In this document: one piece after another, positions 1 to 64,000 of the stretch
Position numbering within the stretch: the first letter of the stretch is position 1
How the letters are laid out: each line of letters begins with the position of its first letter
From: a virus
Length of the DNA: 64,000 bases
IMG/VR virus record: IMGVR_UViG_3300042561_000402
Coordinates: 5,899-69,898 of that record
Strand: one strand, 5' to 3'
Notes under the pieces: model-generated
What the model was told of the DNA's origin: nothing
Seen by the model: the letters and a program-made list of their open reading frames with translations, nothing else
Databases searched by the model: none
Made by a program: the position numbers and the translations under genes

Positions 1-3
1 CGA

Positions 4-774
4 ATGGAGAAAAAGCGCAAGAGCGGAGAGCGGGATTGGGATACGCCAGAAAACCGCATCAAAAAACAGAATGCATTTAGGCTCTACGCCGCTGGGAGAG
101 GATTACCAGAGGTAATGAAAGCCTTGGAAACAAAGCATAAACCAACTCTGGAAAAGCTAATCTATAGCGAGAAGTGGGACGAATACGTCAAGGTATGGCA
201 GGAAAATCCCGAAGCAGAAAACCTCTACCCTTGGGATAAAGAACGTCCCGTAGCCTTGGTTGCACCTCCTTCCAGAATGGAGGAGATGGACAAGAAGCGC
301 AGAATGGAATGCATCAAGGGATTCTCCATGTACTGTTCGGGGCGCAGCCTGCGGGATATTGCCGAAGAACTGAAAGTAAGCGAGTCTACTGTTTGCTTGT
401 GGCGGGATACCCAACGCTGGATTCAGTGTAGGGAGCGTTTGGTAAACGAACAATCTCCCGCTCCTTGGGAAGATGATGGGGTTCCTTCCGTGATGTCGGA
501 AATAACGGCATCTCTTGAAACCATGAAGAAATCCATCAAGTTTTTAACTGGCAAGGTTCTGGTGAAAGCCGCTGATGCCGCGCAAGACCTAGACGGCATG
601 GAAGCCCTTGGCATGATGAGAAACATCAAGCAGTTGGCAGAAGCCGCATCTATTAACTTCTCCGAGGGCAATAATCAGCAAAATGCAATTCAGATCAATA
701 TTGCCACCAAGCTGGAGTCGATGAAGATTCCCGAAAACAACACCTATGAAGCGGAGCTAATTATCAATGAGTGA
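4..774 (+). CDS. putative terminase small subunit with tandem HTH modules
   Basis: Two copies of a F-x-x-Y-x-x-G...HTH...W module (e.g. GRSLRDIAEELKVSESTVCLWR), then a helical C-terminus ending QINI, as in TerS proteins. Confidence 0.55.
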   Translation: MEKKRKSGERDWDTPENRIKKQNAFRLYAAGRGLPEVMKALETKHKPTLEKLIYSEKWDEYVKVWQENPEAENLYPWDKERPVALVAPPSRMEEMDKKRRMECIKGFSMYCSGRSLRDIAEELKVSESTVCLWRDTQRWIQCRERLVNEQSPAPWEDDGVPSVMSEITASLETMKKSIKFLTGKVLVKAADAAQDLDGMEALGMMRNIKQLAEAASINFSEGNNQQNAIQINIATKLESMKIPENNTYEAELIINE

Positions 775-1369
775 CGCGCCTAAATTTTGCTACGAGAGAA
801 AAACGGATGTGCCGCCGCAGGGATGGTGGGTTAAATGCCCAATCGTTGACGAAAAAGTCCAAGGCGGAGATTACTGGGATATGGTAAAAAACTGCGAGAA
901 GCTTTTGCTCTCCAGAGGAATAACGCCCCCAGTTGATCTTGTGTCACAAATAGACAACAACCTTTGTGACAGACTTGCTGGGAATACCAACTGCGTTCCG
1001 TGTTCAACAGCCAAGCAAACACTTGGATTCGGCGAAATTGTGCGGTGGGTAAAGGCAATGTACCACTTTGCCAAAGACAACAAATTTCAACTGGTTGATC
1101 AGGAAGAAGCGGAACGAAGGGCTAAAATATGTGCGTCTTGTCCGCAACAGATCCCCACTTCTGGATGTTGGGGTTGTAAAGGAATTGCTGGAATGTTGCC
1201 CCATATTGCGGGAGCAAAGACAACGCCTTATGACCAGCAACTTAAAGCCTGCGGGGTTTGCGGCTGCTACAATGCTGTCTCAGTCCATCTTCCAATTGAT
1301 GCACAGGGCGGAGAAGGATTGAACTTCCCATCCCATTGCTGGAAGGCTACGCCACCTCAAATCGGGTAA
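767..1369 (+). CDS. Cys-rich putative metal-binding protein
   Basis: Overlaps the TerS stop; motifs RRAKICASCP, CWGC, CGVCGC, CW. Confidence 0.55.
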   Translation: MSDAPKFCYERKTDVPPQGWWVKCPIVDEKVQGGDYWDMVKNCEKLLLSRGITPPVDLVSQIDNNLCDRLAGNTNCVPCSTAKQTLGFGEIVRWVKAMYHFAKDNKFQLVDQEEAERRAKICASCPQQIPTSGCWGCKGIAGMLPHIAGAKTTPYDQQLKACGVCGCYNAVSVHLPIDAQGGEGLNFPSHCWKATPPQIG

Positions 1370-2651
1370 TTGCCTTGTTAAAGCTCATGTTGGCCACGCC
1401 TGTGGGGCCGTCACGATGCTTGCCGACAATAAACTCCATGGTGGGATTCTGCTCATGGTCTTGGGCGTCTTCGCTGTGAAGCATGATGACAATGTCTGAA
1501 TCCTGTTCGATGGCTCCAGATCCCTTGAGGTCTGAAAGGCTTGGGCGTCCTCCGCGCTTGTCTGGGTCGCGGTTGAGTTGGGCCAACACCAGAACAGGAA
1601 CCTTGAGGGTCTTGGCCAGATCCTTGATGCCGCCGCTAATCTCTTCCACCTCGCACACGCGATTGTCTTTTCCGCGCTTGCTATCGCCCTTGACCAACTG
1701 GAGGTAGTCAATGATGATGAGGTCTAGCGGGGTGCGCTGGTGGGCGCGGCGAGCAACCGCCTTGAGATAGCCGATAGATTTGGCCGAGCTATCATCGCAG
1801 ATGATTTCGGATGCTTGGATTTCCTGCACGGCCCGTCCGAGAGATTGCTTTTGATGCGGGGTAACCCGACCAGATAGAATGTCAGCAGCACCCACACGCG
1901 CCCGCGAGCGGATCATGCGCTCCATGAGAGCAACGCTTGTCATCTCCAAAGAGAAGATCAAGACCCGTTTCTTCTGGTTAAGTGCCACGTTTTCGGCAAT
2001 CTGAAGGGCGCTGGCCGTCTTGCCAACCGCTGGTCTCGCAGCCAAAACAACCATATCTCCACCACGCAAGCCAAACATGAGAAGATCATCCAGAGGCGTA
2101 ATGCCTGTGCGAATGCCGATACAGGGTTTTCCTGCAATCGTAGATTCGATGTTCTGGGCAGCGCGATCCAAGGCGTTATTGATCGATAGCTTGCTACCGT
2201 CATCCATCTCGTAGTCAGCCCGCATGACGGTGGTCTCTGACCAGTTCTTAAGTTCTTCAATCTTTAGCTCGCGGTCTCTGGCTTTGTGAACCATGTCGTT
2301 GGCCAAATATTCCAGCGACCTTCTGTAGCGGGCTTCCTCCAGCTTGGGGTAGTAACGCTTCCAGTTGTTGTGGGCTACACACGAAGTTGCGACTTCTGTG
2401 ATCTTCTGCTCACCACCTACAATATCGTACTCGTTGGCAGCTTCGATCTCCCCCTTGACGTTAATGATATCTGCCTGCATCCCCTTGGCGATACAGCGCA
2501 TGACCGCCCGAAAGATGATCTTGTTCTCCTGAAGGTAGAAGTGATCTTCCTTTATGGATAAAAGAATCTCACGCTGATCCTCTGACGGGGCATGACAGAG
2601 GCAGGAAAGGATGGCGGTTTCGGCTGATGGTTCAAAGATGACTTCTTGCAT
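1347..2651 (-). CDS. dnaB: replicative DNA helicase
   Basis: LAARPAVGKT (Walker A), FSLEM, IIIDYLQL, LAQLNR, SDLKGSGAIEQDSD, KHRDGPTG; DnaB N-terminal domain present. Confidence 0.97.
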   Translation of the reverse strand: MQEVIFEPSAETAILSCLCHAPSEDQREILLSIKEDHFYLQENKIIFRAVMRCIAKGMQADIINVKGEIEAANEYDIVGGEQKITEVATSCVAHNNWKRYYPKLEEARYRRSLEYLANDMVHKARDRELKIEELKNWSETTVMRADYEMDDGSKLSINNALDRAAQNIESTIAGKPCIGIRTGITPLDDLLMFGLRGGDMVVLAARPAVGKTASALQIAENVALNQKKRVLIFSLEMTSVALMERMIRSRARVGAADILSGRVTPHQKQSLGRAVQEIQASEIICDDSSAKSIGYLKAVARRAHQRTPLDLIIIDYLQLVKGDSKRGKDNRVCEVEEISGGIKDLAKTLKVPVLVLAQLNRDPDKRGGRPSLSDLKGSGAIEQDSDIVIMLHSEDAQDHEQNPTMEFIVGKHRDGPTGVANMSFNKAITRFEVA

Positions 2652-2659
2652 AGGAAGCG

Positions 2660-3616
2660 TTAGACAGCCTCTTGGGCCGTTCGTTCACGCTTTTTTTGCA
2701 AAATCGCCATCATGGCCTCGCGCCTACGCTGGCGCTCTTTTTCGCTGATTTTTCTCTTTTTCTTCTTCAGCGTTTTTGGTATACTTTTTGTTTCGATGGG
2801 AGATTTTGTTACCTCTGTTTTTGCCTCTGTGGTTTCTTCGTTTGTAACAAAGTGGTTGATGGCCATGCGGTGGAGCGAGCCGTCCTTGCACCCGTGGATA
2901 ACCACGGCTTGGCTAGAGATAATTCGGTCTGGGCAAGTAACTCCCTGAACCGCTTGGGCCTCTGGATCTGCGGCAAAGAATACAATCTTTCCGTCCTTCC
3001 ATTGGTAGTTGACGCTTTTCCAGTAGGTTCGGATAAGCGGCGTGTCGCGGCCAATCTCCAAGAAGTTCCAACGGCATCGAACGTCCCAAGGCTCTGGAAT
3101 GTTTCCTGAGTTCTTGTAGGCCAAGTTGTAGGTCGATAGCGATTGAGCCGAAGCGCAAAAGTCCAAGAAATTGGGAGGATAGACCGCGCTTCCCACAATC
3201 ATCTTGTAAATGTTCCTTCCGTTGGAAGCCATTCCGCCTTCATAGAGGTGACCAATGATACCGACTTGTTTATGGTATTCGGCGTCGAGGTCATCAACCC
3301 ACCCCTCTTTCATGGGGACGCAGTCTGGTTCCCAGAAGTAAAATGGAGTCTTGGTTGGGTACATCGCAGATGCCACATCGGCAAACATCTGGTTCGGGCC
3401 AAGTGGCCAACCATCAAATCCATCTTGGGCAATCAGGTGGTCAACTTCAGGAAAGCTTTTCTTTAGTTCATGGATGATATCAGAAACGCCAGATGTATCA
3501 TTCTTGGTACATACTGTAGCCTTGTGGCGCATGTTAATCCCCATGGCTGTGATGGCCTTGGCAGACTCCATGGCTAGTTCGGCGTCCCCGTTATGGTAGG
3601 CAAAGACGATATTCAT
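2660..3616 (-). CDS. glycosyltransferase-like protein (GT-A-like), paralogue of 24436-25224
   Basis: GWPLGPNQMF..FWEPDCVP..WVDDLDAEY..GSAVYPP..IHGCKDG aligns by eye with 24436-25224; basic C-terminal tail. Confidence 0.5.
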   Translation of the reverse strand: MNIVFAYHNGDAELAMESAKAITAMGINMRHKATVCTKNDTSGVSDIIHELKKSFPEVDHLIAQDGFDGWPLGPNQMFADVASAMYPTKTPFYFWEPDCVPMKEGWVDDLDAEYHKQVGIIGHLYEGGMASNGRNIYKMIVGSAVYPPNFLDFCASAQSLSTYNLAYKNSGNIPEPWDVRCRWNFLEIGRDTPLIRTYWKSVNYQWKDGKIVFFAADPEAQAVQGVTCPDRIISSQAVVIHGCKDGSLHRMAINHFVTNEETTEAKTEVTKSPIETKSIPKTLKKKKRKISEKERQRRREAMMAILQKKRERTAQEAV

Positions 3617-3801
3617 TGTGCGTCGAAGTTAAGGGGCCAGCTTGGATGGACTGGATCTTCCAAGCGGATGCGAACATTGTTGTATCCCTGTCCCGCCAGC
3701 TTTTCGGACTCAAGGGTCGCCTCTTCCTTGCTCAGTCCAGAGGCGTGAAGTTCCACAACCTTGTCTCCGTAGCACACGATGAATGTTTTGTCTTTAGTCA
3801 T
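3613..3801 (-). CDS. hypothetical protein
   Basis: ATGA-coupled to neighbours. Confidence 0.65.
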   Translation of the reverse strand: MTKDKTFIVCYGDKVVELHASGLSKEEATLESEKLAGQGYNNVRIRLEDPVHPSWPLNFDAQ

Positions 3802-4025
3802 TTTTTCTTTTTCTTAGTTTCTGCTTGATTGATGTATTTGGTAAACTGTTCAGCGCAATCTCTGGCCATCTCGATTTCTGATTCTGGGTCGAAGAAGTAA
3901 CCGCCACGTTCAGCGTAGAGTATTTCCATCGGCATGGGCCTCCCCCTACGAAATCTTGGGCCGATAACGAATGGAGAAACGGAGTCTTCATTGATTACCG
4001 TAAGAACTACTTTGAATCGGGCCAT
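3798..4025 (-). CDS. hypothetical protein
   Basis: ATG at 4025 (MARFKVV), coupled to the next gene. Confidence 0.6.
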   Translation of the reverse strand: MARFKVVLTVINEDSVSPFVIGPRFRRGRPMPMEILYAERGGYFFDPESEIEMARDCAEQFTKYINQAETKKKKK

Positions 4026-4195
4026 GGTGTCCAATACTTAATCACACGTTCAAGGATATGTCCAATCCCGCTCCATCCATGGTGGGGGTGGTAATGACAG
4101 GCCCACTTCAATGGAGGGTTTGACTCATCGTTTTTGATAAGGTAGATTCCCTCTGCATCGGGCTTTGTATCATTGTAATCGTTCCAAGTAATCAT
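4007..4195 (-). CDS. small DUF551-like phage protein
   Basis: MITWND..KPD.EGIYLI..VIKYWTPWP pattern; ATG at 4195. Confidence 0.55.
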   Translation of the reverse strand: MITWNDYNDTKPDAEGIYLIKNDESNPPLKWACHYHPHHGWSGIGHILERVIKYWTPWPDSK

Positions 4196-4202
4196 AGTAG
4201 GT

Positions 4203-4589
4203 ATGACAAGAAAAACTTCACTTCGTTCAAAAACTCCACTTAAACGCAGCGGAAGGTTGCGGAGCGCATCCCCCAAACGCCAACGTGAATACAATGAGTA
4301 TGCAAAGGTAAAGAAAGCTTACTTGGCACTGCATCCCGTATGCGAGAAATGCAAGAAGGCGAAGAGTCAGGACATCCATCATAAGGCTGGCAGGGTTGGT
4401 CGCTACCTTTGTGACTACAGTCTGTTTGCCGCGCTTTGTCGGGGTTGCCATGATTGGTGCCATCAGAATGGGCGAGAAGCCCGCAAGCAAGGATGGATCA
4501 TTGATACATTTCATGCTCTTCAAGATCCCTCTCCAGAACCTTCATCAGTTCAATCTCATAGCCAAAGTCAGGCTCATACTGCCGAATAA
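4203..4589 (+). CDS. HNH-family nuclease
   Basis: Basic N-terminus (KTPLKR), CEKC, DIHHKAGR, LCRGCHDWCH. Confidence 0.8.
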   Translation: MTRKTSLRSKTPLKRSGRLRSASPKRQREYNEYAKVKKAYLALHPVCEKCKKAKSQDIHHKAGRVGRYLCDYSLFAALCRGCHDWCHQNGREARKQGWIIDTFHALQDPSPEPSSVQSHSQSQAHTAE

Positions 4590-4788
4590 TTGGATTCCAG
4601 ACCCTGCCTTTGGGGGCTGTCCAGTTACGGAAGGCATCAACGGCATTGACCCAGCTAGTCTCCAAGGGTGCGTTCCACTCATGTTCTGGTGGGAAGTTCC
4701 AAGGATAGGGGCGTGGCGGATAAGAAACACAACCACTTGCAATAAGTAGTGCGATTACTATCCCTGTTCTTTGAAATCGTAAAACCAT
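4498..4788 (-). CDS. putative lipoprotein
   Basis: Hydrophobic N-terminus with lipobox-like IASGC, then a Pro-rich segment. Confidence 0.55.
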   Translation of the reverse strand: MVLRFQRTGIVIALLIASGCVSYPPRPYPWNFPPEHEWNAPLETSWVNAVDAFRNWTAPKGRVWNPIIRQYEPDFGYEIELMKVLERDLEEHEMYQ

Positions 4789-5408
4789 AGCTCCTCCTCG
4801 CTTTCGCTAACCCAACGGCTTCCTGTGCTTTCACAGCTAAATTCTTGGCTAAACACCTTCCAGTCGGGCTTCTTGGGAAACTTCTTGGCGATAAACGAGC
4901 CTCCGTCCATCCATAGCACACGGTTGTTGGGTTGTAAAAAATATTGACCACCTTCTCCTGCAAACACATGACCACACTTATGCCCTGCTGCCATCTCCCC
5001 ATAGCCAGAGGTATATTGCGGCCCCAAACACCAATCTAGCGTGAACATATACTTTGCCTCCTCAAAGCTTTTGTTTTTAAGCATGATGGATGCCGCCCTG
5101 TTCTTGCAGTAGTCCAAGATATTAACCGAGCAATAGTAGCTCATGGAGTCCCATAGCTGTATCCAGTCCAAGGGATAGAACGTTCCGCCAGTTTCATTGG
5201 TATGTATGTAATGAATTGGAACTCTGGCATGTTGACTTCCGTATTCCGTCATTACACTGAACATTCCGCATCTCTGGGGGATAGAAGTATAGGCAAACAC
5301 TTCTACCAGTTGCCTTGGGCGAGAGATCTCTGGCTCCAAATCGTAAAAGAACCCTTCATCTACAAAAGCAAAGAAGGTGGGAATGTTGACGTTGAGATAG
5401 TTGCTCAT
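4758..5408 (-). CDS. conserved phage hypothetical protein
   Basis: 216-aa ORF with YLNVNIP, QLWD, HKCGH and QPNNR motifs. Confidence 0.75.
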   Translation of the reverse strand: MSNYLNVNIPTFFAFVDEGFFYDLEPEISRPRQLVEVFAYTSIPQRCGMFSVMTEYGSQHARVPIHYIHTNETGGTFYPLDWIQLWDSMSYYCSVNILDYCKNRAASIMLKNKSFEEAKYMFTLDWCLGPQYTSGYGEMAAGHKCGHVFAGEGGQYFLQPNNRVLWMDGGSFIAKKFPKKPDWKVFSQEFSCESTGSRWVSESEEELWFYDFKEQG

Positions 5409-5689
5409 TTGTTGGCAATTTCTTCAAGAAGCCTTGTTTGACGGCGAAGCTCGTAAAGTTGACGGCTGGCCGTGATCTCAGCACTCATGCGGGCATTTGA
5501 CTCTGCCAACTCTGCATTGATGCGTTTTAACCTTGAAACATGTGTATTTTCCTTTGGTTTCGGACAGTCGATAGATGCGCTGATAACCTGTATCCGCCCC
5601 GAATTCAAATCATAAACCGTACCCGAAAGGGTGCCGTCTTGTGCCTGAATATTAGCTGTTAGTAGTAATACTATTAGTAGTAGTTTCAT
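5405..5689 (-). CDS. secreted hypothetical protein
   Basis: Likely start MKLLLIVLLLTANIQAQ (signal peptide) at 5689; the upstream extension in the ORF track overlaps structured RNA. Confidence 0.6.
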   Translation of the reverse strand: MKLLLIVLLLTANIQAQDGTLSGTVYDLNSGRIQVISASIDCPKPKENTHVSRLKRINAELAESNARMSAEITASRQLYELRRQTRLLEEIANK

Positions 5690-5696
5690 AAAGAGA

Positions 5697-6147
5697 TTGG
5701 AAGCGGGGTGGCGCGACTTCATCGACCCCCCGATCTTTGAAGCTTCCGCATTTTCATGCCGAGTCTCCCCGCCTCCAAAAGTAGCGGAATGCAGACGCTG
5801 GGCCACGGCTACATTCCTCGCATGAGCATCGGAGTTGACATTACCCATCCTGCTCCTGCTAGAAATAATTTGCTGGGGACGAGGATGCATCCACTTTTCA
5901 GCGCACGGGTTCCCATGGTTACGGCTCCAGTGGGGTGTAGATTTTAGCTCTACACGGGCGGATAAACCTTGAAGACCTCCCGACCACGGAGTCCACCATA
6001 CGGTGGCTCCAGTATTACTACGCTGCCCAGCATTTTCCTCATCGTTTATTCCCGCGCCATGGAGACGCGCATCGAAACGTTCGGAATTGCGGGATTTCAG
6101 GTCGCTTGCCCCCGTATTCACAGTGGCACCCTCAATGCATCCCGCAA
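5697..6147 (-). ncRNA. array of about five abutting candidate structured RNAs
   Basis: Each unit closed by a terminal stem (5697-5708/5767-5778; 5782/5861; 5871-5877/6026-6032; ~6035/6086; 6087-6095/6139-6147); G-U pair and GAAA tetraloop on the - strand. Confidence 0.5.
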
Positions 6148-6653
6148 AGTTGTTCATAGATACATAGACCATAGCCCCTTCGGGGCGTTCAATGTTTTTT
6201 CTTCTTTTTTCTTTGGGGGTATTCGGCGGGCTAAAGCCGTGCGCCCGCCTATATAGCGGCTCTCTTTCGCTTGAACCCCGAACGCCGCCGTCATTGGATT
6301 AATAATTCCTTGAGCTAGATCCGACCGATTGACCACACCTCGCCCCCGCAGGGGCAAAGGCATAGTCAAAATTGGATTCTCATTCCTATGAGTGAGTCCT
6401 CCGCTTTATTCCACAGATCACGATCTAGGCTCCGAAGCCGCTAATAGACCTTCAAACAATCGCAATCGACCTCCGAGGGTATTATCCCCCGCGCTTACCA
6501 GAGTTTCTCTGGATTCCCACGCCGCAATAAGATCAAGCAATGGGACGGATGGCTAACTGTGAGTACGGCGGTTTTACCCTTGCATACCTCGTCACAGGTT
6601 CTAGTGGCGTATGTCGCGCCCACTTTGCGCCGTCACTCGTCGTTGACAGCGCG

Positions 6654-6682
6654 ACCCTACGAAATGTTCAAACAGGAGTCAA
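6654..6682 (-). promoter_or_regulatory. sigma70-like promoter
   Basis: TTGACT-N17-TAGGGT just downstream of a terminator. Confidence 0.4.
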
Positions 6683-6683
6683 T

Positions 6684-6764
6684 AAAAAAAGAAAAAGGGT
6701 GCGGCCCCGAAACAAAGTCAACGACATGACAGCGCATGGAACCGCACCCAGAACTATGCAAACG
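6684..6764 (-). ncRNA. candidate small RNA ending in an intrinsic terminator
   Basis: 12-bp stem GGGUGCGGUUCC/GGGGCCGCACCC with two G-U pairs on the - strand, 29-nt loop, long U tract. Confidence 0.45.
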
Positions 6765-6770
6765 AACGCC

Positions 6771-6799
6771 AAAATAACTAAGAGTGGCTACCCTGTCAA
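6771..6799 (-). promoter_or_regulatory. sigma70-like promoter
   Basis: TTGACA-N17-TATTTT. Confidence 0.5.
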
Positions 6800-6819
6800 C
6801 AAGAGAGTAAGATCTTTTT

Positions 6820-7122
6820 GTGGACAAAGAATCCTACAAAGCCTACTTGAACACCCCCTATTGGCGGGAAGTAAGCCGACTTGTGAAGAAGCGGTTCGGC
6901 TGGAGGTGTGGGGTTTGCAATAGCCCGCTAGAACTTCAGGCCCACCACCGCACCTACGAACACCGAGGGGACGAACTCAACCATCTGGATGATCTGATCT
7001 GCCTGTGCAAGATCTGCCACAAATTGTTCCACAAGGAACAAAGGAAGTCTAAGCCCCGCAAAAGAAGAGCGCGGCTCCCGAAGAAACCGCGCCAAACTTC
7101 GACCACCCCAACTACTCGCTAA
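6820..7122 (+). CDS. HNH endonuclease
   Basis: YLNTPYW..RCGVC..LQAHHRTY..DLICLCKICH; GTG start. Confidence 0.85.
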   Translation: MDKESYKAYLNTPYWREVSRLVKKRFGWRCGVCNSPLELQAHHRTYEHRGDELNHLDDLICLCKICHKLFHKEQRKSKPRKRRARLPKKPRQTSTTPTTR

Positions 7123-7170
7123 GAGAAAGCCCCATGGGCTTTTGTCATTGAGGTGGAACCTTTGCAAAGG

Positions 7171-7244
7171 TAGCGGGAGTGAGAATTGAACTCACATTAC
7201 CCCAGCTTATGAGACTGGTTAGCCTACCAAGGCTTGTTCCCGCG
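7171..7244 (-). tRNA. tRNA-CAU (Met/fMet-like, atypical)
   Basis: Acceptor CGCGGGA/TCCCGCT-A, D arm AGCC/GGCT, anticodon arm CCAGT-CTCATAA-GCTGG, T arm GTGAG-TTCAATT-CTCAC; followed by CC only. Confidence 0.85.
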
Positions 7245-7309
7245 ATTTAAAAGAACTTGGTTGACGTATATTGAACAACAGCTAGGTTTAAGTGTCAATA
7301 TATAATCAT

Positions 7310-7621
7310 ATGATCAACACATCTATTCTACCTACTGAAATTCAAGAAAACCCCGAAATTACCATTGGCGAACTGGCCGTAAAACACGGATCAAGCTACC
7401 ATGCCATGGCTTCGGCGTTGAAACGGACTGGCATTCGGGCGAGGCGCAAGAAGACCACCAAGAGACGTTTGTCCAGTGGTGGAAGGGCGTTCAAGATTCT
7501 GGGTTTTATTATGAACAACCCTGAAACCAACTTCACTGCCGTTGCTGAAGTATTCAATTGTACCCGCGAGTATGTGAGCCAGATTGAAGCCATCGCCCGC
7601 CAAGAAGGAATCATCAAATGA
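7310..7621 (+). CDS. HTH DNA-binding protein
   Basis: Two HTH-like segments: ITIGELAVKHGSSYHAM and NFTAVAEVFNCTREYVSQI. Confidence 0.7.
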   Translation: MINTSILPTEIQENPEITIGELAVKHGSSYHAMASALKRTGIRARRKKTTKRRLSSGGRAFKILGFIMNNPETNFTAVAEVFNCTREYVSQIEAIARQEGIIK

Positions 7622-7935
7622 AAACAAAAAAACTAAACAAAAAAGAACAGGTATTATGGGACGGAGCAATCCAATTAGCCAATAGTCCCAAAGAACTAAT
7701 AAAGCTCTTCCAAGATGTTTCTGAATTATCTTGTAAAGCAAACGCAGAAAAAAATATGTGGGAAAGATGTGCGGAAAATCTCTACGAAGTAATGAAATCT
7801 GCTATTGAAAGCGGCGACTGGAAAGTTGATGGAGCCTGCGATCCAGACGTAGCGATGAAAGATTTCTTGAGCTTTAAACAAGGAAATCTTCCAGAATTGC
7901 GTTTTTGGGAACCAGAAATGGCGGAAGCGGTATGA
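7618..7935 (+). CDS. hypothetical protein
   Basis: ATGA-coupled; contains GDWKVDGACDP. Confidence 0.7.
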   Translation: MKTKKLNKKEQVLWDGAIQLANSPKELIKLFQDVSELSCKANAEKNMWERCAENLYEVMKSAIESGDWKVDGACDPDVAMKDFLSFKQGNLPELRFWEPEMAEAV

Positions 7936-8105
7936 CTGTTGGACGAGTCTATTCCAACATCAACCCCGTCCATGCGGATGTGTTTGAAGTATTGTTACAG
8001 CAAAAAGAAAAGCAACTGGAGAAGGCCCGCCAAGCACTGATGATGTGCATTGCTCCTGACCCCGAAGCCGAAAGACTCAAAGAGGAAGTATTGCTTGAGC
8101 AATGA
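7932..8105 (+). CDS. hypothetical protein
   Basis: ATGA-coupled at both ends. Confidence 0.6.
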   Translation: MTVGRVYSNINPVHADVFEVLLQQKEKQLEKARQALMMCIAPDPEAERLKEEVLLEQ

Positions 8106-8359
8106 ACACTGGTGGAACATATAACGGAAACGGAACAGATCTCATTTGCAAGTATTGCGGGCGACCAGTCCTTAAAGATATCGTGTGGGGAAATGCTGGA
8201 GCCTACCACCGCGAATGCACCGAACCACCGAAAACGCTGATGCAGGATATTATGAAACAGCACCAACCACCGAACTTCACCTATCCCTCACCAATCCCGT
8301 ATCAACATGAACCCAAGACTTGGACTAAGCAATTTGAAGGAAACATCTGCCACACATGA
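8102..8359 (+). CDS. small zinc-finger-like protein
   Basis: CKYC...YHREC. Confidence 0.6.
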   Translation: MNTGGTYNGNGTDLICKYCGRPVLKDIVWGNAGAYHRECTEPPKTLMQDIMKQHQPPNFTYPSPIPYQHEPKTWTKQFEGNICHT

Positions 8360-8736
8360 AGGAAATCCCCGCAGGCTATGTGGAAGTAAGCAAAGGAGTC
8401 TATGAGCGAATCGATACAATCCAACGAACCTTTCTTAACCGTAAGAGTGCCAGCAGTAACGCCAAGCCTAAACGCGCTGTTCGCAATGAACCACTGGCGA
8501 AGGGCGGCAGCAAAAAAGAAAATACAGGACGCATTCACATCCGCCTTACGGCAAGAAGGAAACGACTTATTGACCCAGACAATCTCGTTTTCAAATACTT
8601 CATTGACTGCCTCCGCTATGCTGGAGCAATTCCAGATGACCGTGCGGAAGATGTCACTATTGAAACGAAGCAAGAAAAAACTCGTCAAAAAGAAGAGACG
8701 ATTATAGAGTTGTTCCGTGAATCAAAAGCAGTTTGA
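8356..8736 (+). CDS. RusA-like Holliday junction resolvase, catalytic C-terminal half
   Basis: RLIDPDNLVFKYFIDCLRYAGAIPDD matches the RusA D-x-D-N..K..D..G...DD core. Confidence 0.75.
   Translation: MKEIPAGYVEVSKGVYERIDTIQRTFLNRKSASSNAKPKRAVRNEPLAKGGSKKENTGRIHIRLTARRKRLIDPDNLVFKYFIDCLRYAGAIPDDRAEDVTIETKQEKTRQKEETIIELFRESKAV
8402..8707 (+). CDS. RusA-like N-terminal half, nested in another frame
   Basis: LTVRVPAVTPSLNALFAMNHWRRAAAKKKIQ resembles the RusA-like N-terminal strand, PSLN and helix. Confidence 0.55.
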   Translation: MSESIQSNEPFLTVRVPAVTPSLNALFAMNHWRRAAAKKKIQDAFTSALRQEGNDLLTQTISFSNTSLTASAMLEQFQMTVRKMSLLKRSKKKLVKKKRRL

Positions 8737-8865
8737 TGATGATCTAAAAGTCGCCTACGATGACACGGGTGTTCTGATGCCATTTCCAGAACAAGAAGAA
8801 GGCTTTTGCGACAATCCTATCAGAAGGCTGTTTGAACAAGTTGAGGAAACCGATGTCGAAGAAGA

Positions 8866-9444
8866 GTGACGATGGATCAGGCAACAATCAACTTTCTGGG
8901 GCGGTCTATTCTTAAATACCGCCAATTCAAGCTTTCGTTTGTTCCTCAAAAGTATCTCATCACGGGCAAGGCCACCTCTGTGGGGTGGGCAGATGATAAA
9001 GAACTTCGTATAGCCACCAAGCGGCCTGTATCCACATGGCTAGATGTTTTTGTCCATGAGACCTGTCACTTAGATCAACAACTCCAAAGACCTAAGTGGC
9101 ATGATGTCAGGGAGGATGCCCTTGGGAAGCTGGATGAATGGCTTGCTGGTAAGAAGGTAGACTATGTGGATAAATACATACGCCTCGTTGTTGAACTGGA
9201 GTGGGATTGTGAGAAGAGATCCATTCGAAAACTTGCCCGCAACAAACTACCCGTAGATCTTAAACGCTATGCACAAATGGCCAACGCCTACATCTTGGGC
9301 TACCATTGGATGTTCAACAATCGCAAGTGGTGCAAGAAGAGCTACGAAACCACACGCATCTGGAGCCTGATGCCCGAAAAAATTATCCCTCTAAATACTG
9401 CGTTATTTCCCCCTAGCAAACTTACCGATCCGTACTATGATTGA
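8866..9444 (+). CDS. putative zinc metallopeptidase
   Basis: VFVHETCH (HExxH) with downstream ELEWDCE. Confidence 0.65.
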   Translation: MTMDQATINFLGRSILKYRQFKLSFVPQKYLITGKATSVGWADDKELRIATKRPVSTWLDVFVHETCHLDQQLQRPKWHDVREDALGKLDEWLAGKKVDYVDKYIRLVVELEWDCEKRSIRKLARNKLPVDLKRYAQMANAYILGYHWMFNNRKWCKKSYETTRIWSLMPEKIIPLNTALFPPSKLTDPYYD

Positions 9445-9706
9445 CCTAATGAATAACGGGCTCAATGGCAGTAGCGACTACATCCCATGTCCCGCCTGTT
9501 CACAGCTTGATAAAATCAAGCAGCTACTTTCTGAATACCAGACATTTACAGGCGAAAGCCCAATCATCTCAATTGACCTACTAATTTCGGAAGTCAAGAT
9601 GTGGAGAGCCAAAGACTCCTACGAGCGGAAACTTAAAACCTCCATGATATCTAATATGGTCAAGAGTATGGAAAAACAAGGACTCCAAATCGATGAAAAC
9701 AATTGA
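9437..9706 (+). CDS. hypothetical protein
   Basis: Overlaps both neighbours; CPAC. Confidence 0.55.
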   Translation: MIDLMNNGLNGSSDYIPCPACSQLDKIKQLLSEYQTFTGESPIISIDLLISEVKMWRAKDSYERKLKTSMISNMVKSMEKQGLQIDENN

Positions 9707-10139
9707 GTCCAAGTGGCAGGGGCGGTTTATCAAGTTGGCCGAGGAAGTCTCCACATGGAGTAAAGATCCATCGTCACAAGTTGGCGCTGTCATTGTCCGA
9801 CCAGACCGAACCATAGCATCTGTGGGATTCAATGGCTTCCCAAGGGGTGTGGATGATAGCGAACACCGAATCACCAACAGAGAGGTTAAGCTTCTCTACA
9901 CCATCCACGCCGAGATGAATGCCATCCTATCGGCCAAAGAGCCATTAACAGGATATTCCCTTTTTGTCTGGCCATTCCAACCATGTGCCCATTGTGCGGC
10001 GTCTATCATTCAATCGGGAATCAAGGATGTGTATTGCCCATTCAATGCCCATTTGGATAGCTACGAGCGTTGGTCTGAATCTTTCAAAGCCGCCCTCCAG
10101 ATGTTTGACGAGGCCGATGTTAGGGTTATTTTCTCTTGA
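9693..10139 (+). CDS. dCMP deaminase
   Basis: SKDPSSQVGAVI, GFNGFPRG, HAEMNA, PCAHC. Confidence 0.93.
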   Translation: MKTIESKWQGRFIKLAEEVSTWSKDPSSQVGAVIVRPDRTIASVGFNGFPRGVDDSEHRITNREVKLLYTIHAEMNAILSAKEPLTGYSLFVWPFQPCAHCAASIIQSGIKDVYCPFNAHLDSYERWSESFKAALQMFDEADVRVIFS

Positions 10140-10177
10140 CATTGAACGAGTTCCGACATTAAGTGTCTTACTTAACT

Positions 10178-10855
10178 ATGAGCAATGGGCTTACAAGAGT
10201 CTTTGAGTGGTTTAGCGGATGGAGAGAATACTCTCAATTTGAACATGACCATGAGGGCTACATTACTGTTGAGCGAGTCGGAGAACACGGGTCTGCAATG
10301 TTTCTTTGGAGGGTTGACAAAGATCCCGTTCACCTCGATTGTATGTACATGGACGGGAAAACTTTCGTCCGATTCAGCAACAACCACCATTAATTTATGG
10401 AAGAAAACAAAAACCAACAACGACTACAAATCGCCACGCAAATTGCCCAAGGGCTTCTTGCTTCACAAAATCCCGAAAAAGGATGGAACCTTGATACTCT
10501 TTCCATTCTGGCACTTAAAATTGCAGACAATCTTGTGCATTTTAACGAAATGGAAAAGCTCCCAGAGCTTATCACTGCTGGCAAAAAAGAAGAGTAATTT
10601 ATGAGCGAAGAAACAAAACAGGAAAAACCATCCGAAGAACTTACCAAGCGCGTTAACGGCGCTTATGTAGCCAAGGATTACACGCTGCTTAACGGCGGCA
10701 CCGACAACATCGTAATGATTCAAGGAGAGCGCGAAGGCGTTGATCCCGTGGACGTTCTCCTCACCTATGAGGGAATGGAAGAAGTTGTGGCATCCCTCAA
10801 GGAATCCACCACGCCGAAACAAGAAGAAGTCAAAGAAGAATCTTCTGATGACTAG
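10178..10855 (+). other. three small hypothetical CDS (10178-10393, 10397-10597, 10601-10855)
   Basis: Contiguous ATG ORFs 3 nt apart, downstream of TTGACA at 10136. Confidence 0.65.
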
Positions 10856-11006
10856 CATCTGGCTGATAGGTGCGGTAGGTATCTGCTATGGTATTGTCTC
10901 TCTAGAGCAGGCTGTGCGCGGAAACTACGCCCTGTCAGTCATCTGGGGAGGATATTGTTTCTCCCAATGGGGACTACTTTGGATCACGCTTTACGGAACC
11001 AAGTAA
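10848..11006 (+). CDS. small two-TM membrane protein
   Basis: MTSIWLIGAVGICYGIVSLEQAVRGNYALSVIWGGYCFSQWGLLWI. Confidence 0.6.
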   Translation: MTSIWLIGAVGICYGIVSLEQAVRGNYALSVIWGGYCFSQWGLLWITLYGTK

Positions 11007-11057
11007 TTCTGGCATAATTCCAGCTTCGTTCTTTTACAGAAAGGAGGTGGAAAGGAA

Positions 11058-11198
11058 TTGAACAACTACTACACTAATGAATTCGGTATTGTCTACGGCC
11101 CCTATGGGGGGATTGGCTACGCCCCGCGACTCAAAACGAAGCAGGATAAACCCAACTGTTTCGGTTTGTGCCGCTGGTTTGCGTATCTCTTTCTGTAG
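11058..11198 (+). CDS. 46-aa peptide with a strong Shine-Dalgarno
   Basis: AAAGGAGGTG upstream of a TTG start; followed by two hairpins. Confidence 0.5.
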   Translation: MNNYYTNEFGIVYGPYGGIGYAPRLKTKQDKPNCFGLCRWFAYLFL

Positions 11199-11224
11199 AC
11201 AACGGGTTCAAACTACAGAAACAA

Positions 11225-11260
11225 AGGGAGGGGGCAATTAGCCTCCTCCCTATTTATTTT
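11225..11260 (+). terminator. intrinsic terminator-like hairpin
   Basis: AGGGAGGGGGC-AATTA-GCCTCCTCCCT followed by ATTTATTTT. Confidence 0.6.
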
Positions 11261-11551
11261 ATGGAAGCTATAGGATCTATCTACGCAATGCTGGCCTGTT
11301 TGTTTATCGGCTGGTGGAAAGTTACGGGCAAGCATCTTGACTGATGGTTGACTAATTATCTCAATGGTTGACTCATTTGTGGCTATTGTTTTTTGGGGGG
11401 CTATGCTTATCGTGGCCCTCAAGGTCATCAAAGACCGCATTAAACCTGAATAACAATGAAGCTAACCACAATAGTTGCAGCCTCTATCCTAGCGATAATC
11501 TTTTGGGGAACATTCTCCTATGGCATCTATGCCCTCCTATACTGGGAATAA
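11261..11551 (+). other. three tiny hydrophobic ORFs (11261-11344, 11364-11453, 11456-11551)
   Basis: 27, 29 and 31 aa single-TM peptides read directly from the sequence. Confidence 0.5.
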
Positions 11552-11733
11552 GCTAGAGAGGTGGATCAAAACCCGATCTGAGGACGAAGTTAAAGTAATG
11601 AACTTCCTCCAAGAATACGGGGTGGTGAGCGATAATGCTGTCTGGGCCAAGGATGTGGGGAATGATGGAAAGGCCATGCGGTGTATGGCGATAAACTTTG
11701 AACGCTTCAAAACCTACGCTGTCTAATATCGCA

Positions 11734-12189
11734 ATGGACACATGCTACGACACTGGTAGAAAGGCTGAGTATTGCTTTGCCCGCCATCTTGACAGCCCGC
11801 GATTCTCCACCCCCCAAGAGGACATAGAAGAGCATTGGGATGTAGTGAGTAATAATTTAAAATACGATGTTAAGGCGATGAAAAAGTGGAATCGGGCCGA
11901 CCCCGAACCCACAGATCGTATGCACTACATCGAACTACGCAACGTCAACGGAGATCTGGGCTGGCTTTACGGAGAAGCAGACTACATCGTCTTTGAGACC
12001 CGCGCCCACTGGATAGTGGTCAAACGCCGCACCCTCATGCCTTTTATCGAAGGATTGACAGAAAATAGTGAACAAAGCTTGAAACCCGCTGTCTATAGAC
12101 TTTACCAACGCAATGGTAGAAAAGATCTGATGACCGTAGTGCCTACAGTAGACCTACTGGCCATTAGTGAAGAGATAATAAAGAAATAA
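11734..12189 (+). CDS. PD-(D/E)XK nuclease-like protein
   Basis: EHWDV..YDVK..YIELRNVNGDLGWLYGEADYIVFE. Confidence 0.6.
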   Translation: MDTCYDTGRKAEYCFARHLDSPRFSTPQEDIEEHWDVVSNNLKYDVKAMKKWNRADPEPTDRMHYIELRNVNGDLGWLYGEADYIVFETRAHWIVVKRRTLMPFIEGLTENSEQSLKPAVYRLYQRNGRKDLMTVVPTVDLLAISEEIIKK

Positions 12190-12196
12190 AATAACT

Positions 12197-12409
12197 ATGA
12201 ATAACCAACAAAAAGACAATTCGGGAGCCTTATTCCCGAACAAAAGCGACAACCCCAAAGCCCCGACCCACAAGGGTAAGGTGATGGTCAATGGAGTCCT
12301 CCTCGACGTTGCGGGCTGGAAACAGAAGTCCCAAAAGGGAGTGGACTACGTCAGCCTTAAGTTCTCTCCTCCTTACAAGAAGGAAGAAGAAGTAGACGAG
12401 GCATTCTAA
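12197..12409 (+). CDS. DUF736-like small ssDNA-binding protein
   Basis: SGALFPN..P.HKG..VAGW..YVSLKF with acidic tail EEEVDEAF. Confidence 0.65.
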   Translation: MNNQQKDNSGALFPNKSDNPKAPTHKGKVMVNGVLLDVAGWKQKSQKGVDYVSLKFSPPYKKEEEVDEAF

Positions 12410-12471
12410 TTTAGGGTGTCAGCCCATGGGGTGGGGGGTAATTCGACCTATCTCCCGCCCCAATCCTTCAC

Positions 12472-13638
12472 ATGAATACAACAATTGCACAGCTTAACGA
12501 CGATCTGGCCCACGCCGAAGCTACGTTAAGATCTCTGTTGGAATCCACCCGCGACTGGATGGATAGCGACATCAAGGAGTCTGGAGAAGACTTCGTTAAG
12601 GGGCTGCAACGCCGAATCATAGACCGCCACCCCCAACTAGGGTGGGTTATTGACCCATTGGAGTTCTAATGGCTGGCAAGGGAGACAAACCAAGGAAAGT
12701 AAATGGCCCGAAGTATCGGGACAACTACGACTCCATCAAGTGGGGGAAGAAAAAAACAGTTGACACAAAGAAGCCCGAACCCAAATGAGCAAAAACCTCC
12801 ACCTCCATAGAGACAGACTAAGCGGCAAAAACGTACCATTACCCCAAAACAGAGTGCCCATGGACAAAATGAACAAACTCTTAAAGCAAGGAAGGCTACT
12901 TCCCATCTACAACGCCGTAGGAGAAACCTTGTGCCTCGTTGGCTATCGACGCAAGCCAACCAGCAGAAAAGCCCACCAGCGGCCCTTTATGCTCAAACAG
13001 CCCATACCCTTGGGCCCAATCGAGACCAACCCCGAAACAGAATGACCACAGTAGAAGCAGACAGGCTCCTAAAGGAAAGAGAAGAAAGCGTAGTATTCGC
13101 AGACGGCCTAGAAGAAGCCTTTATTGGAATAGGCTATCAGTTCAATGACCCCATAGCCATCTACTCCAAGTCCAAAGCCATCCAATGCTTCATTAAGGAG
13201 GGCATGAACGAGGAGCAAGCCTACGAATACTTCGACTACAACGTGGCTGGAGCCTATGTCGGGGGGGCTACCCCAATCTTCCTAGAAGATGGTGATTGAG
13301 TACAAAATGTGAAATAGTTCAATTTTGGCTTGAATAAACCCCTGTAGTTAACAGTCAAATCCCGAAATATGAAAGTCTCCATACGCACAGCATATAGGAT
13401 AGTCAAGAAGACCGAAGACCCCGAAGTCCCCATCTTCATCCCCCAATACCAAGAAGAGGGAAGCGAAGACTGGTACAGCTTCAAAGTTCCTATCAATGGA
13501 AGAAGCGGGGGTTATAATACCATCTACTTCTACACGTTTTTAAAAGCTAGAAGATACATAGACCACCAAAAGGCCACACAAGACATTATTATTCATTATG
13601 ATGATGAATATGGGGAATGGGTGGAAAACCCATCCTAG
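12472..13638 (+). other. five small hypothetical CDS (12472-12669, 12669-12788, 12785-13045, 13042-13299, 13369-13638)
   Basis: First four are coupled; common phage motifs MAGKGDKPR..NYDSI and ADGLEEAFIG..EYFDYNVAGAYVG..TP. Confidence 0.65.
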
Positions 13639-13917
13639 GCCCATTTAAACGCAAATAATCCCCATTTACGGGGCCATATGTCGATAAAAACGGAATCCTT
13701 ATACACATTCCCCCCAATATGTATAAGCCATAGACATATTAAAGGATAGGGCCCATTCCTTTAATAGCGCAACCCGTTATAAAACCAGCCCCGAATTTAT
13801 AACAGAGAAAAATATTTAAGACTGGGTTCGCCTTAAATAAGGGGGTAGAGGGTTCTCCAGAAAGAGAAGAGACGGGGGTGGGGGTGATGTACAGTCATTC
13901 GATTGTATAATGCATAC

Positions 13918-14012
13918 AACGCTACGCTCTACCGCCCCTATATAAGGGCGGATAGCGCGATAGCGTCCACGCTATACCACGCTCAAATAGCGTCCCATAG
14001 CGTTGTAGCGTT
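13918..14012. repeat. phased TAGCG/CGCT(A) repeats
   Basis: Copies at ~13920, 13925, 13953, 13961, 13970, 13980, 13988, 13998, 14006. Confidence 0.55.
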
Positions 14013-14099
14013 CATTACAAATTATTACTTGACGGGTTACTTTTGCACAGAAAATTTTCGAGAGGGGGTATTTCAGGATAAAGGTATGTCCGCCAGCGA

Positions 14100-14605
14100 A
14101 GGGTGGGGGGTGGGACGGGTGTGGTGGGGGGGCAATTGCTGGGCCTGTGAGGCTCTGGGAGGGCTCCGTGCCTGCTATCCCCTGACCGCGCCCCGCTTCC
14201 CCATCATCTCCTCCCGCAGGACTGTTCTACACTGTGCCCCCCCTTGCCCGCGCTTCCCCTCTGTGGCGCTTCCGTCCTTTCCCCGCCCCTCTGTGGGCTC
14301 GCCCCCTCTATCCGCCCCCCTGTGGGCGTATGGGCCCGCCGCCCCCCTATACCGCCCCTCTCCACCCTGCCCCCTGTGGGCTCCCCCGCCTCTGTGAGTA
14401 TGACCACCGCACCCCGCCCCTTCTCTGTTCCTGTGGCATCCTCGCGCCATTGGATGGCATAGGACATCAATGTCTTACCCCTCCCTTCCCGCACTGTGGC
14501 AATGGTGGATCTGGCAGGATCTGTGCCAACCTGTGGAAATGATGGGAAATATATTTTCCCCCGATGATGATTTATTTGAAAATATTACTTGCCTTGGTTC
14601 TGTGG
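14100..14605. repeat. G-run/C-run non-coding region with repeated CTGTG(G); candidate genome end or origin
   Basis: About 11 co-oriented CTGTG copies, often CCC(T/C)CTGTGG; skew flips from G-rich to C-rich near 14165; lies before the early genes. Confidence 0.55.
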
Positions 14606-14616
14606 TTCGCTACCTT
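14573..14616 (+). promoter_or_regulatory. early promoter 1
   Basis: TATTTGAAAATATTACTTGCC-N17-TACCTT; near-identical copy at 16287. Confidence 0.7.
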
Positions 14617-14627
14617 TGTCCTTGGTT

Positions 14628-15253
14628 ATGAATAAATCATACTTCACCCAACAGGAGGACGGCTCGTTTCGTCCTATCACCTTCAATCAATCCAACCTGT
14701 CCGACATCATCGCGGACGTTATCGGCCAAGAATTCAAGTCTGCTCTGGCGGATAAGGTTCGCGGTCTCATCGATTCGGTGGATCTTGGCAATCGTATCGA
14801 ATCCGCCCTCGATGGGGTTGACCTCGATGACATTGCAGAAGAAGCAGTGCGCGATGAAATCAACAATCGTGTGGAAAACTTGGATATCTCGGTTGATGTC
14901 TCAATCTAATCCCATGACTGCTATCATTGCACACGAAGCAACAGGAACCATCTGCCGCTTGTCGGAGGATCACGATTCCACCCCAACAGCAACGTGGGTT
15001 GAAAGATTCAAAGGCAATTGCTGGCAGTGGGAAAGCATGACCTCCCAGCCTTTCGCGGAGATTGTGAAAGAGTATAACGAGAAAGGTTATATCTGCTTGG
15101 CAGTTGAGAAGTAAGCACGGGGGGATGCTTCGGCGTCCCTCCCTCTTAACCCTTAACCACACTACCATGATCGAAATAACTACACTCCAAACCCTGCTGG
15201 AACTTGCCATGATGCTCTTTCTCGGTGCGCTGGCCTTAATCCTCTGGGAGTAA
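14628..15253 (+). other. three early small CDS (14628-14909, 14914-15114, 15167-15253)
   Basis: ATG ORFs after the promoter; the first is very acidic, the third a single-TM peptide; UUCG hairpin at 15119-15143. Confidence 0.6.
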
Positions 15254-15258
15254 TCACC

Positions 15259-15960
15259 ATGTACCTGATCCATCAAACCGACAAGATAGCGGTCATTGCT
15301 ACCGCGAATAGCACTAACAGGAAAACTGGCAAATCTGTTCAGCTATGGATCCTCGACGCCACCATGCATCCGCACGAATCAAGGCAATCGGGCCATGACG
15401 CAGAGAACCAGTGCGCGGGATGTCCCTTTGCTTCTGGCAATGGGTGCTACGTCTCGCCTAATGCTTTGGGCTCGATCTGGAGAAAATACCAGCGCGGCGG
15501 ATATCCTGCTTTGATAATGGGTTCCCATGAGTGGAACCAATTTTTCTCTGTCGATTACGTCCGCTTTGGAGCGTATGGCAATCCCTCTCTTATCCCTCTG
15601 GAAATGGTCAAGGACATTGCCAGCAAAGCCCAGAAGATCACTGGTTACTTCCATGATTGGCACATGATGCCTATTGATTCGGCCAAAGCCTATGGCAACT
15701 TCTTTATGGCATCCTGCGAGCCAGACAACTATGGCAAGGCTCAATCCCTTGGCCTGCGAACGTTCACAGTAGTATCTGATGCCCTACCATCTGCTGGGAT
15801 TGAATGCCTTGCAGATGCCAAAGGGATGACTTGCAAGCAGTGCGGACTATGTGACGGCAACAGACGCACGGCAAACCGAGCCAAACCCCTTCCCAATATT
15901 TTCATCACTGCACATGGTTACCAAGTGGCAAAAGCCAAAGCTATGGCAATGGTGAACTAA
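15259..15960 (+). CDS. gp88-like Cys-rich (radical-SAM-like) phage protein
   Basis: NRKTG, CAGCP..GCY, VRFGAYGNPS, FMAS, CKQCGLC, AHG. Confidence 0.65.
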   Translation: MYLIHQTDKIAVIATANSTNRKTGKSVQLWILDATMHPHESRQSGHDAENQCAGCPFASGNGCYVSPNALGSIWRKYQRGGYPALIMGSHEWNQFFSVDYVRFGAYGNPSLIPLEMVKDIASKAQKITGYFHDWHMMPIDSAKAYGNFFMASCEPDNYGKAQSLGLRTFTVVSDALPSAGIECLADAKGMTCKQCGLCDGNRRTANRAKPLPNIFITAHGYQVAKAKAMAMVN

Positions 15961-15979
15961 CCCAAACCAATAACATAAC

Positions 15980-16237
15980 ATGACAACATTAAATCAACCT
16001 GTTAAGCGTAGCCTGTCCACCATTGCCCAAGAGATCAGAAAAGACTGGGGTGCAAAGGTCAACTTTGCGGCCAAGCCCTATCTGTCTGCTATGATGGGTC
16101 TCGACTCGATCAATGACCAGTATGGGTATGATGATGCGCGGAGCATTGTCCTGTATTTCCTCTCCAATGCCTCCTCATGGCGGGGCGAGAATGCTAAACG
16201 CATCAAAGCGGAGCTAAAGACTTTGGTGAAGAGGTAA
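15980..16237 (+). CDS. early hypothetical protein
   Basis: IRKDW..AKPYL..YFLSNASSWRGENAKRIKAELK. Confidence 0.75.
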   Translation: MTTLNQPVKRSLSTIAQEIRKDWGAKVNFAAKPYLSAMMGLDSINDQYGYDDARSIVLYFLSNASSWRGENAKRIKAELKTLVKR

Positions 16238-16241
16238 CCAC

Positions 16242-16276
16242 AAGGGGAGAGGGTAGCAATATCCTCTCCCCTTTTT
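16242..16276 (+). terminator. intrinsic terminator
   Basis: GGGGAGAGGGTA-GCAA-TATCCTCTCCCC-TTTTT. Confidence 0.85.
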
Positions 16277-16286
16277 CCGCTCAAAA

Positions 16287-16330
16287 TATTTGAAATTTTT
16301 ACTTGCCCACAACACCTAACCCGATACCAT
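16287..16330 (+). promoter_or_regulatory. early promoter 2
   Basis: TATTTGAAATTTTTACTTGCC-N17-TACCAT. Confidence 0.7.
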
Positions 16331-16359
16331 CCAAGTCGAAAGGAGTCAGAAGGAACACC

Positions 16360-19300
16360 ATGAAAACAGAACAAACCACCATCGATATCACACCAACTTG
16401 GGAGGCATGCGTCCGCATCTATTGCGCGGTGCTGCGTAATCCCGATGCAAGTCAGGAAGCAGTGAGTCAGGCGGAGGATGAATTGCTCCGCCTTGGCAAG
16501 CACGTTGACAGTCTTCAATCAAAGTAAATTCTATGACCAAGCCTGTTCGCATGATTGAAGAGACGCGCAAAGCCTCGGAGTTAGTCAATGGTTTGCAGGA
16601 TGTTCTGGAGCAATGGGATTTGAACTATGGTCTAATCCCTCATCCCGAACGCGCAAAGCTTGACTCACTATGTAAAACCCTCATTAGCCTACACAACGAT
16701 TTGTTGGATGCGGCTTATGAGATGGAAGAAGAAAACACAACCACCACCACTCACTAAACCTATGGAAACCACAATCACAAGAAAACCTGTTGGATTCAAA
16801 GTAACCACACCAAGTGAAAACGGGCAAGGGGATTCCGCCTTGCAAGATCTATTCTTTGAAGCAATGAAGATTGCTGGTGCGGCGATTGCCTTGGCCGAAG
16901 ATTATTCGGGAGGCGAGTCAGAAACCGCACAATATCTATCGAAAGAATACGATAAACTGAATCTCAAATTCGATAAAGCGATTGATAAGCGTAATGCCAT
17001 GCATAATGCCATCGTTTACTCCAAAGTTTCCAAATAAAAATAGGACAATGAAAAAGCCTGAAACGTTCAAAATAATCACAGAAACAAACATCCCTTCCGA
17101 ACGTGTGGCAGATCTCCTCTGCTGTGCCTTTGAGGGTGGGAGTAATTACTGGGCAACTGTCAAAGAAAAGCGCTCGCCACTGGAATTCAATTTCCGATAC
17201 ATGGCAGATCTCTTCGAGAAACCCTGTTCTTATACCGATTACCCCTTGAATCGCGGAGGATTGCTTATGGTCGGAGATATTGAGGGAGATATGCCAGACG
17301 CACTGTTAGACTTGGGGACTATCCGAAATGGCTTGCAAGTCATGGCGTATAAATACCCTAAACACTGGCATGATTTCATCAACGACAACGAAGATGCCAC
17401 CACAGGGGATGTATTCCTGCAATGCTGTCTCTATGGGGAGGTCGTATTCGGATGAGCAACGAACTAATCCGCCCGAAAAACGTGAGGCAATACCTCTTGG
17501 ATTATGCTTCCAAGACTCGCCACCACAAATTCACCCAAGTCAGTCCAGACACTATTGACAGAATAGAAGCGGCGGCGAGAGCCGCATGCAAAACAATCGT
17601 AACTTCAGCACCATCGAAAGGAAAAACACTATGACCGAAAAAGACGAAATGCACCTTCTCCATCTGGAGGACAAATACGATGTGTCCTTTGAGGCACTAC
17701 CAGAAGACATTAGAGTCAGAGGGAATGCTTTGGCATCTGGAGATGATGAATTAGACAGAGAGGCAGAAGATGAAATTATCTCTCGACTTGAGTCTGGGGA
17801 TATCTTCGCATGGTTCACTGCCAAAGTAACTGTGCGTGATGACAAGGGAAACGAAGCAACGGATTACCTCGGATGCTGCAACTATCGTGACGAAGATGAT
17901 TTCCGCATGGGCGGCTATTATCTCGACATGGTGGAAGAATGCGTTCGCCAACTAAACCTCGCAGAATAAACCACATGAAAACCAAAGATCTAATCAAGCA
18001 ACTGTCGGAATTTGATCCGAACTCGGAGGTATTTGTTCAGAACGACAACTACCAGCAATTCAATCTGGAGGTTAAAGGATATACCAAGCCCGTGCTGGTT
18101 ATCTTTCCAAAGGAGTCAGAAGAATGAATCACTTCCCCTTGGTTGCCCACTTCTTCTCTCCCGCTCTGCGTCTGGCACCCTTGCCTTTGCGGTCTGGACG
18201 ATTACGCAGTGCTTCAAAGCGGATTGCTGCCTTCTCCTGCCAAGTCAGTGGGATCTTGGGAATCGGCTTGTCTGGTTGCGGGGCGGGAGCCTCGCCGTCA
18301 GACGGAGGGAAATCGTGAATCGACCAAGAAGATCTCATTATGTTTAAAGACGCACTCGGTAACACACACTTTGAAATCTGGCAAGGAATTAAGATCAATG
18401 GACGCACCTTCCAATCCGAAGCACTATACGAATTGTCTAAAGAATTCGGGGATGCAGAGATATTGGACGCCTGTATGCGTTTAGGATGTTTGCCATATGC
18501 TGCTGATTTACAAGCAATTAAAGAAGAATGTGAACGAATCGAAAACAGCTTTGTCTAACCAATACACACACCATGAAAACCATAGTCAAAGACGATAGAA
18601 CAGAAGAACAAAAGACCACCCATGTTTGGGCGGTAGTAGCCAATGATCGGGCCATGAGTAACTGGGGAATCGCCAAAGGCGGAACCTCCAGAGTCGCATG
18701 GGCTTGTCAATCCCACAGGGATGCCTCCAAGGTATTCGATTGGGTCAAGAGTCGCAGTGAGATGAAGTATGTCTCAATCGTTGATCTGCGAAACTACACG
18801 CCACCCAAAACTGACGCACACTTCCATGTGTATGTCTGTGATGGGGATCATATCGCACTGCAAGACAATGAGTAAGGAACAGGTCAAACTTTTCCAAGAC
18901 TTGTGGCATGACCTCATGCTGCTTGTCCGCAAACCCAAACAACCTTCGCTTCTGGCGGAGGGAATCTCATGGTGCAGCAATGTTCCTTGGGTTCCTCGTC
19001 TGGAAGCATACCAACAAACGGAGGATTGGATCTCCATCAAACACACAAACCATGAAAACACACTCGGCTAAATTCGGAAATATTGAACTGGATTATTCAC
19101 TAATCGATAACGTTGAAGAATACATAGATGTTGATATCTATGCTGTCCTTTCGAATAACGAAGAGTACCTCGTTAGAGTCTATAAATACAATGGTGAGGG
19201 AGATATCGTAGATCCCTCCTATCGTTATTCAAAAAATAGAACTGATGCATTTTCGAATAGAAATGTTAAGCCCCCCGAAGAAGTTAAGAATGCCATCAAT

Positions 19301-19605
19301 TCTATAATGCCACATATTACGGAGATTATTCTTAAAGAAGAAGAAGCGAGGAAATAAAAATGATACATCGTCACATAACTAAAGCTGGGCTCAACGCCGA
19401 AAAGCGTTGCAGGGGAAGGGTCACAATCTGGAACGACTCAAGTAATATTGAGCTAACTATGAGTGTGGCAGAATGCAAGAAACTGGAGCGCCAATACTTC
19501 ATCGATATTGAAGATATTATCTCCAATGACTTGATGGGTAAACTCTTGGAGCATTTCCGCGATCTCGGTCAACTCTACGATCAGGAAGATCTTTGCTTGG
19601 TATAA
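16360..19605 (+). other. run of small early/host-takeover CDS (16360-16527, 16533-16757, 16762-17037, 17048-17455, 17452-17634, 17631-17969, 17975-18127, 18340-18558, 18573-18875, 19052-19357, 19360-19605)
   Basis: Closely packed, mostly acidic ORFs with A/C-rich leaders, several starting ATG AAA AC. Confidence 0.7.
18129..18338 (-). CDS. possible small basic protein in inverted orientation
   Basis: Fills the gap between 18127 and 18340 almost exactly; MRSSWSIHDFPP..KAAIRFEALR. Confidence 0.4.
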   Translation of the reverse strand: MRSSWSIHDFPPSDGEAPAPQPDKPIPKIPLTWQEKAAIRFEALRNRPDRKGKGARRRAGEKKWATKGK

Positions 19606-19609
19606 CAAA

Positions 19610-20170
19610 ATGAAAACAATAGATCCAAACAACATCACAGACTTCCAGCGCACAGATGCTGAACTGGAATCATTCATGGTCTTCGCCATCGCAGTCGCGG
19701 GGAAGAAGGCATCCATGACGGCAGACCTTGTGGGCAAGGTTCTGGGACAAGCAAAGCCAGACGAGAGTCCTTTTGAATATCTCAAGCAGATTCCCTTGGA
19801 GGATCATCTGCGGTTCTGGAAGGTCGGACAGTATAGGCGTATCCTCCCCGCTTTGCTGGGAGTGATGAAACTAAATCTCCGCACTTGCACCATGGGAGAC
19901 CTCCTCAAGGTTCACGGAATCGGGCCAAAGACAGCAAACTTCTTCTTGCTCCATTCCCGCCCGAACCATGAGGGGGCAGTGTTGGATACCCATATTCTTC
20001 GCTGGATGCGGGAGGTTCATGGAGTCAAAACTCCCAAGCAAACACCCAGTGGCAAACGCTATGACCAGTTGGAGAAACAGGCAAGGGAGCTTATCGCTTC
20101 GTCCTTTCCCCATCTTTGTCTGGCGGATGCCGATCTATTCATTTGGAAAATGATGAGCAACAATGAGTAA
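19610..20170 (+). CDS. HhH-family DNA glycosylase/AP lyase (Ogg-like)
   Basis: LLKVHGIGPKTANFFL (HhH with Lys) and AVLDTHILRWM (Asp). Confidence 0.8.
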   Translation: MKTIDPNNITDFQRTDAELESFMVFAIAVAGKKASMTADLVGKVLGQAKPDESPFEYLKQIPLEDHLRFWKVGQYRRILPALLGVMKLNLRTCTMGDLLKVHGIGPKTANFFLLHSRPNHEGAVLDTHILRWMREVHGVKTPKQTPSGKRYDQLEKQARELIASSFPHLCLADADLFIWKMMSNNE

Positions 20171-21528
20171 GGTCATACTCAACATAGCAGGGGAGAGAAT
20201 TCCAGTGCTGTTCGACGGCACAAGGGTTACTTCTCCAGACTTCCCAGATATCGAAATGGAATTCTTTGCCCAGTGTGGGCACAGGATTAGCCAGCAAATG
20301 CTGGTTGATGTTTGCAAACAGAAACTTGCCGCCCAATAGTGAAAACCTACCACACAGCAAAAGCGGCACAGGCAGACCAGTCAGAAGTGGCGGTCATCTA
20401 CAACGAGTCCAATACCTCACAACTTTCCATCACCATGGAGGAAATAGAAGAATACGAGGCACATAGCGGATTCGGGGTTGAGGATGTTACGCCCGATTGG
20501 ATTCTGTTTGATATACTGATGTGGTGCAAAGACATAAAATAAAACACACAACAATGACTGCCACACTAAAAGAAAATCAGATCAAGGGTATACCAGCAGG
20601 AACCTACTGGTTCTTGGGCGACCATGCCATCCGCATGGTAAACAAATCGGTACTGTCGGACGATTCCTATAAGTTGCCGAACGAATTCCTACAAAAACTA
20701 ATAAACAAATCCAAATGAACAACCATACCTGTAGCTACAAAGTCGGCTTCGATAGAGAAATTCAAGTCTCTGGGGAATCGTTTTACGTCAATCTGGATGC
20801 TTCTGTGGAATTCGACAACGAGGCGGAGGCCAAGAATGTTGAGATCACCGAATGCATTATTGAAAACGACAAGGGAGAAACCCTGTCTTGGGATCTGGAG
20901 GGCAGACAACTTGAAAGAGTTGTTGTGAATAACTATCCAGACTTAACATCTGCCATAGATAATACCCTGTGGGCAGAAATCGAAACGTATGCTTCGGACA
21001 ACTATAGCGACATCGCTAAAGACATTGACGAAGATTACGAAATGGCAAGGGCCGAATGGTTTAGGGATTAAGTTCATGCCAAGAAGACTGATCAAAGCAT
21101 GGGTCTGGGACGATTTTCCGATACCCAAAGAGATTGCCCCCTTGCCCGTGATGAAACATCCCTTGCATGACTTTCTCAAGCAACTGGAGGTGGGAGAGTG
21201 CCTTGAGTTGCCAGAAATGTTCCACAAGGTCACAACCAACAGGCTCATAGCCATCAAACAACGTCATGCCAAGACAATGGGAAAGCGTTTCAAATTCCGA
21301 ACGATTCACCCCAAGCCTTGGTCTAAAGAAAAAGTAACCTATATCATCCAAAGAACAAAATAAATGAAACCATACGCATTCCTATCACTAATCGTCGCTA
21401 TCACAGGCTTTCTTGCCGTAGTGACTGCCATCGAAGCACCACGCAAACCAAAGAAAGAGGGTGAGACAATCTATGTCCTACCCCTTGTCGAGGAAATGCC
21501 ATCAAATCCTAATCCACTTAGTTTTTGA
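20163..21528 (+). other. small hypothetical CDS (20163-20339, 20339-20542, 20554-20718, 20715-21071, 21076-21363, 21364-21528)
   Basis: Closely packed ORFs leading into the primase. Confidence 0.6.
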
Positions 21529-23105
21529 TCTCCGAAACTACCATCGCTTCGATAGCGGAAAACGTCCGTCTCTCTGAAGTAGCAGGGGATTACTTCCCCG
21601 TGAAAAGGAGGGGCGGGCGGTTCTCCGCGCTATGTCCATTCCATAGGGAAAAGACTCCATCATTCTTCATCAATGATGATAAGAACACCTATAAGTGTTT
21701 TGGATGCGGGGCTGGAGGATCTGTCTTCCGCTTCGTCATGGAGATGGACAAGATCAAATTCCCCGAAGCCGTACGAAAACTTGGGGCCAAGGCTGGGATA
21801 GCCATAGAAGAGCAGGAAAGTGAAGTTGACAAATTACGAAGGGGCTTGCTATCCGTAGTTTACAAAGCTCACCAACAATTTTTCAATTTGCTGCTGGGTG
21901 GTGAAGGGCGCGATACTCGTAGTGCCCTAAAAGTCAGGGGGTTTAATCGGGAAATCTGTGAAGAGTGGAAGATCGGCTTTGCTCCGAATAAGTATACCCT
22001 GTCTGGTAATACCGACGATCACACCCTGTCAGGGTTAGCCTATGAGAACGGGACACTACGTTTTACCAATCGGATTATGTTCGGGATAGCTGATGAGGGT
22101 GGGACTCTGGTCGGATTTAGTGGGAGAACTACCGACAACCACCCCGCCAAGTATCTTAATAGCCCAGAATCATCTATTTTTCACAAGGGTAAACTACTGT
22201 ATGGGCTGGATAAGGCCAAGAGATCCATCATAGACAGGGGGGTTACAGTCATAGTCGAGGGGCAGATTGATACTATCAGATGCCACTTGGCTGGAATTAC
22301 TAATACTGTTGCCCCATTAGGCACAGGCTTTACCGCATTCCATGGCTCCACTATTAGACGCTTATGCGAGGAGGCTGTCTTGGTGTTCGACGGCGATAAG
22401 GCGGGGCGAGAGGCGTCATTTAAAGCGTTTGCAGGGCTGGCAAGCCTCGGTGTCAGAGTTAAGTCTGTCATGCTGCCAGACGGAGATCCCGATTCCTTCT
22501 TGATTTCGGGCGGAGATCTTGCGAGTCTTATATCGAATGCCAAGCTTTACCCCGAAGCATTGGCTGAATCTCTGGATAAAAACTCAATTGAGGACAAACA
22601 AATTGCCATGGGCAAGGTCGGGCAAGCCCTATCAGTCTTGGAAGATGGAATTGAGCGTGATGAATTGGCTAATCGTTGTGCGAAACTACTTGGCATCAAG
22701 CCATCACAGTTAAAGAAACAAGCCGCCATGGGCGGTGGACACATAGCCCTCCCCACCGAAACCCGCTACGGAGAGCAAAAAGGAGAGGCTTGGAAACAGT
22801 TGGTAGCTCATCTTCTTCTTTGTGGGAAGGAGTCTGCGAACACCTACAATTGGAAGTTGTTGTCGGACGGCGACATCCAGACCATCATGGACTCGGACTA
22901 CGAGGCAGGGAACCCCTCCTCCATAGCCAAAATTATATCCCAATTGGACAACAATGCGGAGGCCGCGATCCAAGGTATATCCCATCAGGATATAGCCGAT
23001 CTGGATATACATAGTATATACAAGTCCATGTTGGAAGCGGAGATCAAGCGCCGCACCTCCATAGTTGACTTGATGCCCCTTTTGGATACGCTCAAATCTC
23101 TGTGA
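21525..23105 (+). CDS. dnaG: DNA primase
   Basis: CPFH..C-F-G-C CHC2 finger, FSGR, KYLNSPE, VEGQID, FDGDKAG, DPD. Confidence 0.96.
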   Translation: MISETTIASIAENVRLSEVAGDYFPVKRRGGRFSALCPFHREKTPSFFINDDKNTYKCFGCGAGGSVFRFVMEMDKIKFPEAVRKLGAKAGIAIEEQESEVDKLRRGLLSVVYKAHQQFFNLLLGGEGRDTRSALKVRGFNREICEEWKIGFAPNKYTLSGNTDDHTLSGLAYENGTLRFTNRIMFGIADEGGTLVGFSGRTTDNHPAKYLNSPESSIFHKGKLLYGLDKAKRSIIDRGVTVIVEGQIDTIRCHLAGITNTVAPLGTGFTAFHGSTIRRLCEEAVLVFDGDKAGREASFKAFAGLASLGVRVKSVMLPDGDPDSFLISGGDLASLISNAKLYPEALAESLDKNSIEDKQIAMGKVGQALSVLEDGIERDELANRCAKLLGIKPSQLKKQAAMGGGHIALPTETRYGEQKGEAWKQLVAHLLLCGKESANTYNWKLLSDGDIQTIMDSDYEAGNPSSIAKIISQLDNNAEAAIQGISHQDIADLDIHSIYKSMLEAEIKRRTSIVDLMPLLDTLKSL

Positions 23106-23764
23106 AAAACATCAAAGAACTTCCGAACGGCATCTGGGTGGTATCAAATGATACCCACATCTCCAAGTGGGTTGAGGAACACAACAGTCTCAAATGCGAT
23201 CCTCATTTGTTTCAATGGTTGGAACCTCGGCTATCGGGTTGCAAAAGAGTTTGGGATGTGGGGGCAAACATTGGAGACCATACCAGATTCTATCTGGATG
23301 CTGGCCTTATGGTTATAGCTTTTGAGCCCAATCCTAATGCCTACGAATGCCTTAAGCGTAATTGCGGAGAGGCTATCTGCAAGAATGTGGCCGCATCCGA
23401 TGTGCGCGGAACTATCAAAATGAATCTGTTGGATAATGTTGGGGCTTCCCACATTGACGATAATGGACAGGTCGAGGTGGACGCTATTCCGCTGGACGAA
23501 CTGGAAGAGGCTATTTGGCCACCAGACTTTATCAAGATTGATGTGGAGGGATTTGAGTCCAAGGCTTTGGCTGGCATGGAGGGGATTATCCAAAAGAAAA
23601 AGCCGAAGCTGTTTGTCGAGTTTAACCATGGTGCGCTGGAACGCTGCGGCTCAAACCCGAAGCAACTCAAGGATCAGATCGAATCCTACGGCTATACCAA
23701 CTTTGAAATCTATCCACCCAAAGCAACCCCCGAAGACCTTCAATATGACTACTTCTGCTATTAA
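23102..23764 (+). CDS. FkbM-family methyltransferase
   Basis: DVGANIG, AFEPN, FIKIDVEGFE, LFVE. Confidence 0.9.
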   Translation: MKNIKELPNGIWVVSNDTHISKWVEEHNSLKCDPHLFQWLEPRLSGCKRVWDVGANIGDHTRFYLDAGLMVIAFEPNPNAYECLKRNCGEAICKNVAASDVRGTIKMNLLDNVGASHIDDNGQVEVDAIPLDELEEAIWPPDFIKIDVEGFESKALAGMEGIIQKKKPKLFVEFNHGALERCGSNPKQLKDQIESYGYTNFEIYPPKATPEDLQYDYFCY

Positions 23765-24449
23765 ACCACACATCCTGATTAGAACCTACAACAGGGATCG
23801 TGACTGGTTGGAGTATTGTCTTAAGTCAATTCAGAAGCACAATCCAGAATTGGGACTAACTGTGGTTGCGCCAGAAGGTCATGATGTTGGCTGTCCGTGT
23901 GCCCACGTTTCTCCCGTACACTTGGATGGTTACATTGACCAGCAATATACCAAGCTTCGCGCCATCTCTTACATACCAGAGGATGCCACCCATGTAATCC
24001 ATATTGATTCGGATTGCATTGTGCTGGGCAACTTGATGGATCTTTTTATTGATGGTAAGCCAATCCTGCTCAAGACTCCTTGGCATCTCATTGATAATGA
24101 CGCCAAGGTTTGGCACGGGGTTACCCAGCACTACCTCGGATTTAGCCCAGAATATGAATACATGCGGAGAATGCCGCTTATATATCCTTCCCGTATATAC
24201 AACGATCTTACAATCTATTTGGAGGAACGCCATGGATTCATGTCAAAATGGTTCCACAAGATTGATGGGCGAAGACTCAGTGAGTTTAACTTGCTCGGAG
24301 CATACGCTGATCGGTTTATGCCAGAGGAGTTTCACTGGGTTGATACATCAAAAGAACCCCTGCCACCTCTTGTGGTGAAGCAGGGATGGAGTTGGGGCGG
24401 GTTTGCTGCCATGAAAGACGAGTGGGACATGCTCTATGCTAAATCCTGA
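23745..24449 (+). CDS. GT-A glycosyltransferase-like protein
   Basis: ILIRTY..LEYCLKSI, GYIDQQYTKL, HIDSDC (DxD), SEFNLLG; ATG at 23745. Confidence 0.7.
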   Translation: MTTSAIKPHILIRTYNRDRDWLEYCLKSIQKHNPELGLTVVAPEGHDVGCPCAHVSPVHLDGYIDQQYTKLRAISYIPEDATHVIHIDSDCIVLGNLMDLFIDGKPILLKTPWHLIDNDAKVWHGVTQHYLGFSPEYEYMRRMPLIYPSRIYNDLTIYLEERHGFMSKWFHKIDGRRLSEFNLLGAYADRFMPEEFHWVDTSKEPLPPLVVKQGWSWGGFAAMKDEWDMLYAKS

Positions 24450-25224
24450 CCTGTTTCGCCGCGCTCCTGAATGCCGTTCCGCCCCACCAGAGGGTTATGT
24501 ATGGACTCCGCCGCCACTAAATCTGGCGTTTCTTTTCTGTTCTCGCGACTATGGGCAGGCTATTCGTGTATTAACTTGGGCCAAGGATCTTGGAAAACAA
24601 CCCAACGAAATCCACTTCATTACGGACGAGGGACTGGATTGTAGTGCTGCTGTAGAGATTGCGAAAAAAGTATTTAAGAAATGCGTAGTGCATTACATTC
24701 CGCTCTGTCACATGCCTTGGCCAGCATGCAATAACCATGCCTTTGCCGAAACCTGTAAGATTATGGCAGGACTTGGCAAGCCTTGGTTGCTTTGGGAAAC
24801 GGACATGATCCCATCCCAGCCTGATTGGGTTGCTCGCTTGGAGGGGGAGTATCAGAAGGCTAAACGTCCCTTCATGGGAGCTTGGGTGGACTGCTTTGAC
24901 CACATCAACGGAGGGGCAATCTATCCTCCCGATGTCATCTCATGGTGTCCAAAATTCTTTAGCCAGCCAGCCACTTCTCAAATGGCTTTTGATTGTGCGA
25001 TAGCCCCAGAGATCATCTGGTTTTCGCATCCAGCCAACCACATGATGCCAAACATCTTTTATTCAAGATCCAATGGGCGACCAGCAGGACTTATCCCTAA
25101 TCCTACAGTGTGGAATCCCAAGGTGTTTGAATGGGTGCATACCCATGACGCTTGTATTATTCACCGTGATAAGCGCGGAGAATGTATTGATTTTCTCCGT
25201 GAGAAATTCGGTGTTCGCAAATAG
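24436..25224 (+). CDS. glycosyltransferase-like protein
   Basis: PWPACNNHAF..LWETDMIP..WVARLEGEY..GGAIYPP..IHRDKRG; paralogue of 2660-3616. Confidence 0.5.
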   Translation: MLNPDLFRRAPECRSAPPEGYVWTPPPLNLAFLFCSRDYGQAIRVLTWAKDLGKQPNEIHFITDEGLDCSAAVEIAKKVFKKCVVHYIPLCHMPWPACNNHAFAETCKIMAGLGKPWLLWETDMIPSQPDWVARLEGEYQKAKRPFMGAWVDCFDHINGGAIYPPDVISWCPKFFSQPATSQMAFDCAIAPEIIWFSHPANHMMPNIFYSRSNGRPAGLIPNPTVWNPKVFEWVHTHDACIIHRDKRGECIDFLREKFGVRK

Positions 25225-25230
25225 CGAATG

Positions 25231-28200
25231 TTAGTAGGTTGAAACCTTCCTGACCCAACGGGCTCGGATCTCGGACAGCCTTTTGCTGATACGCTTTTTG
25301 CCACGCTCAAGAGCCTGCTCGCTCACTTCGGCATCAGGATCATAGTTGCTGTTCAGCCACTTCTTGAATTCCTGTCCAACGCCGATGGCAAACTCACCAT
25401 ACTGTTCTTCGGTCATGGGAGCCTTCTCCCCATCAATCAAGGCTTCGGCCCTGCGAGGATTGGGCATATAAGGATAAGCATCGTATTTGGCGAGGATGCG
25501 GGATTCTCGGCTTGGCTTCGGAAACGCCACAAACCTACCAGCAAGACGATCAAGAAGGGGCTTGCCCTCACCAATCGGTTCTCCAAACATATTCATCTTC
25601 GGGCCACCAAGGCGACGAGCAAATGGCATCTGGTCGATAATGATGCCCTTCACACCTTGAGAGTCATATTGCTGGGGATCGAAAAGACGATCAATGTAGC
25701 GCAAGAAGTTGGGGAACAGCATGCCAGTCTTTCCTTCAGCAAACTTCTCAAACCTTTTAACCATGTCGGTATTTGATTTCATGTTGAACAAATCAATCAA
25801 ATCTGCGGCACCTTGGAAGAAGGGAAGCTCCATAACAATGGCGGGAACAAACGAGACGCTGGCCATCAGTCTATAGGCATAAGATGCATCATCTTTGGCG
25901 TTGTATTTATTCCAGTTGACCATATTGGCCATGACCGAAAGCGGCACAGCCCAAGGACTGTAGACAAAGCTGATTTGTGGCCCATTACCAAAACGGAAGG
26001 TGTATGGCTTATTGCCATCATCAGACCATTGCTTGCGCTCCTCTTCATCCGAAGGCCCGCGACCATTCAGTGTCATGATGCCAGCCTTGATCAGGCCACC
26101 AAGCAATCCCATAACCATGACGGATGAGTTGGCCTTGAAAAGTTGTGCCCTCCATTCGGGTGTTCCTTTGGCGTATGGGGCTACATAATATTTTGAGTCC
26201 ACACCATACCATCCACCAGTTCCCATGAACAAACGCTTATAGCCCCAAGGAGACCAATCCAGCCACTTATTGAAAAGGTTAACTGGAGTGATGATAAACG
26301 GAGACACTGTGAGCTTGAGCGCATTACGAACCCAAGGATTATCAATCTTTTCAAATGCAGAGTTAACAGTGGCGGCAAGTTGTCCAGCCACACCAACAGG
26401 CATGTTGCGGTAAACGTCACGCAATCCACGCTCAAAGCTGCGATCCTTGATATCAGCAGGAATCTTCTCATCCTGAATTTCAATGGCACGGAACTTGGCC
26501 TCGGTTCCCATATAGCCCTCGGCCTCGGCTTGTTGTAGTGCTTTCTGATATGCACCATCTCCCACATTCAGGATCTCATGGATGCGCTTCTGCTTGGAGC
26601 GCCCCTTCAATCCTTCTTCTGTGGCAATACGGGCAGCTTCGGCGTAACGCTGACCTTCAACAGATGCTGAAAAGTTGAGAGCATCCTGTGCCTCAAGAAG
26701 TCTGCCAACCCATTTAGCGGCATTAAGAAACTTGGCTGGCTTGGATTCCAAGATGGATTGAGCAACAGAATTAGCACCTTCTTTGGATGCCAGTTTTACT
26801 CCGCCCTTCTTACCAAAACGAACAAGCTCTGCAATAAGCGGGGCTTTCTCTTCAAAGCTGGGCATATTGATTCGGCGTCCAGTCTTCATTACCTCTACGG
26901 CTTCAAATATTCCCTTGCGATAGCCATTAACAACACCGCGAAGTCTGGAGAAGTCCTTGATAGAGACAGCATCAGCAAAGGCATTTGCGAAGTTGTTGAT
27001 CAGTGTATCCACAATGTTGACCATGTGGGTGTCGGGACTGGATAGGATATTGGCATAGATAAACCCAGAACCAAGATCTGCTAGGTTGAATCCCTTCTGT
27101 CGGGCAATCTCAACCATTAGGTTTTGCGTCATCAGCCTGCGTTGTAGTCCGTCATCCATATCTTGGATGTCTTGTGCCATCTCGTAAATCTTGTCTGCAA
27201 ATTTCTGATCCCAAGTTGGCAAATCAAAGCGGTTGGCCATGATTTCGTATGCATCTTGGTCTGTCAGGGCTCCCATGTTTGTTAGTTCAAAGAACTTCTT
27301 GAGTGGGGTTTCTTTGATGGGGTCAGACTTTTCTTGAGGTTTCTTAAAACGCTCCAAGGCTTTTTGGCGGCGGGCATCAGCTTTTTCGCGGAAGTCTTTA
27401 ATGATGGACTGTGAAAGCCTGCGGGCATCAGCAAGCGGAATGTTTAGGTCTGCAATCAAGCGTTGTTGAAGCTTGGCATCAATTTCGCCCCTATCCCTTC
27501 TGCTGGAACGATACCACCTATTGTATTCAGCAATCAGAGATATACCCAAATTCTTCGTTTTTTGTCCCACAAATCGGCTTACAAGCTTTTCGCTAACAGG
27601 GAAGTCCTGAATCTTTGGGGCAAGCTTTTGCAGAAATTCTTCTGCGGCCAGCGCTTGAAAATAAGCCGCATTACCCTCTTCAGTTTCGGAAGCTTCAGTT
27701 TCAAGCTCTTCGACTTTGGCGCTGATATCACGCAAGGCTTTATTGAAAGCCTCTTGATATTTTTCTTTATTGTTCAAGGCATCCTCAACCATGGCTTGGA
27801 AAGACTTCGGAGTGGAAGCCTGACGTTCTGATTCAGGAATAAAGCCAAGCAAGTTTTCTGTAAGCCTGTCGGTAAACAGAAGGAGTGACGGAGGAACCTT
27901 TTTCTGTGGATCACGCATCAGGCGACGAGCAAGGCGATCAGAGAACATCGATTGGTAGTTTTCCCATATGGTGGGACGCTCTCCATAGATATATTTATTC
28001 TCGCGGGCCAACTGACGCTTAACGCGCATCCGCTCTTCCTGCATTGCATCAAAGCGTTCTTTTTCGCTTTTTGTGGCAACCCTTGAATCGCGCAATTTTT
28101 GTGCAGACTCGTCAATTTTTTGCGCCGTTTCTTGCGAGATGCCCATAGCTCTTGCATCAGCAAGGAAGTCTTTGTTGTATTTACGAAGATGGCCATTTAC

Positions 28201-31200
28201 CAACTCGGACAAGGGATCTGCCTTGCGAGGACGAACTGCTTCTCCAGTAACCTTTTTTGCGGCTTTTTGAGCGAGCTTCTGAGCCTGCTCTTCGATGGTT
28301 AGTTTCTTAGCTTCTTGCTTTGCGGCATTATTGGCAGCTTGATCGATGCTGGACTTGTTGGCGTTGACAGCAGCATTAAAGGCGGCATTGTCTCCATCCT
28401 CGATATCTTTCTTAATTTGATCAATCTTGCTTTTGCGTTCCTTGATTTTTTTCGCAACAGCCTTATCGGTATCTTTCTTGAGCTTGCGAAGAATGCCATC
28501 GGCCCCAAGATCCATGAAGCGAGAGATAGCCTGAACGCCTTGGCCCAACTCTTTGAAGTATTCGTTTGTCCAGTTAAAGAAGTCCACATGAGCCTCAACA
28601 GAAGCTTTGTAATCCTCGTTGCGCCCACTCTTCTTTGTGTTCTTGCGATAGTCCATCAGCCTGCGATTTACGATCTGTGCCATCATGGAACGCACGGGCA
28701 TTGAAACACCATTCTCCATGTCCTTGGTAGCGGCAATGGCCTCATCCAGAGAAAGACCGCGCATCACTTCGTTGGCCTCTTGAACGCTAACATCGTTACG
28801 AAGAACTTCATAAACAGTTTCAATCTTACGGGCCACTGACGGCGGAAGATCTTCTTTGACTCGCCGCGCAAAGCTATAAGCCCGCTCTTCAATCTCGTCT
28901 TCAGCCCTTTTCTTGGACGCCATGTCGGAGATCTCGGCAATGCCACGCTGGATATCAAGTTGCTTGGAGATGGCCTCGGCCAATGTGGTAGCAACCTCTG
29001 GAGATAGATTGGTGTAGCGAATAATGGCATCTTCCAAGGTCTGCGTATCCCTCCCAGAATTCATCCACGCATTTGTAATAGTCTCAAGCGGCAGGGTTCC
29101 TTCGGTAGATCCTTCTGCGGCACTCTGTTCATTGGCCAACTTGAATGCCGCGCCCATCACTTTGATGGTGGATGCTTCTGGGGTACCATCTATCTGGTCT
29201 TCGACCTGTTCGGGAGAGATCTCAAATTCTTCTTCGGGGGCATAGCGGACATCTTCCTCTTCGGCCAAGAAGCGTTCAGACAGTGGAATAACATTATCCT
29301 GATCGTCGCGGGTTATGGCATCGGCAGACTTAATCTGGCTTGAATTGAATACAATAGTATGCACTGTATCGGCCCCCATGCCAGCCATCGCCTTACCAAT
29401 TCTTTTTTGCGAACCAAACTTTTGATTTACCAGATTATCAACAATACCATCAAACCCAGCCGCTTCAATTGCCTCGCGGATAATTTCGCTTGATGCCAAA
29501 TCCCCGTTCTCATCCGAAGCCCACATGATACCAGAATCCTCTTGCTTGAGTATACTAACCAAGTCAGAAGCGTTAATGCCGCCTTGATCAAATGCAGCTT
29601 CCAAAATATTGCCAACGGCCTTGTCTGCATCTACAGCGCTATCTTCGCTGTATCTTTCGATGATGGAACGGAGTTGATCAAGGAAATCCACCAAGGTACC
29701 AGTAGGCTCTCCGTATTCTTCATTCGTCTCATCGTACGGAGCTTCATAGTCCAAGAAGGTTTCATTGGGGCCACCAACATTGAAGGGGTTTTCAAGACGG
29801 ACATACACGCGCATGATGCGCTGACCGCCACCACTGAGAATTTCGCGAGCCTTTTCTTTTGCGACATCCTCGTCCATGTCCTCATTGCTTTGAAGCTGTT
29901 CGGCAAGGCGCTCAATGCGATTGGTGAGGTCTGGGCCTTCGCCAGCATAGTTGGTCTGGGCATCGGCTTCTGTGTTGGTCAGGTAGTAACCCTTGCCAAA
30001 ATCGTTTTCAATGTTTGCACGATCTTTTTTGAATACGTTGAAGATGTGGGTTGTGCCGTGGAAAAGAAGATTTTCTGAATTGTAATTCCTCGATTTTGCA
30101 ACTTCATCCGTAAGCCTCTGCGCCTCTTCAACATTATTACTGGCAGCAGCATCAATGTGTTTTTTGGTTGCCTCGCGCACTTCAGGTTCTGGTGCCAGAG
30201 AGTTGTACCTAATCAAATTGGCAGATTCTTCAGAATAAGCATATGTTTGTGGCTGATAAATTTGAAATGGTCTTGCAACCGAATCAATGCGATACAATTG
30301 AAGCTTTTTCTTTGGATCTGTTACAAGCTGATAGAATGACTCATATGCATCAAGTCCAAGCTTGGCCTGAATCATGTCTAAAAATTCCCAGAATATCTTG
30401 GCAAGCTTGCCCATAAATGTGTCTGGAGCAGCTTGCTTTTCACGAACAAGATCCGTCATATTTTCAGCAATCCACTCATCAAGCATGATATAGCGGTAAC
30501 TTTCATTATCGTAGATGATCTGGTATTTCGTGATATTGCCCTGCGAATCAATAACTGGAGCCAATTTTGTTTCGGCCTCTTTTGGATTAAAAATCTTATA
30601 GTCCTCGTATTGTTCTGGCGTTAGGCTATAGCGACCAACAAAAGCCAAGAACCAAGGATTCTCATTAATATATTCAGACAGAGCCCCAGTGTAATCCTTG
30701 CTCATTTTGCCAAGCTCTTCTTTGGGCAAGAAACGAGAAAGCCCGTGCCAGAACTCATGGATGCCAACCCTCGCGCCAAGCTCTGGTTTGTCCTGAGTAA
30801 GATAAAAGCTTACAAGGCTATCTCCGAAATCGAAATTGCTGACGTTTCCAGCGCCACGAATGGAAATGGCCGTATCGCCAATGGCGTCTGGACGTATGGT
30901 GTTTACGAAATCCGTAAGGGCTTTCGCTGTTTCATCTGAAATCTTGCCGCTTGAACGCTCTCTGGCTATGCGCTCAATGATGGGCGCTTGACCCCTGACA
31001 CGGGGACGCTGTCTTTTTTGGGATTCCCGCTTGATCCTGTCGCGCAATTCTGTGGATTGCTTTACAACGGCATTTACAGCTTTTAATGGGCCGTCTGTTT
31101 TCCCCTGTTTAATGTCTTCAACAACATTTGTGATATCATACCCAAGGGAATTTTCAGGCTCTGGAGCCATATCGGCTTCTGCTGTAGTGGCTGGTGATGG

Positions 31201-34200
31201 CGCTGCTACGCCAGCCTTCTTTGCTGGTACTGTGTACATCCCAATATCAACCGAAGCTTCAATTACGCCAGCAGCCATAGAGCCTTTGGGCAACTGAAGA
31301 ATCTTTTGAATGGCCTCAACAAATGCTGTCCATAGAGTGCGGCTAGGTTGAGTCGGATCTTTGAGTGTTTTGAGAAGTTCGCGAAAATCGGGCTCTGCAA
31401 ATGTTTGAGAAACAAATTCCTCAATGTTTGCCAAGCCATACAACTGAACCCAGTTTAGATCCTTACGAAGAGTTCCTTGAGCCTGCAACCTTCTGGCCAT
31501 GGCGCGAGATGTATCTGCCTTGGGACTTCCAGCAACTCCATCAGCGCCAAAATATTGTTCCGTAATACCAAGCTGATCAATGGTCGATATGTAAAGCGAA
31601 AACAACTTCCTGATTGGCTCTGGTGTATTGGTGTCGTTGATGGCCTTGTTAAGCGTATCCAAATAATCCCTGCCCCTGTTTTGAGTAAATCTACGAGGAG
31701 CATATTTACGAATTTCGTCGGCAGTAATGGTGTGGCCAACCTCATGAACGAATAACTCAACAGGAGTTTTTAGGGTAGATGGTATGGCTATTACCCTCCT
31801 GCCATCAGACAAGGTGAACCTCCCAGCCCGCCCCTTCCTACCAAGAGAAGAAAGGCTTACAACCTCTTCGGAATCCAGAATGGGCATTTGCAACTCGGCA
31901 AGAATTGCTGCCACATCCTGCATCATTATCTCATTAGGATCAGATTGCGCGATCTTTGACAAATTGAGGCGCGAGACATTGATCAATGCCGCCCTAGCCG
32001 ACTTACCAATAACAACCTTTGGGGCTACAGAATTGACCCCATATTTCGTCTTGCCCTTAACATCCACTGGAGGTTTGCGGGCGCGTTCGCGTTCTGCTGC
32101 TTTTACAAAGTTTTGAGCCTGTTCCTCAGTCAATGCTCCAGCAAGCGGGGCTTGTGCAGGGGCGGCAGCAACGGGCGGCTCGGCGGGAGGTGCTGCTGGG
32201 GGTAGCGCTACTTGCGCGGTTTTTGGGGCGGTAGCAGGAACCCCTCGTCCTTCAATAGCTGGACTAGGCGGGACTTCTCCTGCGGCGACAGGGACTGCTT
32301 TGGCTTCTGGTTGAGCTTGAGCAATTCCTCGCTGGGGTTGGGTAGCTTGTTCATCTTTTCTTCTCCATTGTTTATTCTGCTGTAGCTCGTCTTGAGCCAT
32401 TCGTTGATTTTCTGCTTTTGCGCTCTCAACCATCTGTGCTGCTTCTTCTGGAGCAACATTAAATGCCAGTTGATAGTATTCTGGATCTTCAGAATAACGC
32501 ATCTGGGCAGGAATAACCCCGCCATTCTCTTCAAATTTTGCTCGCACGAAGTCTCTCCACTCTTCGGCTCCCATTTCCCCAGCCTCGTCTTGATAGCTAG
32601 ATGCCACAAGTGCGGCAGTTTCTTCATCAACTCCAATGCTAGTCAGAATCTTTACTGCTTGTTTGCCGCGAGGATTAAGAGTTTCAGGGTCAATTGTTGG
32701 GCGAGCTTCGGGTTGGGCGGGTTCCGTGGGAGGAGTAACCTCACCAACAGCGGGAGGCGTGACTGCTGCAACACCAGTTTCAGGCACTACGATTCTACTC
32801 GGATCATCAGAATTTATGCGTAGTTGTTTAACAAACTCCTCTGGCTCCATCTTTCCTTTAACGCGATCCCAAGCTTTTCCTACACTGGAGTTTTTCTCAG
32901 GCGATGGAACTTCTCCCTTTTCCTGCAATGATTTTAGTACGGCCTCATAATATGAGTCAACTATTCCTGCCCCCATTTGCTTAAATCCCTCTTCAATTCC
33001 AGCCCCAGTCTCCTTCTTTTGTAGGGCTTCCAATGCTTGTCGTTGAGCCTCTTCCTGCTCCTTGAGAAGTTGCGCTATCTTAGCTTGGGTATTGCCATCG
33101 CCTGCGGGCGGTTGTCCTTCGGCTTGCTGCTTTAGGGCTTCGGCGCTTGCTGGGCCATAGCGTTTAGCTTCTTCAGATTCTGCTGTTTCTTTAGCTTCGG
33201 TTTGCGCCCTTTGTGCCGCAATTTCTTCAGCAATCCTTTGTATCTCAGCCGCCTTGGCTTGGGTGGTTTCTGAAAGTCCAATCATGCGAACCAGCGGAAC
33301 CATGCCAACATTCTCTGCCATCAAGCGTCCAGCTTCGGTAACAGTAGCAACGCCCTGTTCGTTGATTTCAACCATCGGGTTCTTCTTGCTGGGTAGGAAC
33401 CTACCCTCACCAACACTAGTAATGCCAACTGCTACACGCTCGCGGCCCGTCAGAGACTCAGCACCAAGTCCATTGGCAATCTTAGCCAAGGCCGTAACGC
33501 TATCTTTGGTTTGCTGAGTGGCTCCAAGCGCGTCCAACTGATCCACAATTTGTTCGTTGACCACATTGATGCGCGAAGGAACAAGGATTTCGTTGTAGTA
33601 AGAAAAGTCTGCTGCTGCCAGTTTGGCCTCAAGTTGGTTTCGGGCCACACGGGAAATGCCATCATCCTCCAAAAGTTCAGTGAGTTGCTTGCGCTCTTCT
33701 TGCAGGGTTGTCATCCTGTTACGATCCACAGAACGAGCGCCAAGATTCGTCGCCATATCGCTAGGCTGAGTTACATCATATTCGCGCTGAAACTCTGCTC
33801 CAATCGGGGAGGATGCTGCTGCTTCGGAGATTTCTTTTTCAACATCGGAAATGGACTGCCGCATTGATGCCATGGACTCTTCCCTGCGAGCCATCTGGCT
33901 GGGAGCCCGCATGTAGTCATATCCATATTTAAGTCCCTCTACGGTTCCACCCGTAATTCCGCCAATAACCAAAGCCTTGAATGCATTATTAACAATGTCA
34001 GATGTGGCCAGTTCGGGGTTGAATGAGAATTGTTCAATGATTCCTTGGGCAAGCTGATCAGCAAACTCTTCGTAGCCCTCATTTCGCATGCCCTTAAAAA
34101 TATTAGGAACGAACGCATCAAGTTCCCCCTTGAATGCCGCCGTATTAAGCTTTGCCTTAATGCCATCCACACCTTCGCGGAACACGCCTTCCGCACCACG

Positions 34201-35901
34201 CTTACCTCCCAAGGTGGTTACAATAGCGGTAGACAATCCAGAGAGAGCGGCGGGTAGCTGGGCCTCTTTGACGGCTTCCGCTCTGGCTTGAACTGGATCC
34301 ATTCCACCATCGATTTTCTCTTTTTCAAGTTGCTGAAAGGCCGAAGAAAGAACCCCACCATAAGACTGGGCAAATGCCATGCCAACCGAAGATCCAAATC
34401 CAATATTGCTGACAGTCTTTGGCTTAAGGCCAAGCTTGCTGCCACCAAGACCAATTGCACTTCCGAAGCCAATTTGTGTAACAATTTGAGGAACAACAGC
34501 CGCGAGTTCTGCGGCAAATGTTGGCCCACCAATCTCCTGTGAGATGCGGCTTAATCTTTGGATCTCGTCACTTGTTTTAGTTGCGGAATCCAAAAACGGA
34601 TCGGCAAAATCTTGCGCCCCTAGCGTGAGCGCTGTTCCGCCAACAATGGCCTGACCAGCCTCAAGCAGTCCAAGGGCTCCCTTGGTAAGACCAATACCGA
34701 TTTGTGGAAAAGTTTTACCAACATAATCCAACCAGTCTTCGTTGCGATTTTTCCATTGGGATATCTGCTGTTTTGGAGAAACGTTTTCTAAGTTATTCTC
34801 TTTAACGAAGTCATTGAATTCGCTGACTTGTTGCAGAAATGGCAACTCAACCTTTGCAGCCTCTTCTTGAAGTTGTGGGATAGATGCGATGGTCTTTTGC
34901 TTCTTGGCATCAGAGATATCGAGGGCATTGATCTCCGCTTTAATTCCTTCAGCGTCCCACACATGGAGCGGGGACACTCGGATCTCGTTGTTGACGATGC
35001 CAACTTTGGCAGCTTCAGTTCTTCCAGTGCCATCCTCTGTTCCCAGCTTCCAAGTATCCGCTGGCCCCTCTTTAACTTTTTGGCCTCTGGCCAAATCAAG
35101 CATTGTTAGTGCTTCGCGATACAGTTTTCCTTTTTCGGGATCGTTCTGATTTAAAACGGATTCCTGTAATTCACGATACTCTTCAGGGCTACCCAAATAT
35201 TCTATAAGGTATGTTCCAACATCCATCCCCTTTTCAGCCGCCTGTCCAATCACATCGGCAGCATTATTAATCTTGGTTTCACCCTCCTTGAAGCGATCAA
35301 CAAATTGATTGTTTAGGGATTTCTCTTCGGCGCTATACTTAGCCTGAATGGATGCCATTGCTTCTTTGCGCTTCTGGTCATCTTCGATAGCGCGGGCTGC
35401 TTCGTATTCCTGCTCGGCGCGGCCATCCAATTCATATAGAGCGTTAGCTCCCTCATCCCCAAAAATCCCACTACCCCTGCGATCTTCGATGTAATCGATA
35501 CGGGCCTGTTTTTGATCGGCAAAATATTTATCGTAAGCTGGTTGAAGATCCTTAAGCTTGGAAGCATCATCACCTAATTGAGCCTGAGACCTAATCATGG
35601 ACTGCCATTGATTGGTCATTTCAACCTCTTGCTCTGGAGTGCGTTCTGGGGACTCTGCCAGACTTTTATATTTCTCAGAGGCCGACTGAAGAGCAACAGA
35701 TCTTTCTTTGTAGCCTTTGGCTACTTCGTCATATTGCTGAAGAATCGAAGGGGTGGACGGAGCATTTGCCGACTCTCCAATTACAGAGTCATTAGCGCCC
35801 CAATCGTCTTGTTGATCCTCAACTACGAGGTCGTTTTCGCCCCAAGTCTCCGAATCGTTTTCACCCACCACGGGATCGTTAATGCCCCATTCTTCATCCA
35901 T
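25231..35901 (-). CDS. 3556-aa large polyvalent / internal virion (ejection) protein
   Basis: Gly/Ala hydrophobic N-terminal region, two HExxH motifs (HEVGH, HEFWH), ART-like domain (LFHGT..FGKGYYLT..GFDGI..QIKS), helical LPD-type C-terminus. Confidence 0.8.
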   Translation of the reverse strand: MDEEWGINDPVVGENDSETWGENDLVVEDQQDDWGANDSVIGESANAPSTPSILQQYDEVAKGYKERSVALQSASEKYKSLAESPERTPEQEVEMTNQWQSMIRSQAQLGDDASKLKDLQPAYDKYFADQKQARIDYIEDRRGSGIFGDEGANALYELDGRAEQEYEAARAIEDDQKRKEAMASIQAKYSAEEKSLNNQFVDRFKEGETKINNAADVIGQAAEKGMDVGTYLIEYLGSPEEYRELQESVLNQNDPEKGKLYREALTMLDLARGQKVKEGPADTWKLGTEDGTGRTEAAKVGIVNNEIRVSPLHVWDAEGIKAEINALDISDAKKQKTIASIPQLQEEAAKVELPFLQQVSEFNDFVKENNLENVSPKQQISQWKNRNEDWLDYVGKTFPQIGIGLTKGALGLLEAGQAIVGGTALTLGAQDFADPFLDSATKTSDEIQRLSRISQEIGGPTFAAELAAVVPQIVTQIGFGSAIGLGGSKLGLKPKTVSNIGFGSSVGMAFAQSYGGVLSSAFQQLEKEKIDGGMDPVQARAEAVKEAQLPAALSGLSTAIVTTLGGKRGAEGVFREGVDGIKAKLNTAAFKGELDAFVPNIFKGMRNEGYEEFADQLAQGIIEQFSFNPELATSDIVNNAFKALVIGGITGGTVEGLKYGYDYMRAPSQMARREESMASMRQSISDVEKEISEAAASSPIGAEFQREYDVTQPSDMATNLGARSVDRNRMTTLQEERKQLTELLEDDGISRVARNQLEAKLAAADFSYYNEILVPSRINVVNEQIVDQLDALGATQQTKDSVTALAKIANGLGAESLTGRERVAVGITSVGEGRFLPSKKNPMVEINEQGVATVTEAGRLMAENVGMVPLVRMIGLSETTQAKAAEIQRIAEEIAAQRAQTEAKETAESEEAKRYGPASAEALKQQAEGQPPAGDGNTQAKIAQLLKEQEEAQRQALEALQKKETGAGIEEGFKQMGAGIVDSYYEAVLKSLQEKGEVPSPEKNSSVGKAWDRVKGKMEPEEFVKQLRINSDDPSRIVVPETGVAAVTPPAVGEVTPPTEPAQPEARPTIDPETLNPRGKQAVKILTSIGVDEETAALVASSYQDEAGEMGAEEWRDFVRAKFEENGGVIPAQMRYSEDPEYYQLAFNVAPEEAAQMVESAKAENQRMAQDELQQNKQWRRKDEQATQPQRGIAQAQPEAKAVPVAAGEVPPSPAIEGRGVPATAPKTAQVALPPAAPPAEPPVAAAPAQAPLAGALTEEQAQNFVKAAERERARKPPVDVKGKTKYGVNSVAPKVVIGKSARAALINVSRLNLSKIAQSDPNEIMMQDVAAILAELQMPILDSEEVVSLSSLGRKGRAGRFTLSDGRRVIAIPSTLKTPVELFVHEVGHTITADEIRKYAPRRFTQNRGRDYLDTLNKAINDTNTPEPIRKLFSLYISTIDQLGITEQYFGADGVAGSPKADTSRAMARRLQAQGTLRKDLNWVQLYGLANIEEFVSQTFAEPDFRELLKTLKDPTQPSRTLWTAFVEAIQKILQLPKGSMAAGVIEASVDIGMYTVPAKKAGVAAPSPATTAEADMAPEPENSLGYDITNVVEDIKQGKTDGPLKAVNAVVKQSTELRDRIKRESQKRQRPRVRGQAPIIERIARERSSGKISDETAKALTDFVNTIRPDAIGDTAISIRGAGNVSNFDFGDSLVSFYLTQDKPELGARVGIHEFWHGLSRFLPKEELGKMSKDYTGALSEYINENPWFLAFVGRYSLTPEQYEDYKIFNPKEAETKLAPVIDSQGNITKYQIIYDNESYRYIMLDEWIAENMTDLVREKQAAPDTFMGKLAKIFWEFLDMIQAKLGLDAYESFYQLVTDPKKKLQLYRIDSVARPFQIYQPQTYAYSEESANLIRYNSLAPEPEVREATKKHIDAAASNNVEEAQRLTDEVAKSRNYNSENLLFHGTTHIFNVFKKDRANIENDFGKGYYLTNTEADAQTNYAGEGPDLTNRIERLAEQLQSNEDMDEDVAKEKAREILSGGGQRIMRVYVRLENPFNVGGPNETFLDYEAPYDETNEEYGEPTGTLVDFLDQLRSIIERYSEDSAVDADKAVGNILEAAFDQGGINASDLVSILKQEDSGIMWASDENGDLASSEIIREAIEAAGFDGIVDNLVNQKFGSQKRIGKAMAGMGADTVHTIVFNSSQIKSADAITRDDQDNVIPLSERFLAEEEDVRYAPEEEFEISPEQVEDQIDGTPEASTIKVMGAAFKLANEQSAAEGSTEGTLPLETITNAWMNSGRDTQTLEDAIIRYTNLSPEVATTLAEAISKQLDIQRGIAEISDMASKKRAEDEIEERAYSFARRVKEDLPPSVARKIETVYEVLRNDVSVQEANEVMRGLSLDEAIAATKDMENGVSMPVRSMMAQIVNRRLMDYRKNTKKSGRNEDYKASVEAHVDFFNWTNEYFKELGQGVQAISRFMDLGADGILRKLKKDTDKAVAKKIKERKSKIDQIKKDIEDGDNAAFNAAVNANKSSIDQAANNAAKQEAKKLTIEEQAQKLAQKAAKKVTGEAVRPRKADPLSELVNGHLRKYNKDFLADARAMGISQETAQKIDESAQKLRDSRVATKSEKERFDAMQEERMRVKRQLARENKYIYGERPTIWENYQSMFSDRLARRLMRDPQKKVPPSLLLFTDRLTENLLGFIPESERQASTPKSFQAMVEDALNNKEKYQEAFNKALRDISAKVEELETEASETEEGNAAYFQALAAEEFLQKLAPKIQDFPVSEKLVSRFVGQKTKNLGISLIAEYNRWYRSSRRDRGEIDAKLQQRLIADLNIPLADARRLSQSIIKDFREKADARRQKALERFKKPQEKSDPIKETPLKKFFELTNMGALTDQDAYEIMANRFDLPTWDQKFADKIYEMAQDIQDMDDGLQRRLMTQNLMVEIARQKGFNLADLGSGFIYANILSSPDTHMVNIVDTLINNFANAFADAVSIKDFSRLRGVVNGYRKGIFEAVEVMKTGRRINMPSFEEKAPLIAELVRFGKKGGVKLASKEGANSVAQSILESKPAKFLNAAKWVGRLLEAQDALNFSASVEGQRYAEAARIATEEGLKGRSKQKRIHEILNVGDGAYQKALQQAEAEGYMGTEAKFRAIEIQDEKIPADIKDRSFERGLRDVYRNMPVGVAGQLAATVNSAFEKIDNPWVRNALKLTVSPFIITPVNLFNKWLDWSPWGYKRLFMGTGGWYGVDSKYYVAPYAKGTPEWRAQLFKANSSVMVMGLLGGLIKAGIMTLNGRGPSDEEERKQWSDDGNKPYTFRFGNGPQISFVYSPWAVPLSVMANMVNWNKYNAKDDASYAYRLMASVSFVPAIVMELPFFQGAADLIDLFNMKSNTDMVKRFEKFAEGKTGMLFPNFLRYIDRLFDPQQYDSQGVKGIIIDQMPFARRLGGPKMNMFGEPIGEGKPLLDRLAGRFVAFPKPSRESRILAKYDAYPYMPNPRRAEALIDGEKAPMTEEQYGEFAIGVGQEFKKWLNSNYDPDAEVSEQALERGKKRISKRLSEIRARWVRKVSTY

Positions 35902-35907
35902 TGTAAA

Positions 35908-36921
35908 TTATTGTTTGATCTTAATTTTACCGTCTTTCCCAATATAGGAGGTTCCAGACGGAAGTCGATCATATTGTTCCCTATTTGATGGAGAAGGAAA
36001 AACTTCAGGAGCGTTTTCTCCGATAGCTGATTTGTAGCGCTCGCGCAATCCAGCAACCTTGGCTCTAGCGCTATCAGTATCATCAGCGCCCGAAAGCAAA
36101 AGCTCGTTCAACTCTCCGTATGCCTGCTGTAGGTCAAGATTAATTTTGTCCTTCGGGGTTTCTTCTTTTTTCTCTGCCGTAGCCTGCTTTTCTGCAAATT
36201 TAGTCGTTCCGATTTGCTTGCTTACGGCATTTTGATCAAAGCGAATAACTCCTGCTGGTGCATTGGCATCATAGTATTTTGATAATTTTTCTTCTGGAAC
36301 CCCAGACTCCAATAGGGATTGCTGTGTTTTGAAAAACACCTCTTCATCTTTTTTCTGTTGCTCAGACTGTGTTACAAGAGAATTGTTATAAATCTCACTA
36401 GCCGCGCCATACTGGCCCCAAACCTTTTGAACGCCTTCATCAGTCGCTCCCAATGGGTTTTGGCCAAATAAGGTGGCTACGTTTTTTTGGTAATCAGGGG
36501 ATCGCGGATCAAGTTGGTTCAGTCCTCCAATAATAGCAGCGGCCTCCGAACGCTGTTGGGCTTGAAGTTTTTGCTCCGCCTCTTTAAGACCTCTATTGTA
36601 ATAAAATTCATCCTCTTGGAATTGCTGGTCGCGAGCTTGCATTTCAAATTGTTTTCTTTGGATGTCCATTTCCTGAAATGCTTTGGCCTCATCTATCTGG
36701 CGCTCGCGCTTTTTATCCCATTCCTCTTGCATACGAATGGCCCTACGGGAAGATCCTGTCGGCCTACCACCCCACTCTTCTGGAAATGATTCTGGAACCA
36801 TTTGCTTGGATGGTGATTCGTTCATCCTTCGCTGTAATCCAGCGGCAAGTTCTACTGGCTCTGGAAGTCTTTGACCAGAATTCCAAGGGCCACCATTAAT
36901 TGTTACTGGTTCTTCATCCAT
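35908..36921 (-). CDS. putative internal virion protein
   Basis: Helical and Q/E-rich; C-terminal YDRLPSGTSYIGKDG motif; adjacent to the giant protein. Confidence 0.55.
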   Translation of the reverse strand: MDEEPVTINGGPWNSGQRLPEPVELAAGLQRRMNESPSKQMVPESFPEEWGGRPTGSSRRAIRMQEEWDKKRERQIDEAKAFQEMDIQRKQFEMQARDQQFQEDEFYYNRGLKEAEQKLQAQQRSEAAAIIGGLNQLDPRSPDYQKNVATLFGQNPLGATDEGVQKVWGQYGAASEIYNNSLVTQSEQQKKDEEVFFKTQQSLLESGVPEEKLSKYYDANAPAGVIRFDQNAVSKQIGTTKFAEKQATAEKKEETPKDKINLDLQQAYGELNELLLSGADDTDSARAKVAGLRERYKSAIGENAPEVFPSPSNREQYDRLPSGTSYIGKDGKIKIKQ

Positions 36922-36926
36922 AAAAA

Positions 36927-38156
36927 TTAAAGATATCTCGTTTGGTCAAATGGATTGCTTCTGTAAATCATGTTTACGCTCTCGCCGCCAAATGGCCCAA
37001 CCGAATAATCTTGAGGATAATTTCTGCGAAGCCAATCATCTTTTGATTCTTCTGCACGGACACCAGAAGACGCAAAGGATGGCATGAATCCAGATGACAT
37101 AAATCCACCCAAGGGTTGGGGGCCACCAGAGGAAGCAAAACCAGAAGCCGTTCCAATACTTCGCACTGGAGAATATTCTCCCATTGATCCACGTTGAAAT
37201 TGAAAACCAAATGCATTCATTGGTTCACGGCTCATTGGGTCACGCCCAGTCTGTGCCTGCTTCCAACGCTCTGTCTCAACCGAGGCTTGCGCTCCCGCCA
37301 TACCGCCACGTTGTGCCGCAGACTCCGCCAGCCCTTGACGGAATGCATATCCTCTTTGAATTGATTTTTCGTCAAATTCTTTTTGTTTTTGTGCAATATC
37401 TTGTCTAATTCCAGCACCAGCCTCTCTCATTTGAGCCAACAATGCCTGTTGTTGCTCTGGGGTGCGAGGCATGGTTCCAGCTTGTTCGGCATTTTGGCGG
37501 GCCAACGCCCGTTGTTCTACCTGTTGTGGTGTAAGATTTGTTGAGGCAAATCCATAAGGGCTGACAATTTGTTCAACTCTCCCACCCGCGCCCGTTTCAA
37601 TATTTCTGCTGAATCCCGCCGCCCCCACGTTGGGGGATGTTGGCAATGGATTGTTGGCGTTCATTGCTGCCCCACGGCTTTCAATATTGGCCGCTCTTTC
37701 TGGATTTGAGTAAAGCGTATTTGAAAGGCGGCTACCAAATGGTGAAAGTTGGCTACCAAATGGATTTCCAAAAGAAGCGGTAGGAAGCGTATATCTGTTA
37801 GCCATCCTTGTTGCGGCATCTTGTGTGTATTGAACGTTTGCCTGATTTTGAGTTGATGCAAAAGTTGTGCTTGGATTTGTTCTGGTGAATCCACCAGCAG
37901 GAGTGTCTTGACCAAAATCAAAACGCCTATCTACAGTATCTAAAGATGTGGAACTCGCACCTCCAAACGGAAATCGCGGAAGACCGCCTTGTTGTGAAAA
38001 AGATGGAGCGCCCGCGCCCCTAAAATCCACTGCCCTCTCTCTATTGGTAAAAATAGAACCAGTATCAGCAATTGCCTGTCCGCGCATAGCAGCGGCATTT
38101 GCCCTGTTCATAACAGCTTCTGGAATTACAATTTCTTCTTCTTTACGAGGAGGCAT
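36927..38156 (-). CDS. putative internal virion protein
   Basis: G/A/Q/S-rich, Cys-free, co-oriented in the ejection cluster. Confidence 0.5.
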   Translation of the reverse strand: MPPRKEEEIVIPEAVMNRANAAAMRGQAIADTGSIFTNRERAVDFRGAGAPSFSQQGGLPRFPFGGASSTSLDTVDRRFDFGQDTPAGGFTRTNPSTTFASTQNQANVQYTQDAATRMANRYTLPTASFGNPFGSQLSPFGSRLSNTLYSNPERAANIESRGAAMNANNPLPTSPNVGAAGFSRNIETGAGGRVEQIVSPYGFASTNLTPQQVEQRALARQNAEQAGTMPRTPEQQQALLAQMREAGAGIRQDIAQKQKEFDEKSIQRGYAFRQGLAESAAQRGGMAGAQASVETERWKQAQTGRDPMSREPMNAFGFQFQRGSMGEYSPVRSIGTASGFASSGGPQPLGGFMSSGFMPSFASSGVRAEESKDDWLRRNYPQDYSVGPFGGESVNMIYRSNPFDQTRYL

Positions 38157-38157
38157 A

Positions 38158-39132
38158 TTAAGTCATGTTTACAAGTCGGCGGGTAAGCCAAGGAGCGATT
38201 TGCATAACCCCTTCTTGCCCTGAGTTATACTCTTTTAGTTCGGCGTTGAGAAGTAAAATTGCTCTGTCCATGTAATATTGTCCGCGCTCGACATCGGCTT
38301 TTTCTTCGGCGTTCAGAGCCATGAGGCCAAGCTTGATGGCTTCCAGTGAGTCAGGATAAAGCGGATCATTGTCGCTGATAGCCCAACAATGCTTGCGCTT
38401 AAAGATGCCTTGTGCGGCGTCCCAATTACGATCCACCAGATAGCGGCGGTAGCTTATAACCCGCTCGCCTGCCTCATACTTCGCCAAGGTGGTCGCCCCA
38501 GCCGATACGGATACAACGCCCGTGGTAGGGGTTTTCTCAACAGAATAGATCTCCGCAAATGTCTGGGTTGTGGTTTGGGTTCCATCTCCAAGGTCAAGAC
38601 GAATTCCCTCCACTCGTTCTCCATCCACTGTAGAATAAATTTTATTCCCATTTGAGTCCTTTCCGCGAATCCAGATGTAGCTTCCAGCACACTCTGTTTC
38701 GCTGCTTGATAGGGTAAGTTGGGAAGGTGTCTCAATGTCCCGAAATGTAACAAACCCCTCGCCCATATCTTGAATCGGGCCAAAGTATTTCTCATCCGAT
38801 TTGCGGATGCCGCGCCCTTGAGGAAGATACTGATACCACTCGCTCTGGACTGCGGATGTCTTGTAACCCGCCTTACCCGCCCGAATACAGGTCTCCAGAT
38901 GGCGAGGAAGGGTAATAAACTTGTTGTCGTTGGTGTCCTCATAAGCAGTAATGGCGGCTTGGGCCAAAGTGCCCACCCATTTACCCTCTGAAATTACACG
39001 CTCACAAAAGCGATTAATGTTGTTACGAAGCTCGGCTTGCGCGTCAAACCCTTCCAGATCAGGAGGATCGGGCTGTGGAACGACAGATGTTGGTAGCCGC
39101 TCAACGGCCAATCCTAGTGTAAGGCTCGACAT
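38158..39132 (-). CDS. putative head-tail adaptor / tail tubular protein
   Basis: Helical termini around a beta-rich core; ATG at 39132 follows TTGACC-N17-TAGTTT. Confidence 0.5.
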   Translation of the reverse strand: MSSLTLGLAVERLPTSVVPQPDPPDLEGFDAQAELRNNINRFCERVISEGKWVGTLAQAAITAYEDTNDNKFITLPRHLETCIRAGKAGYKTSAVQSEWYQYLPQGRGIRKSDEKYFGPIQDMGEGFVTFRDIETPSQLTLSSSETECAGSYIWIRGKDSNGNKIYSTVDGERVEGIRLDLGDGTQTTTQTFAEIYSVEKTPTTGVVSVSAGATTLAKYEAGERVISYRRYLVDRNWDAAQGIFKRKHCWAISDNDPLYPDSLEAIKLGLMALNAEEKADVERGQYYMDRAILLLNAELKEYNSGQEGVMQIAPWLTRRLVNMT

Positions 39133-39178
39133 ATTCGGCGCAAAACTACCACCTTCGCATGAGAAGGTCAATAGCAGA

Positions 39179-39781
39179 TTACAGCCCGTCCCAAAGATCC
39201 CCCTGACCGAACTTATCCAGATACTCTCCAAAGGTAATTAGCTGCTCTTCGTTATAGATATAGTCGAATAGATGGTCTCGGAGTCGATCTTCGCTATCTA
39301 ATCCAAGCTCAAAGCATAAGGACTCAAAGTAAGAGTCCTGAACCCGCGAGAGTTCGTTGATGAAGTCTTTAACTTTAAAGATGCTATCGTCTGGATGTGG
39401 TTTCATTTCTCTTTAAATCCACCCTTCTTTAACTTCATCTTCTTGTAGACCTTGGGATCAATCGTGGATTTGGATTTCGGGCGGCTGGTGCCAGATTTCT
39501 TCCTTGCGTTGATATTATCGTATAGTCCTCGTTTTTTCATAGTATTATTTTCCTTTCTTAACTGATTTACTTCCGCTACAGCCCCACTTCTTGCGGGAAA
39601 GTTTGTTCGGTGAATTTGGGTCGCTCCGCCAATCTCCCTTGATCTTGTTGCTGCGGGCACAGTAGGCATCGGCGCGGGGGCTACCGATGGGGCCAATCTT
39701 GCTGCCCTTCTCTCCGTATTTCACAGTTTTTTTACGCCCCGTTTCGGGGTTGGTTACAGTTTTGCTGAATTTCTTTTTCAT
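39179..39781 (-). other. three small CDS (39179-39406, 39403-39540, 39545-39781)
   Basis: Common small phage families: GLYDNINARKKSG; KTVKYG..AYCARS..SRKKWGC. Confidence 0.65.
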
Positions 39782-40644
39782 TTTTTTAAGTTTCTCCAGT
39801 AGTTGCAATGGCCTCTAACACGGCAGTAGTCCGCGCAACGTTTATCTTCCCCAAGCCGTTCCTCAACAACACCTCCGATACTCTTGGCGTGAGACTCAGC
39901 CTGTAGTCGGTCTTCGTAAGTCCCATTGTTAACCGCTCGCTTTGCTCCCTTTTTTGGTAGGACGGCATAGAGGTCTGGGACGCGCCAACGTTCGGATTCG
40001 GTGCAGATCGGTATCTGGTCATCGGGAAGGTCTTTTGCTTGTTGGTGGAGATTAATCCGACTTTTGATATATGCAAATGTTTCTTCGGGCTTCCATGGAT
40101 CTAACTTAATTTCCACAATAGCGCACTTGGGGTAATCAGCTTTGATTTTGGAGTCGCGCAACTTCCAGTCTTTCATTACAAGAATGATGGCCGCACGTTT
40201 TACTGGATATCCATTGTGCCCAAGCAGGAGCGTGTTGATGGCGGCTTGTGCCGTCCAGTCAAACCTGTCATCGGACAAGGCTTTATAAACGCTACTGACC
40301 TTGTAGTCATAGAGGACTTGCTCTTGCCTGTCATAGAGATCGACCTGTCCACCAAGCTTCACGCCATCTACATCCATATAGAAGCGCTCTTCCGTAAGGT
40401 AGCGTTCAGGATTGCGTTTGGCAATCTGTTCAAGAACGTAGTGGTTGGCTGTGCCAAGCATTGTCCACACGCGATCCGAAGCGTCCTCGGTAATCTTATC
40501 TCCGTGGCGTTTCATCAACTCCCGAATCTTCGGAGGTTGAAAAAGACTTGTAGTAGTAATATCAGCCTCCCCCGCCGAATACGAAGACTCGCTAACGAGA
40601 TCAACGAACGGCTGGGGGAGATTGAATGTATTAGTGACAGTCAC
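39778..40644 (-). CDS. PD-(D/E)XK (Cas4-like) exonuclease
   Basis: LGTANH..E, EERF, GQVDL, YDYK, C..RC.DYC..C. Confidence 0.85.
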   Translation of the reverse strand: MTVTNTFNLPQPFVDLVSESSYSAGEADITTTSLFQPPKIRELMKRHGDKITEDASDRVWTMLGTANHYVLEQIAKRNPERYLTEERFYMDVDGVKLGGQVDLYDRQEQVLYDYKVSSVYKALSDDRFDWTAQAAINTLLLGHNGYPVKRAAIILVMKDWKLRDSKIKADYPKCAIVEIKLDPWKPEETFAYIKSRINLHQQAKDLPDDQIPICTESERWRVPDLYAVLPKKGAKRAVNNGTYEDRLQAESHAKSIGGVVEERLGEDKRCADYCRVRGHCNYWRNLKK

Positions 40645-40805
40645 TAGCGTTTCTTTTTCTTCTTGCTCATGCCAGCCTCGCTGAGTGCGATAGCAATGGC
40701 TTGTTTAGGATTCTTGACCTTCTGGCCAGAACTGCTTTTGAGTTTACCGCTGCCATACTCGCGCATGACCTTACTGATCTTTTTTTCTCCTTTGGATTTT
40801 TTCAT
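40644..40805 (-). CDS. DUF6496-like small basic protein
   Basis: KISKVMREYGSGKLKSSSGQKVKNPKQAIAIALSEAG; 53 aa, absent from the ORF track. Confidence 0.8.
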   Translation of the reverse strand: MKKSKGEKKISKVMREYGSGKLKSSSGQKVKNPKQAIAIALSEAGMSKKKKKR

Positions 40806-40808
40806 ATA

Positions 40809-41063
40809 TTATGCTGCTATTAGTTGGTTGTTGTTTGACTTCGGCGTTTGGACGCCCAAGAGTTTGCAGAGGTATCGGATGTGGAAGCACTCTTTGCGGA
40901 ATTGATAGCCTGAACAAGTGCAGGAACACCCTGTGATATCCCCGATTTCATCGGTAGCGAATTCCACCATGTAGTAGTCTTCGCGATTCGTCCGACTTTG
41001 AACGAGGAACGATCCCTTATCATGCGACAGAATTTCGATGCCGCGCTCTCGCTCATCAGTCAT
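40809..41063 (-). CDS. SWIM zinc-finger protein
   Basis: CSCTCSGYQFRKECFHI. Confidence 0.75.
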   Translation of the reverse strand: MTDERERGIEILSHDKGSFLVQSRTNREDYYMVEFATDEIGDITGCSCTCSGYQFRKECFHIRYLCKLLGVQTPKSNNNQLIAA

Positions 41064-41712
41064 TCGCTTGTGGATTTTTCAGGGATTCGGCCTTGCTCGC
41101 CCCGAAGCCAAGTTGTTCGGGGGTGTATGCTGTGATGGGCATGGCCGAAATATGGCCTTGGCGATCTGCCTGAATGAAGAGGGTGGTTGCGATTCCCTGA
41201 CGATGCTGTTCAGGAAGGTTCAACTCTACTGCGATATCATTGGCCTTCTTGACGCACAGACGCATCAGGTTTGCCGCCTGACAGAGGAATTGCTTGGCAT
41301 CCTTGTCTGGGTGGGCTGGAGCCGTAACAACCTTTTCTGCGGGCTTCTGGGGCGATTGAGAGGTATTAATGGTGTTCCATGTAACGGGCTTCGATTGAGT
41401 GGGGGCCGCAGGCAGGCTTGAAGCAGGAACCCCAGCGGGCTGAATCTCCATGGAATCGGTCTTCTGCTTGGAGTTGCCAGAGGCAATCAGCACTACGGAC
41501 TTACCCACATATTGCTGGAACTTCGACGCAATGTCTTTGTTTTCAGTGAAATACACATGGGCCACGCCATCAACGATTAATTCGATAACGCACAATGAGT
41601 TGTTCTTCACCCACTTAGGGGGCGATTTAACGGCTACGAGTTTAGGCCCATTCTTGGCCAAGGTGAAGTGTGAGAGGATTGGTGCTTTTGGTTGGTTTGA
41701 TTGATATGCCAT
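41056..41712 (-). CDS. hypothetical protein, possibly ssDNA-binding or recombination
   Basis: Beta-rich N-domain, P/A linker, helical C-domain; upstream of the exonuclease. Confidence 0.45.
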   Translation of the reverse strand: MAYQSNQPKAPILSHFTLAKNGPKLVAVKSPPKWVKNNSLCVIELIVDGVAHVYFTENKDIASKFQQYVGKSVVLIASGNSKQKTDSMEIQPAGVPASSLPAAPTQSKPVTWNTINTSQSPQKPAEKVVTAPAHPDKDAKQFLCQAANLMRLCVKKANDIAVELNLPEQHRQGIATTLFIQADRQGHISAMPITAYTPEQLGFGASKAESLKNPQAND

Positions 41713-41759
41713 ATAAGTAGATGTTCGTTATATCCGACAGTCCAACTTGTCAAGCGTTC

Positions 41760-41834
41760 AAAAAAAAAGCGGGGCCGAGTTTTACCCCGACCCCGCCCCA
41801 CACACATGAAAACAGGAAGACGAATGCCTTCCAA
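41760..41834 (-). ncRNA. candidate small RNA ending in an intrinsic terminator
   Basis: Promoter TTGCAT-N16-TAAATT (41868-41841); stem GCGGGGUCGGG/CUCGGCCCCGC with G-U pairs; U9 tract. Confidence 0.5.
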
Positions 41835-41881
41835 GTGCGGAATTTAGCATAGATGATAATCCATGCAAGCGGAAAATGATC

Positions 41882-41910
41882 TTGCCGCCAAACTTGTTTT
41901 AAGGTAAGTT
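41882..41910 (+). promoter_or_regulatory. sigma70-like promoter
   Basis: TTGCCG-N17-TAAGTT, 11 nt before the ATG at 41922. Confidence 0.45.
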
Positions 41911-41921
41911 TTCTGGAATCT

Positions 41922-44900
41922 ATGGCAGAATTTCCTCCACGGGGCAAATCCGAGTACCCACCTTTAGGCAAGGCGTTTGTTGCCGAGTATCGCTATGGTG
42001 ATCGGGATTTTCCCGTTGTCCACATCAAAAAAGACCCAAGAGTCGATAATTACAAGGCTCCAGATGTTGGCGAGCCTTGTCCTGATAAGCGATTTCCAGA
42101 CCATGCCTTTATCCAAACCCTACCCACAAACTCTGACGAAAGAGTCTTGTGGGTCTATGAAAAACTGGATGGGCCGATTATCAGTGGAAAAATCCTTGAT
42201 AAGGATGGGAATGTCGCCACCTTAACCCGTCAACCCGTTGTTTCGGGGAGCCCTGTAGATCAAGGGTTTAAGGTTCTTTCAAGTGCCATCAACCCCGAAA
42301 ACAAAGCATTTGGGACAAAGGAAACCGTCACAGTTGACGAGTTTCCCGTTCTTCGGGGCACCCAAATTGATCCCCGTTATGGGGTTGCCTTGGAATATAC
42401 CAAAGAATTGGTGGACGCCGCAACTGCGGTTGGTGGGGTTGATGGTCTGGAATCTGTAGAGATCGAGCCCAAGGATCAGTGGCGGTCTTGGAAACTTACC
42501 ACAAAGCTCGCGCAACTTCCACAAGATCAGGTTTGGTATGGTTATCGCAAGGAGTCGCTTCCCGATGTTTTGGTTAATCTTTCAATCGTTGGCACGGAAA
42601 CATTTCAGCCTATTCCAACTTGGCGGGTTGCGCCCGACATGGCCCTTAAGGCTAGATTTACTAGGAAGTTTAGCATGGGGCCACCGCCAGACCCATCCCC
42701 AGCCCTTTCCCCTAAATACTGGGCGGAACCGTTTTATATTGCTGTAGAATATTTGCGAGAGTCTGCAAGTGAATCCGAAACAACTTCAAGTTCAACATCT
42801 TCTGGTACAACTAGCTCCACCAATTCATCAACTCAAAGCTCTACTTCTAGCGGTACGCAGTCTGGAACCAATACTTCTACACAGACTTCCACTAATAGCT
42901 CAACACAATCTTCTACAAGCAGTGGAACCCAAAGTTCTACCAATAGTTCTACCAGCAGTTCTACCAATAGCTCTACGCAATCCTCAACCAATAGTTCAAC
43001 GCAAAGTTCTACGGGGTCTTCAACGTCAAGCTCCACAAACAGTGGAACACAAAGTTCTACCAGTAGTGGCACCCAGAGTTCCACTAATTCTTCCACATCC
43101 TCGTCTACTAATTCGTCTACATCGTCTTCCACATCTTCTAGTACAACTAGCTCGACCAATAGTTCCACGCAGTCGTCCACTGGATCTTCCACCTCTTCTT
43201 CTACTAACTCGTCCACCCAATCTTCAACATCCAGCGGAACTACCAGTTCAACCAATTCATCAACATCATCTAGCACCTCTAGTGGAACCACTAGCTCTAC
43301 AAATTCTGGAACTAATAGCTCAACCAACAGTTCCACAAATTCCTCCACTTCTAGCTCTACAAATTCTGGCACAACCAGTTCCACTAACTCGTCCACGAAT
43401 AGCTCTACATCATCATCAACAAATAGCTCCACAACTAGCTCAACCAACTCTTCCACCAACTCCTCTACCACCTCATCAACGAACAGCGGAACCAATAGTT
43501 CAACTAACTCATCCACCAATAGCTCAACAACATCTTCGACTAATAGTTCTACACAGAGTTCCACCAACTCTTCTACTACATCTTCTACAAACAGTGGCAC
43601 TGCCAGTTCTACAAATAGCGGAACACAGAGTTCGACATCCAGCGGAACAAACAGTGCTACAAATTCATCTACAAGCAGCGGAACTACCAGTGGGACATCG
43701 TCATCAACAAGCAGTTCAACCAATTCATCCACCACATCCTCTACGAACAGTGGCACAACAAGCTCCACTAATAGTTCCACTAACAGTTCTACCACAAGCT
43801 CAACCTCAAGCTCTACCAATTCTGGAACACAATCATCCACCAACTCCTCTACATCATCGTCCACCAATAGTGGAACCACAAGCTCCACTTCAGGCGGGAC
43901 AACATCATCAACCAACAGTGGAACGCAAAGCTCCACAACATCTGGAACAAATGAATCAACTAGCAACTCTGAAGGTAATGGATCAGACTCGTCAGCAGAA
44001 TCAAATCAAGGAGCAGTAACACTAGATGACCCAAATACGAACAGGGTTCAATTTTTTGAATCAACAGTAATTGGAAGCTCCACAACCTCTGGAACAAATT
44101 CTGGAACATCAAGCTCCACTAACAGTGGAACCCAAAGCTCAACCTCAAGTGGAACATCGTCATCAACCAATAGCGGCACTCAAAGTTCAACATCTTCTGG
44201 TACAACAAGTTCCACTAACTCGGGAACACAATCGTCCACATCAAGCGGGACAAGCACTTCTACATCTTCTGGTACGCAATCATCCACTAATAGCGGAACG
44301 TCATCGTCTACATCAAGTGGAACCAACAGTTCTACATCAAGCTCTACAACATCTTCCACAACAAGCTCTACGTCCTCTGGAACCACCAGTTCCACCAATA
44401 GCTCTACATCTAGCTCGACTAATAGTGGAACAACGTCTTCAACTAATAGTGGTACGTCAAGTTCAACCTCTAGCTCTACCTCCTCCTCGACCAATAGCGG
44501 AACAACCAGTGGAACAACTTCTTCAACATCTTCTGGAACAACATCGTCAACCAATAGCGGAACTAGCAGTGGCACAACTAGCTCTACCTCTTCAGGAACC
44601 AGTACTTCAACTAACTCTGGCACCACCTCGTCTACAGCATCTTCAACAAGTTCGGGTACAACATCATCTACTAATAGCGGAACATCATCTTCAACACAGA
44701 GTTCAACATCTTCGGGCACCACATCTTCTACTAATAGTGGAACCACAAGCTCCACCAATTCGTCTACACAGTCTTCGACGGCCAGCGGTACATCTAGCTC
44801 TACAAATAGTTCCACTTCAAGCTCCACTGGTTCTGGAACACAAAGCTCCACTTCAAGCTCCACCTCTAGCTCAACTGGTTCTGGAACACAGTCATCCACA

Positions 44901-45482
44901 AGTTCCTCAACTCAGTCATCCACAAGTAGCGGAACCACCAGTTCTACAAATTCATCAACAACCAGTTCCACTAATTCTTCCACATCCTCCTCCACGAATA
45001 GTTCAACGCAAAGTTCTACATCTTCTTCGACAAGTAGTTCGACAGGAAGCGGGACAACATCATCCACTTCTTCGGGGACGCAAACATCAACCTCTTCAGG
45101 AACTAATAGCGCCACCAATAGCTCGACATCCTCGTCCACTGGTAACGGAACCACTAGCTCAACGTCTTCGTCAACAACAAGTTCCACAAATTCTGGAACA
45201 AACACATCAACCTCTAGCGGGACATCTTCTTCTACGAACGAGTCCACTTCGCAGAACTCAACCATATCTCGCGGTAAGTCCATCTTTAATTTGACAATAC
45301 CCAAGTGCCTGCGTAGTAATATCAATGTAACATTACCAAGCGGTGACTCATTTACCATTCCAGCAACCAGACAAACTGATCTTAGTTGGGGAGAATATGT
45401 GGAAGTAGCCCGTCAAAGCGAACATTGGAAACAGGGTATTTGGATTACCGAAATAACAGAAATATATTTACCAGAGCTTTAA
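41922..45482 (+). CDS. 1186-aa putative virion protein with a large Ser/Thr repeat insert
   Basis: Globular N- and C-termini flanking two xTxS repeat arms and a unique central segment. Confidence 0.8.
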   Translation: MAEFPPRGKSEYPPLGKAFVAEYRYGDRDFPVVHIKKDPRVDNYKAPDVGEPCPDKRFPDHAFIQTLPTNSDERVLWVYEKLDGPIISGKILDKDGNVATLTRQPVVSGSPVDQGFKVLSSAINPENKAFGTKETVTVDEFPVLRGTQIDPRYGVALEYTKELVDAATAVGGVDGLESVEIEPKDQWRSWKLTTKLAQLPQDQVWYGYRKESLPDVLVNLSIVGTETFQPIPTWRVAPDMALKARFTRKFSMGPPPDPSPALSPKYWAEPFYIAVEYLRESASESETTSSSTSSGTTSSTNSSTQSSTSSGTQSGTNTSTQTSTNSSTQSSTSSGTQSSTNSSTSSSTNSSTQSSTNSSTQSSTGSSTSSSTNSGTQSSTSSGTQSSTNSSTSSSTNSSTSSSTSSSTTSSTNSSTQSSTGSSTSSSTNSSTQSSTSSGTTSSTNSSTSSSTSSGTTSSTNSGTNSSTNSSTNSSTSSSTNSGTTSSTNSSTNSSTSSSTNSSTTSSTNSSTNSSTTSSTNSGTNSSTNSSTNSSTTSSTNSSTQSSTNSSTTSSTNSGTASSTNSGTQSSTSSGTNSATNSSTSSGTTSGTSSSTSSSTNSSTTSSTNSGTTSSTNSSTNSSTTSSTSSSTNSGTQSSTNSSTSSSTNSGTTSSTSGGTTSSTNSGTQSSTTSGTNESTSNSEGNGSDSSAESNQGAVTLDDPNTNRVQFFESTVIGSSTTSGTNSGTSSSTNSGTQSSTSSGTSSSTNSGTQSSTSSGTTSSTNSGTQSSTSSGTSTSTSSGTQSSTNSGTSSSTSSGTNSSTSSSTTSSTTSSTSSGTTSSTNSSTSSSTNSGTTSSTNSGTSSSTSSSTSSSTNSGTTSGTTSSTSSGTTSSTNSGTSSGTTSSTSSGTSTSTNSGTTSSTASSTSSGTTSSTNSGTSSSTQSSTSSGTTSSTNSGTTSSTNSSTQSSTASGTSSSTNSSTSSSTGSGTQSSTSSSTSSSTGSGTQSSTSSSTQSSTSSGTTSSTNSSTTSSTNSSTSSSTNSSTQSSTSSSTSSSTGSGTTSSTSSGTQTSTSSGTNSATNSSTSSSTGNGTTSSTSSSTTSSTNSGTNTSTSSGTSSSTNESTSQNSTISRGKSIFNLTIPKCLRSNINVTLPSGDSFTIPATRQTDLSWGEYVEVARQSEHWKQGIWITEITEIYLPEL
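42770..45265 (+). repeat. 12/24-nt period degenerate coding repeat
   Basis: Encodes (S/G)-T-(N/S/T/Q)-S with diversified synonymous codons; interrupted at ~43950-44075. Confidence 0.9.
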
Positions 45483-45483
45483 T

Positions 45484-46128
45484 ATGGAAAAATCAAACAA
45501 AAAGACAGCAGATAGCCCAAAGTATCAAATTCTTATTGCAAGACACAACGAGAAAATTGATTATCTTAACTATTTGCCAAAGAGGGAAAATAGAAATTAT
45601 GAAGTAATCGTTAGTAACAGTGGCGACCCAAAAGACCAATTCTCTTGTGACAGAACAATTGTACGCGAGAACGTGGGAAGAGAGGCTGGACACTATTTAA
45701 ATTTCATGGCCTCAGAGTACGAAAACATGGCCCCAACAGTTGTTTTTATTCAAGCTGGATGTTTCGCGCATTTTAATACCATTGAACCAATACTAGAGCT
45801 TTTTTATGGGGCTCCCGAATTCCCATTCCCAATGAGTTTTTTGGGCACGGAATCTGTAGTTGGAATTGAGAGTGTTCCAAGATGGTCTGAGGCCGAGCAT
45901 ATACTTAAAACAGCTTGGCAAGACGCAAGCTGGAACAAACCAATCAAAGGCAAGCCTTGGGTAATTGGAGGCGGGGCACAGTTTTACGTCAAAAAAGAAA
46001 TTCTTATTAAAAGACCTCCAGAACATTATTTAAGAGCCATTGAATGCGCCAGAGATCCAGACTCAAAACTCGCACATGTTCTAGAGTTTCATTGGCCCAA
46101 CATGTTTGATCTTTCCTGCCTTCATTAG
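45484..46128 (+). CDS. DUF3431-like (glycosyltransferase-like) protein
   Basis: IARHNE.IDYL, NVGREAGHYLNF, VFIQA..H, GAQFYV..I, HVLE..W. Confidence 0.75.
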   Translation: MEKSNKKTADSPKYQILIARHNEKIDYLNYLPKRENRNYEVIVSNSGDPKDQFSCDRTIVRENVGREAGHYLNFMASEYENMAPTVVFIQAGCFAHFNTIEPILELFYGAPEFPFPMSFLGTESVVGIESVPRWSEAEHILKTAWQDASWNKPIKGKPWVIGGGAQFYVKKEILIKRPPEHYLRAIECARDPDSKLAHVLEFHWPNMFDLSCLH

Positions 46129-46148
46129 AAAAACACAAAAGCTTAATT

Positions 46149-46787
46149 ATGGAACAAAAAAAATACAACGTACTGCTTGCGACACACTCAGAAGATCTTG
46201 ATTGGTTGAGATATCTTCCCAAAGAAAGAGATTACAACATTATTGTTTCCAACAGCAATGGGGTGAAAGATGTCTTTAATGCCGATTTGGTTCTAAATAG
46301 GGAGAATTACGGTCGGGAAGCAGGCCACTACTTTCATTACATGGTTGAGTTTTATGAAAGCTTGCCAGAAATAACCATGTTTGTGCAGGGTGATCCTTGG
46401 CCTCATGCTGCTGCTGGAAATTATACAATTTCGCTAATGGAGGTTCTTTTTGGAACGCCCGAATTCGTGTGGCCAATTACTTATCTTGGAAAGCAGTATT
46501 CACCAAGCAAGCTCCTCTCTGGAGAGGATTCAAGACAGGCAAAAGCGATTAGGGCTGGAATCGGGGATCTTCCCATAGGACAAGGAATACCAATCAGTAT
46601 TGGTGCCAATTTTTACGCAAGGAAGGATATCATCCTTTCTCGCCCAAAAGAAGTTTATCAAAGCTTTTTGAAATACGCAGCAGACAAAACGATATACCCA
46701 GATGATCCTTATTACACGTTGGCACACGATCTAGAAGGCGTTTGGGGCGGCGTGTTCCAACATTCATCTGGAAAACGTGCCATCTAA
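46149..46787 (+). CDS. DUF3431-like protein, paralogue of the previous gene
   Basis: EDLDWL, NYGREAGHYFHY, FVQGDPWPH, GANFYA..I, HDLE..W. Confidence 0.75.
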   Translation: MEQKKYNVLLATHSEDLDWLRYLPKERDYNIIVSNSNGVKDVFNADLVLNRENYGREAGHYFHYMVEFYESLPEITMFVQGDPWPHAAAGNYTISLMEVLFGTPEFVWPITYLGKQYSPSKLLSGEDSRQAKAIRAGIGDLPIGQGIPISIGANFYARKDIILSRPKEVYQSFLKYAADKTIYPDDPYYTLAHDLEGVWGGVFQHSSGKRAI

Positions 46788-48667
46788 TGAGCGACATTCT
46801 TTCTGGTGGCGTAATTGATGATTCAACATCAGGCCCAATTCCATCCAATCTGGATGATCGGAAAAGGGACATTATTGCCGAACAGAAAGAAGCCCAGAGG
46901 CAAGACGCTATAGGTGGAACAGAAGTTCCACCAACCCCAAGTCAGCCGCAACAAATTCCAGAGCCACCACAGGTAGCACCACCGCTACCCGTAATACCAT
47001 CGTTTGAATTTAACATCCCTGCATCGTTGGCAGAGGAAACAAGAGAGGTTGCCAGACAAGCAACCATTGACGTTATTAAAAACGTCACAATTAACGGCCA
47101 AGGCCCATCCATTGAAGGCTCCACAATCTCCTTCAACATACCTCAAGAAAGGCCAGCAAATGAGGTTTTTGTTTTTCAGGGGATCGCCATACCACAATCG
47201 CAACTTTCTCAAGTAACTCAACCACAAATCCAGCAACAGCCAACGATTCAATTAGATAGAAATCAAGAAATACAATCTGTTACAGTATCTTCTCCGCAGG
47301 CAGTACGGGTTACAACGGAGCAAACTCAAGAACCCCAAGTAACAATTCAAGAAAGTCGCAGTGCAGAAATCAAAGCCATTCCTGCTGCCACAACTCAGGA
47401 AGAGGCTGTACAGCCAGAAATTCAAAAAATATCGACTGCCCCCCTTGTCGAAGCGGAATCCATACCTTTACAGGAACCCACTGTCCCACAATCACAGTCA
47501 GCCGAACCAAGAAGTGAGTCCATTGGGGAAAGGCAAGTTAGGGAAAACAATGAAAGGGCAGCAAGAAACAGAGAAATAAGGAGTGCCCTCGGATTGGGTG
47601 AAGCCTCGCCTTTTGATGAACCTCCAGAAGTTGTACCCAGAGAAACAGTTCCTATCGGGCAAAAACAAGACATAGAGAACAATGAAAGAGCCGAAAGAAA
47701 CAGAGAAATAAGGAGCAATCTTGGACTTGGCAATGAATCACCATTAGATAAATACGAGGGAGTTTCTTTTGGAGAAAGGCAAGATGCGGAACTTTCTGAA
47801 AGAAGAGAAAGAGATAAAAAAATAAGAAGAGATCTTGGATTGGGTGAAATTTCTCCCTTTGACGAAGAAACGGATGTAGCCAAAGGCTTTAAAGCAGCCG
47901 AAGAAAGATACCGCCAAAGAATAGAAAGTGGCCCCAACTTTGACCGCGAATCAGATGTGCGTCAAAAAGGCGAAAGATATAGTGATTTTAAAGAGAGGCA
48001 AGAAGCCCTAAAAGAAGAACGCTCCGAACGCGCCGAAGCAGTAAGAGAACGGGCCGAACTCCAAAAAAGACTTAAAGATGGTGGAATTGCAGAAACCCCT
48101 AGTGGCATGGTTCCAGTTGCTCTTACGAGGGCAGATGGACAAAAAAGGATTCTGGCCTACCTCTCTTCGGAATTTGTTGGTGTTGTGGAGGGTGGTGAAT
48201 CCCAAGATAGAATAACGAGCTTACCAGCAGAAGGTGACTATTATGAAGCTGGTGGAGGCGGTGCCCCTGATCATCCTTGGAAAATAAGAATTAGAACCAT
48301 ACCAGAAACAGAGCCCCCAGAATATGAATATATGGTTGTAAGTGGAAAACTTTATACTGGTATAGGGGGTTGGGACAGCGTTGATGTTGAAGGTCTCAAT
48401 GAATGGAAATCGGCGCAAGAAGGTAACGTGATTCTTTTTGGAGAAGTTACAAATGGAGAATGTTCAGCCGCCTCAATAAAATTTGAAGAAACACTCCCAG
48501 ATCGTATTAAATACAATGATTTGGATCAGGAAGAATTCAATACTGTGATTGGATATCTATTTACATATGAAGGAACGTTTTCCGTTAAACAAGATGCGTT
48601 CCAAAATTTCACATTGACACAATTCTGTGTTGATTCAAAGTCAGCAATATACCCAATTTCGACTTAA
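46787..48667 (+). CDS. putative virion/tail protein with internal repeats
   Basis: ATG at 46787; P/Q/E-rich linker, three ~40-aa repeats, GGGG..HPWK followed by a beta-rich domain. Confidence 0.55.
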   Translation: MSDILSGGVIDDSTSGPIPSNLDDRKRDIIAEQKEAQRQDAIGGTEVPPTPSQPQQIPEPPQVAPPLPVIPSFEFNIPASLAEETREVARQATIDVIKNVTINGQGPSIEGSTISFNIPQERPANEVFVFQGIAIPQSQLSQVTQPQIQQQPTIQLDRNQEIQSVTVSSPQAVRVTTEQTQEPQVTIQESRSAEIKAIPAATTQEEAVQPEIQKISTAPLVEAESIPLQEPTVPQSQSAEPRSESIGERQVRENNERAARNREIRSALGLGEASPFDEPPEVVPRETVPIGQKQDIENNERAERNREIRSNLGLGNESPLDKYEGVSFGERQDAELSERRERDKKIRRDLGLGEISPFDEETDVAKGFKAAEERYRQRIESGPNFDRESDVRQKGERYSDFKERQEALKEERSERAEAVRERAELQKRLKDGGIAETPSGMVPVALTRADGQKRILAYLSSEFVGVVEGGESQDRITSLPAEGDYYEAGGGGAPDHPWKIRIRTIPETEPPEYEYMVVSGKLYTGIGGWDSVDVEGLNEWKSAQEGNVILFGEVTNGECSAASIKFEETLPDRIKYNDLDQEEFNTVIGYLFTYEGTFSVKQDAFQNFTLTQFCVDSKSAIYPIST

Positions 48668-49503
48668 TGGGCAAAACTTCACATATTAAATATTTTAATG
48701 ATTGTTCCACGGTAGCACCTTATCCGCCAAAGGGCACAGGTGGCACCATAGTTGGAACTGGGGATTATGAATATTATTGTATAAAACTACCAATTCCTGC
48801 TTGTCTTAGACTTTTTTGGGGTGTTAAAAAGTGGAAATTATCTTATGATTATGATTTTCATATACTAATAGATGATGAATCCACAGATGATTCAAACGGA
48901 TATTTGCTTGGAAGCGAGATAACTGGTTCTGGAAGTGTTGAACTTGTAAGTGGGGATGGATATAGTACGTCTAATCTAAATTATATACATCTTCTTTCAG
49001 AAAAAGAAACTGATCTTTTCTGCAAAAACATAGAGCCAGAAACTAACGTATTGGATTATGGTTGGGATTATCCAGTAACCTACACCCGCAAGATCATTAA
49101 AAACGAAGGAACGGAAGAAGAACCAGAAATCGTCACAACAGTTGACGAGCTTCAAGACAATTTATACGCAGCATTTGGCAGCGGTGGGGGTAGCCAGCAA
49201 GAGTTTTTTTCAAGGTTTTCAGAAACAGAAGATCCTTCAAATGAATTTTGGGTTAGCTTGATATTAACTCTAAGCGTTGGATTTAGTGCTGGGTATAGCC
49301 AATTTGACACACCAACCTTCAATATAAGCAGAAGTACAACAGCCACGCTTAAGTTTCTTAACTACCAAATTCCAATTGAATTAGGAGCCACGAGCCTTCC
49401 AAGCTACGTTTTAAAATCTGAGGTTTCTAATGTTATTTTAGAACCCTATGAATGGTGGACATATGATGGAAAATATGATTCAGAAACTGGGCTTGAAAAT
49501 TAA
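48667..49503 (+). CDS. putative tail-associated protein
   Basis: Coupled to the previous gene; acidic and beta-rich. Confidence 0.5.
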   Translation: MGKTSHIKYFNDCSTVAPYPPKGTGGTIVGTGDYEYYCIKLPIPACLRLFWGVKKWKLSYDYDFHILIDDESTDDSNGYLLGSEITGSGSVELVSGDGYSTSNLNYIHLLSEKETDLFCKNIEPETNVLDYGWDYPVTYTRKIIKNEGTEEEPEIVTTVDELQDNLYAAFGSGGGSQQEFFSRFSETEDPSNEFWVSLILTLSVGFSAGYSQFDTPTFNISRSTTATLKFLNYQIPIELGATSLPSYVLKSEVSNVILEPYEWWTYDGKYDSETGLEN

Positions 49504-49790
49504 ACTTTCGGCCTGACAAATACCATTTCTCTGGTTTTGCCACCGTAATTAATTTTTCTCTTGGTTGATTCCACCATATCTTTAGAGATAAGGTCGAACA
49601 TTGCCTGTCTTGAAAGACCAACCTCTTTGGCGGCTTGAATGGCAAGCTTCCATCCCTCTGCCTCCATATTTTCAATAGTGGTCTTGGTTCGGGCTTCTTT
49701 GAAAGAGTCCCAGACACTATCCCAAGATGGGACTACAATTTTAGGAGAGGAGCCTTTTGTTCTTCCAGATGTGCTATGATGGGTTGCCAT
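49500..49790 (-). CDS. small HTH-like protein
   Basis: AAKEVGLSRQAMFDLI. Confidence 0.5.
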   Translation of the reverse strand: MATHHSTSGRTKGSSPKIVVPSWDSVWDSFKEARTKTTIENMEAEGWKLAIQAAKEVGLSRQAMFDLISKDMVESTKRKINYGGKTREMVFVRPKV

Positions 49791-50521
49791 GTGTATGTTC
49801 CTTTGTTTACTTGAAATACGAGAAATCCGAAGTCTACTACGCCAGTGCATCGTCTAGCCCCGAAACGTGAACCAAATCCCTGAAGAGCAGGGGTGGTGAT
49901 GGCCAGCCAGTCTGGGCCTCCCGCGAAGTTGTGGTAATGGACATGGGAGCGGATAAAGATGTCTCCCTTGGGCTGTAGCTCTTTTTCAGACCATATGAGG
50001 TTCCATAGGCGATCTCTGGCAACTCCGCTATGCCGACCATGGGGAATGCCGCTGGAGCCCGCTGGGTGGTGTTTAAGGTCAAATACAACACCTTCTACCT
50101 CCACCCACTCATGTTCTCCGATTGTGGCGTCTACGCGCTCTGCAATAATGTTCTCCCAGTCTTCTGAATCACCCGTATGGTAGGGAGTTCCCCTAGTGAT
50201 AACAATCTTGCAGTTTTTGGATTTCGGGATTTCGCGGATGATTTTTACCGCCATGTCACACTGCTCTTCCATGTCGGTGGTGATTTGTTCCGTTCCTCCA
50301 GACTTCTTGCCCGTTCCGTCCACAAGATCCCCGTTAATAAAGATGATATCGTAGGGGCCGTTTTTGCGGATGTTCTGGCTATACCAGTTGTAGTAGGCTT
50401 TGTTGGCATTGACCCAGCGTGACCGCTCTTCGGCTGGTTCTTCTGGGAGGTAGCCTTTCGGGGTTAACCCTACTTTGTGGCCGCAGTGGAAGTCCGATAG
50501 GACTGCTATTTTTTTGCTCAT
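49733..50521 (-). CDS. calcineurin-like metallophosphoesterase
   Basis: SDFHCGH, NGDLVDG, GTPYH, KHH, RSHVH. Confidence 0.85.
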   Translation of the reverse strand: MSKKIAVLSDFHCGHKVGLTPKGYLPEEPAEERSRWVNANKAYYNWYSQNIRKNGPYDIIFINGDLVDGTGKKSGGTEQITTDMEEQCDMAVKIIREIPKSKNCKIVITRGTPYHTGDSEDWENIIAERVDATIGEHEWVEVEGVVFDLKHHPAGSSGIPHGRHSGVARDRLWNLIWSEKELQPKGDIFIRSHVHYHNFAGGPDWLAITTPALQGFGSRFGARRCTGVVDFGFLVFQVNKGTYTWQPIIAHLEEQKAPLLKL

Positions 50522-51120
50522 AGAGAGGTTGCTTGGTTACAGAGATCTAAACACCGCGCATAGCCGCAGATATCGGCCACGCTGTCACGATGGCGCGGTG
50601 AATTGGTGAGTCTGGAAAGCTTGACCGCAATCATGCACATGGCGATTTGTTGCGGGGTCACATTGGTTCCAAGAATAGCTCCCCACATCTTGGCTTGTTT
50701 GGTAAAGTCTTCAATGGGGCTTCCGTAGTCGGTTTGGCGATCATAGGAAGTAAGGCGCTTGGCAATGTCGCACACATCTTCTTTGTCCAATCTAACCATA
50801 GACGGGTAGAGACGCAAGGGTTTTTCTAGCCATTGTGCTACGGCGACCTCCGCTCTTGCTCCTTTGGACTTCTCCCACTTGGGAAGAAGTACCAACTCAT
50901 CGCACTCAAAGACTGCATCAATATCCCTTCGGGCACAGTCCTCGATAAACTTGCTGTCCATTTGAGAGTTGTGTGGATCTAGTCCTAGCTCTTGATCCAT
51001 TCTTGCGGGGTTGATCACTTTATGCCCTGCTTTCAGTAGGGTTTCTTCGGCCTCAAAGAATGCAGGATGATTAAGGTTGGGATGTGAGCGCATAGGCCCA
51101 CAGATGTATACTGTAGTCAT
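50518..51120 (-). CDS. DUF4406 (NDT-like) - DUF6378 fusion
   Basis: VYICGPM..NPA..D..WEKSKGARAE followed by RQTDYG..MIAVKLSR..DSVADICGY. Confidence 0.75.
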   Translation of the reverse strand: MTTVYICGPMRSHPNLNHPAFFEAEETLLKAGHKVINPARMDQELGLDPHNSQMDSKFIEDCARRDIDAVFECDELVLLPKWEKSKGARAEVAVAQWLEKPLRLYPSMVRLDKEDVCDIAKRLTSYDRQTDYGSPIEDFTKQAKMWGAILGTNVTPQQIAMCMIAVKLSRLTNSPRHRDSVADICGYARCLDLCNQATSL

Positions 51121-51135
51121 AGGTGTGTGTTGTGG

Positions 51136-51622
51136 TTAGTGGATTTGGATGCCGTAGTCGGCAATCAGATCGTAAAGAGTTTTCCTAACTTTTTCAATAG
51201 TTGTGCTATCCCAATCGGGATGAGAATTATGGCGAAGATGAGAGCGTAACTCATTGTCAAAATTGTCAAGAACAGCGCGAAAATCCCCTGCCTTGCAAGC
51301 ATCTTCAAACTCCTGTCGCTCTTCTGGAAGGGTGAAGGATAGAGATCCATTAGCCATTGTATTAGGAGTCTTTGATAATCTTCTTCAAATCCCCGTCATC
51401 TAGATCGTCATCCCCCTCGTCCTCTTCTTGCCCGTAGAGGATGTCATGGATATTGGATACAATGCCTTCGATGGCGTAATCATTGCCGAACTTGAGGAAA
51501 GCGTTTTTGGTTTCGTGGCCGTCTTGAAATGTGGCAACGACAAAACCCGAATCAAAGTATTCAACAAGATCCTTGGCCAATTTGTCCAAAACTTCTTGCA
51601 GTCTTTTGTCATGGGAAGCCAT
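51136..51622 (-). other. two small CDS (51136-51357, 51362-51622)
   Basis: Contiguous ATG ORFs. Confidence 0.65.
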
Positions 51623-51778
51623 GAGTTTAGTCGATTTGTTCGCGGCAGTTCTTGCATGTCTTGATTACTCCGACATGCTTGATCACGGTTTGTTCAATAT
51701 TTTTTGAGCCGCAATAGGGACATTCTCTGAATTCGGGCTTGCGGTAGGTCTTTTTCTTTCGGGGACTGGGCTGCTCTT

Positions 51779-52297
51779 TCATTTAACTTTCGACTGATTG
51801 ATTCTGATGTAACACCTTGCCAAAGAATGGTTTCTGCTCTTGAGCCAAACGCCGTCACCAGAATCACTGTCTCTGGTTCCGCGCTGGTTTGTATTGCCCT
51901 CAACACAGTCAAACATTGTTTTGCTTGTGGCCACCACAATTCCCGTATGGGAGAAGTCAAAGACCGCAATGTCCCCGACCTTGGGAGCCTTGGTATTGTA
52001 GATGACTTGGGTGGTATTCGGGCGCTTCTTGGCCCATTCAATCAGTCCGAAAGCGGCGGCAGTCCTTGGACGCCACTTGCTGGGGGTCATGGTCTTCAGA
52101 CCAAGCCAAGACACAACTTCCTTGTCGTTGAGCCACTGAGCCACACACCAATCAACAAACGCAGCACACCATGGCCAAGCTGCTGGTGCTAAGTTAGTTG
52201 CAGCTTGATACTCGCGGATTTTCTTGCCGCGATTGTTCCCACCAACCTCTTTAACTCCGACTTGCGAAAGCGCAATGTCTGCAAGTTTTTTTACCAT
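51779..52297 (-). CDS. CHAP-domain endolysin
   Basis: SQVGVKE, PWCAAFV, HTGIV, VEGNT. Confidence 0.88.
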   Translation of the reverse strand: MVKKLADIALSQVGVKEVGGNNRGKKIREYQAATNLAPAAWPWCAAFVDWCVAQWLNDKEVVSWLGLKTMTPSKWRPRTAAAFGLIEWAKKRPNTTQVIYNTKAPKVGDIAVFDFSHTGIVVATSKTMFDCVEGNTNQRGTRDSDSGDGVWLKSRNHSLARCYIRINQSKVK

Positions 52298-52327
52298 TTG
52301 CACTGCCTCTTGCCAATATCCCAATTT

Positions 52328-52504
52328 CTAGAAATCCGCTCTACCTCCGATTCGGTAGGACTTGGCAACCTTTCCATCATGGCCCCGCTTGATTTGGATG
52401 CCAATTTTGAGGGAACTGAATAGACGGACAAAGAAACTTCTGCGATCTTCTTTAGGGGGGCTTGGGACGAGTATTGCTTTGAGGGTTTCATAAGATAATC
52501 TCAT
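52328..52504 (-). CDS. 58-aa lysis-cassette peptide
   Basis: ATGA-coupled to 52501-52833; ends SYRIGGRADF. Confidence 0.5.
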   Translation of the reverse strand: MRLSYETLKAILVPSPPKEDRRSFFVRLFSSLKIGIQIKRGHDGKVAKSYRIGGRADF

Positions 52505-52833
52505 TTCTTTTTACGGCGAACGGGCTTCTTGATAGCGATAGCCCGACGAACTTCGGTGTAAGTAATCGGCCCAGCCACTCCGTCCTCGTCAGTATGAACC
52601 AAGGCTTGGATCTTCTTAACACCCCTGACATTCACTTCGTTGGTAACGTAGTTAACGATAGAGATGAGGAGAGCCACAATGAAGCCAGTAAGACTGACCT
52701 GATCAACGGACTCTGCCAATTTGGGATCAACCATAGCAAGGCGAGAAACAATCGCGGCAACCACCATGGCAATGAGGGGGGTAATGACTCCGCCCAGCTT
52801 GCTAACCAGAAATGCGAGGATTTTATCTTTCAT
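52501..52833 (-). CDS. holin-like membrane protein with a peptidoglycan-binding-like tail
   Basis: Two TM helices followed by IQALV..DGVAGPIT. Confidence 0.55.
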   Translation of the reverse strand: MKDKILAFLVSKLGGVITPLIAMVVAAIVSRLAMVDPKLAESVDQVSLTGFIVALLISIVNYVTNEVNVRGVKKIQALVHTDEDGVAGPITYTEVRRAIAIKKPVRRKKK

Positions 52834-52837
52834 TTGG

Positions 52838-53122
52838 TTATTGCTCTAACTTGTAGCGTTGAACCGCCGATTCAACTGTAAAGCGAATCAGGGACTCCGA
52901 AGCACTAACACCCTGCTTTTTGGCAGCAGCAGTGAGCTTCTTGACTGCGGCCTCGCGCTTTTCGGCTCCCGTTTTATCGGTAGAGGCCAGTGATTGTACG
53001 ATCTCCAAGGCAATCGGAAGCAAGACTGCTACCGAAGAGGAAGCAATTTCCCGAAGGACAGGAAGGAAGAAGTTAAAGACATTGGAGGTAATCCCCCAGA
53101 TTTTGGCAAAGAATGATTTCAT
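52838..53122 (-). CDS. LL-H-type holin-like protein
   Basis: TGAEKREAAV..LIRFTVESAV; TTGAAA-N17-TAGCTT 7 nt upstream suggests a leaderless mRNA. Confidence 0.55.
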   Translation of the reverse strand: MKSFFAKIWGITSNVFNFFLPVLREIASSSVAVLLPIALEIVQSLASTDKTGAEKREAAVKKLTAAAKKQGVSASESLIRFTVESAVQRYKLEQ

Positions 53123-53137
53123 AGATTTAAAGCTAGA

Positions 53138-53422
53138 CTAGAATCCCTTGGATTTCAAGTAATCTTCGATTCTTTTTGTGCGCTCGTCAATGCGGGCTAG
53201 GGTCTCGGATCTCTCTTGGTTCTCTTTATTAATCATTTCAATCCGCGCATCCTGTTTGGCGTCATTGTTTTGGATGTGCCTCATTTGTTCTGGTAGAACA
53301 ATCCACCCATTAAGTGCCGAAAACAGAGTAATCATAAGCGCAATCCCTGCAACCAATTCGCTCATCGTAAGTTTTACTCCGCGCTCCATACCCCTGCGTC
53401 TTGGAATGTCTTCAATACTCAT
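53138..53422 (-). CDS. TM + coiled-coil protein
   Basis: One TM helix followed by LARIDERTKRIE. Confidence 0.55.
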   Translation of the reverse strand: MSIEDIPRRRGMERGVKLTMSELVAGIALMITLFSALNGWIVLPEQMRHIQNNDAKQDARIEMINKENQERSETLARIDERTKRIEDYLKSKGF

Positions 53423-53426
53423 AGTG

Positions 53427-54101
53427 CTACACGTTGGTTGGTGTCAAAATTGGAACTGGTGCATATTCTCCATTATCTTCCCACAAGCTTGCTTGCCATG
53501 GAAATTCAACGTCATCAGATGCAAGATAGGCCACTTCTGCAGCTTCGCCTGAATATATAACCCAAGAACCACCGTTCCATTCAATATAATTTGATTCATA
53601 AATATATTTGGCCTTACCTTCGTTTTCTCCGTCTAAAACATAAGTTGCATTAACGGATTCTATTCCAGCGCCAGAAACAATTACTGCATTGTAGGTTGTT
53701 GGTGTGGCTATGCTGGTAATAATTGAAGCCACCTGATAGCGCCAAGGCCAGTTGATATAGGTGGCTAGGTTTGCGGGGTTACCCGTGTCTCCGCGATAGG
53801 CGGCGGCGATATGCCCCAAAGCCTGCTTCTCACTCCAGTCAATAGTCCCAAGGCTCGACCCCGAAACCGCATCATAGATGGCCTTCCACACATATTGTTT
53901 AGGAAGAGAGATGTAATCTGCTTCGCTTCTTGGTGCGCCTGCGGCTACGGCGATCTTGGCCCAGAGATAGCGTTCTGGGAGGGTGACGTAGTTAGCGACC
54001 GACCCCGAACCCAACTCATTTACCAGCCATTGGGCAAGCATGTACCTTCGGGGCTGATCCGCCGCCGAAGCAAACACCGCATCTAAAGTAGGGAGAGCCA
54101 T
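53427..54101 (-). CDS. putative virion protein with helical repeats
   Basis: Repeats PRRYMLA / PERYLWAKI / PKQYVWKAI / PWRYQVASI, then a beta-rich domain. Confidence 0.55.
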   Translation of the reverse strand: MALPTLDAVFASAADQPRRYMLAQWLVNELGSGSVANYVTLPERYLWAKIAVAAGAPRSEADYISLPKQYVWKAIYDAVSGSSLGTIDWSEKQALGHIAAAYRGDTGNPANLATYINWPWRYQVASIITSIATPTTYNAVIVSGAGIESVNATYVLDGENEGKAKYIYESNYIEWNGGSWVIYSGEAAEVAYLASDDVEFPWQASLWEDNGEYAPVPILTPTNV

Positions 54102-54120
54102 AGCCTATGGTCTCCGTCCT

Positions 54121-54366
54121 TTAAGCCATGCCCATGATACGCTCACCCATGCCAGCCATCGGGGACACGCCCGCTTCCATTTCGTCAGCAGCCTCATCCT
54201 CCATCTCGTCTTCGTCTTCGGCCTCTTCAGCCGCAATCTCGACGCCAGCCAACATGGTGGGAACCAGCGAATCTCCGTCAACACGGAAGGTTACAAGCTC
54301 TTCAAAGGTGTCGCCATCAGCAACATCTTCAGGCAGGGTATAATCAGTCGGTATAGTTAGTTTCAT
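54121..54366 (-). CDS. small acidic protein
   Basis: D/E-rich; follows the capsid gene. Confidence 0.65.
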   Translation of the reverse strand: MKLTIPTDYTLPEDVADGDTFEELVTFRVDGDSLVPTMLAGVEIAAEEAEDEDEMEDEAADEMEAGVSPMAGMGERIMGMA

Positions 54367-54389
54367 AATTGTTATTCTCTCCTCATAGA

Positions 54390-54419
54390 GCTTGCCTTAG
54401 ATTTTACTCCAAGGCAAGC
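54390..54419 (-). terminator. hairpin after the capsid gene
   Basis: GCTTGCCTT/AAGGCAAGC inverted repeat; no clear U tract. Confidence 0.45.
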
Positions 54420-54442
54420 CTTGATGAATAGAGACTAACTAA

Positions 54443-55678
54443 TTACGCGAGGTAACCGTAGCCGCTGCCCGTGGGGCAAGTAACCAGATCGCTGGCGAGG
54501 TTGCAACGGAGATGCAAGATGTAGTATCCCCACTGAGGGAAGATCTGCTTCACCGCGCAAGCCATCTTGGCGCGCCAGTAACCGCTGTTTTTGTCGGGGT
54601 TACAGTTCTTATCGTACTCGTTGATCCAGCGGAAGTCTCCGCGATAGTTCTGAGCATCATAGACCAGTTTGCCGACTTTGAGGTTCGGGTTCGGGACAAG
54701 CCACTCCATCGCCTTCGGGTGGAAAATAACCGTGGAGGTGTATTTCGCAGCCTTGTAGGCGGGGTTGATGATGTACTTGTTCTTGCCGTTGACGGACGCA
54801 CCGCCCGAAATATACGGAAGGACTTCGGTGAAACCACCAGAACCGTTGTCGTTGAAACGCTTCGGGAACGGGCGGCTATGGAACACGAATCCACCGTAGG
54901 ACTTACGGGGCAGGAGCGAGGAGCCGTTGGCACCAAGCAGATCGTTGACGCGATCACTCCAGCGGATGTCCTGACGAACATCGTCGTTGAGCTTGATCAG
55001 GTTCTCAATCGTGGCGCGTTCAGCGAACACGTTGAAAACAGGCGAGCCGTCATCGGTCACCGCATCACCGTCATCGCCAGCGTTGTCCTGATAGAGACGA
55101 TCATAGAGTTCACGAAGAACACCCATCGTCATAACGGACGTAGGAGCGGGCAATGCGCTGGTGAAGCCGCTGGTCGAAGTGGACTCAGAGAGGCCAGGTT
55201 CCACAGAGACCTTGGTCGAGAAGGCGAGGTAGTCATTGTCATAACGCTCGATCCACTCTTTGTTGACGTTGTCGGCGAGGATCTTGATGTAGTTGTTGAC
55301 ATCATCAATCGGGAAAGCCGAAGTACGAACGTCTTCCAAGCAGATCCAATCGGATTCGATGGCCTGATGGCGGAGCTTGAATTCCTTCTGGTCGAAGGCA
55401 TAGCTGACAGTCTTAACGGGAGCCAAGCAGGAGTTAAGCTCGCCAGAGACGCCAGTGACGCCGATATCTTCCCATCCGCTGCCAACGGCAACAGTGCGCT
55501 GGGCGATGGTGTTTTTGACAATCGCGCCCATATTGTCGGGGAAAGCCGACTGGGTCACGAAACGGAGGTAGGGATCTTTATAAAGACCCAAGCGATGAGT
55601 GCCAAGAGCAATACGTCCAGTCTCGCGTTGAAACTGATCAGAAATGCTTTCGCACGAAGTAGCAACAGGTGCTGACAT
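54443..55678 (-). CDS. major capsid protein
   Basis: 411 aa, strong codon bias, follows portal and scaffold genes. Confidence 0.8.
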   Translation of the reverse strand: MSAPVATSCESISDQFQRETGRIALGTHRLGLYKDPYLRFVTQSAFPDNMGAIVKNTIAQRTVAVGSGWEDIGVTGVSGELNSCLAPVKTVSYAFDQKEFKLRHQAIESDWICLEDVRTSAFPIDDVNNYIKILADNVNKEWIERYDNDYLAFSTKVSVEPGLSESTSTSGFTSALPAPTSVMTMGVLRELYDRLYQDNAGDDGDAVTDDGSPVFNVFAERATIENLIKLNDDVRQDIRWSDRVNDLLGANGSSLLPRKSYGGFVFHSRPFPKRFNDNGSGGFTEVLPYISGGASVNGKNKYIINPAYKAAKYTSTVIFHPKAMEWLVPNPNLKVGKLVYDAQNYRGDFRWINEYDKNCNPDKNSGYWRAKMACAVKQIFPQWGYYILHLRCNLASDLVTCPTGSGYGYLA

Positions 55679-55847
55679 GATATTATTTCTTTCTATTTAG
55701 TTTAAGGGTTAGGTTTGATATCAAGGCATAGAATGCCCGTCTATCGGTTAAGTTTCTGGGCCGCGACCAGAGATTTACGGCTACAAATTTTGAAGGCTAA
55801 CCAGCCAGCGAGGTATCCGCGACCAACTCGGATCTAAGTCTTGGTGG

Positions 55848-55877
55848 GACGTTATTACATTTCCCCTATATTGTCAA
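55848..55877 (-). promoter_or_regulatory. capsid gene promoter
   Basis: TTGACA-N17-TAACGT with a ~165-nt leader. Confidence 0.5.
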
Positions 55878-55888
55878 GAGGGAAAAAT

Positions 55889-57214
55889 TTATCGCCGCCC
55901 CAAAAGCGTTTTACCGAAGTTCATCAGGCTATCGGCGTCTTCATCATCGCCAGAATCTGATTCGATTTCAGTCGCTTTTCCAAGGGAGGGGGTGGCTCCA
56001 ACCAAGCCATCTAGCTGAATCTGGAGTTCTTTGATCTTGGCGTCTTTTTCGGCGCTCATCCGCTCTACCTGTGAGGTATAGTGGTTGATGGCGCTTTCAA
56101 GGAATGGAACGACAGCCGCCCGTGCGAGGATGGCGCTTCGGTCTTCAACGCTCAAGCGATCCAGATTGGTCTCTGCGGCGTTTTTCTTGGCGCTGCGGAT
56201 GCTGCTATTCCACTCATCCTGTCCGTCGATTTCCCGAAGGAAATTGTAACGATCCTCCAGATTCGTCCAAGTCTTGGCCGTGAACGCCTTCTGGAGCCGT
56301 TGATCGTTCTCAATAAATTCCTGTTCAGATTGGGCTTTGCGGGCATTTTCGGCCTCGGCAAGGGACTCTGCTTCACTTTGGAAGCGCTCATGGTACTGAG
56401 CAAGTTCGTGGTATTTATCGGCCATCTTGACGATGGACAACTGTTCCATGCGCTTAAAGTCGCTGGTCAGATCCTCCAAGGAGTCGATGCGTTTACGAGC
56501 ATCGGGCTCACTGATGGCTTGCCAGAGCTTAGAAAAGTCTGCGTCATTAGCCTCTGCGATGGCTTTCAAATCGCCCTGAAGGCCGCTGAGAGGCTTTTTG
56601 ATGGTTTCGACGTATTCGGGGCTTCGCTCAAAGTTCGCCGCCTTTAGCTCGCGATTAAGCTCTGCCATACGAGTTTTGTAGCTCTCTAGCTCTTCCTGAA
56701 GGCTCTTGACTGTTTCGCCCTCATATTTGCCCACCCTCTCTTTGGTGGCGTCCAATTCGGCCTTCAAGCGATCCCGCTCCTCGCGGGCCTTTTTCATTTC
56801 GCTTTTGATCTCTTTCCAGCTTGAGACACCCTTCTCGGAATCATCACCTTCGGGTTTGTCAGAAACGGGCTTATCGGCAAAGTGGGGATTTAGCGGGAGA
56901 TCGTCATCTGAAGTATTTTCATTTGATTGTTCGCCAGTCTCCTTAGACGAGGCGCTTTTGGTAATATCGGCAACTACTTTCTCCGTCTCTTCCTTGGTTG
57001 CCTTGGCCTTGGGCTCCGCTTTAACGGGAGCTTTTTTCTCCGCCTTGGGAGCCTCTTCTTTCGGGGTTTCGGCAACAGGTTGCTCTTTCGGGGTTTCGGT
57101 TGCAGGCGCTTCATTGGGTTGAGCTTCAGGAGTTGGTTCGGCGTTGGCCACTCCAAAAATGGTTCCAGCGAAGTCTGCTTCACCCGTAAGGGCGGAATTG
57201 AGTATATTAGCCAT
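55889..57214 (-). CDS. capsid scaffolding protein
   Basis: P/E/K-rich N-terminus and long coiled coils, between portal and capsid genes. Confidence 0.7.
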   Translation of the reverse strand: MANILNSALTGEADFAGTIFGVANAEPTPEAQPNEAPATETPKEQPVAETPKEEAPKAEKKAPVKAEPKAKATKEETEKVVADITKSASSKETGEQSNENTSDDDLPLNPHFADKPVSDKPEGDDSEKGVSSWKEIKSEMKKAREERDRLKAELDATKERVGKYEGETVKSLQEELESYKTRMAELNRELKAANFERSPEYVETIKKPLSGLQGDLKAIAEANDADFSKLWQAISEPDARKRIDSLEDLTSDFKRMEQLSIVKMADKYHELAQYHERFQSEAESLAEAENARKAQSEQEFIENDQRLQKAFTAKTWTNLEDRYNFLREIDGQDEWNSSIRSAKKNAAETNLDRLSVEDRSAILARAAVVPFLESAINHYTSQVERMSAEKDAKIKELQIQLDGLVGATPSLGKATEIESDSGDDEDADSLMNFGKTLLGRR

Positions 57215-57222
57215 AAGTTATA

Positions 57223-57510
57223 TTAGTTGGTTTCTTCTGAAATTATATGAGAGAAGGGCTCTGGCAAGTCAAATTTAGGTTTATTTACCTGTCCCTGACC
57301 CAAGGTATCAATGATATCCAGAACCTCTTGACTGCCCTCATAAAAACCCGCGCTCTTAATGAACACTGGCGACAGATCAAACCCTTGGGCCACAGGACTG
57401 CTACTCCGCCTTGGGCGCATTCGCTTAGATATGAACTTAAGCCCTTTTTGCATATGGGGCATTGCCCAAGTTTTGGCCCATTCACGCGAGTCCTGATCTG
57501 TCCAATCCAT
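57223..57510 (-). CDS. small head-module protein
   Basis: Lies between portal and scaffold genes. Confidence 0.6.
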   Translation of the reverse strand: MDWTDQDSREWAKTWAMPHMQKGLKFISKRMRPRRSSSPVAQGFDLSPVFIKSAGFYEGSQEVLDIIDTLGQGQVNKPKFDLPEPFSHIISEETN

Positions 57511-57559
57511 TTGTTATACTGACTACTATACTCGGAATTTAATTCTGTCTAGTAGTTTT

Positions 57560-59833
57560 TTAAGCCCCTGTTGCCAAGGGAGGTCGGCCAGCGGGCCTTG
57601 CCGTTTTCTCAAGAATAGAACTGCGGGTTTTAAGATCATTAAGGGCCATCTGCTGGCGAATAGTCTCCATCTTCTGCTGATGGGTTTCTTGGTTCATCAT
57701 GCGTTTTTCCTGCATTTCTGCCAACTTGAGTTGCGCTTTTTGCATTTCCATCTCCATCTTGGGATCAATCTGTCCCTGCGGCTGTTGCCCAGCTTGCATG
57801 GCCTGTTCTTGTGCTTGGCTCTGTTGGGCCATCATACGATTGATGACCTGTTGCTCAAGCTCATCGACATAAGCAGTGAGGTTTTGGATTTGGCGTTTGA
57901 GTTCGCGGACTTCCTGTGCCCTAAAACTATTGTTGGAGAAGAAGACAAGGTGTTCGGTCACATGGTCAGAAGCGGGGCGCAAGATCTGCATTGCCTGCTC
58001 GTCAGGAATCTGTTGTTGGCGATGGGCCTCAATAATTTCGGCAATCATCGGGATATGAGCCTCAATGTGAACAGCGTGGTTCTGGCTATCGTGAACTATC
58101 TGCGGAATACCTTGACGGAGGTTGCCGTTCTCAAGGTTGGCGATATCAAAGTCAACCACACGGCGCGGGCCTTTGTCAGACACAAAGAGATTAACCTTCT
58201 GCCAACCCACACCAGAGATGCCAGCAATGACGGAACGCAGGGTGTTTTCTTTGCCCTTCTCGTCCATCAAGGAATAAAGTTCCATCAGTTGCTTGCTCGC
58301 CATTTCGGTCATTACGGGGCTTCCGTCACCCATGGCGCGGAATGCTGTAACCTTAAGGAACTGACGCATACGCTCAATAGAAACTCCTCGACGCGCACAG
58401 CGGCGGCGGAATTCAAGGGCAAGTTGCCCACCCTTGTCGTTGGCTGTAAGAAGGGGATTGACGGCCCTGCGGTATTGTTCGGTCAAAAGCTTATTGTACG
58501 GAGTGTAGAAGAGTTCCAATGCGGCGGCGTTGAGCGTAGACTCTTGGCGGGCCTGCTGGACAACCTCTGTCGCAGAACGGGCTTGGCCGTCTGGAGTGGC
58601 CTGACGCGAACGATAGCTGCCCGTATTATTCTGAAGCACTTGGCTCATCAGATTGTATACGGGAAGACCCTGAGTGGCAATCGAAGGCGGTTGAAGTTGG
58701 ATTGGGGTCAGTCCACTAGGGATGAATGTATAAGGCCCGACCTCAATATATTGAAAGTCTTGGATGGCTTCGGCGTCACCCTGCAACTGGATGAGTCCAG
58801 AGGTAATGGCAGCTTGGGCCGATTGACACAGAACCCTGTTGGAGATCTGGATCTGATTGTAAATCTTTTGTTTGAGTCCGCGAATCGTGTGGAATGTACC
58901 CTGTCCAACTCCATAGGTGAAGATGACGAAGCACTGATTTACGTTACCATAGCGGGAATAACGCTCGTAGAGGAAGTCCGAAGAATCACGGGAACCGATA
59001 AGTTGGGTAAACTTTCCATCGAATTCGCGGTTGTAACCGTAGATTAGCTGGGCGCGGTGATAGGCCGATTCTCCTGCATAGAGGTCATTCTCTTTAATCT
59101 CGCGCTCAAAGTCTTCCCAGTGAGCAGTGTAATTTTTCCACTGGTCTCGCTTGGTCGAAGCCTTCCAGATTGCCTGCTTTACGGCATTGAGGTTCCAACC
59201 AAGTTCTTTCGCGGCTTTGGGATTGCGGATGTAGCGGTAAAGTTCACTCACACTCATGGAGCGTTGAACAATTCCAACCTCGATAGCCTCATCTGATACT
59301 TTTGTATCACGGGCTACTTTAAAATCTTTGAGTCCGCAAGGCTCCCAAAAGATGGAGCGTTCGTCGGGCCACATGGCTACCCCGACTCCGTCACCCACAA
59401 ATTCGCGGGAAAGGAGTTGCATATTGTAGGCGTGGTCGCTCCACTCCTTAAGCATCCAATCAAACTCTTCAGAGATAATCTCAGAGTCCTCGTTGGAATC
59501 TCCACTATAAGAGTCCATAATGACATTAGCAATGCGGGGCACCCCGTTCTGGAGTTCGATATACGGAGCCAATGCGGATTCCATGATGGCATTTGCCTCT
59601 CCGAAGTTGGCGTTAACCACATGGGTTAGTCCCTTGGATTTAAGCTCTTCGGCGTCATATGGCGCTTCGCCATTGACTAGGGCTTGAGCCCGCGCCCGAA
59701 GATAGGCCGCATCTTCATCTTGTTCGATATACTTATCTGCAATGGAGATAAGATTGTCGGAGGATTTGATCCGCTTTTTCGGGGGACTCCCACTCTCTGG
59801 TAGATTTTCCAGTTCTGCGTTGCCTGTTGCCAT
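57560..59833 (-). CDS. portal protein
   Basis: 757 aa, RSATEV motif, Q/M-rich coiled-coil C-terminus, position in head module. Confidence 0.8.
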   Translation of the reverse strand: MATGNAELENLPESGSPPKKRIKSSDNLISIADKYIEQDEDAAYLRARAQALVNGEAPYDAEELKSKGLTHVVNANFGEANAIMESALAPYIELQNGVPRIANVIMDSYSGDSNEDSEIISEEFDWMLKEWSDHAYNMQLLSREFVGDGVGVAMWPDERSIFWEPCGLKDFKVARDTKVSDEAIEVGIVQRSMSVSELYRYIRNPKAAKELGWNLNAVKQAIWKASTKRDQWKNYTAHWEDFEREIKENDLYAGESAYHRAQLIYGYNREFDGKFTQLIGSRDSSDFLYERYSRYGNVNQCFVIFTYGVGQGTFHTIRGLKQKIYNQIQISNRVLCQSAQAAITSGLIQLQGDAEAIQDFQYIEVGPYTFIPSGLTPIQLQPPSIATQGLPVYNLMSQVLQNNTGSYRSRQATPDGQARSATEVVQQARQESTLNAAALELFYTPYNKLLTEQYRRAVNPLLTANDKGGQLALEFRRRCARRGVSIERMRQFLKVTAFRAMGDGSPVMTEMASKQLMELYSLMDEKGKENTLRSVIAGISGVGWQKVNLFVSDKGPRRVVDFDIANLENGNLRQGIPQIVHDSQNHAVHIEAHIPMIAEIIEAHRQQQIPDEQAMQILRPASDHVTEHLVFFSNNSFRAQEVRELKRQIQNLTAYVDELEQQVINRMMAQQSQAQEQAMQAGQQPQGQIDPKMEMEMQKAQLKLAEMQEKRMMNQETHQQKMETIRQQMALNDLKTRSSILEKTARPAGRPPLATGA

Positions 59834-59860
59834 TAAAGTAGAAAGTGTAAGGTGTTAAGT

Positions 59861-60880
59861 CTATTGTGTCCAGCCAGTAATAATACCATTGGAGATAGAC
59901 ACTGTATTGGTGTTGGTTGCGGCGTCAACGAAGGTTACGTTGGTGGTGACCCCGTTACCGAGGCCGAGGTTGGTGCGGGTCGTGGCCGCGTTGGTGGTGT
60001 TGTCAAAGCTGATTGCTCCGTCGATGCGGGTGTCGCCGCCAAGCTGAACGCGAGCGGCGGCAGATGAAGCGAAAGATCCGCCAATGATCACGCCGTTTGT
60101 GACCGATTGAAGCACATGAAAAGAAGGCGAATGGTTTGCATACATCTCAAATTTATTTTGCTTGGCAAAAAAAGCCATTGTGCTGGCCGAGTTGATAAAC
60201 TCCAAATGTGCATATGTTCCGCTGTTAGTTGCCATGTTGCGTATTTGCATAGTCGATCCTGCGGCGGGATTGGCAAAATCCACCGTGAAAGCGTGTGTAG
60301 CGTTAAATCCCAAATTTGTAGTTTGAACGGTGAATGGATAATAAGATCCACCGTAACCAAGAACTGGATTTGTTTGGCTTCCAACAAACATCAGCGGGCG
60401 GAATTGAGTGCCATCGGCGCTGTCCACGCGAAAATACATTTCGGCAACGGTGCGCGGCGGATTATTGGTGTTTTGCTCAAAGTTGTATTCGTTTTCCAAA
60501 ACAAGAGACACAGAACCAAAGTTGGTGTTTTTTCTGGTGAAATTGTTGCCATCCGCAGTCGGTTGAATGTTTTGCCCCCACACCCCCTGCGACCAGTTTG
60601 TTTGGTTGATGCCAAACCATAGGTTAGTCGCATGGCGACGAGAAAAAGCCAGCATGCTTCCATCTCCTACACCGTCAGAAGTTTGCCAAAACAGTGTTGG
60701 GATGTTTGTGGTGTCAGATCCTTTTATCTGAATGTTTTTTAAGAAGGTCAGACTGTTCGTATTAGTTGGGGTAAATACCACCTGATTATTGCTGACGCTG
60801 TATCCAAGGCTCTTGATGGTCTGGCCGTAGACACCGACTCCCAGAATCCCAAATATAAGTGTAAGTGCTAGTTTCTTCAT
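59861..60880 (-). CDS. fibre-like protein with an N-terminal signal peptide
   Basis: MKKLALTLIFGILGVGVYGQ; T/N-rich; TRTNLGLG and SNGIITG motifs. Confidence 0.6.
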   Translation of the reverse strand: MKKLALTLIFGILGVGVYGQTIKSLGYSVSNNQVVFTPTNTNSLTFLKNIQIKGSDTTNIPTLFWQTSDGVGDGSMLAFSRRHATNLWFGINQTNWSQGVWGQNIQPTADGNNFTRKNTNFGSVSLVLENEYNFEQNTNNPPRTVAEMYFRVDSADGTQFRPLMFVGSQTNPVLGYGGSYYPFTVQTTNLGFNATHAFTVDFANPAAGSTMQIRNMATNSGTYAHLEFINSASTMAFFAKQNKFEMYANHSPSFHVLQSVTNGVIIGGSFASSAAARVQLGGDTRIDGAISFDNTTNAATTRTNLGLGNGVTTNVTFVDAATNTNTVSISNGIITGWTQ

Positions 60881-61571
60881 GGTAATACCTCTGTTAGCGG
60901 GGCTCCGTCTGTGTCGATTCGGAGTCGGCGTCTGACCCCGTTGGAATCCCGAAAGATAATCCCCTTGGAGGCACTAGTGATCTCAATGTCATCTGATCCC
61001 ACCTTGAAGGCAGCATCGTCTCCCTCCGCATAGGTTCCTGCGGTGGTTCCCGCCACTACGGGCTGGGGGTAATATGCAGATAGGTTAGCCATAAGGATAT
61101 TATGTTTTGGGGTTCGGAGTCTCGCCATCCGTCAACTGCTTCTCAATGGATACCGCCACTGGTAGAAGTTGTGATGCGGCATTGAGTCCGCCCGCCTTGG
61201 TCGCAATGTCCAAGCACTGCATGACGATCTTAGCCTGCTCTTCGGTGAGGGTGACTTGCTTATTCATTTGCGGGAGCCTCCTGTTGCGCGGCGAGGTAAG
61301 CCTGTGTCGCGGGAATCGCGGCCAGCACTGCCTCAAACGCGGCGGCGAGTTCAGGAACCGCTGCCATGATTTCGGGCGTCAACGGCGCGGTCATCTTTTG
61401 GACGAGGCTTCCGTTCGCCAGTTCGCCGTCTTGCGTTGAGGGAAGCAACTCCACGTTGATGCTGCCAGAATCAGTCGTCGGCTGGATGGCGTTGAGCGCG
61501 TAAACGTGCAGGCGGTCGTAGACCTTGGCGGCTACGGGTTCCGTGGTGATGGGATTAGGGTTAGTTAGCAT
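60877..61571 (-). other. three small fibre-associated CDS (60877-61092, 61100-61267, 61260-61571)
   Basis: Closely packed ORFs downstream of the fibre gene. Confidence 0.55.
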
Positions 61572-61576
61572 AATCG

Positions 61577-63553
61577 TTAGGCCGCAACGCACAGCACTTT
61601 GTATGCCGTGCCAGTGGCGTCAAATAAGGTCATCGTGTGGGTGGCTGTCGGTGTCTCGGCCACGGCATTCTGGTGAATGCGGAGTTCGCCTTGTATTGGC
61701 GCAAAGTCGCTATCGTCCGCGAGACGAGATTGGAGAACGGTGCTACTGCGCTTCAGCGCGGGAAAGCTGCTACTGGTTCCGCCAAATTGGACGCGGTTGA
61801 AGTCGGTATTTCCGTTATTAGTTAAACGCAACACTCCGTCTCCAGTTGCCTGCAAGTTTGCCGAGTGGTTTGAGGCCGTAGCAGAGTAGTATTGAAACAC
61901 CAATCCCTGCCGCGTCTGGATTTGACCCGTTGAGGTAAAGGAAAGCCGCGTCACCCCATCCGTCTGAAGCTCCAGCCCCCTCGCCGTCCCTCCGCCCGAT
62001 CCCTTCTCCGTGCCGAGGATGGCGACATTGCTTGCCCAAGCCAAACGTAGACGTTCGTGGTTCGTGGCGTCCGTGTAGGTGTTGTATATTCGGAAGGTTT
62101 GGGCGTTGGTGCTGCGGCGTTGGGCGAGCGTGTCGGAAGCCCCGTCTCGTAGAAGAGCAACATCTCCTCCTGCTGTTCCCGATGCGGTAGCCAAAAACTC
62201 TAACGATGCACCAATACCTAATGTGTGCTGAAAATTTAATCCAACGCCCGAGCCTGTGCGTGTGCGAGCCGTCCACGTTAGCCCGCTCGTGCCGCCAGTG
62301 ATAAGAGTTGCACCTGTGTTTGATTCGCCGCGCCTAATTGCAAATACCTGCCCCGCATCAAGATTGATATTGAAGTAAGAGCTTGCACTGGCGCTTGCCG
62401 TATTGGTCAACGCAAGGTTTAGCCCAGTAAAAGTCGTGCCACTGGCATTCCAAGTCTGCGCCAATGTAAGCACAGGCGCGGACGCCGTGATCGTGCCGTT
62501 GTTGGCGGTGAGTGTGGTGAATGTGCCTGCCGCTGGCGTGGTGGAGCCGATGGCGGGCGGGGCGGCGAAGTCGGAGGTAAGGGCGAGGGTTCCGCTGGCG
62601 TTGGGTAGCTGGTAGTTGCGGCTGGCTGAAAGAATATCCGAGCCAGCCGTAAGCGATGCCACATTGGAGTTGTTGTCCTCGATTTGAATCTGTCCGCTAG
62701 CTTTTATGGTAGGCGCAATCAACTCGCCGTTTACGTTTACAACGTCGAATGTGACAGTGCTTGTCGTGTTGAGGTCTTGGTTTGCATCGACGGCGGCAGC
62801 GGTGCCTGCGTCAGTAATGGCGGAAAGGGTGTGGGTGTGGGAGGCTTGCGCTGCGCCAATGTCTGTCGGGGTGGCTGTGGCTCCGACTGTGACCCGTCCT
62901 TTGGTGTCTACCGTTACTTTCGTATAGGTGCCCGCGCTCGCGCCTGAAGTCGTTAGGGTAGGATTAGGATAGGTTCCCGTAAGATCTCCTCCTGCGGGGC
63001 CGCTTGGGGCTGTAGAGATCGTTCCCCATTCAGGGGCGGTGGCTCCGCTATTTACTTTTAGTATCTGTCCTGCGCTTCCGATTGCGAGTCTGGTATTAAT
63101 TCCAGCCCCCCGATAGAGCATGTCTCCTTCAGTAGTCAGAGCGGACTCTCCTCCCCCTCCTCCAGATGTGCCAAAACGCGGAACCACCTGCCATCCCCTA
63201 GTAGATCCTGTGTAGATTAAAGTAAAGTAGGCTCCCTCGACGTTACAGATTAGATTCTCTTCTAGGCTTTCGATCCGAGATCCGTTGCGGGCAATCGTGA
63301 GAGGATTAGTGTCGAAGGTTTCGGAGAAGTCAAAGATGTCCACCGCATCACCATTGCTAGGATTAAGTGGGAGGGTAAGAGTAAATGCCCCTCCAGAGGT
63401 GTCTGCTGCGATTAGATCTGCTGCCTCTAGGGTGCGGGCTGACGAGACTACTGTATAGTTGATATCGGGCTGTGGGCCAGTAGGGCCAGCGGGGCCGCGT
63501 TCGATCAACTCAATGACCTCAACCTCCCTCTCTACTACTTCAATGACTTCCAT
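61577..63553 (-). CDS. tail fibre protein
   Basis: [64 protein letters not shown]. Confidence 0.85.
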
Positions 63554-63921
63554 TAGCTTCGGGCAATCTCCTCGTAGACCTTGGCCTTACCAGTAGCAAA
63601 TGCGATATAAGTGTAGCCAAGACTTAGTTCAATTTCGTAAACATTGTCTCCCGCCGTCAGATTTGACGCCTGAGTGGCCGTCATTACTATTTCGATAGTT
63701 CCGTCCGCTCCAAGCGTAATTCCGCTTCCTGCGGTCAATGTAAGCAAACTGGCGCTATCCTTGGCGCATTCCCGAATGACCATGTTGGCCCCGTAGCCCG
63801 AAAGATTAACTGGGACATTGGACTTACCTTTACAAGACTTGGTCAGATAACGAAACTTCGCCGTCCATGTCTTTCCTTGGACGATTTCAATATCTCTCTC
63901 AAGTCTCCAGTAGTTGGTCAT
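63553..63921 (-). CDS. tail/baseplate adaptor-like protein
   Basis: [25 protein letters not shown] Ig-like pattern. Confidence 0.6.
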
Positions 63922-64000
63922 TTATAAACTGGTAGCCAGAATTGATTGGTTCCAACACGAATCTCAATGAAGTCATTGATCTGGTTGTTGGTTGCGGGGT
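63918..64000 (-). CDS. C-terminal fragment of a virion protein (truncated by the window edge)
   Basis: ..[23 protein letters not shown]-coupled to the next gene. Confidence 0.55.
   Translation of the reverse strand, partial: PATNNQINDFIEIRVGTNQFWLPVYK

What the first reader, a model, noticed from the sequence alone, without database searches (positions are those of the whole stretch)
41922..45482. Two symmetric ~410-aa xTxS arms around a short tip: a possible giant beta-hairpin tail tube
Seen: the insert runs ~42770-45270 with a unique segment (..QGAVTLDDPNTNRVQFFESTVIG) centred near 44030, giving arms of about 418 and 410 codons. The 4-residue register is near-strict, Pro and large hydrophobics are absent, and synonymous codons are scrambled, so selection acts on the protein. 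TQTST and STG variants sit in the outer part of both arms, roughly mirrored. Known: phi29 lower-collar gp11 builds a 24-stranded beta-barrel tube from one long hairpin per subunit. Inference: a similar but far longer self-measuring tube, at most ~130 nm at ~0.33 nm per residue, fitting the lack of a tape-measure or tube gene in this window. Alternatives are an ice-binding-type Thr-ladder solenoid or a glycosylated mucin-like filament.
Basis: partly seen in the sequence, partly recalled or inferred. Interest (0 to 1): 0.88.

Follow-up and report, generated by a model that had tools for sequence, protein, structure and literature searches.

The report
Giant length-matched Ser/Thr hairpin fibre
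A lake-water phage encodes a protein in which two equally long runs of about 99 four-residue Ser/Thr repeats flank a small conserved tip, and relatives keep the two runs equal while their length changes fourfold, so the chain most likely runs out and back as one very long thin two-stranded stalk rather than being a floppy linker.

Summary
ORF 41922-45482 (+, 1186 aa) has a base domain, 99 tetrads [N/S/T/Q]-S-[S/G]-T, a 37-aa tip, 98 tetrads, and a 77-aa C-terminal domain. There is no register break, no Pro and no large hydrophobic residue, and synonymous codons are scrambled.

New here: the family shows the predicted co-variation. In 27 of 33 homologues the tip lies at 47-53% of the insert, while the insert ranges from 210 to 1161 aa. 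AlphaFold packs the N and C parts into one all-beta base, with two long flanking strands at the insertion point. Insert-less relatives have only a 25-37-aa loop there. Thr keeps one side-chain parity along whole arms.

The giant out-and-back beta-hairpin is therefore supported. The tail-tube reading is not supported, though not excluded. The N-terminal 95 aa is a shuffled anchor module. In three relatives checked, fibre genes or a gene with beta-propeller repeats lie just upstream. Close relatives differ fourfold in arm length.

The two downstream DUF3431 genes model as GT-A glycosyltransferase folds. They are absent from 13 of 25 loci, so glycosylation looks optional.

This scan noted similar giant fold-back hairpin fibres on other phage DNA. 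I found no published description in my searches.

The parts
41922..45482 (+). Whole gene, 1186 aa: base domain, arm 1, tip, arm 2, C-terminal domain
   Evidence: The ORF is listed and translated. It has no Pfam or PHROG family.
41922..42206 (+). N-terminal anchor module, aa 1-95
   Evidence: phmmer finds this module in 105 of 162 collected proteins. In 77 of them neither domain 2 nor the C domain is detected. The AlphaFold model of homologue P0001 gives pLDDT above 90 here.
42207..42773 (+). Base domain 2, aa 96-284, all-beta. Its last strand leads into arm 1.
   Evidence: Conserved motifs were seen in the loci. The AlphaFold model has pLDDT above 90 and a long strand at residues 262-286 of P0001.
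42774..43961 (+). Arm 1: 99 tetrads [N/S/T/Q]-S-[S/G]-T, aa 285-680
43962..44072 (+). Tip, aa 681-717. An irregular acidic lead-in, then the conserved motif (family consensus G-A-x-x-x-G-D-P-x-T-N-R) and a short hydrophobic stretch.
   Evidence: Alignment A4 of 16 homologues. The tip sits at 0.504 of the insert.
44073..45248 (+). Arm 2: 98 tetrads, aa 718-1109
45249..45482 (+). C-terminal domain, aa 1110-1186 plus stop. It packs with the N part.
   Evidence: Alignment A1 has 22 invariant columns. The AlphaFold model has pLDDT above 90 and a long first strand at residues 546-573 of P0001.
45484..46128 (+). DUF3431 paralogue a, a probable GT-A-fold glycosyltransferase. It starts 1 nt after the stop of the repeat gene.
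   Evidence: Pfam PF11913, 36.5 bits against a cut-off of 25. Junction sequence read. 37% identical to paralogue b.
46149..46787 (+). DUF3431 paralogue b, a probable GT-A-fold glycosyltransferase
   Evidence: Pfam PF11913, 45.9 bits. AlphaFold model pLDDT 84, pTM 0.86. The shown Foldseek rows are nearly all GT-A glycosyltransferases. The VIA top 26 rows are glycosyltransferases with Z 7.9-6.7.
46787..48667 (+). Conserved downstream partner gene ('p641'). Its probable ATG overlaps the DUF3431b stop as TAATG. Function unknown.
   Evidence: Junction read. blastp homologues follow the repeat gene, directly or after the DUF3431 gene(s), in 13 of 24 related loci. No Pfam, PHROG or PDB sequence hit.
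48667..49503 (+). Last gene of the same + strand block, 278 aa, unknown
   Evidence: ORF list. No family hit.

Best explanation
The gene encodes a virion appendage protein of an uncultured lake-water tailed phage. An ordinary short loop between two neighbouring strands of its all-beta base domain has been stretched into one very long out-and-back two-stranded beta ribbon. The stretching came from independent expansion of 12-nt (4-residue) Ser/Thr repeats on both sides of the loop.

Arm 1 (99 tetrads) runs outward. The 37-residue centre forms the distal tip. Arm 2 (98 tetrads) returns in register, so the C-terminal domain can complete the base fold.

Thr and Ser at tetrad positions 4 and 2 line one face of the ribbon. 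The variable position 1 and the Ser/Gly position 3 line the other face.

Fully extended, the stalk would be roughly 100-130 nm long. This is arithmetic from 396 residues at 0.26-0.33 nm per residue.

The stalk most likely belongs to a homo-oligomeric fibre or whisker of the tail-fibre module. It holds a conserved tip at a distance that evolution can retune by adding or removing tetrads in both arms.

The two GT-A-fold DUF3431 enzymes encoded directly downstream probably add sugars to exposed Ser/Thr as an optional decoration.

Shown: the repeat anatomy, the arm-length co-variation, the even-period pattern, the insertion point, the co-folding of the N and C parts in a model, and the GT-A-like fold model.

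Inferred: the actual pairing of the arms, the oligomeric state, the place on the virion, and the glycosylation.
For: (1) Matched arms.
- In 27 of 33 family proteins the tip lies at 0.47-0.53 of the insert, while the insert spans 210-1161 aa.
- Counts of regular tetrads are 99/98 (window), 136/137, 40/40, 60/61, 39/39, 26/25 and 35/34. They fall within one tetrad in 7 of the 11 proteins with regular arrays; a twelfth, P0151, had none.
- In greedy sister pairs the changes in the two arms correlate. r = 0.68 for 16 pairs from all 33 proteins. r = 0.98 for 13 pairs after dropping 6 outliers and one duplicate.
- The window protein and its 94% identical relative differ by 156 aa in each arm.

(2) The two arms of one protein can use different repeat units, for example NTST against GTST, or different 16-aa units. 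Equal length is therefore not a by-product of copying one arm into the other.

(3) Beta-compatible periodicity.
- There are 0 register breaks in the xSST-type arms.
- In 51 of 64 arms at least 80% of all Thr lie on one residue parity.
- In 61 of 64 arms the parity is the same in both halves, across lineages with different repeat units.

(4) Insertion point. Homologues without the insert join the same two segments by a loop of only 25-37 aa. In several of them the loop ends in a 'SGAP'-type motif like the tip motif.

(5) The AlphaFold2 model of the 628-aa homologue P0001 (48-row alignment).
- The N part (1-286) and C part (546-628) have pLDDT above 90 and are all-beta.
- Long strands at 262-286 and 546-573 run from the base into the first 15-16 residues of each arm.

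(6) Fibre-like context.
- The 95-aa N-terminal module is combined with unrelated downstream parts in 77 of 162 proteins. Some of these carry Ig-like PF05345.
- The upstream neighbours in L032 and L031 are PHROG tail-fibre proteins, E 8e-32 and 4e-20. The upstream gene in L009 has RCC1/NHL repeats.

(7) Known precedents for out-and-back beta structures in phage tails. These are phi29 gp11 and T4 gp37, where domain D10 is made of residues 811-881 plus 1010-1026.

(8) DUF3431b models as a GT-A fold. A DUF3431 gene directly follows the repeat gene in 12 of 25 loci. In the window it starts 1 nt after the stop codon.
Against: - AlphaFold gives the arms themselves pLDDT of about 30 and no secondary structure. 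Pairing of the arms is therefore inferred, not modelled. I could not inspect coordinates to confirm that the two flanking strands touch.
- Six of 33 proteins are asymmetric. In three pairs with identical flanks (L029/L030, L023/L024, L021/P0005) only one arm differs, by 48-192 aa. Their arrays are 83-95% identical repeats, so this may be assembly collapse. If it is real, it shows that unequal arms exist.
- The base fold matches no solved structure: Foldseek best E 0.11, VIA best Z 5.7. The place on the virion is therefore not shown, and there are no virion proteomics.
- The oligomeric state is unknown.
- A tip motif conserved across distant lineages is unusual for a receptor-binding tip.
- DUF3431 is absent next to the gene in 13 of 25 loci, including close relatives L016 and L017. 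It also has no invariant DxD motif.
- No mirror pairing code beyond periodicity could be detected.
Confidence: 0.55

Rival explanations
1. Self-measuring tail tube. Twelve or six copies form a ring. Their hairpins assemble into a long single-walled beta-barrel that conducts DNA, as the phi29 lower collar gp11 does on a smaller scale. The tip loops would dock a distal knob, perhaps the product of the conserved downstream gene.
For: - The topology is the same as gp11: an N domain, a long strand, a tip loop, a long strand, and a short C segment that folds with the N domain. In gp11 the tip loop binds the knob (passages of PMC6542822).
- The tip motif is conserved across lineages. That fits docking to a conserved phage partner better than binding to host receptors.
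- A conserved gene of unknown function follows in 13 of 24 loci.
- No tape-measure family (PF10145) or T7-type tube family (PF17212) was found in the 69.9-kb genome.
Against: - The base is all-beta and shows no match to gp11 or to any ring-forming adaptor.
- The N-terminal module is shuffled among unrelated architectures. Relatives insert up to about 1200 aa of tandem domains before the base. This is hard to reconcile with a closed dodecameric ring.
- Arms vary fourfold between phages whose bases are 75-95% identical.
- One-arm variants exist in assemblies.
- The arms carry almost no charge.
- The absence of recognised tube genes is uninformative, because most structural genes of this phage hit nothing.
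Confidence: 0.1
2. Unpaired, flexible, possibly heavily O-glycosylated mucin-like loop (tether). The arms do not pair. The tip sits at the midpoint only because that maximises the reach of a loop whose two ends are fixed in the base.
For: - The composition is pure Ser/Thr/Asn/Gly/Gln low-complexity sequence.
- AlphaFold predicts no structure for the arms.
- GT-A-fold enzymes are encoded directly downstream, and an FkbM-type methyltransferase lies elsewhere in the genome.
- One-arm variants with identical flanks exist in assemblies.
Against: - There is no Pro at all, unlike mucin-type regions.
- The 4-residue register has 0 breaks over about 100 tetrads per arm despite scrambled codons.
- Thr parity is conserved along whole arms in 61 of 64 arms. 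A disordered chain has no reason to forbid odd-length indels.
- Arms match to within one tetrad in 7 of 11 regular proteins. Selection on reach alone would only constrain the shorter arm, so this precision is unexpected.
- DUF3431 is missing from 13 of 25 loci that still have the arms.
Confidence: 0.2
3. Thr-ladder beta-solenoid or ice/water-ordering surface. Each arm coils into a solenoid that displays flat Thr/Ser arrays, as in antifreeze or ice-nucleation repeat proteins (recalled knowledge, not checked here).
For: - The arms are regular and Thr-rich, with Thr on one parity.
- Some lineages have a Thr at every second residue, in NTST or GTST units.
- The source is lake water.
Against: - A solenoid gives no reason for two arms of equal length around a midpoint tip.
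- A 4- or 8-residue period is too short for a solenoid turn.
- In the window protein the constant face alternates Ser and Thr, so it is not a TxT pattern.
Confidence: 0.04

Closest known systems
Phage phi29 lower collar gp11 (Xu et al. 2019, PMC6542822; passages read with 'find')
   Same: The chain topology is the same. An N-terminal domain is followed by one long strand out, a short tip loop, one long strand back, and a short C-terminal segment that folds with the N domain. The arms are matched, at about 69 and 71 residues in gp11.
   Different: The gp11 arms are about 70 residues (180 A), not 100-550 residues. They are not low-complexity repeats. The gp11 base is all-alpha, and it forms a proven 12-mer with a 24-stranded DNA tube. 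Here the base is all-beta with no structural match. The oligomeric state is unknown and the context points to fibres.
Needle (domains D10-D11) of the phage T4 long tail fibre protein gp37 (PMC6957217, passages read; the crystal structure paper by Bartual et al. 2010 is recalled, not read)
   Same: This is a fibre in which the chain goes out to a distal tip and returns. D10 is built from residues 811-881 and 1010-1026. It lies in a tail-fibre gene module, and the tip lies mid-sequence.
   Different: gp37 is a trimer held together by seven iron ions bound by His residues. The arms here contain no His. They are 5-10 times longer and are built from Ser/Thr tetrads. No sequence or fold similarity was found.
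GT-A fold glycosyltransferases, e.g. dolichyl-phosphate mannose synthase 5mlz, core-2 GlcNAc transferase 3otk and mannosylglycerate synthase 2bo4 (for the DUF3431 neighbours); phage virion glycosylation as reported for mycobacteriophages (recalled; only the search listing and abstract of PMC11256854 were seen)
   Same: The DUF3431b model aligns over 146-170 of its 212 residues with GT-A enzymes. The gene sits directly after a Ser/Thr-rich candidate substrate.
   Different: The scores are modest: Foldseek E 3e-4 and weaker, VIA Z below 8. There is no invariant DxD motif. No activity, donor or acceptor is known for DUF3431. The four papers holding the term gave no function in the listing.
Giant fold-back hairpin phage fibres noted earlier by this scan on other genomes (AI notes e1-5870273, e1-5729468, e1-5764035, e1-5881546, e1-5943162; unchecked by me)
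   Same: The design is the same: two long repeat arms kept equal around a small tip, read as one two-stranded beta ribbon. e1-5870273 also has Ser/Thr repeats.
   Different: These are different protein families. No shared words were found with this C domain. Several of those notes report a residue-by-residue mirror code, which I could not detect here. This family is the one with adjacent DUF3431 genes.

Membership tests
phi29 gp11-type lower collar / beta-barrel tail tube | Chain topology: N domain, long strand, tip loop, long strand, then a C segment that folds with the N domain | tested here: met
   In the AlphaFold model of P0001 the N and C parts both have pLDDT above 90, with long flanking strands. 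The gp11 description was read.
phi29 gp11-type lower collar / beta-barrel tail tube | Alpha-helical base domain homologous to gp11 | tested here: not met
   DSSP of the model shows only strands in the base and no helix of 4 or more residues.
phi29 gp11-type lower collar / beta-barrel tail tube | Dodecameric ring whose 24 strands form a DNA-conducting barrel | not testable with these tools
   The complex predictor allows at most 4 copies and 1000 residues. No virion data exist.
T4 gp37 needle-type fold-back fibre tip | Chain runs out to a distal tip and back, so that the flanking segments form one domain | tested here: met
   Matched arms are shown. The N and C parts co-fold in the model. Pairing along the arms is inferred.
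T4 gp37 needle-type fold-back fibre tip | His-containing metal-binding motifs along the needle | tested here: not met
   There is no His in either arm. The gp37 iron sites are described in the passages.
T4 gp37 needle-type fold-back fibre tip | Sequence or fold similarity to gp37 collar/needle domains | tested here: inconclusive
   No gp37 chain appears among the PDB sequence hits or the listed structural rows. The arms were not modelled, so they could not be compared.
Pfam PF11913 (DUF3431), for the two downstream genes | Score above the curated Pfam cut-off | tested here: met
   36.5 and 45.9 bits against a cut-off of 25. The L010 homologue scores 48.6 bits.
GT-A fold nucleotide-sugar glycosyltransferases (for DUF3431) | GT-A Rossmann-like fold over the whole domain | tested here: met
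   The model has pLDDT 84 and pTM 0.86. The shown Foldseek rows are nearly all GT-A glycosyltransferases, best E 3.4e-4 with probability 0.98. The VIA top 26 rows are glycosyltransferases with Z 7.9-6.7 and 146-170 aligned residues. All Z values are below 8, so this is fold-level evidence only.
GT-A fold nucleotide-sugar glycosyltransferases (for DUF3431) | Conserved DxD (or DxH) metal and nucleotide-sugar binding motif | tested here: inconclusive
   The 13-row alignment has no invariant DxD. The invariant residues after strand 4 are F78, Q80 and H86. Metal-independent GT-A enzymes exist, for example 3otk, listed.
Mucin-type disordered Ser/Thr/Pro O-glycosylation region | Pro-containing Ser/Thr-rich sequence without a fixed structural period | tested here: not met
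   0 Pro in 790 arm residues. The period is a strict 4 with 0 breaks. Thr parity is conserved.

The most novel reading that the evidence does not exclude
The hairpins of 6 or 12 subunits assemble into a single-walled Ser/Thr beta-barrel about 100 nm long. It would be a tail tube that needs no tape measure, because its length is written in the number of tetrads in both arms. Close relatives would then retune tail length fourfold by compensated repeat expansion, and the tube would carry an optional sugar coat.
Probability: 0.1. Interest if true: 0.92.

Novelty: new variant of a known kind. Interest (0 to 1): 0.72.

Why it matters
If the reading holds, it has four consequences.

- Sequence that every annotation pipeline would dismiss as a disordered low-complexity linker is a structural element: a two-stranded beta ribbon of hundreds of residues per strand. 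Its length is tuned by compensated expansion of two independent repeat arrays.
- That would be an unusually clean natural example of co-evolution between two repeat tracts in one protein.
- It would give a simple genetic 'ruler' for how far a phage holds a functional tip from its body.
- It would offer a minimal scaffold (Ser, Thr, Asn, Gly) for designing protein rods of programmable length.

The natural series of 26, 40, 60, 99 and 137 tetrads per arm makes the idea directly testable. The link to DUF3431 also gives this fungal and viral domain of unknown function a first concrete hypothesis: a GT-A glycosyltransferase acting on Ser/Thr repeats.

Tried and rejected
**Oligomer prediction.** Three copies of the 124-aa tip region, with alignment A4, gave 'no answer' (score 0.00, mark 0.42, partner pLDDT under 50). 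This counts neither for nor against binding.

**Fold of the base.**
- Foldseek against PDB: best E 0.11.
- VIA-align wide: best Z 5.7, and the small-barrel rows from phage neck proteins at Z 4.2-4.6 are at noise level.
- BFVD: only one uncharacterised phage protein, E 1e-4.
- PDB sequence search with the family profile gave only low-complexity hits.
- The ESM Atlas gave no usable hit for aa 1-284.

**Virion role from annotation.**
- Pfam and PHROGs found nothing for the target, for insert-less homologues, or for most window structural genes.
- PDB sequence searches of the putative capsid, portal and p641 proteins gave nothing.
- INPHARED tblastn with the N domain, the 411-aa protein and the large terminase found no match.
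- PF12236, PF10145 and PF17212 have no match in the genome. For PF12236 the controls did not ring either, so that search says nothing.

**Host.** Two scans of 185,579 species genomes found no relative.

**Mirror pairing code.** Identity profiles show only an 8-residue superperiod and no unique register.

**Context of insert-less homologues.** Single-protein scans found none in viral contigs.

**Literature.** The searches found no description of this family or of Ser/Thr tetrad hairpins. I did not try to open paper supplements. The supplementary figures of PMC6542822 may hold gp11 details that I did not see.

**Read laying.**
- Runs X1, X3 and X4 gave only small or partly fitting pieces.
- No contig spans a whole arm, so total arm length is not independently confirmed.
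- The small-share runs X3-X19 are not used as evidence of habitat.

Full report
**What is there**

The window is 64 kb of a 69.9-kb virus record. The record is rated 96% complete and has no end repeats. The ORF 41922-45482 (+) encodes 1186 aa. Its layout is as follows:
- an N part, aa 1-284;
- arm 1, aa 285-680, 99 tetrads;
- a unique centre, aa 681-717;
- arm 2, aa 718-1109, 98 tetrads;
- a C-terminal domain, aa 1110-1186.

The tetrad is [N/S/T/Q]-S-[S/G]-T.
- Position 4 is Thr in 99 of 99 and 97 of 97 tetrads.
- Position 2 is Ser in 94 of 100 and 92 of 98.
- Position 3 is Ser or Gly in 98 of 100 and 97 of 98.

A sliding phase track finds no register change in either arm. The arms contain no Pro, no His and no large hydrophobic residue.

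Synonymous codons are mixed. Thr at position 4 uses all four ACN codons. Tandem Repeats Finder sees only short degenerate arrays with 62-92% matches. The regularity is therefore maintained at the protein level.

**The family and the key test**

The N domain has 284 representative relatives at E <= 0.001 among 1.84 billion proteins. Scans of viral contigs with the N domain gave 9 loci, and scans with the C domain gave 24 loci. All full-length members with an insert share one plan: base, arm, a short centre with a conserved motif (alignment A4), arm, and a conserved C domain (alignment A1).

I measured two distances in 33 proteins. D1 runs from a conserved N-side anchor to the centre. D2 runs from the centre to a conserved C-side anchor.
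- In 27 of 33 proteins the centre lies at 0.47-0.53 of the insert, while the insert ranges from 210 to 1161 aa.
- Pearson r is 0.87 for all 33 proteins and 0.996 for the 27.
- Counts of regular tetrads per arm are 99/98, 136/137, 40/40, 60/61, 39/39, 26/25, 35/34 and 24/26. Three proteins match less well: 32/25, 42/37 and 36/43.

Among greedy sister pairs, the changes in the two arms correlate.
- 16 pairs from all 33 proteins give r = 0.68.
- 13 pairs give r = 0.98 after dropping six outliers and one duplicate.
- The window protein and its 94% identical relative L011 differ by 156 aa in each arm.

The two arms of one protein often use different repeat units, for example NTST against GTST in L029, or two different 16-aa units in L024. 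The arms therefore expand independently and are kept equal by selection, not by a copying mechanism.

**Results against the reading**

Six of the 33 proteins are asymmetric.
- Three of them (L030, L023, P0005) have relatives with identical flanks in which only one arm differs, by 48-192 aa.
- The repeat arrays of their lineage-mates L029 and L024, the two I checked, are 83-95% identical. Short-read assemblies of such arrays are unreliable, but real one-arm variation cannot be excluded.
- For P0031, P0066 and P0152 I have no explanation, or the centre is uncertain.

**Evidence that the arms are strands**

Across lineages with different repeat units, Thr keeps to one residue parity.
- In 51 of 64 arms at least 80% of Thr share one parity.
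- In 61 of 64 arms both halves share the same parity.
- The phase shifts I saw in less regular members are mostly by two residues (my reading of the printed tracks).

An even period with one constant face is what a beta strand needs. A disordered or polyproline-type chain has no such need.

Homologues that lack the insert connect the same two segments by a loop of only 25-37 aa. In P0137, P0102 and P0113 that loop ends in '..KSGAP', which resembles the tip motif. So the arms look like a stretched ancestral loop, with the old loop tip carried outward.

AlphaFold2 on the 628-aa homologue P0001 (alignment A2, 48 rows) gave the following.
- The N part and the C part are confident (pLDDT above 90) and all-beta.
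- Two unusually long strands, 262-286 and 546-573, run from the base into the first 15-16 residues of each arm.
- The rest of the arms has pLDDT of about 30 and no structure.

I could not inspect coordinates. That the two long strands pair with each other is therefore an inference.

**Tube or fibre**

According to PMC6542822 (passages read):
- gp11 residues 103-258 form two 180-A antiparallel strands joined by a 16-residue distal loop that binds the tail knob;
- 24 such strands form the tube;
- the N-terminal 96 and C-terminal 32 residues fold together.

A second precedent is the T4 gp37 needle, where domain D10 is made of residues 811-881 and 1010-1026 around the distal D11 (PMC6957217, passages read).

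Several results point to a fibre-type appendage rather than a tube wall.
- The base is all-beta and matches no solved ring former.
- The first 95 aa occur in 105 of 162 collected proteins, and in 77 of them neither domain 2 nor the C domain is detected.
- Some relatives carry Ig-like PF05345. Others place more than 1000 aa of tandem modules before the base (L019).
- In L031 and L032 the genes just upstream are PHROG tail-fibre proteins, E 4e-20 and 8e-32. In L009 the upstream gene carries RCC1/NHL repeats.
- Phages with 75-95% identical bases differ fourfold in arm length.

No tape-measure or T7-type tube family is found in the genome. But almost no structural gene of this phage hits any model, so that absence carries little weight. 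I keep the tube at about 10%.

**The neighbours**

The repeat gene, two DUF3431 paralogues, a 626-641-aa gene and a 278-aa gene form a tight + strand block. Spacers are 1 nt, 20 nt and a TAATG overlap.

DUF3431b, modelled with 13 homologues, has pLDDT 84 and pTM 0.86.
- Its Foldseek rows are GT-A glycosyltransferases, including a metal-independent core-2 GlcNAc transferase. The best E is 3.4e-4.
- The top 26 VIA rows are glycosyltransferases with Z 7.9-6.7 and 146-170 aligned residues. Nucleotidyltransferases of the same fold class follow.
- All Z values are below 8, and no invariant DxD motif exists. This is a fold-level assignment only.

A DUF3431 gene directly follows the repeat gene in 12 of 25 loci. 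None is detected in 13, including close relatives L016 and L017. Any glycosylation is therefore an optional decoration and not part of the stalk's construction.

A Pfam FkbM methyltransferase lies at 23102-23764.

**Source**

The gene is held by lake-water metagenome runs. In run X2, which is not the run marked as a possible source, seven contigs match without differences. They include pieces of 1040 and 846 nt inside the arms.

No relative was found in 185,579 prokaryote species genomes or in the cultured-phage collection. The host is unknown.

**Comparison and novelty**

The design works like the gp11 hairpin or the gp37 needle, but it is a member of neither family. The gp11 base fold is not met, and the gp37 metal motifs are not met.

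Three things are new relative to both:
- the scale, 100-550 residues per arm;
- construction from low-complexity Ser/Thr tetrads;
- the demonstrated compensated co-expansion of two independent arrays.

My literature searches found no description of this.

This scan has noted the same design principle in other, unrelated phage proteins (e1-5870273, e1-5729468, e1-5764035, e1-5881546, e1-5943162). Those are unchecked AI notes and are not independent evidence.

I class the finding as a new variant of a known kind, with interest 0.72.

Noticed in passing
window 42774-45248: On top of the tetrad there is an 8-residue superperiod. Tetrads with Gly and with Ser at position 3 alternate over long stretches, roughly N-S-G-T followed by x-S-S-T. 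This is clearest in arm 2 near the tip.
   Followed up: partly
window 42774-45248: Serine codon use depends on the position in the tetrad. Position 2 uses AGY for about half of its Ser. Position 3 uses TCN almost exclusively: 2 AGY of 76 in arm 1 and 0 of 62 in arm 2. This may be a relic of the ancestral 12-nt unit or a constraint at the RNA level.
   Followed up: no
loci L029/L030, L023/L024; L021 vs P0005: These are pairs of records with identical flanking domains in which only one arm differs, by 48-192 aa. The arrays are 83-95% identical repeats. It is undecided whether this is assembly collapse or real one-arm polymorphism.
   Followed up: partly
protein P0028 (968 aa): In one family member the arms around the centre are rich in His, Asp and Glu instead of Ser/Thr, yet they are still matched at 107/103 aa. 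His-rich out-and-back arms recall the metal-binding gp37 needle.
   Followed up: no
window 46787-48667: The conserved downstream gene has a Pro/Gln-rich N part. It also has three copies of a charged repeat of about 45 aa (E-R-x-E-R-N-R-E-I-R ... L-G-L-G ... S-P-F-D-E) before a C-terminal domain. Homologues follow the repeat gene in 13 of 24 loci. It has no family or PDB hit.
   Followed up: partly
window 25231-35901 (- strand): A 3556-aa protein carries a Pfam ART-PolyVal domain, E 2.7e-9. This is a polyvalent protein of the kind thought to be delivered with the DNA.
   Followed up: no
window 23102-23764: An FkbM-family methyltransferase, PF05050, E 3e-19. The overlapping or adjacent ORFs 23436-24449 and 24436-25224 gave no Pfam or PHROG hit. 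The 'GT-like' label in note e1-6200817 is therefore unconfirmed for them.
   Followed up: partly
genome G000 C1:1-3333 (locus L035), - strand: A fibre-like ORF of more than 1111 aa is cut by the contig start. It has many copies of a motif of the type G-G-T-G-A-T-N-A ... A-R-x-x-L-G-L-G-T-A-A-T. It has no Pfam hit. Next to it are a weak LtfC-like 130-aa gene and, at the other contig end, fibre and fibre-assembly-like genes at 61577-63921.
   Followed up: no
window 42750-42790 and 45230-45270; P0001 residues 270-286 and 546-560: Where the arms leave the base, both sides carry alternating Glu-Ser runs (E-S-E-S-E-S type). This is a period-2 pattern, and AlphaFold models it as strand.
   Followed up: no
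window 19610-20170: An 8-oxoguanine DNA glycosylase-like gene (Ogg-HhH, E 1.3e-7) lies in the early region.
   Followed up: no
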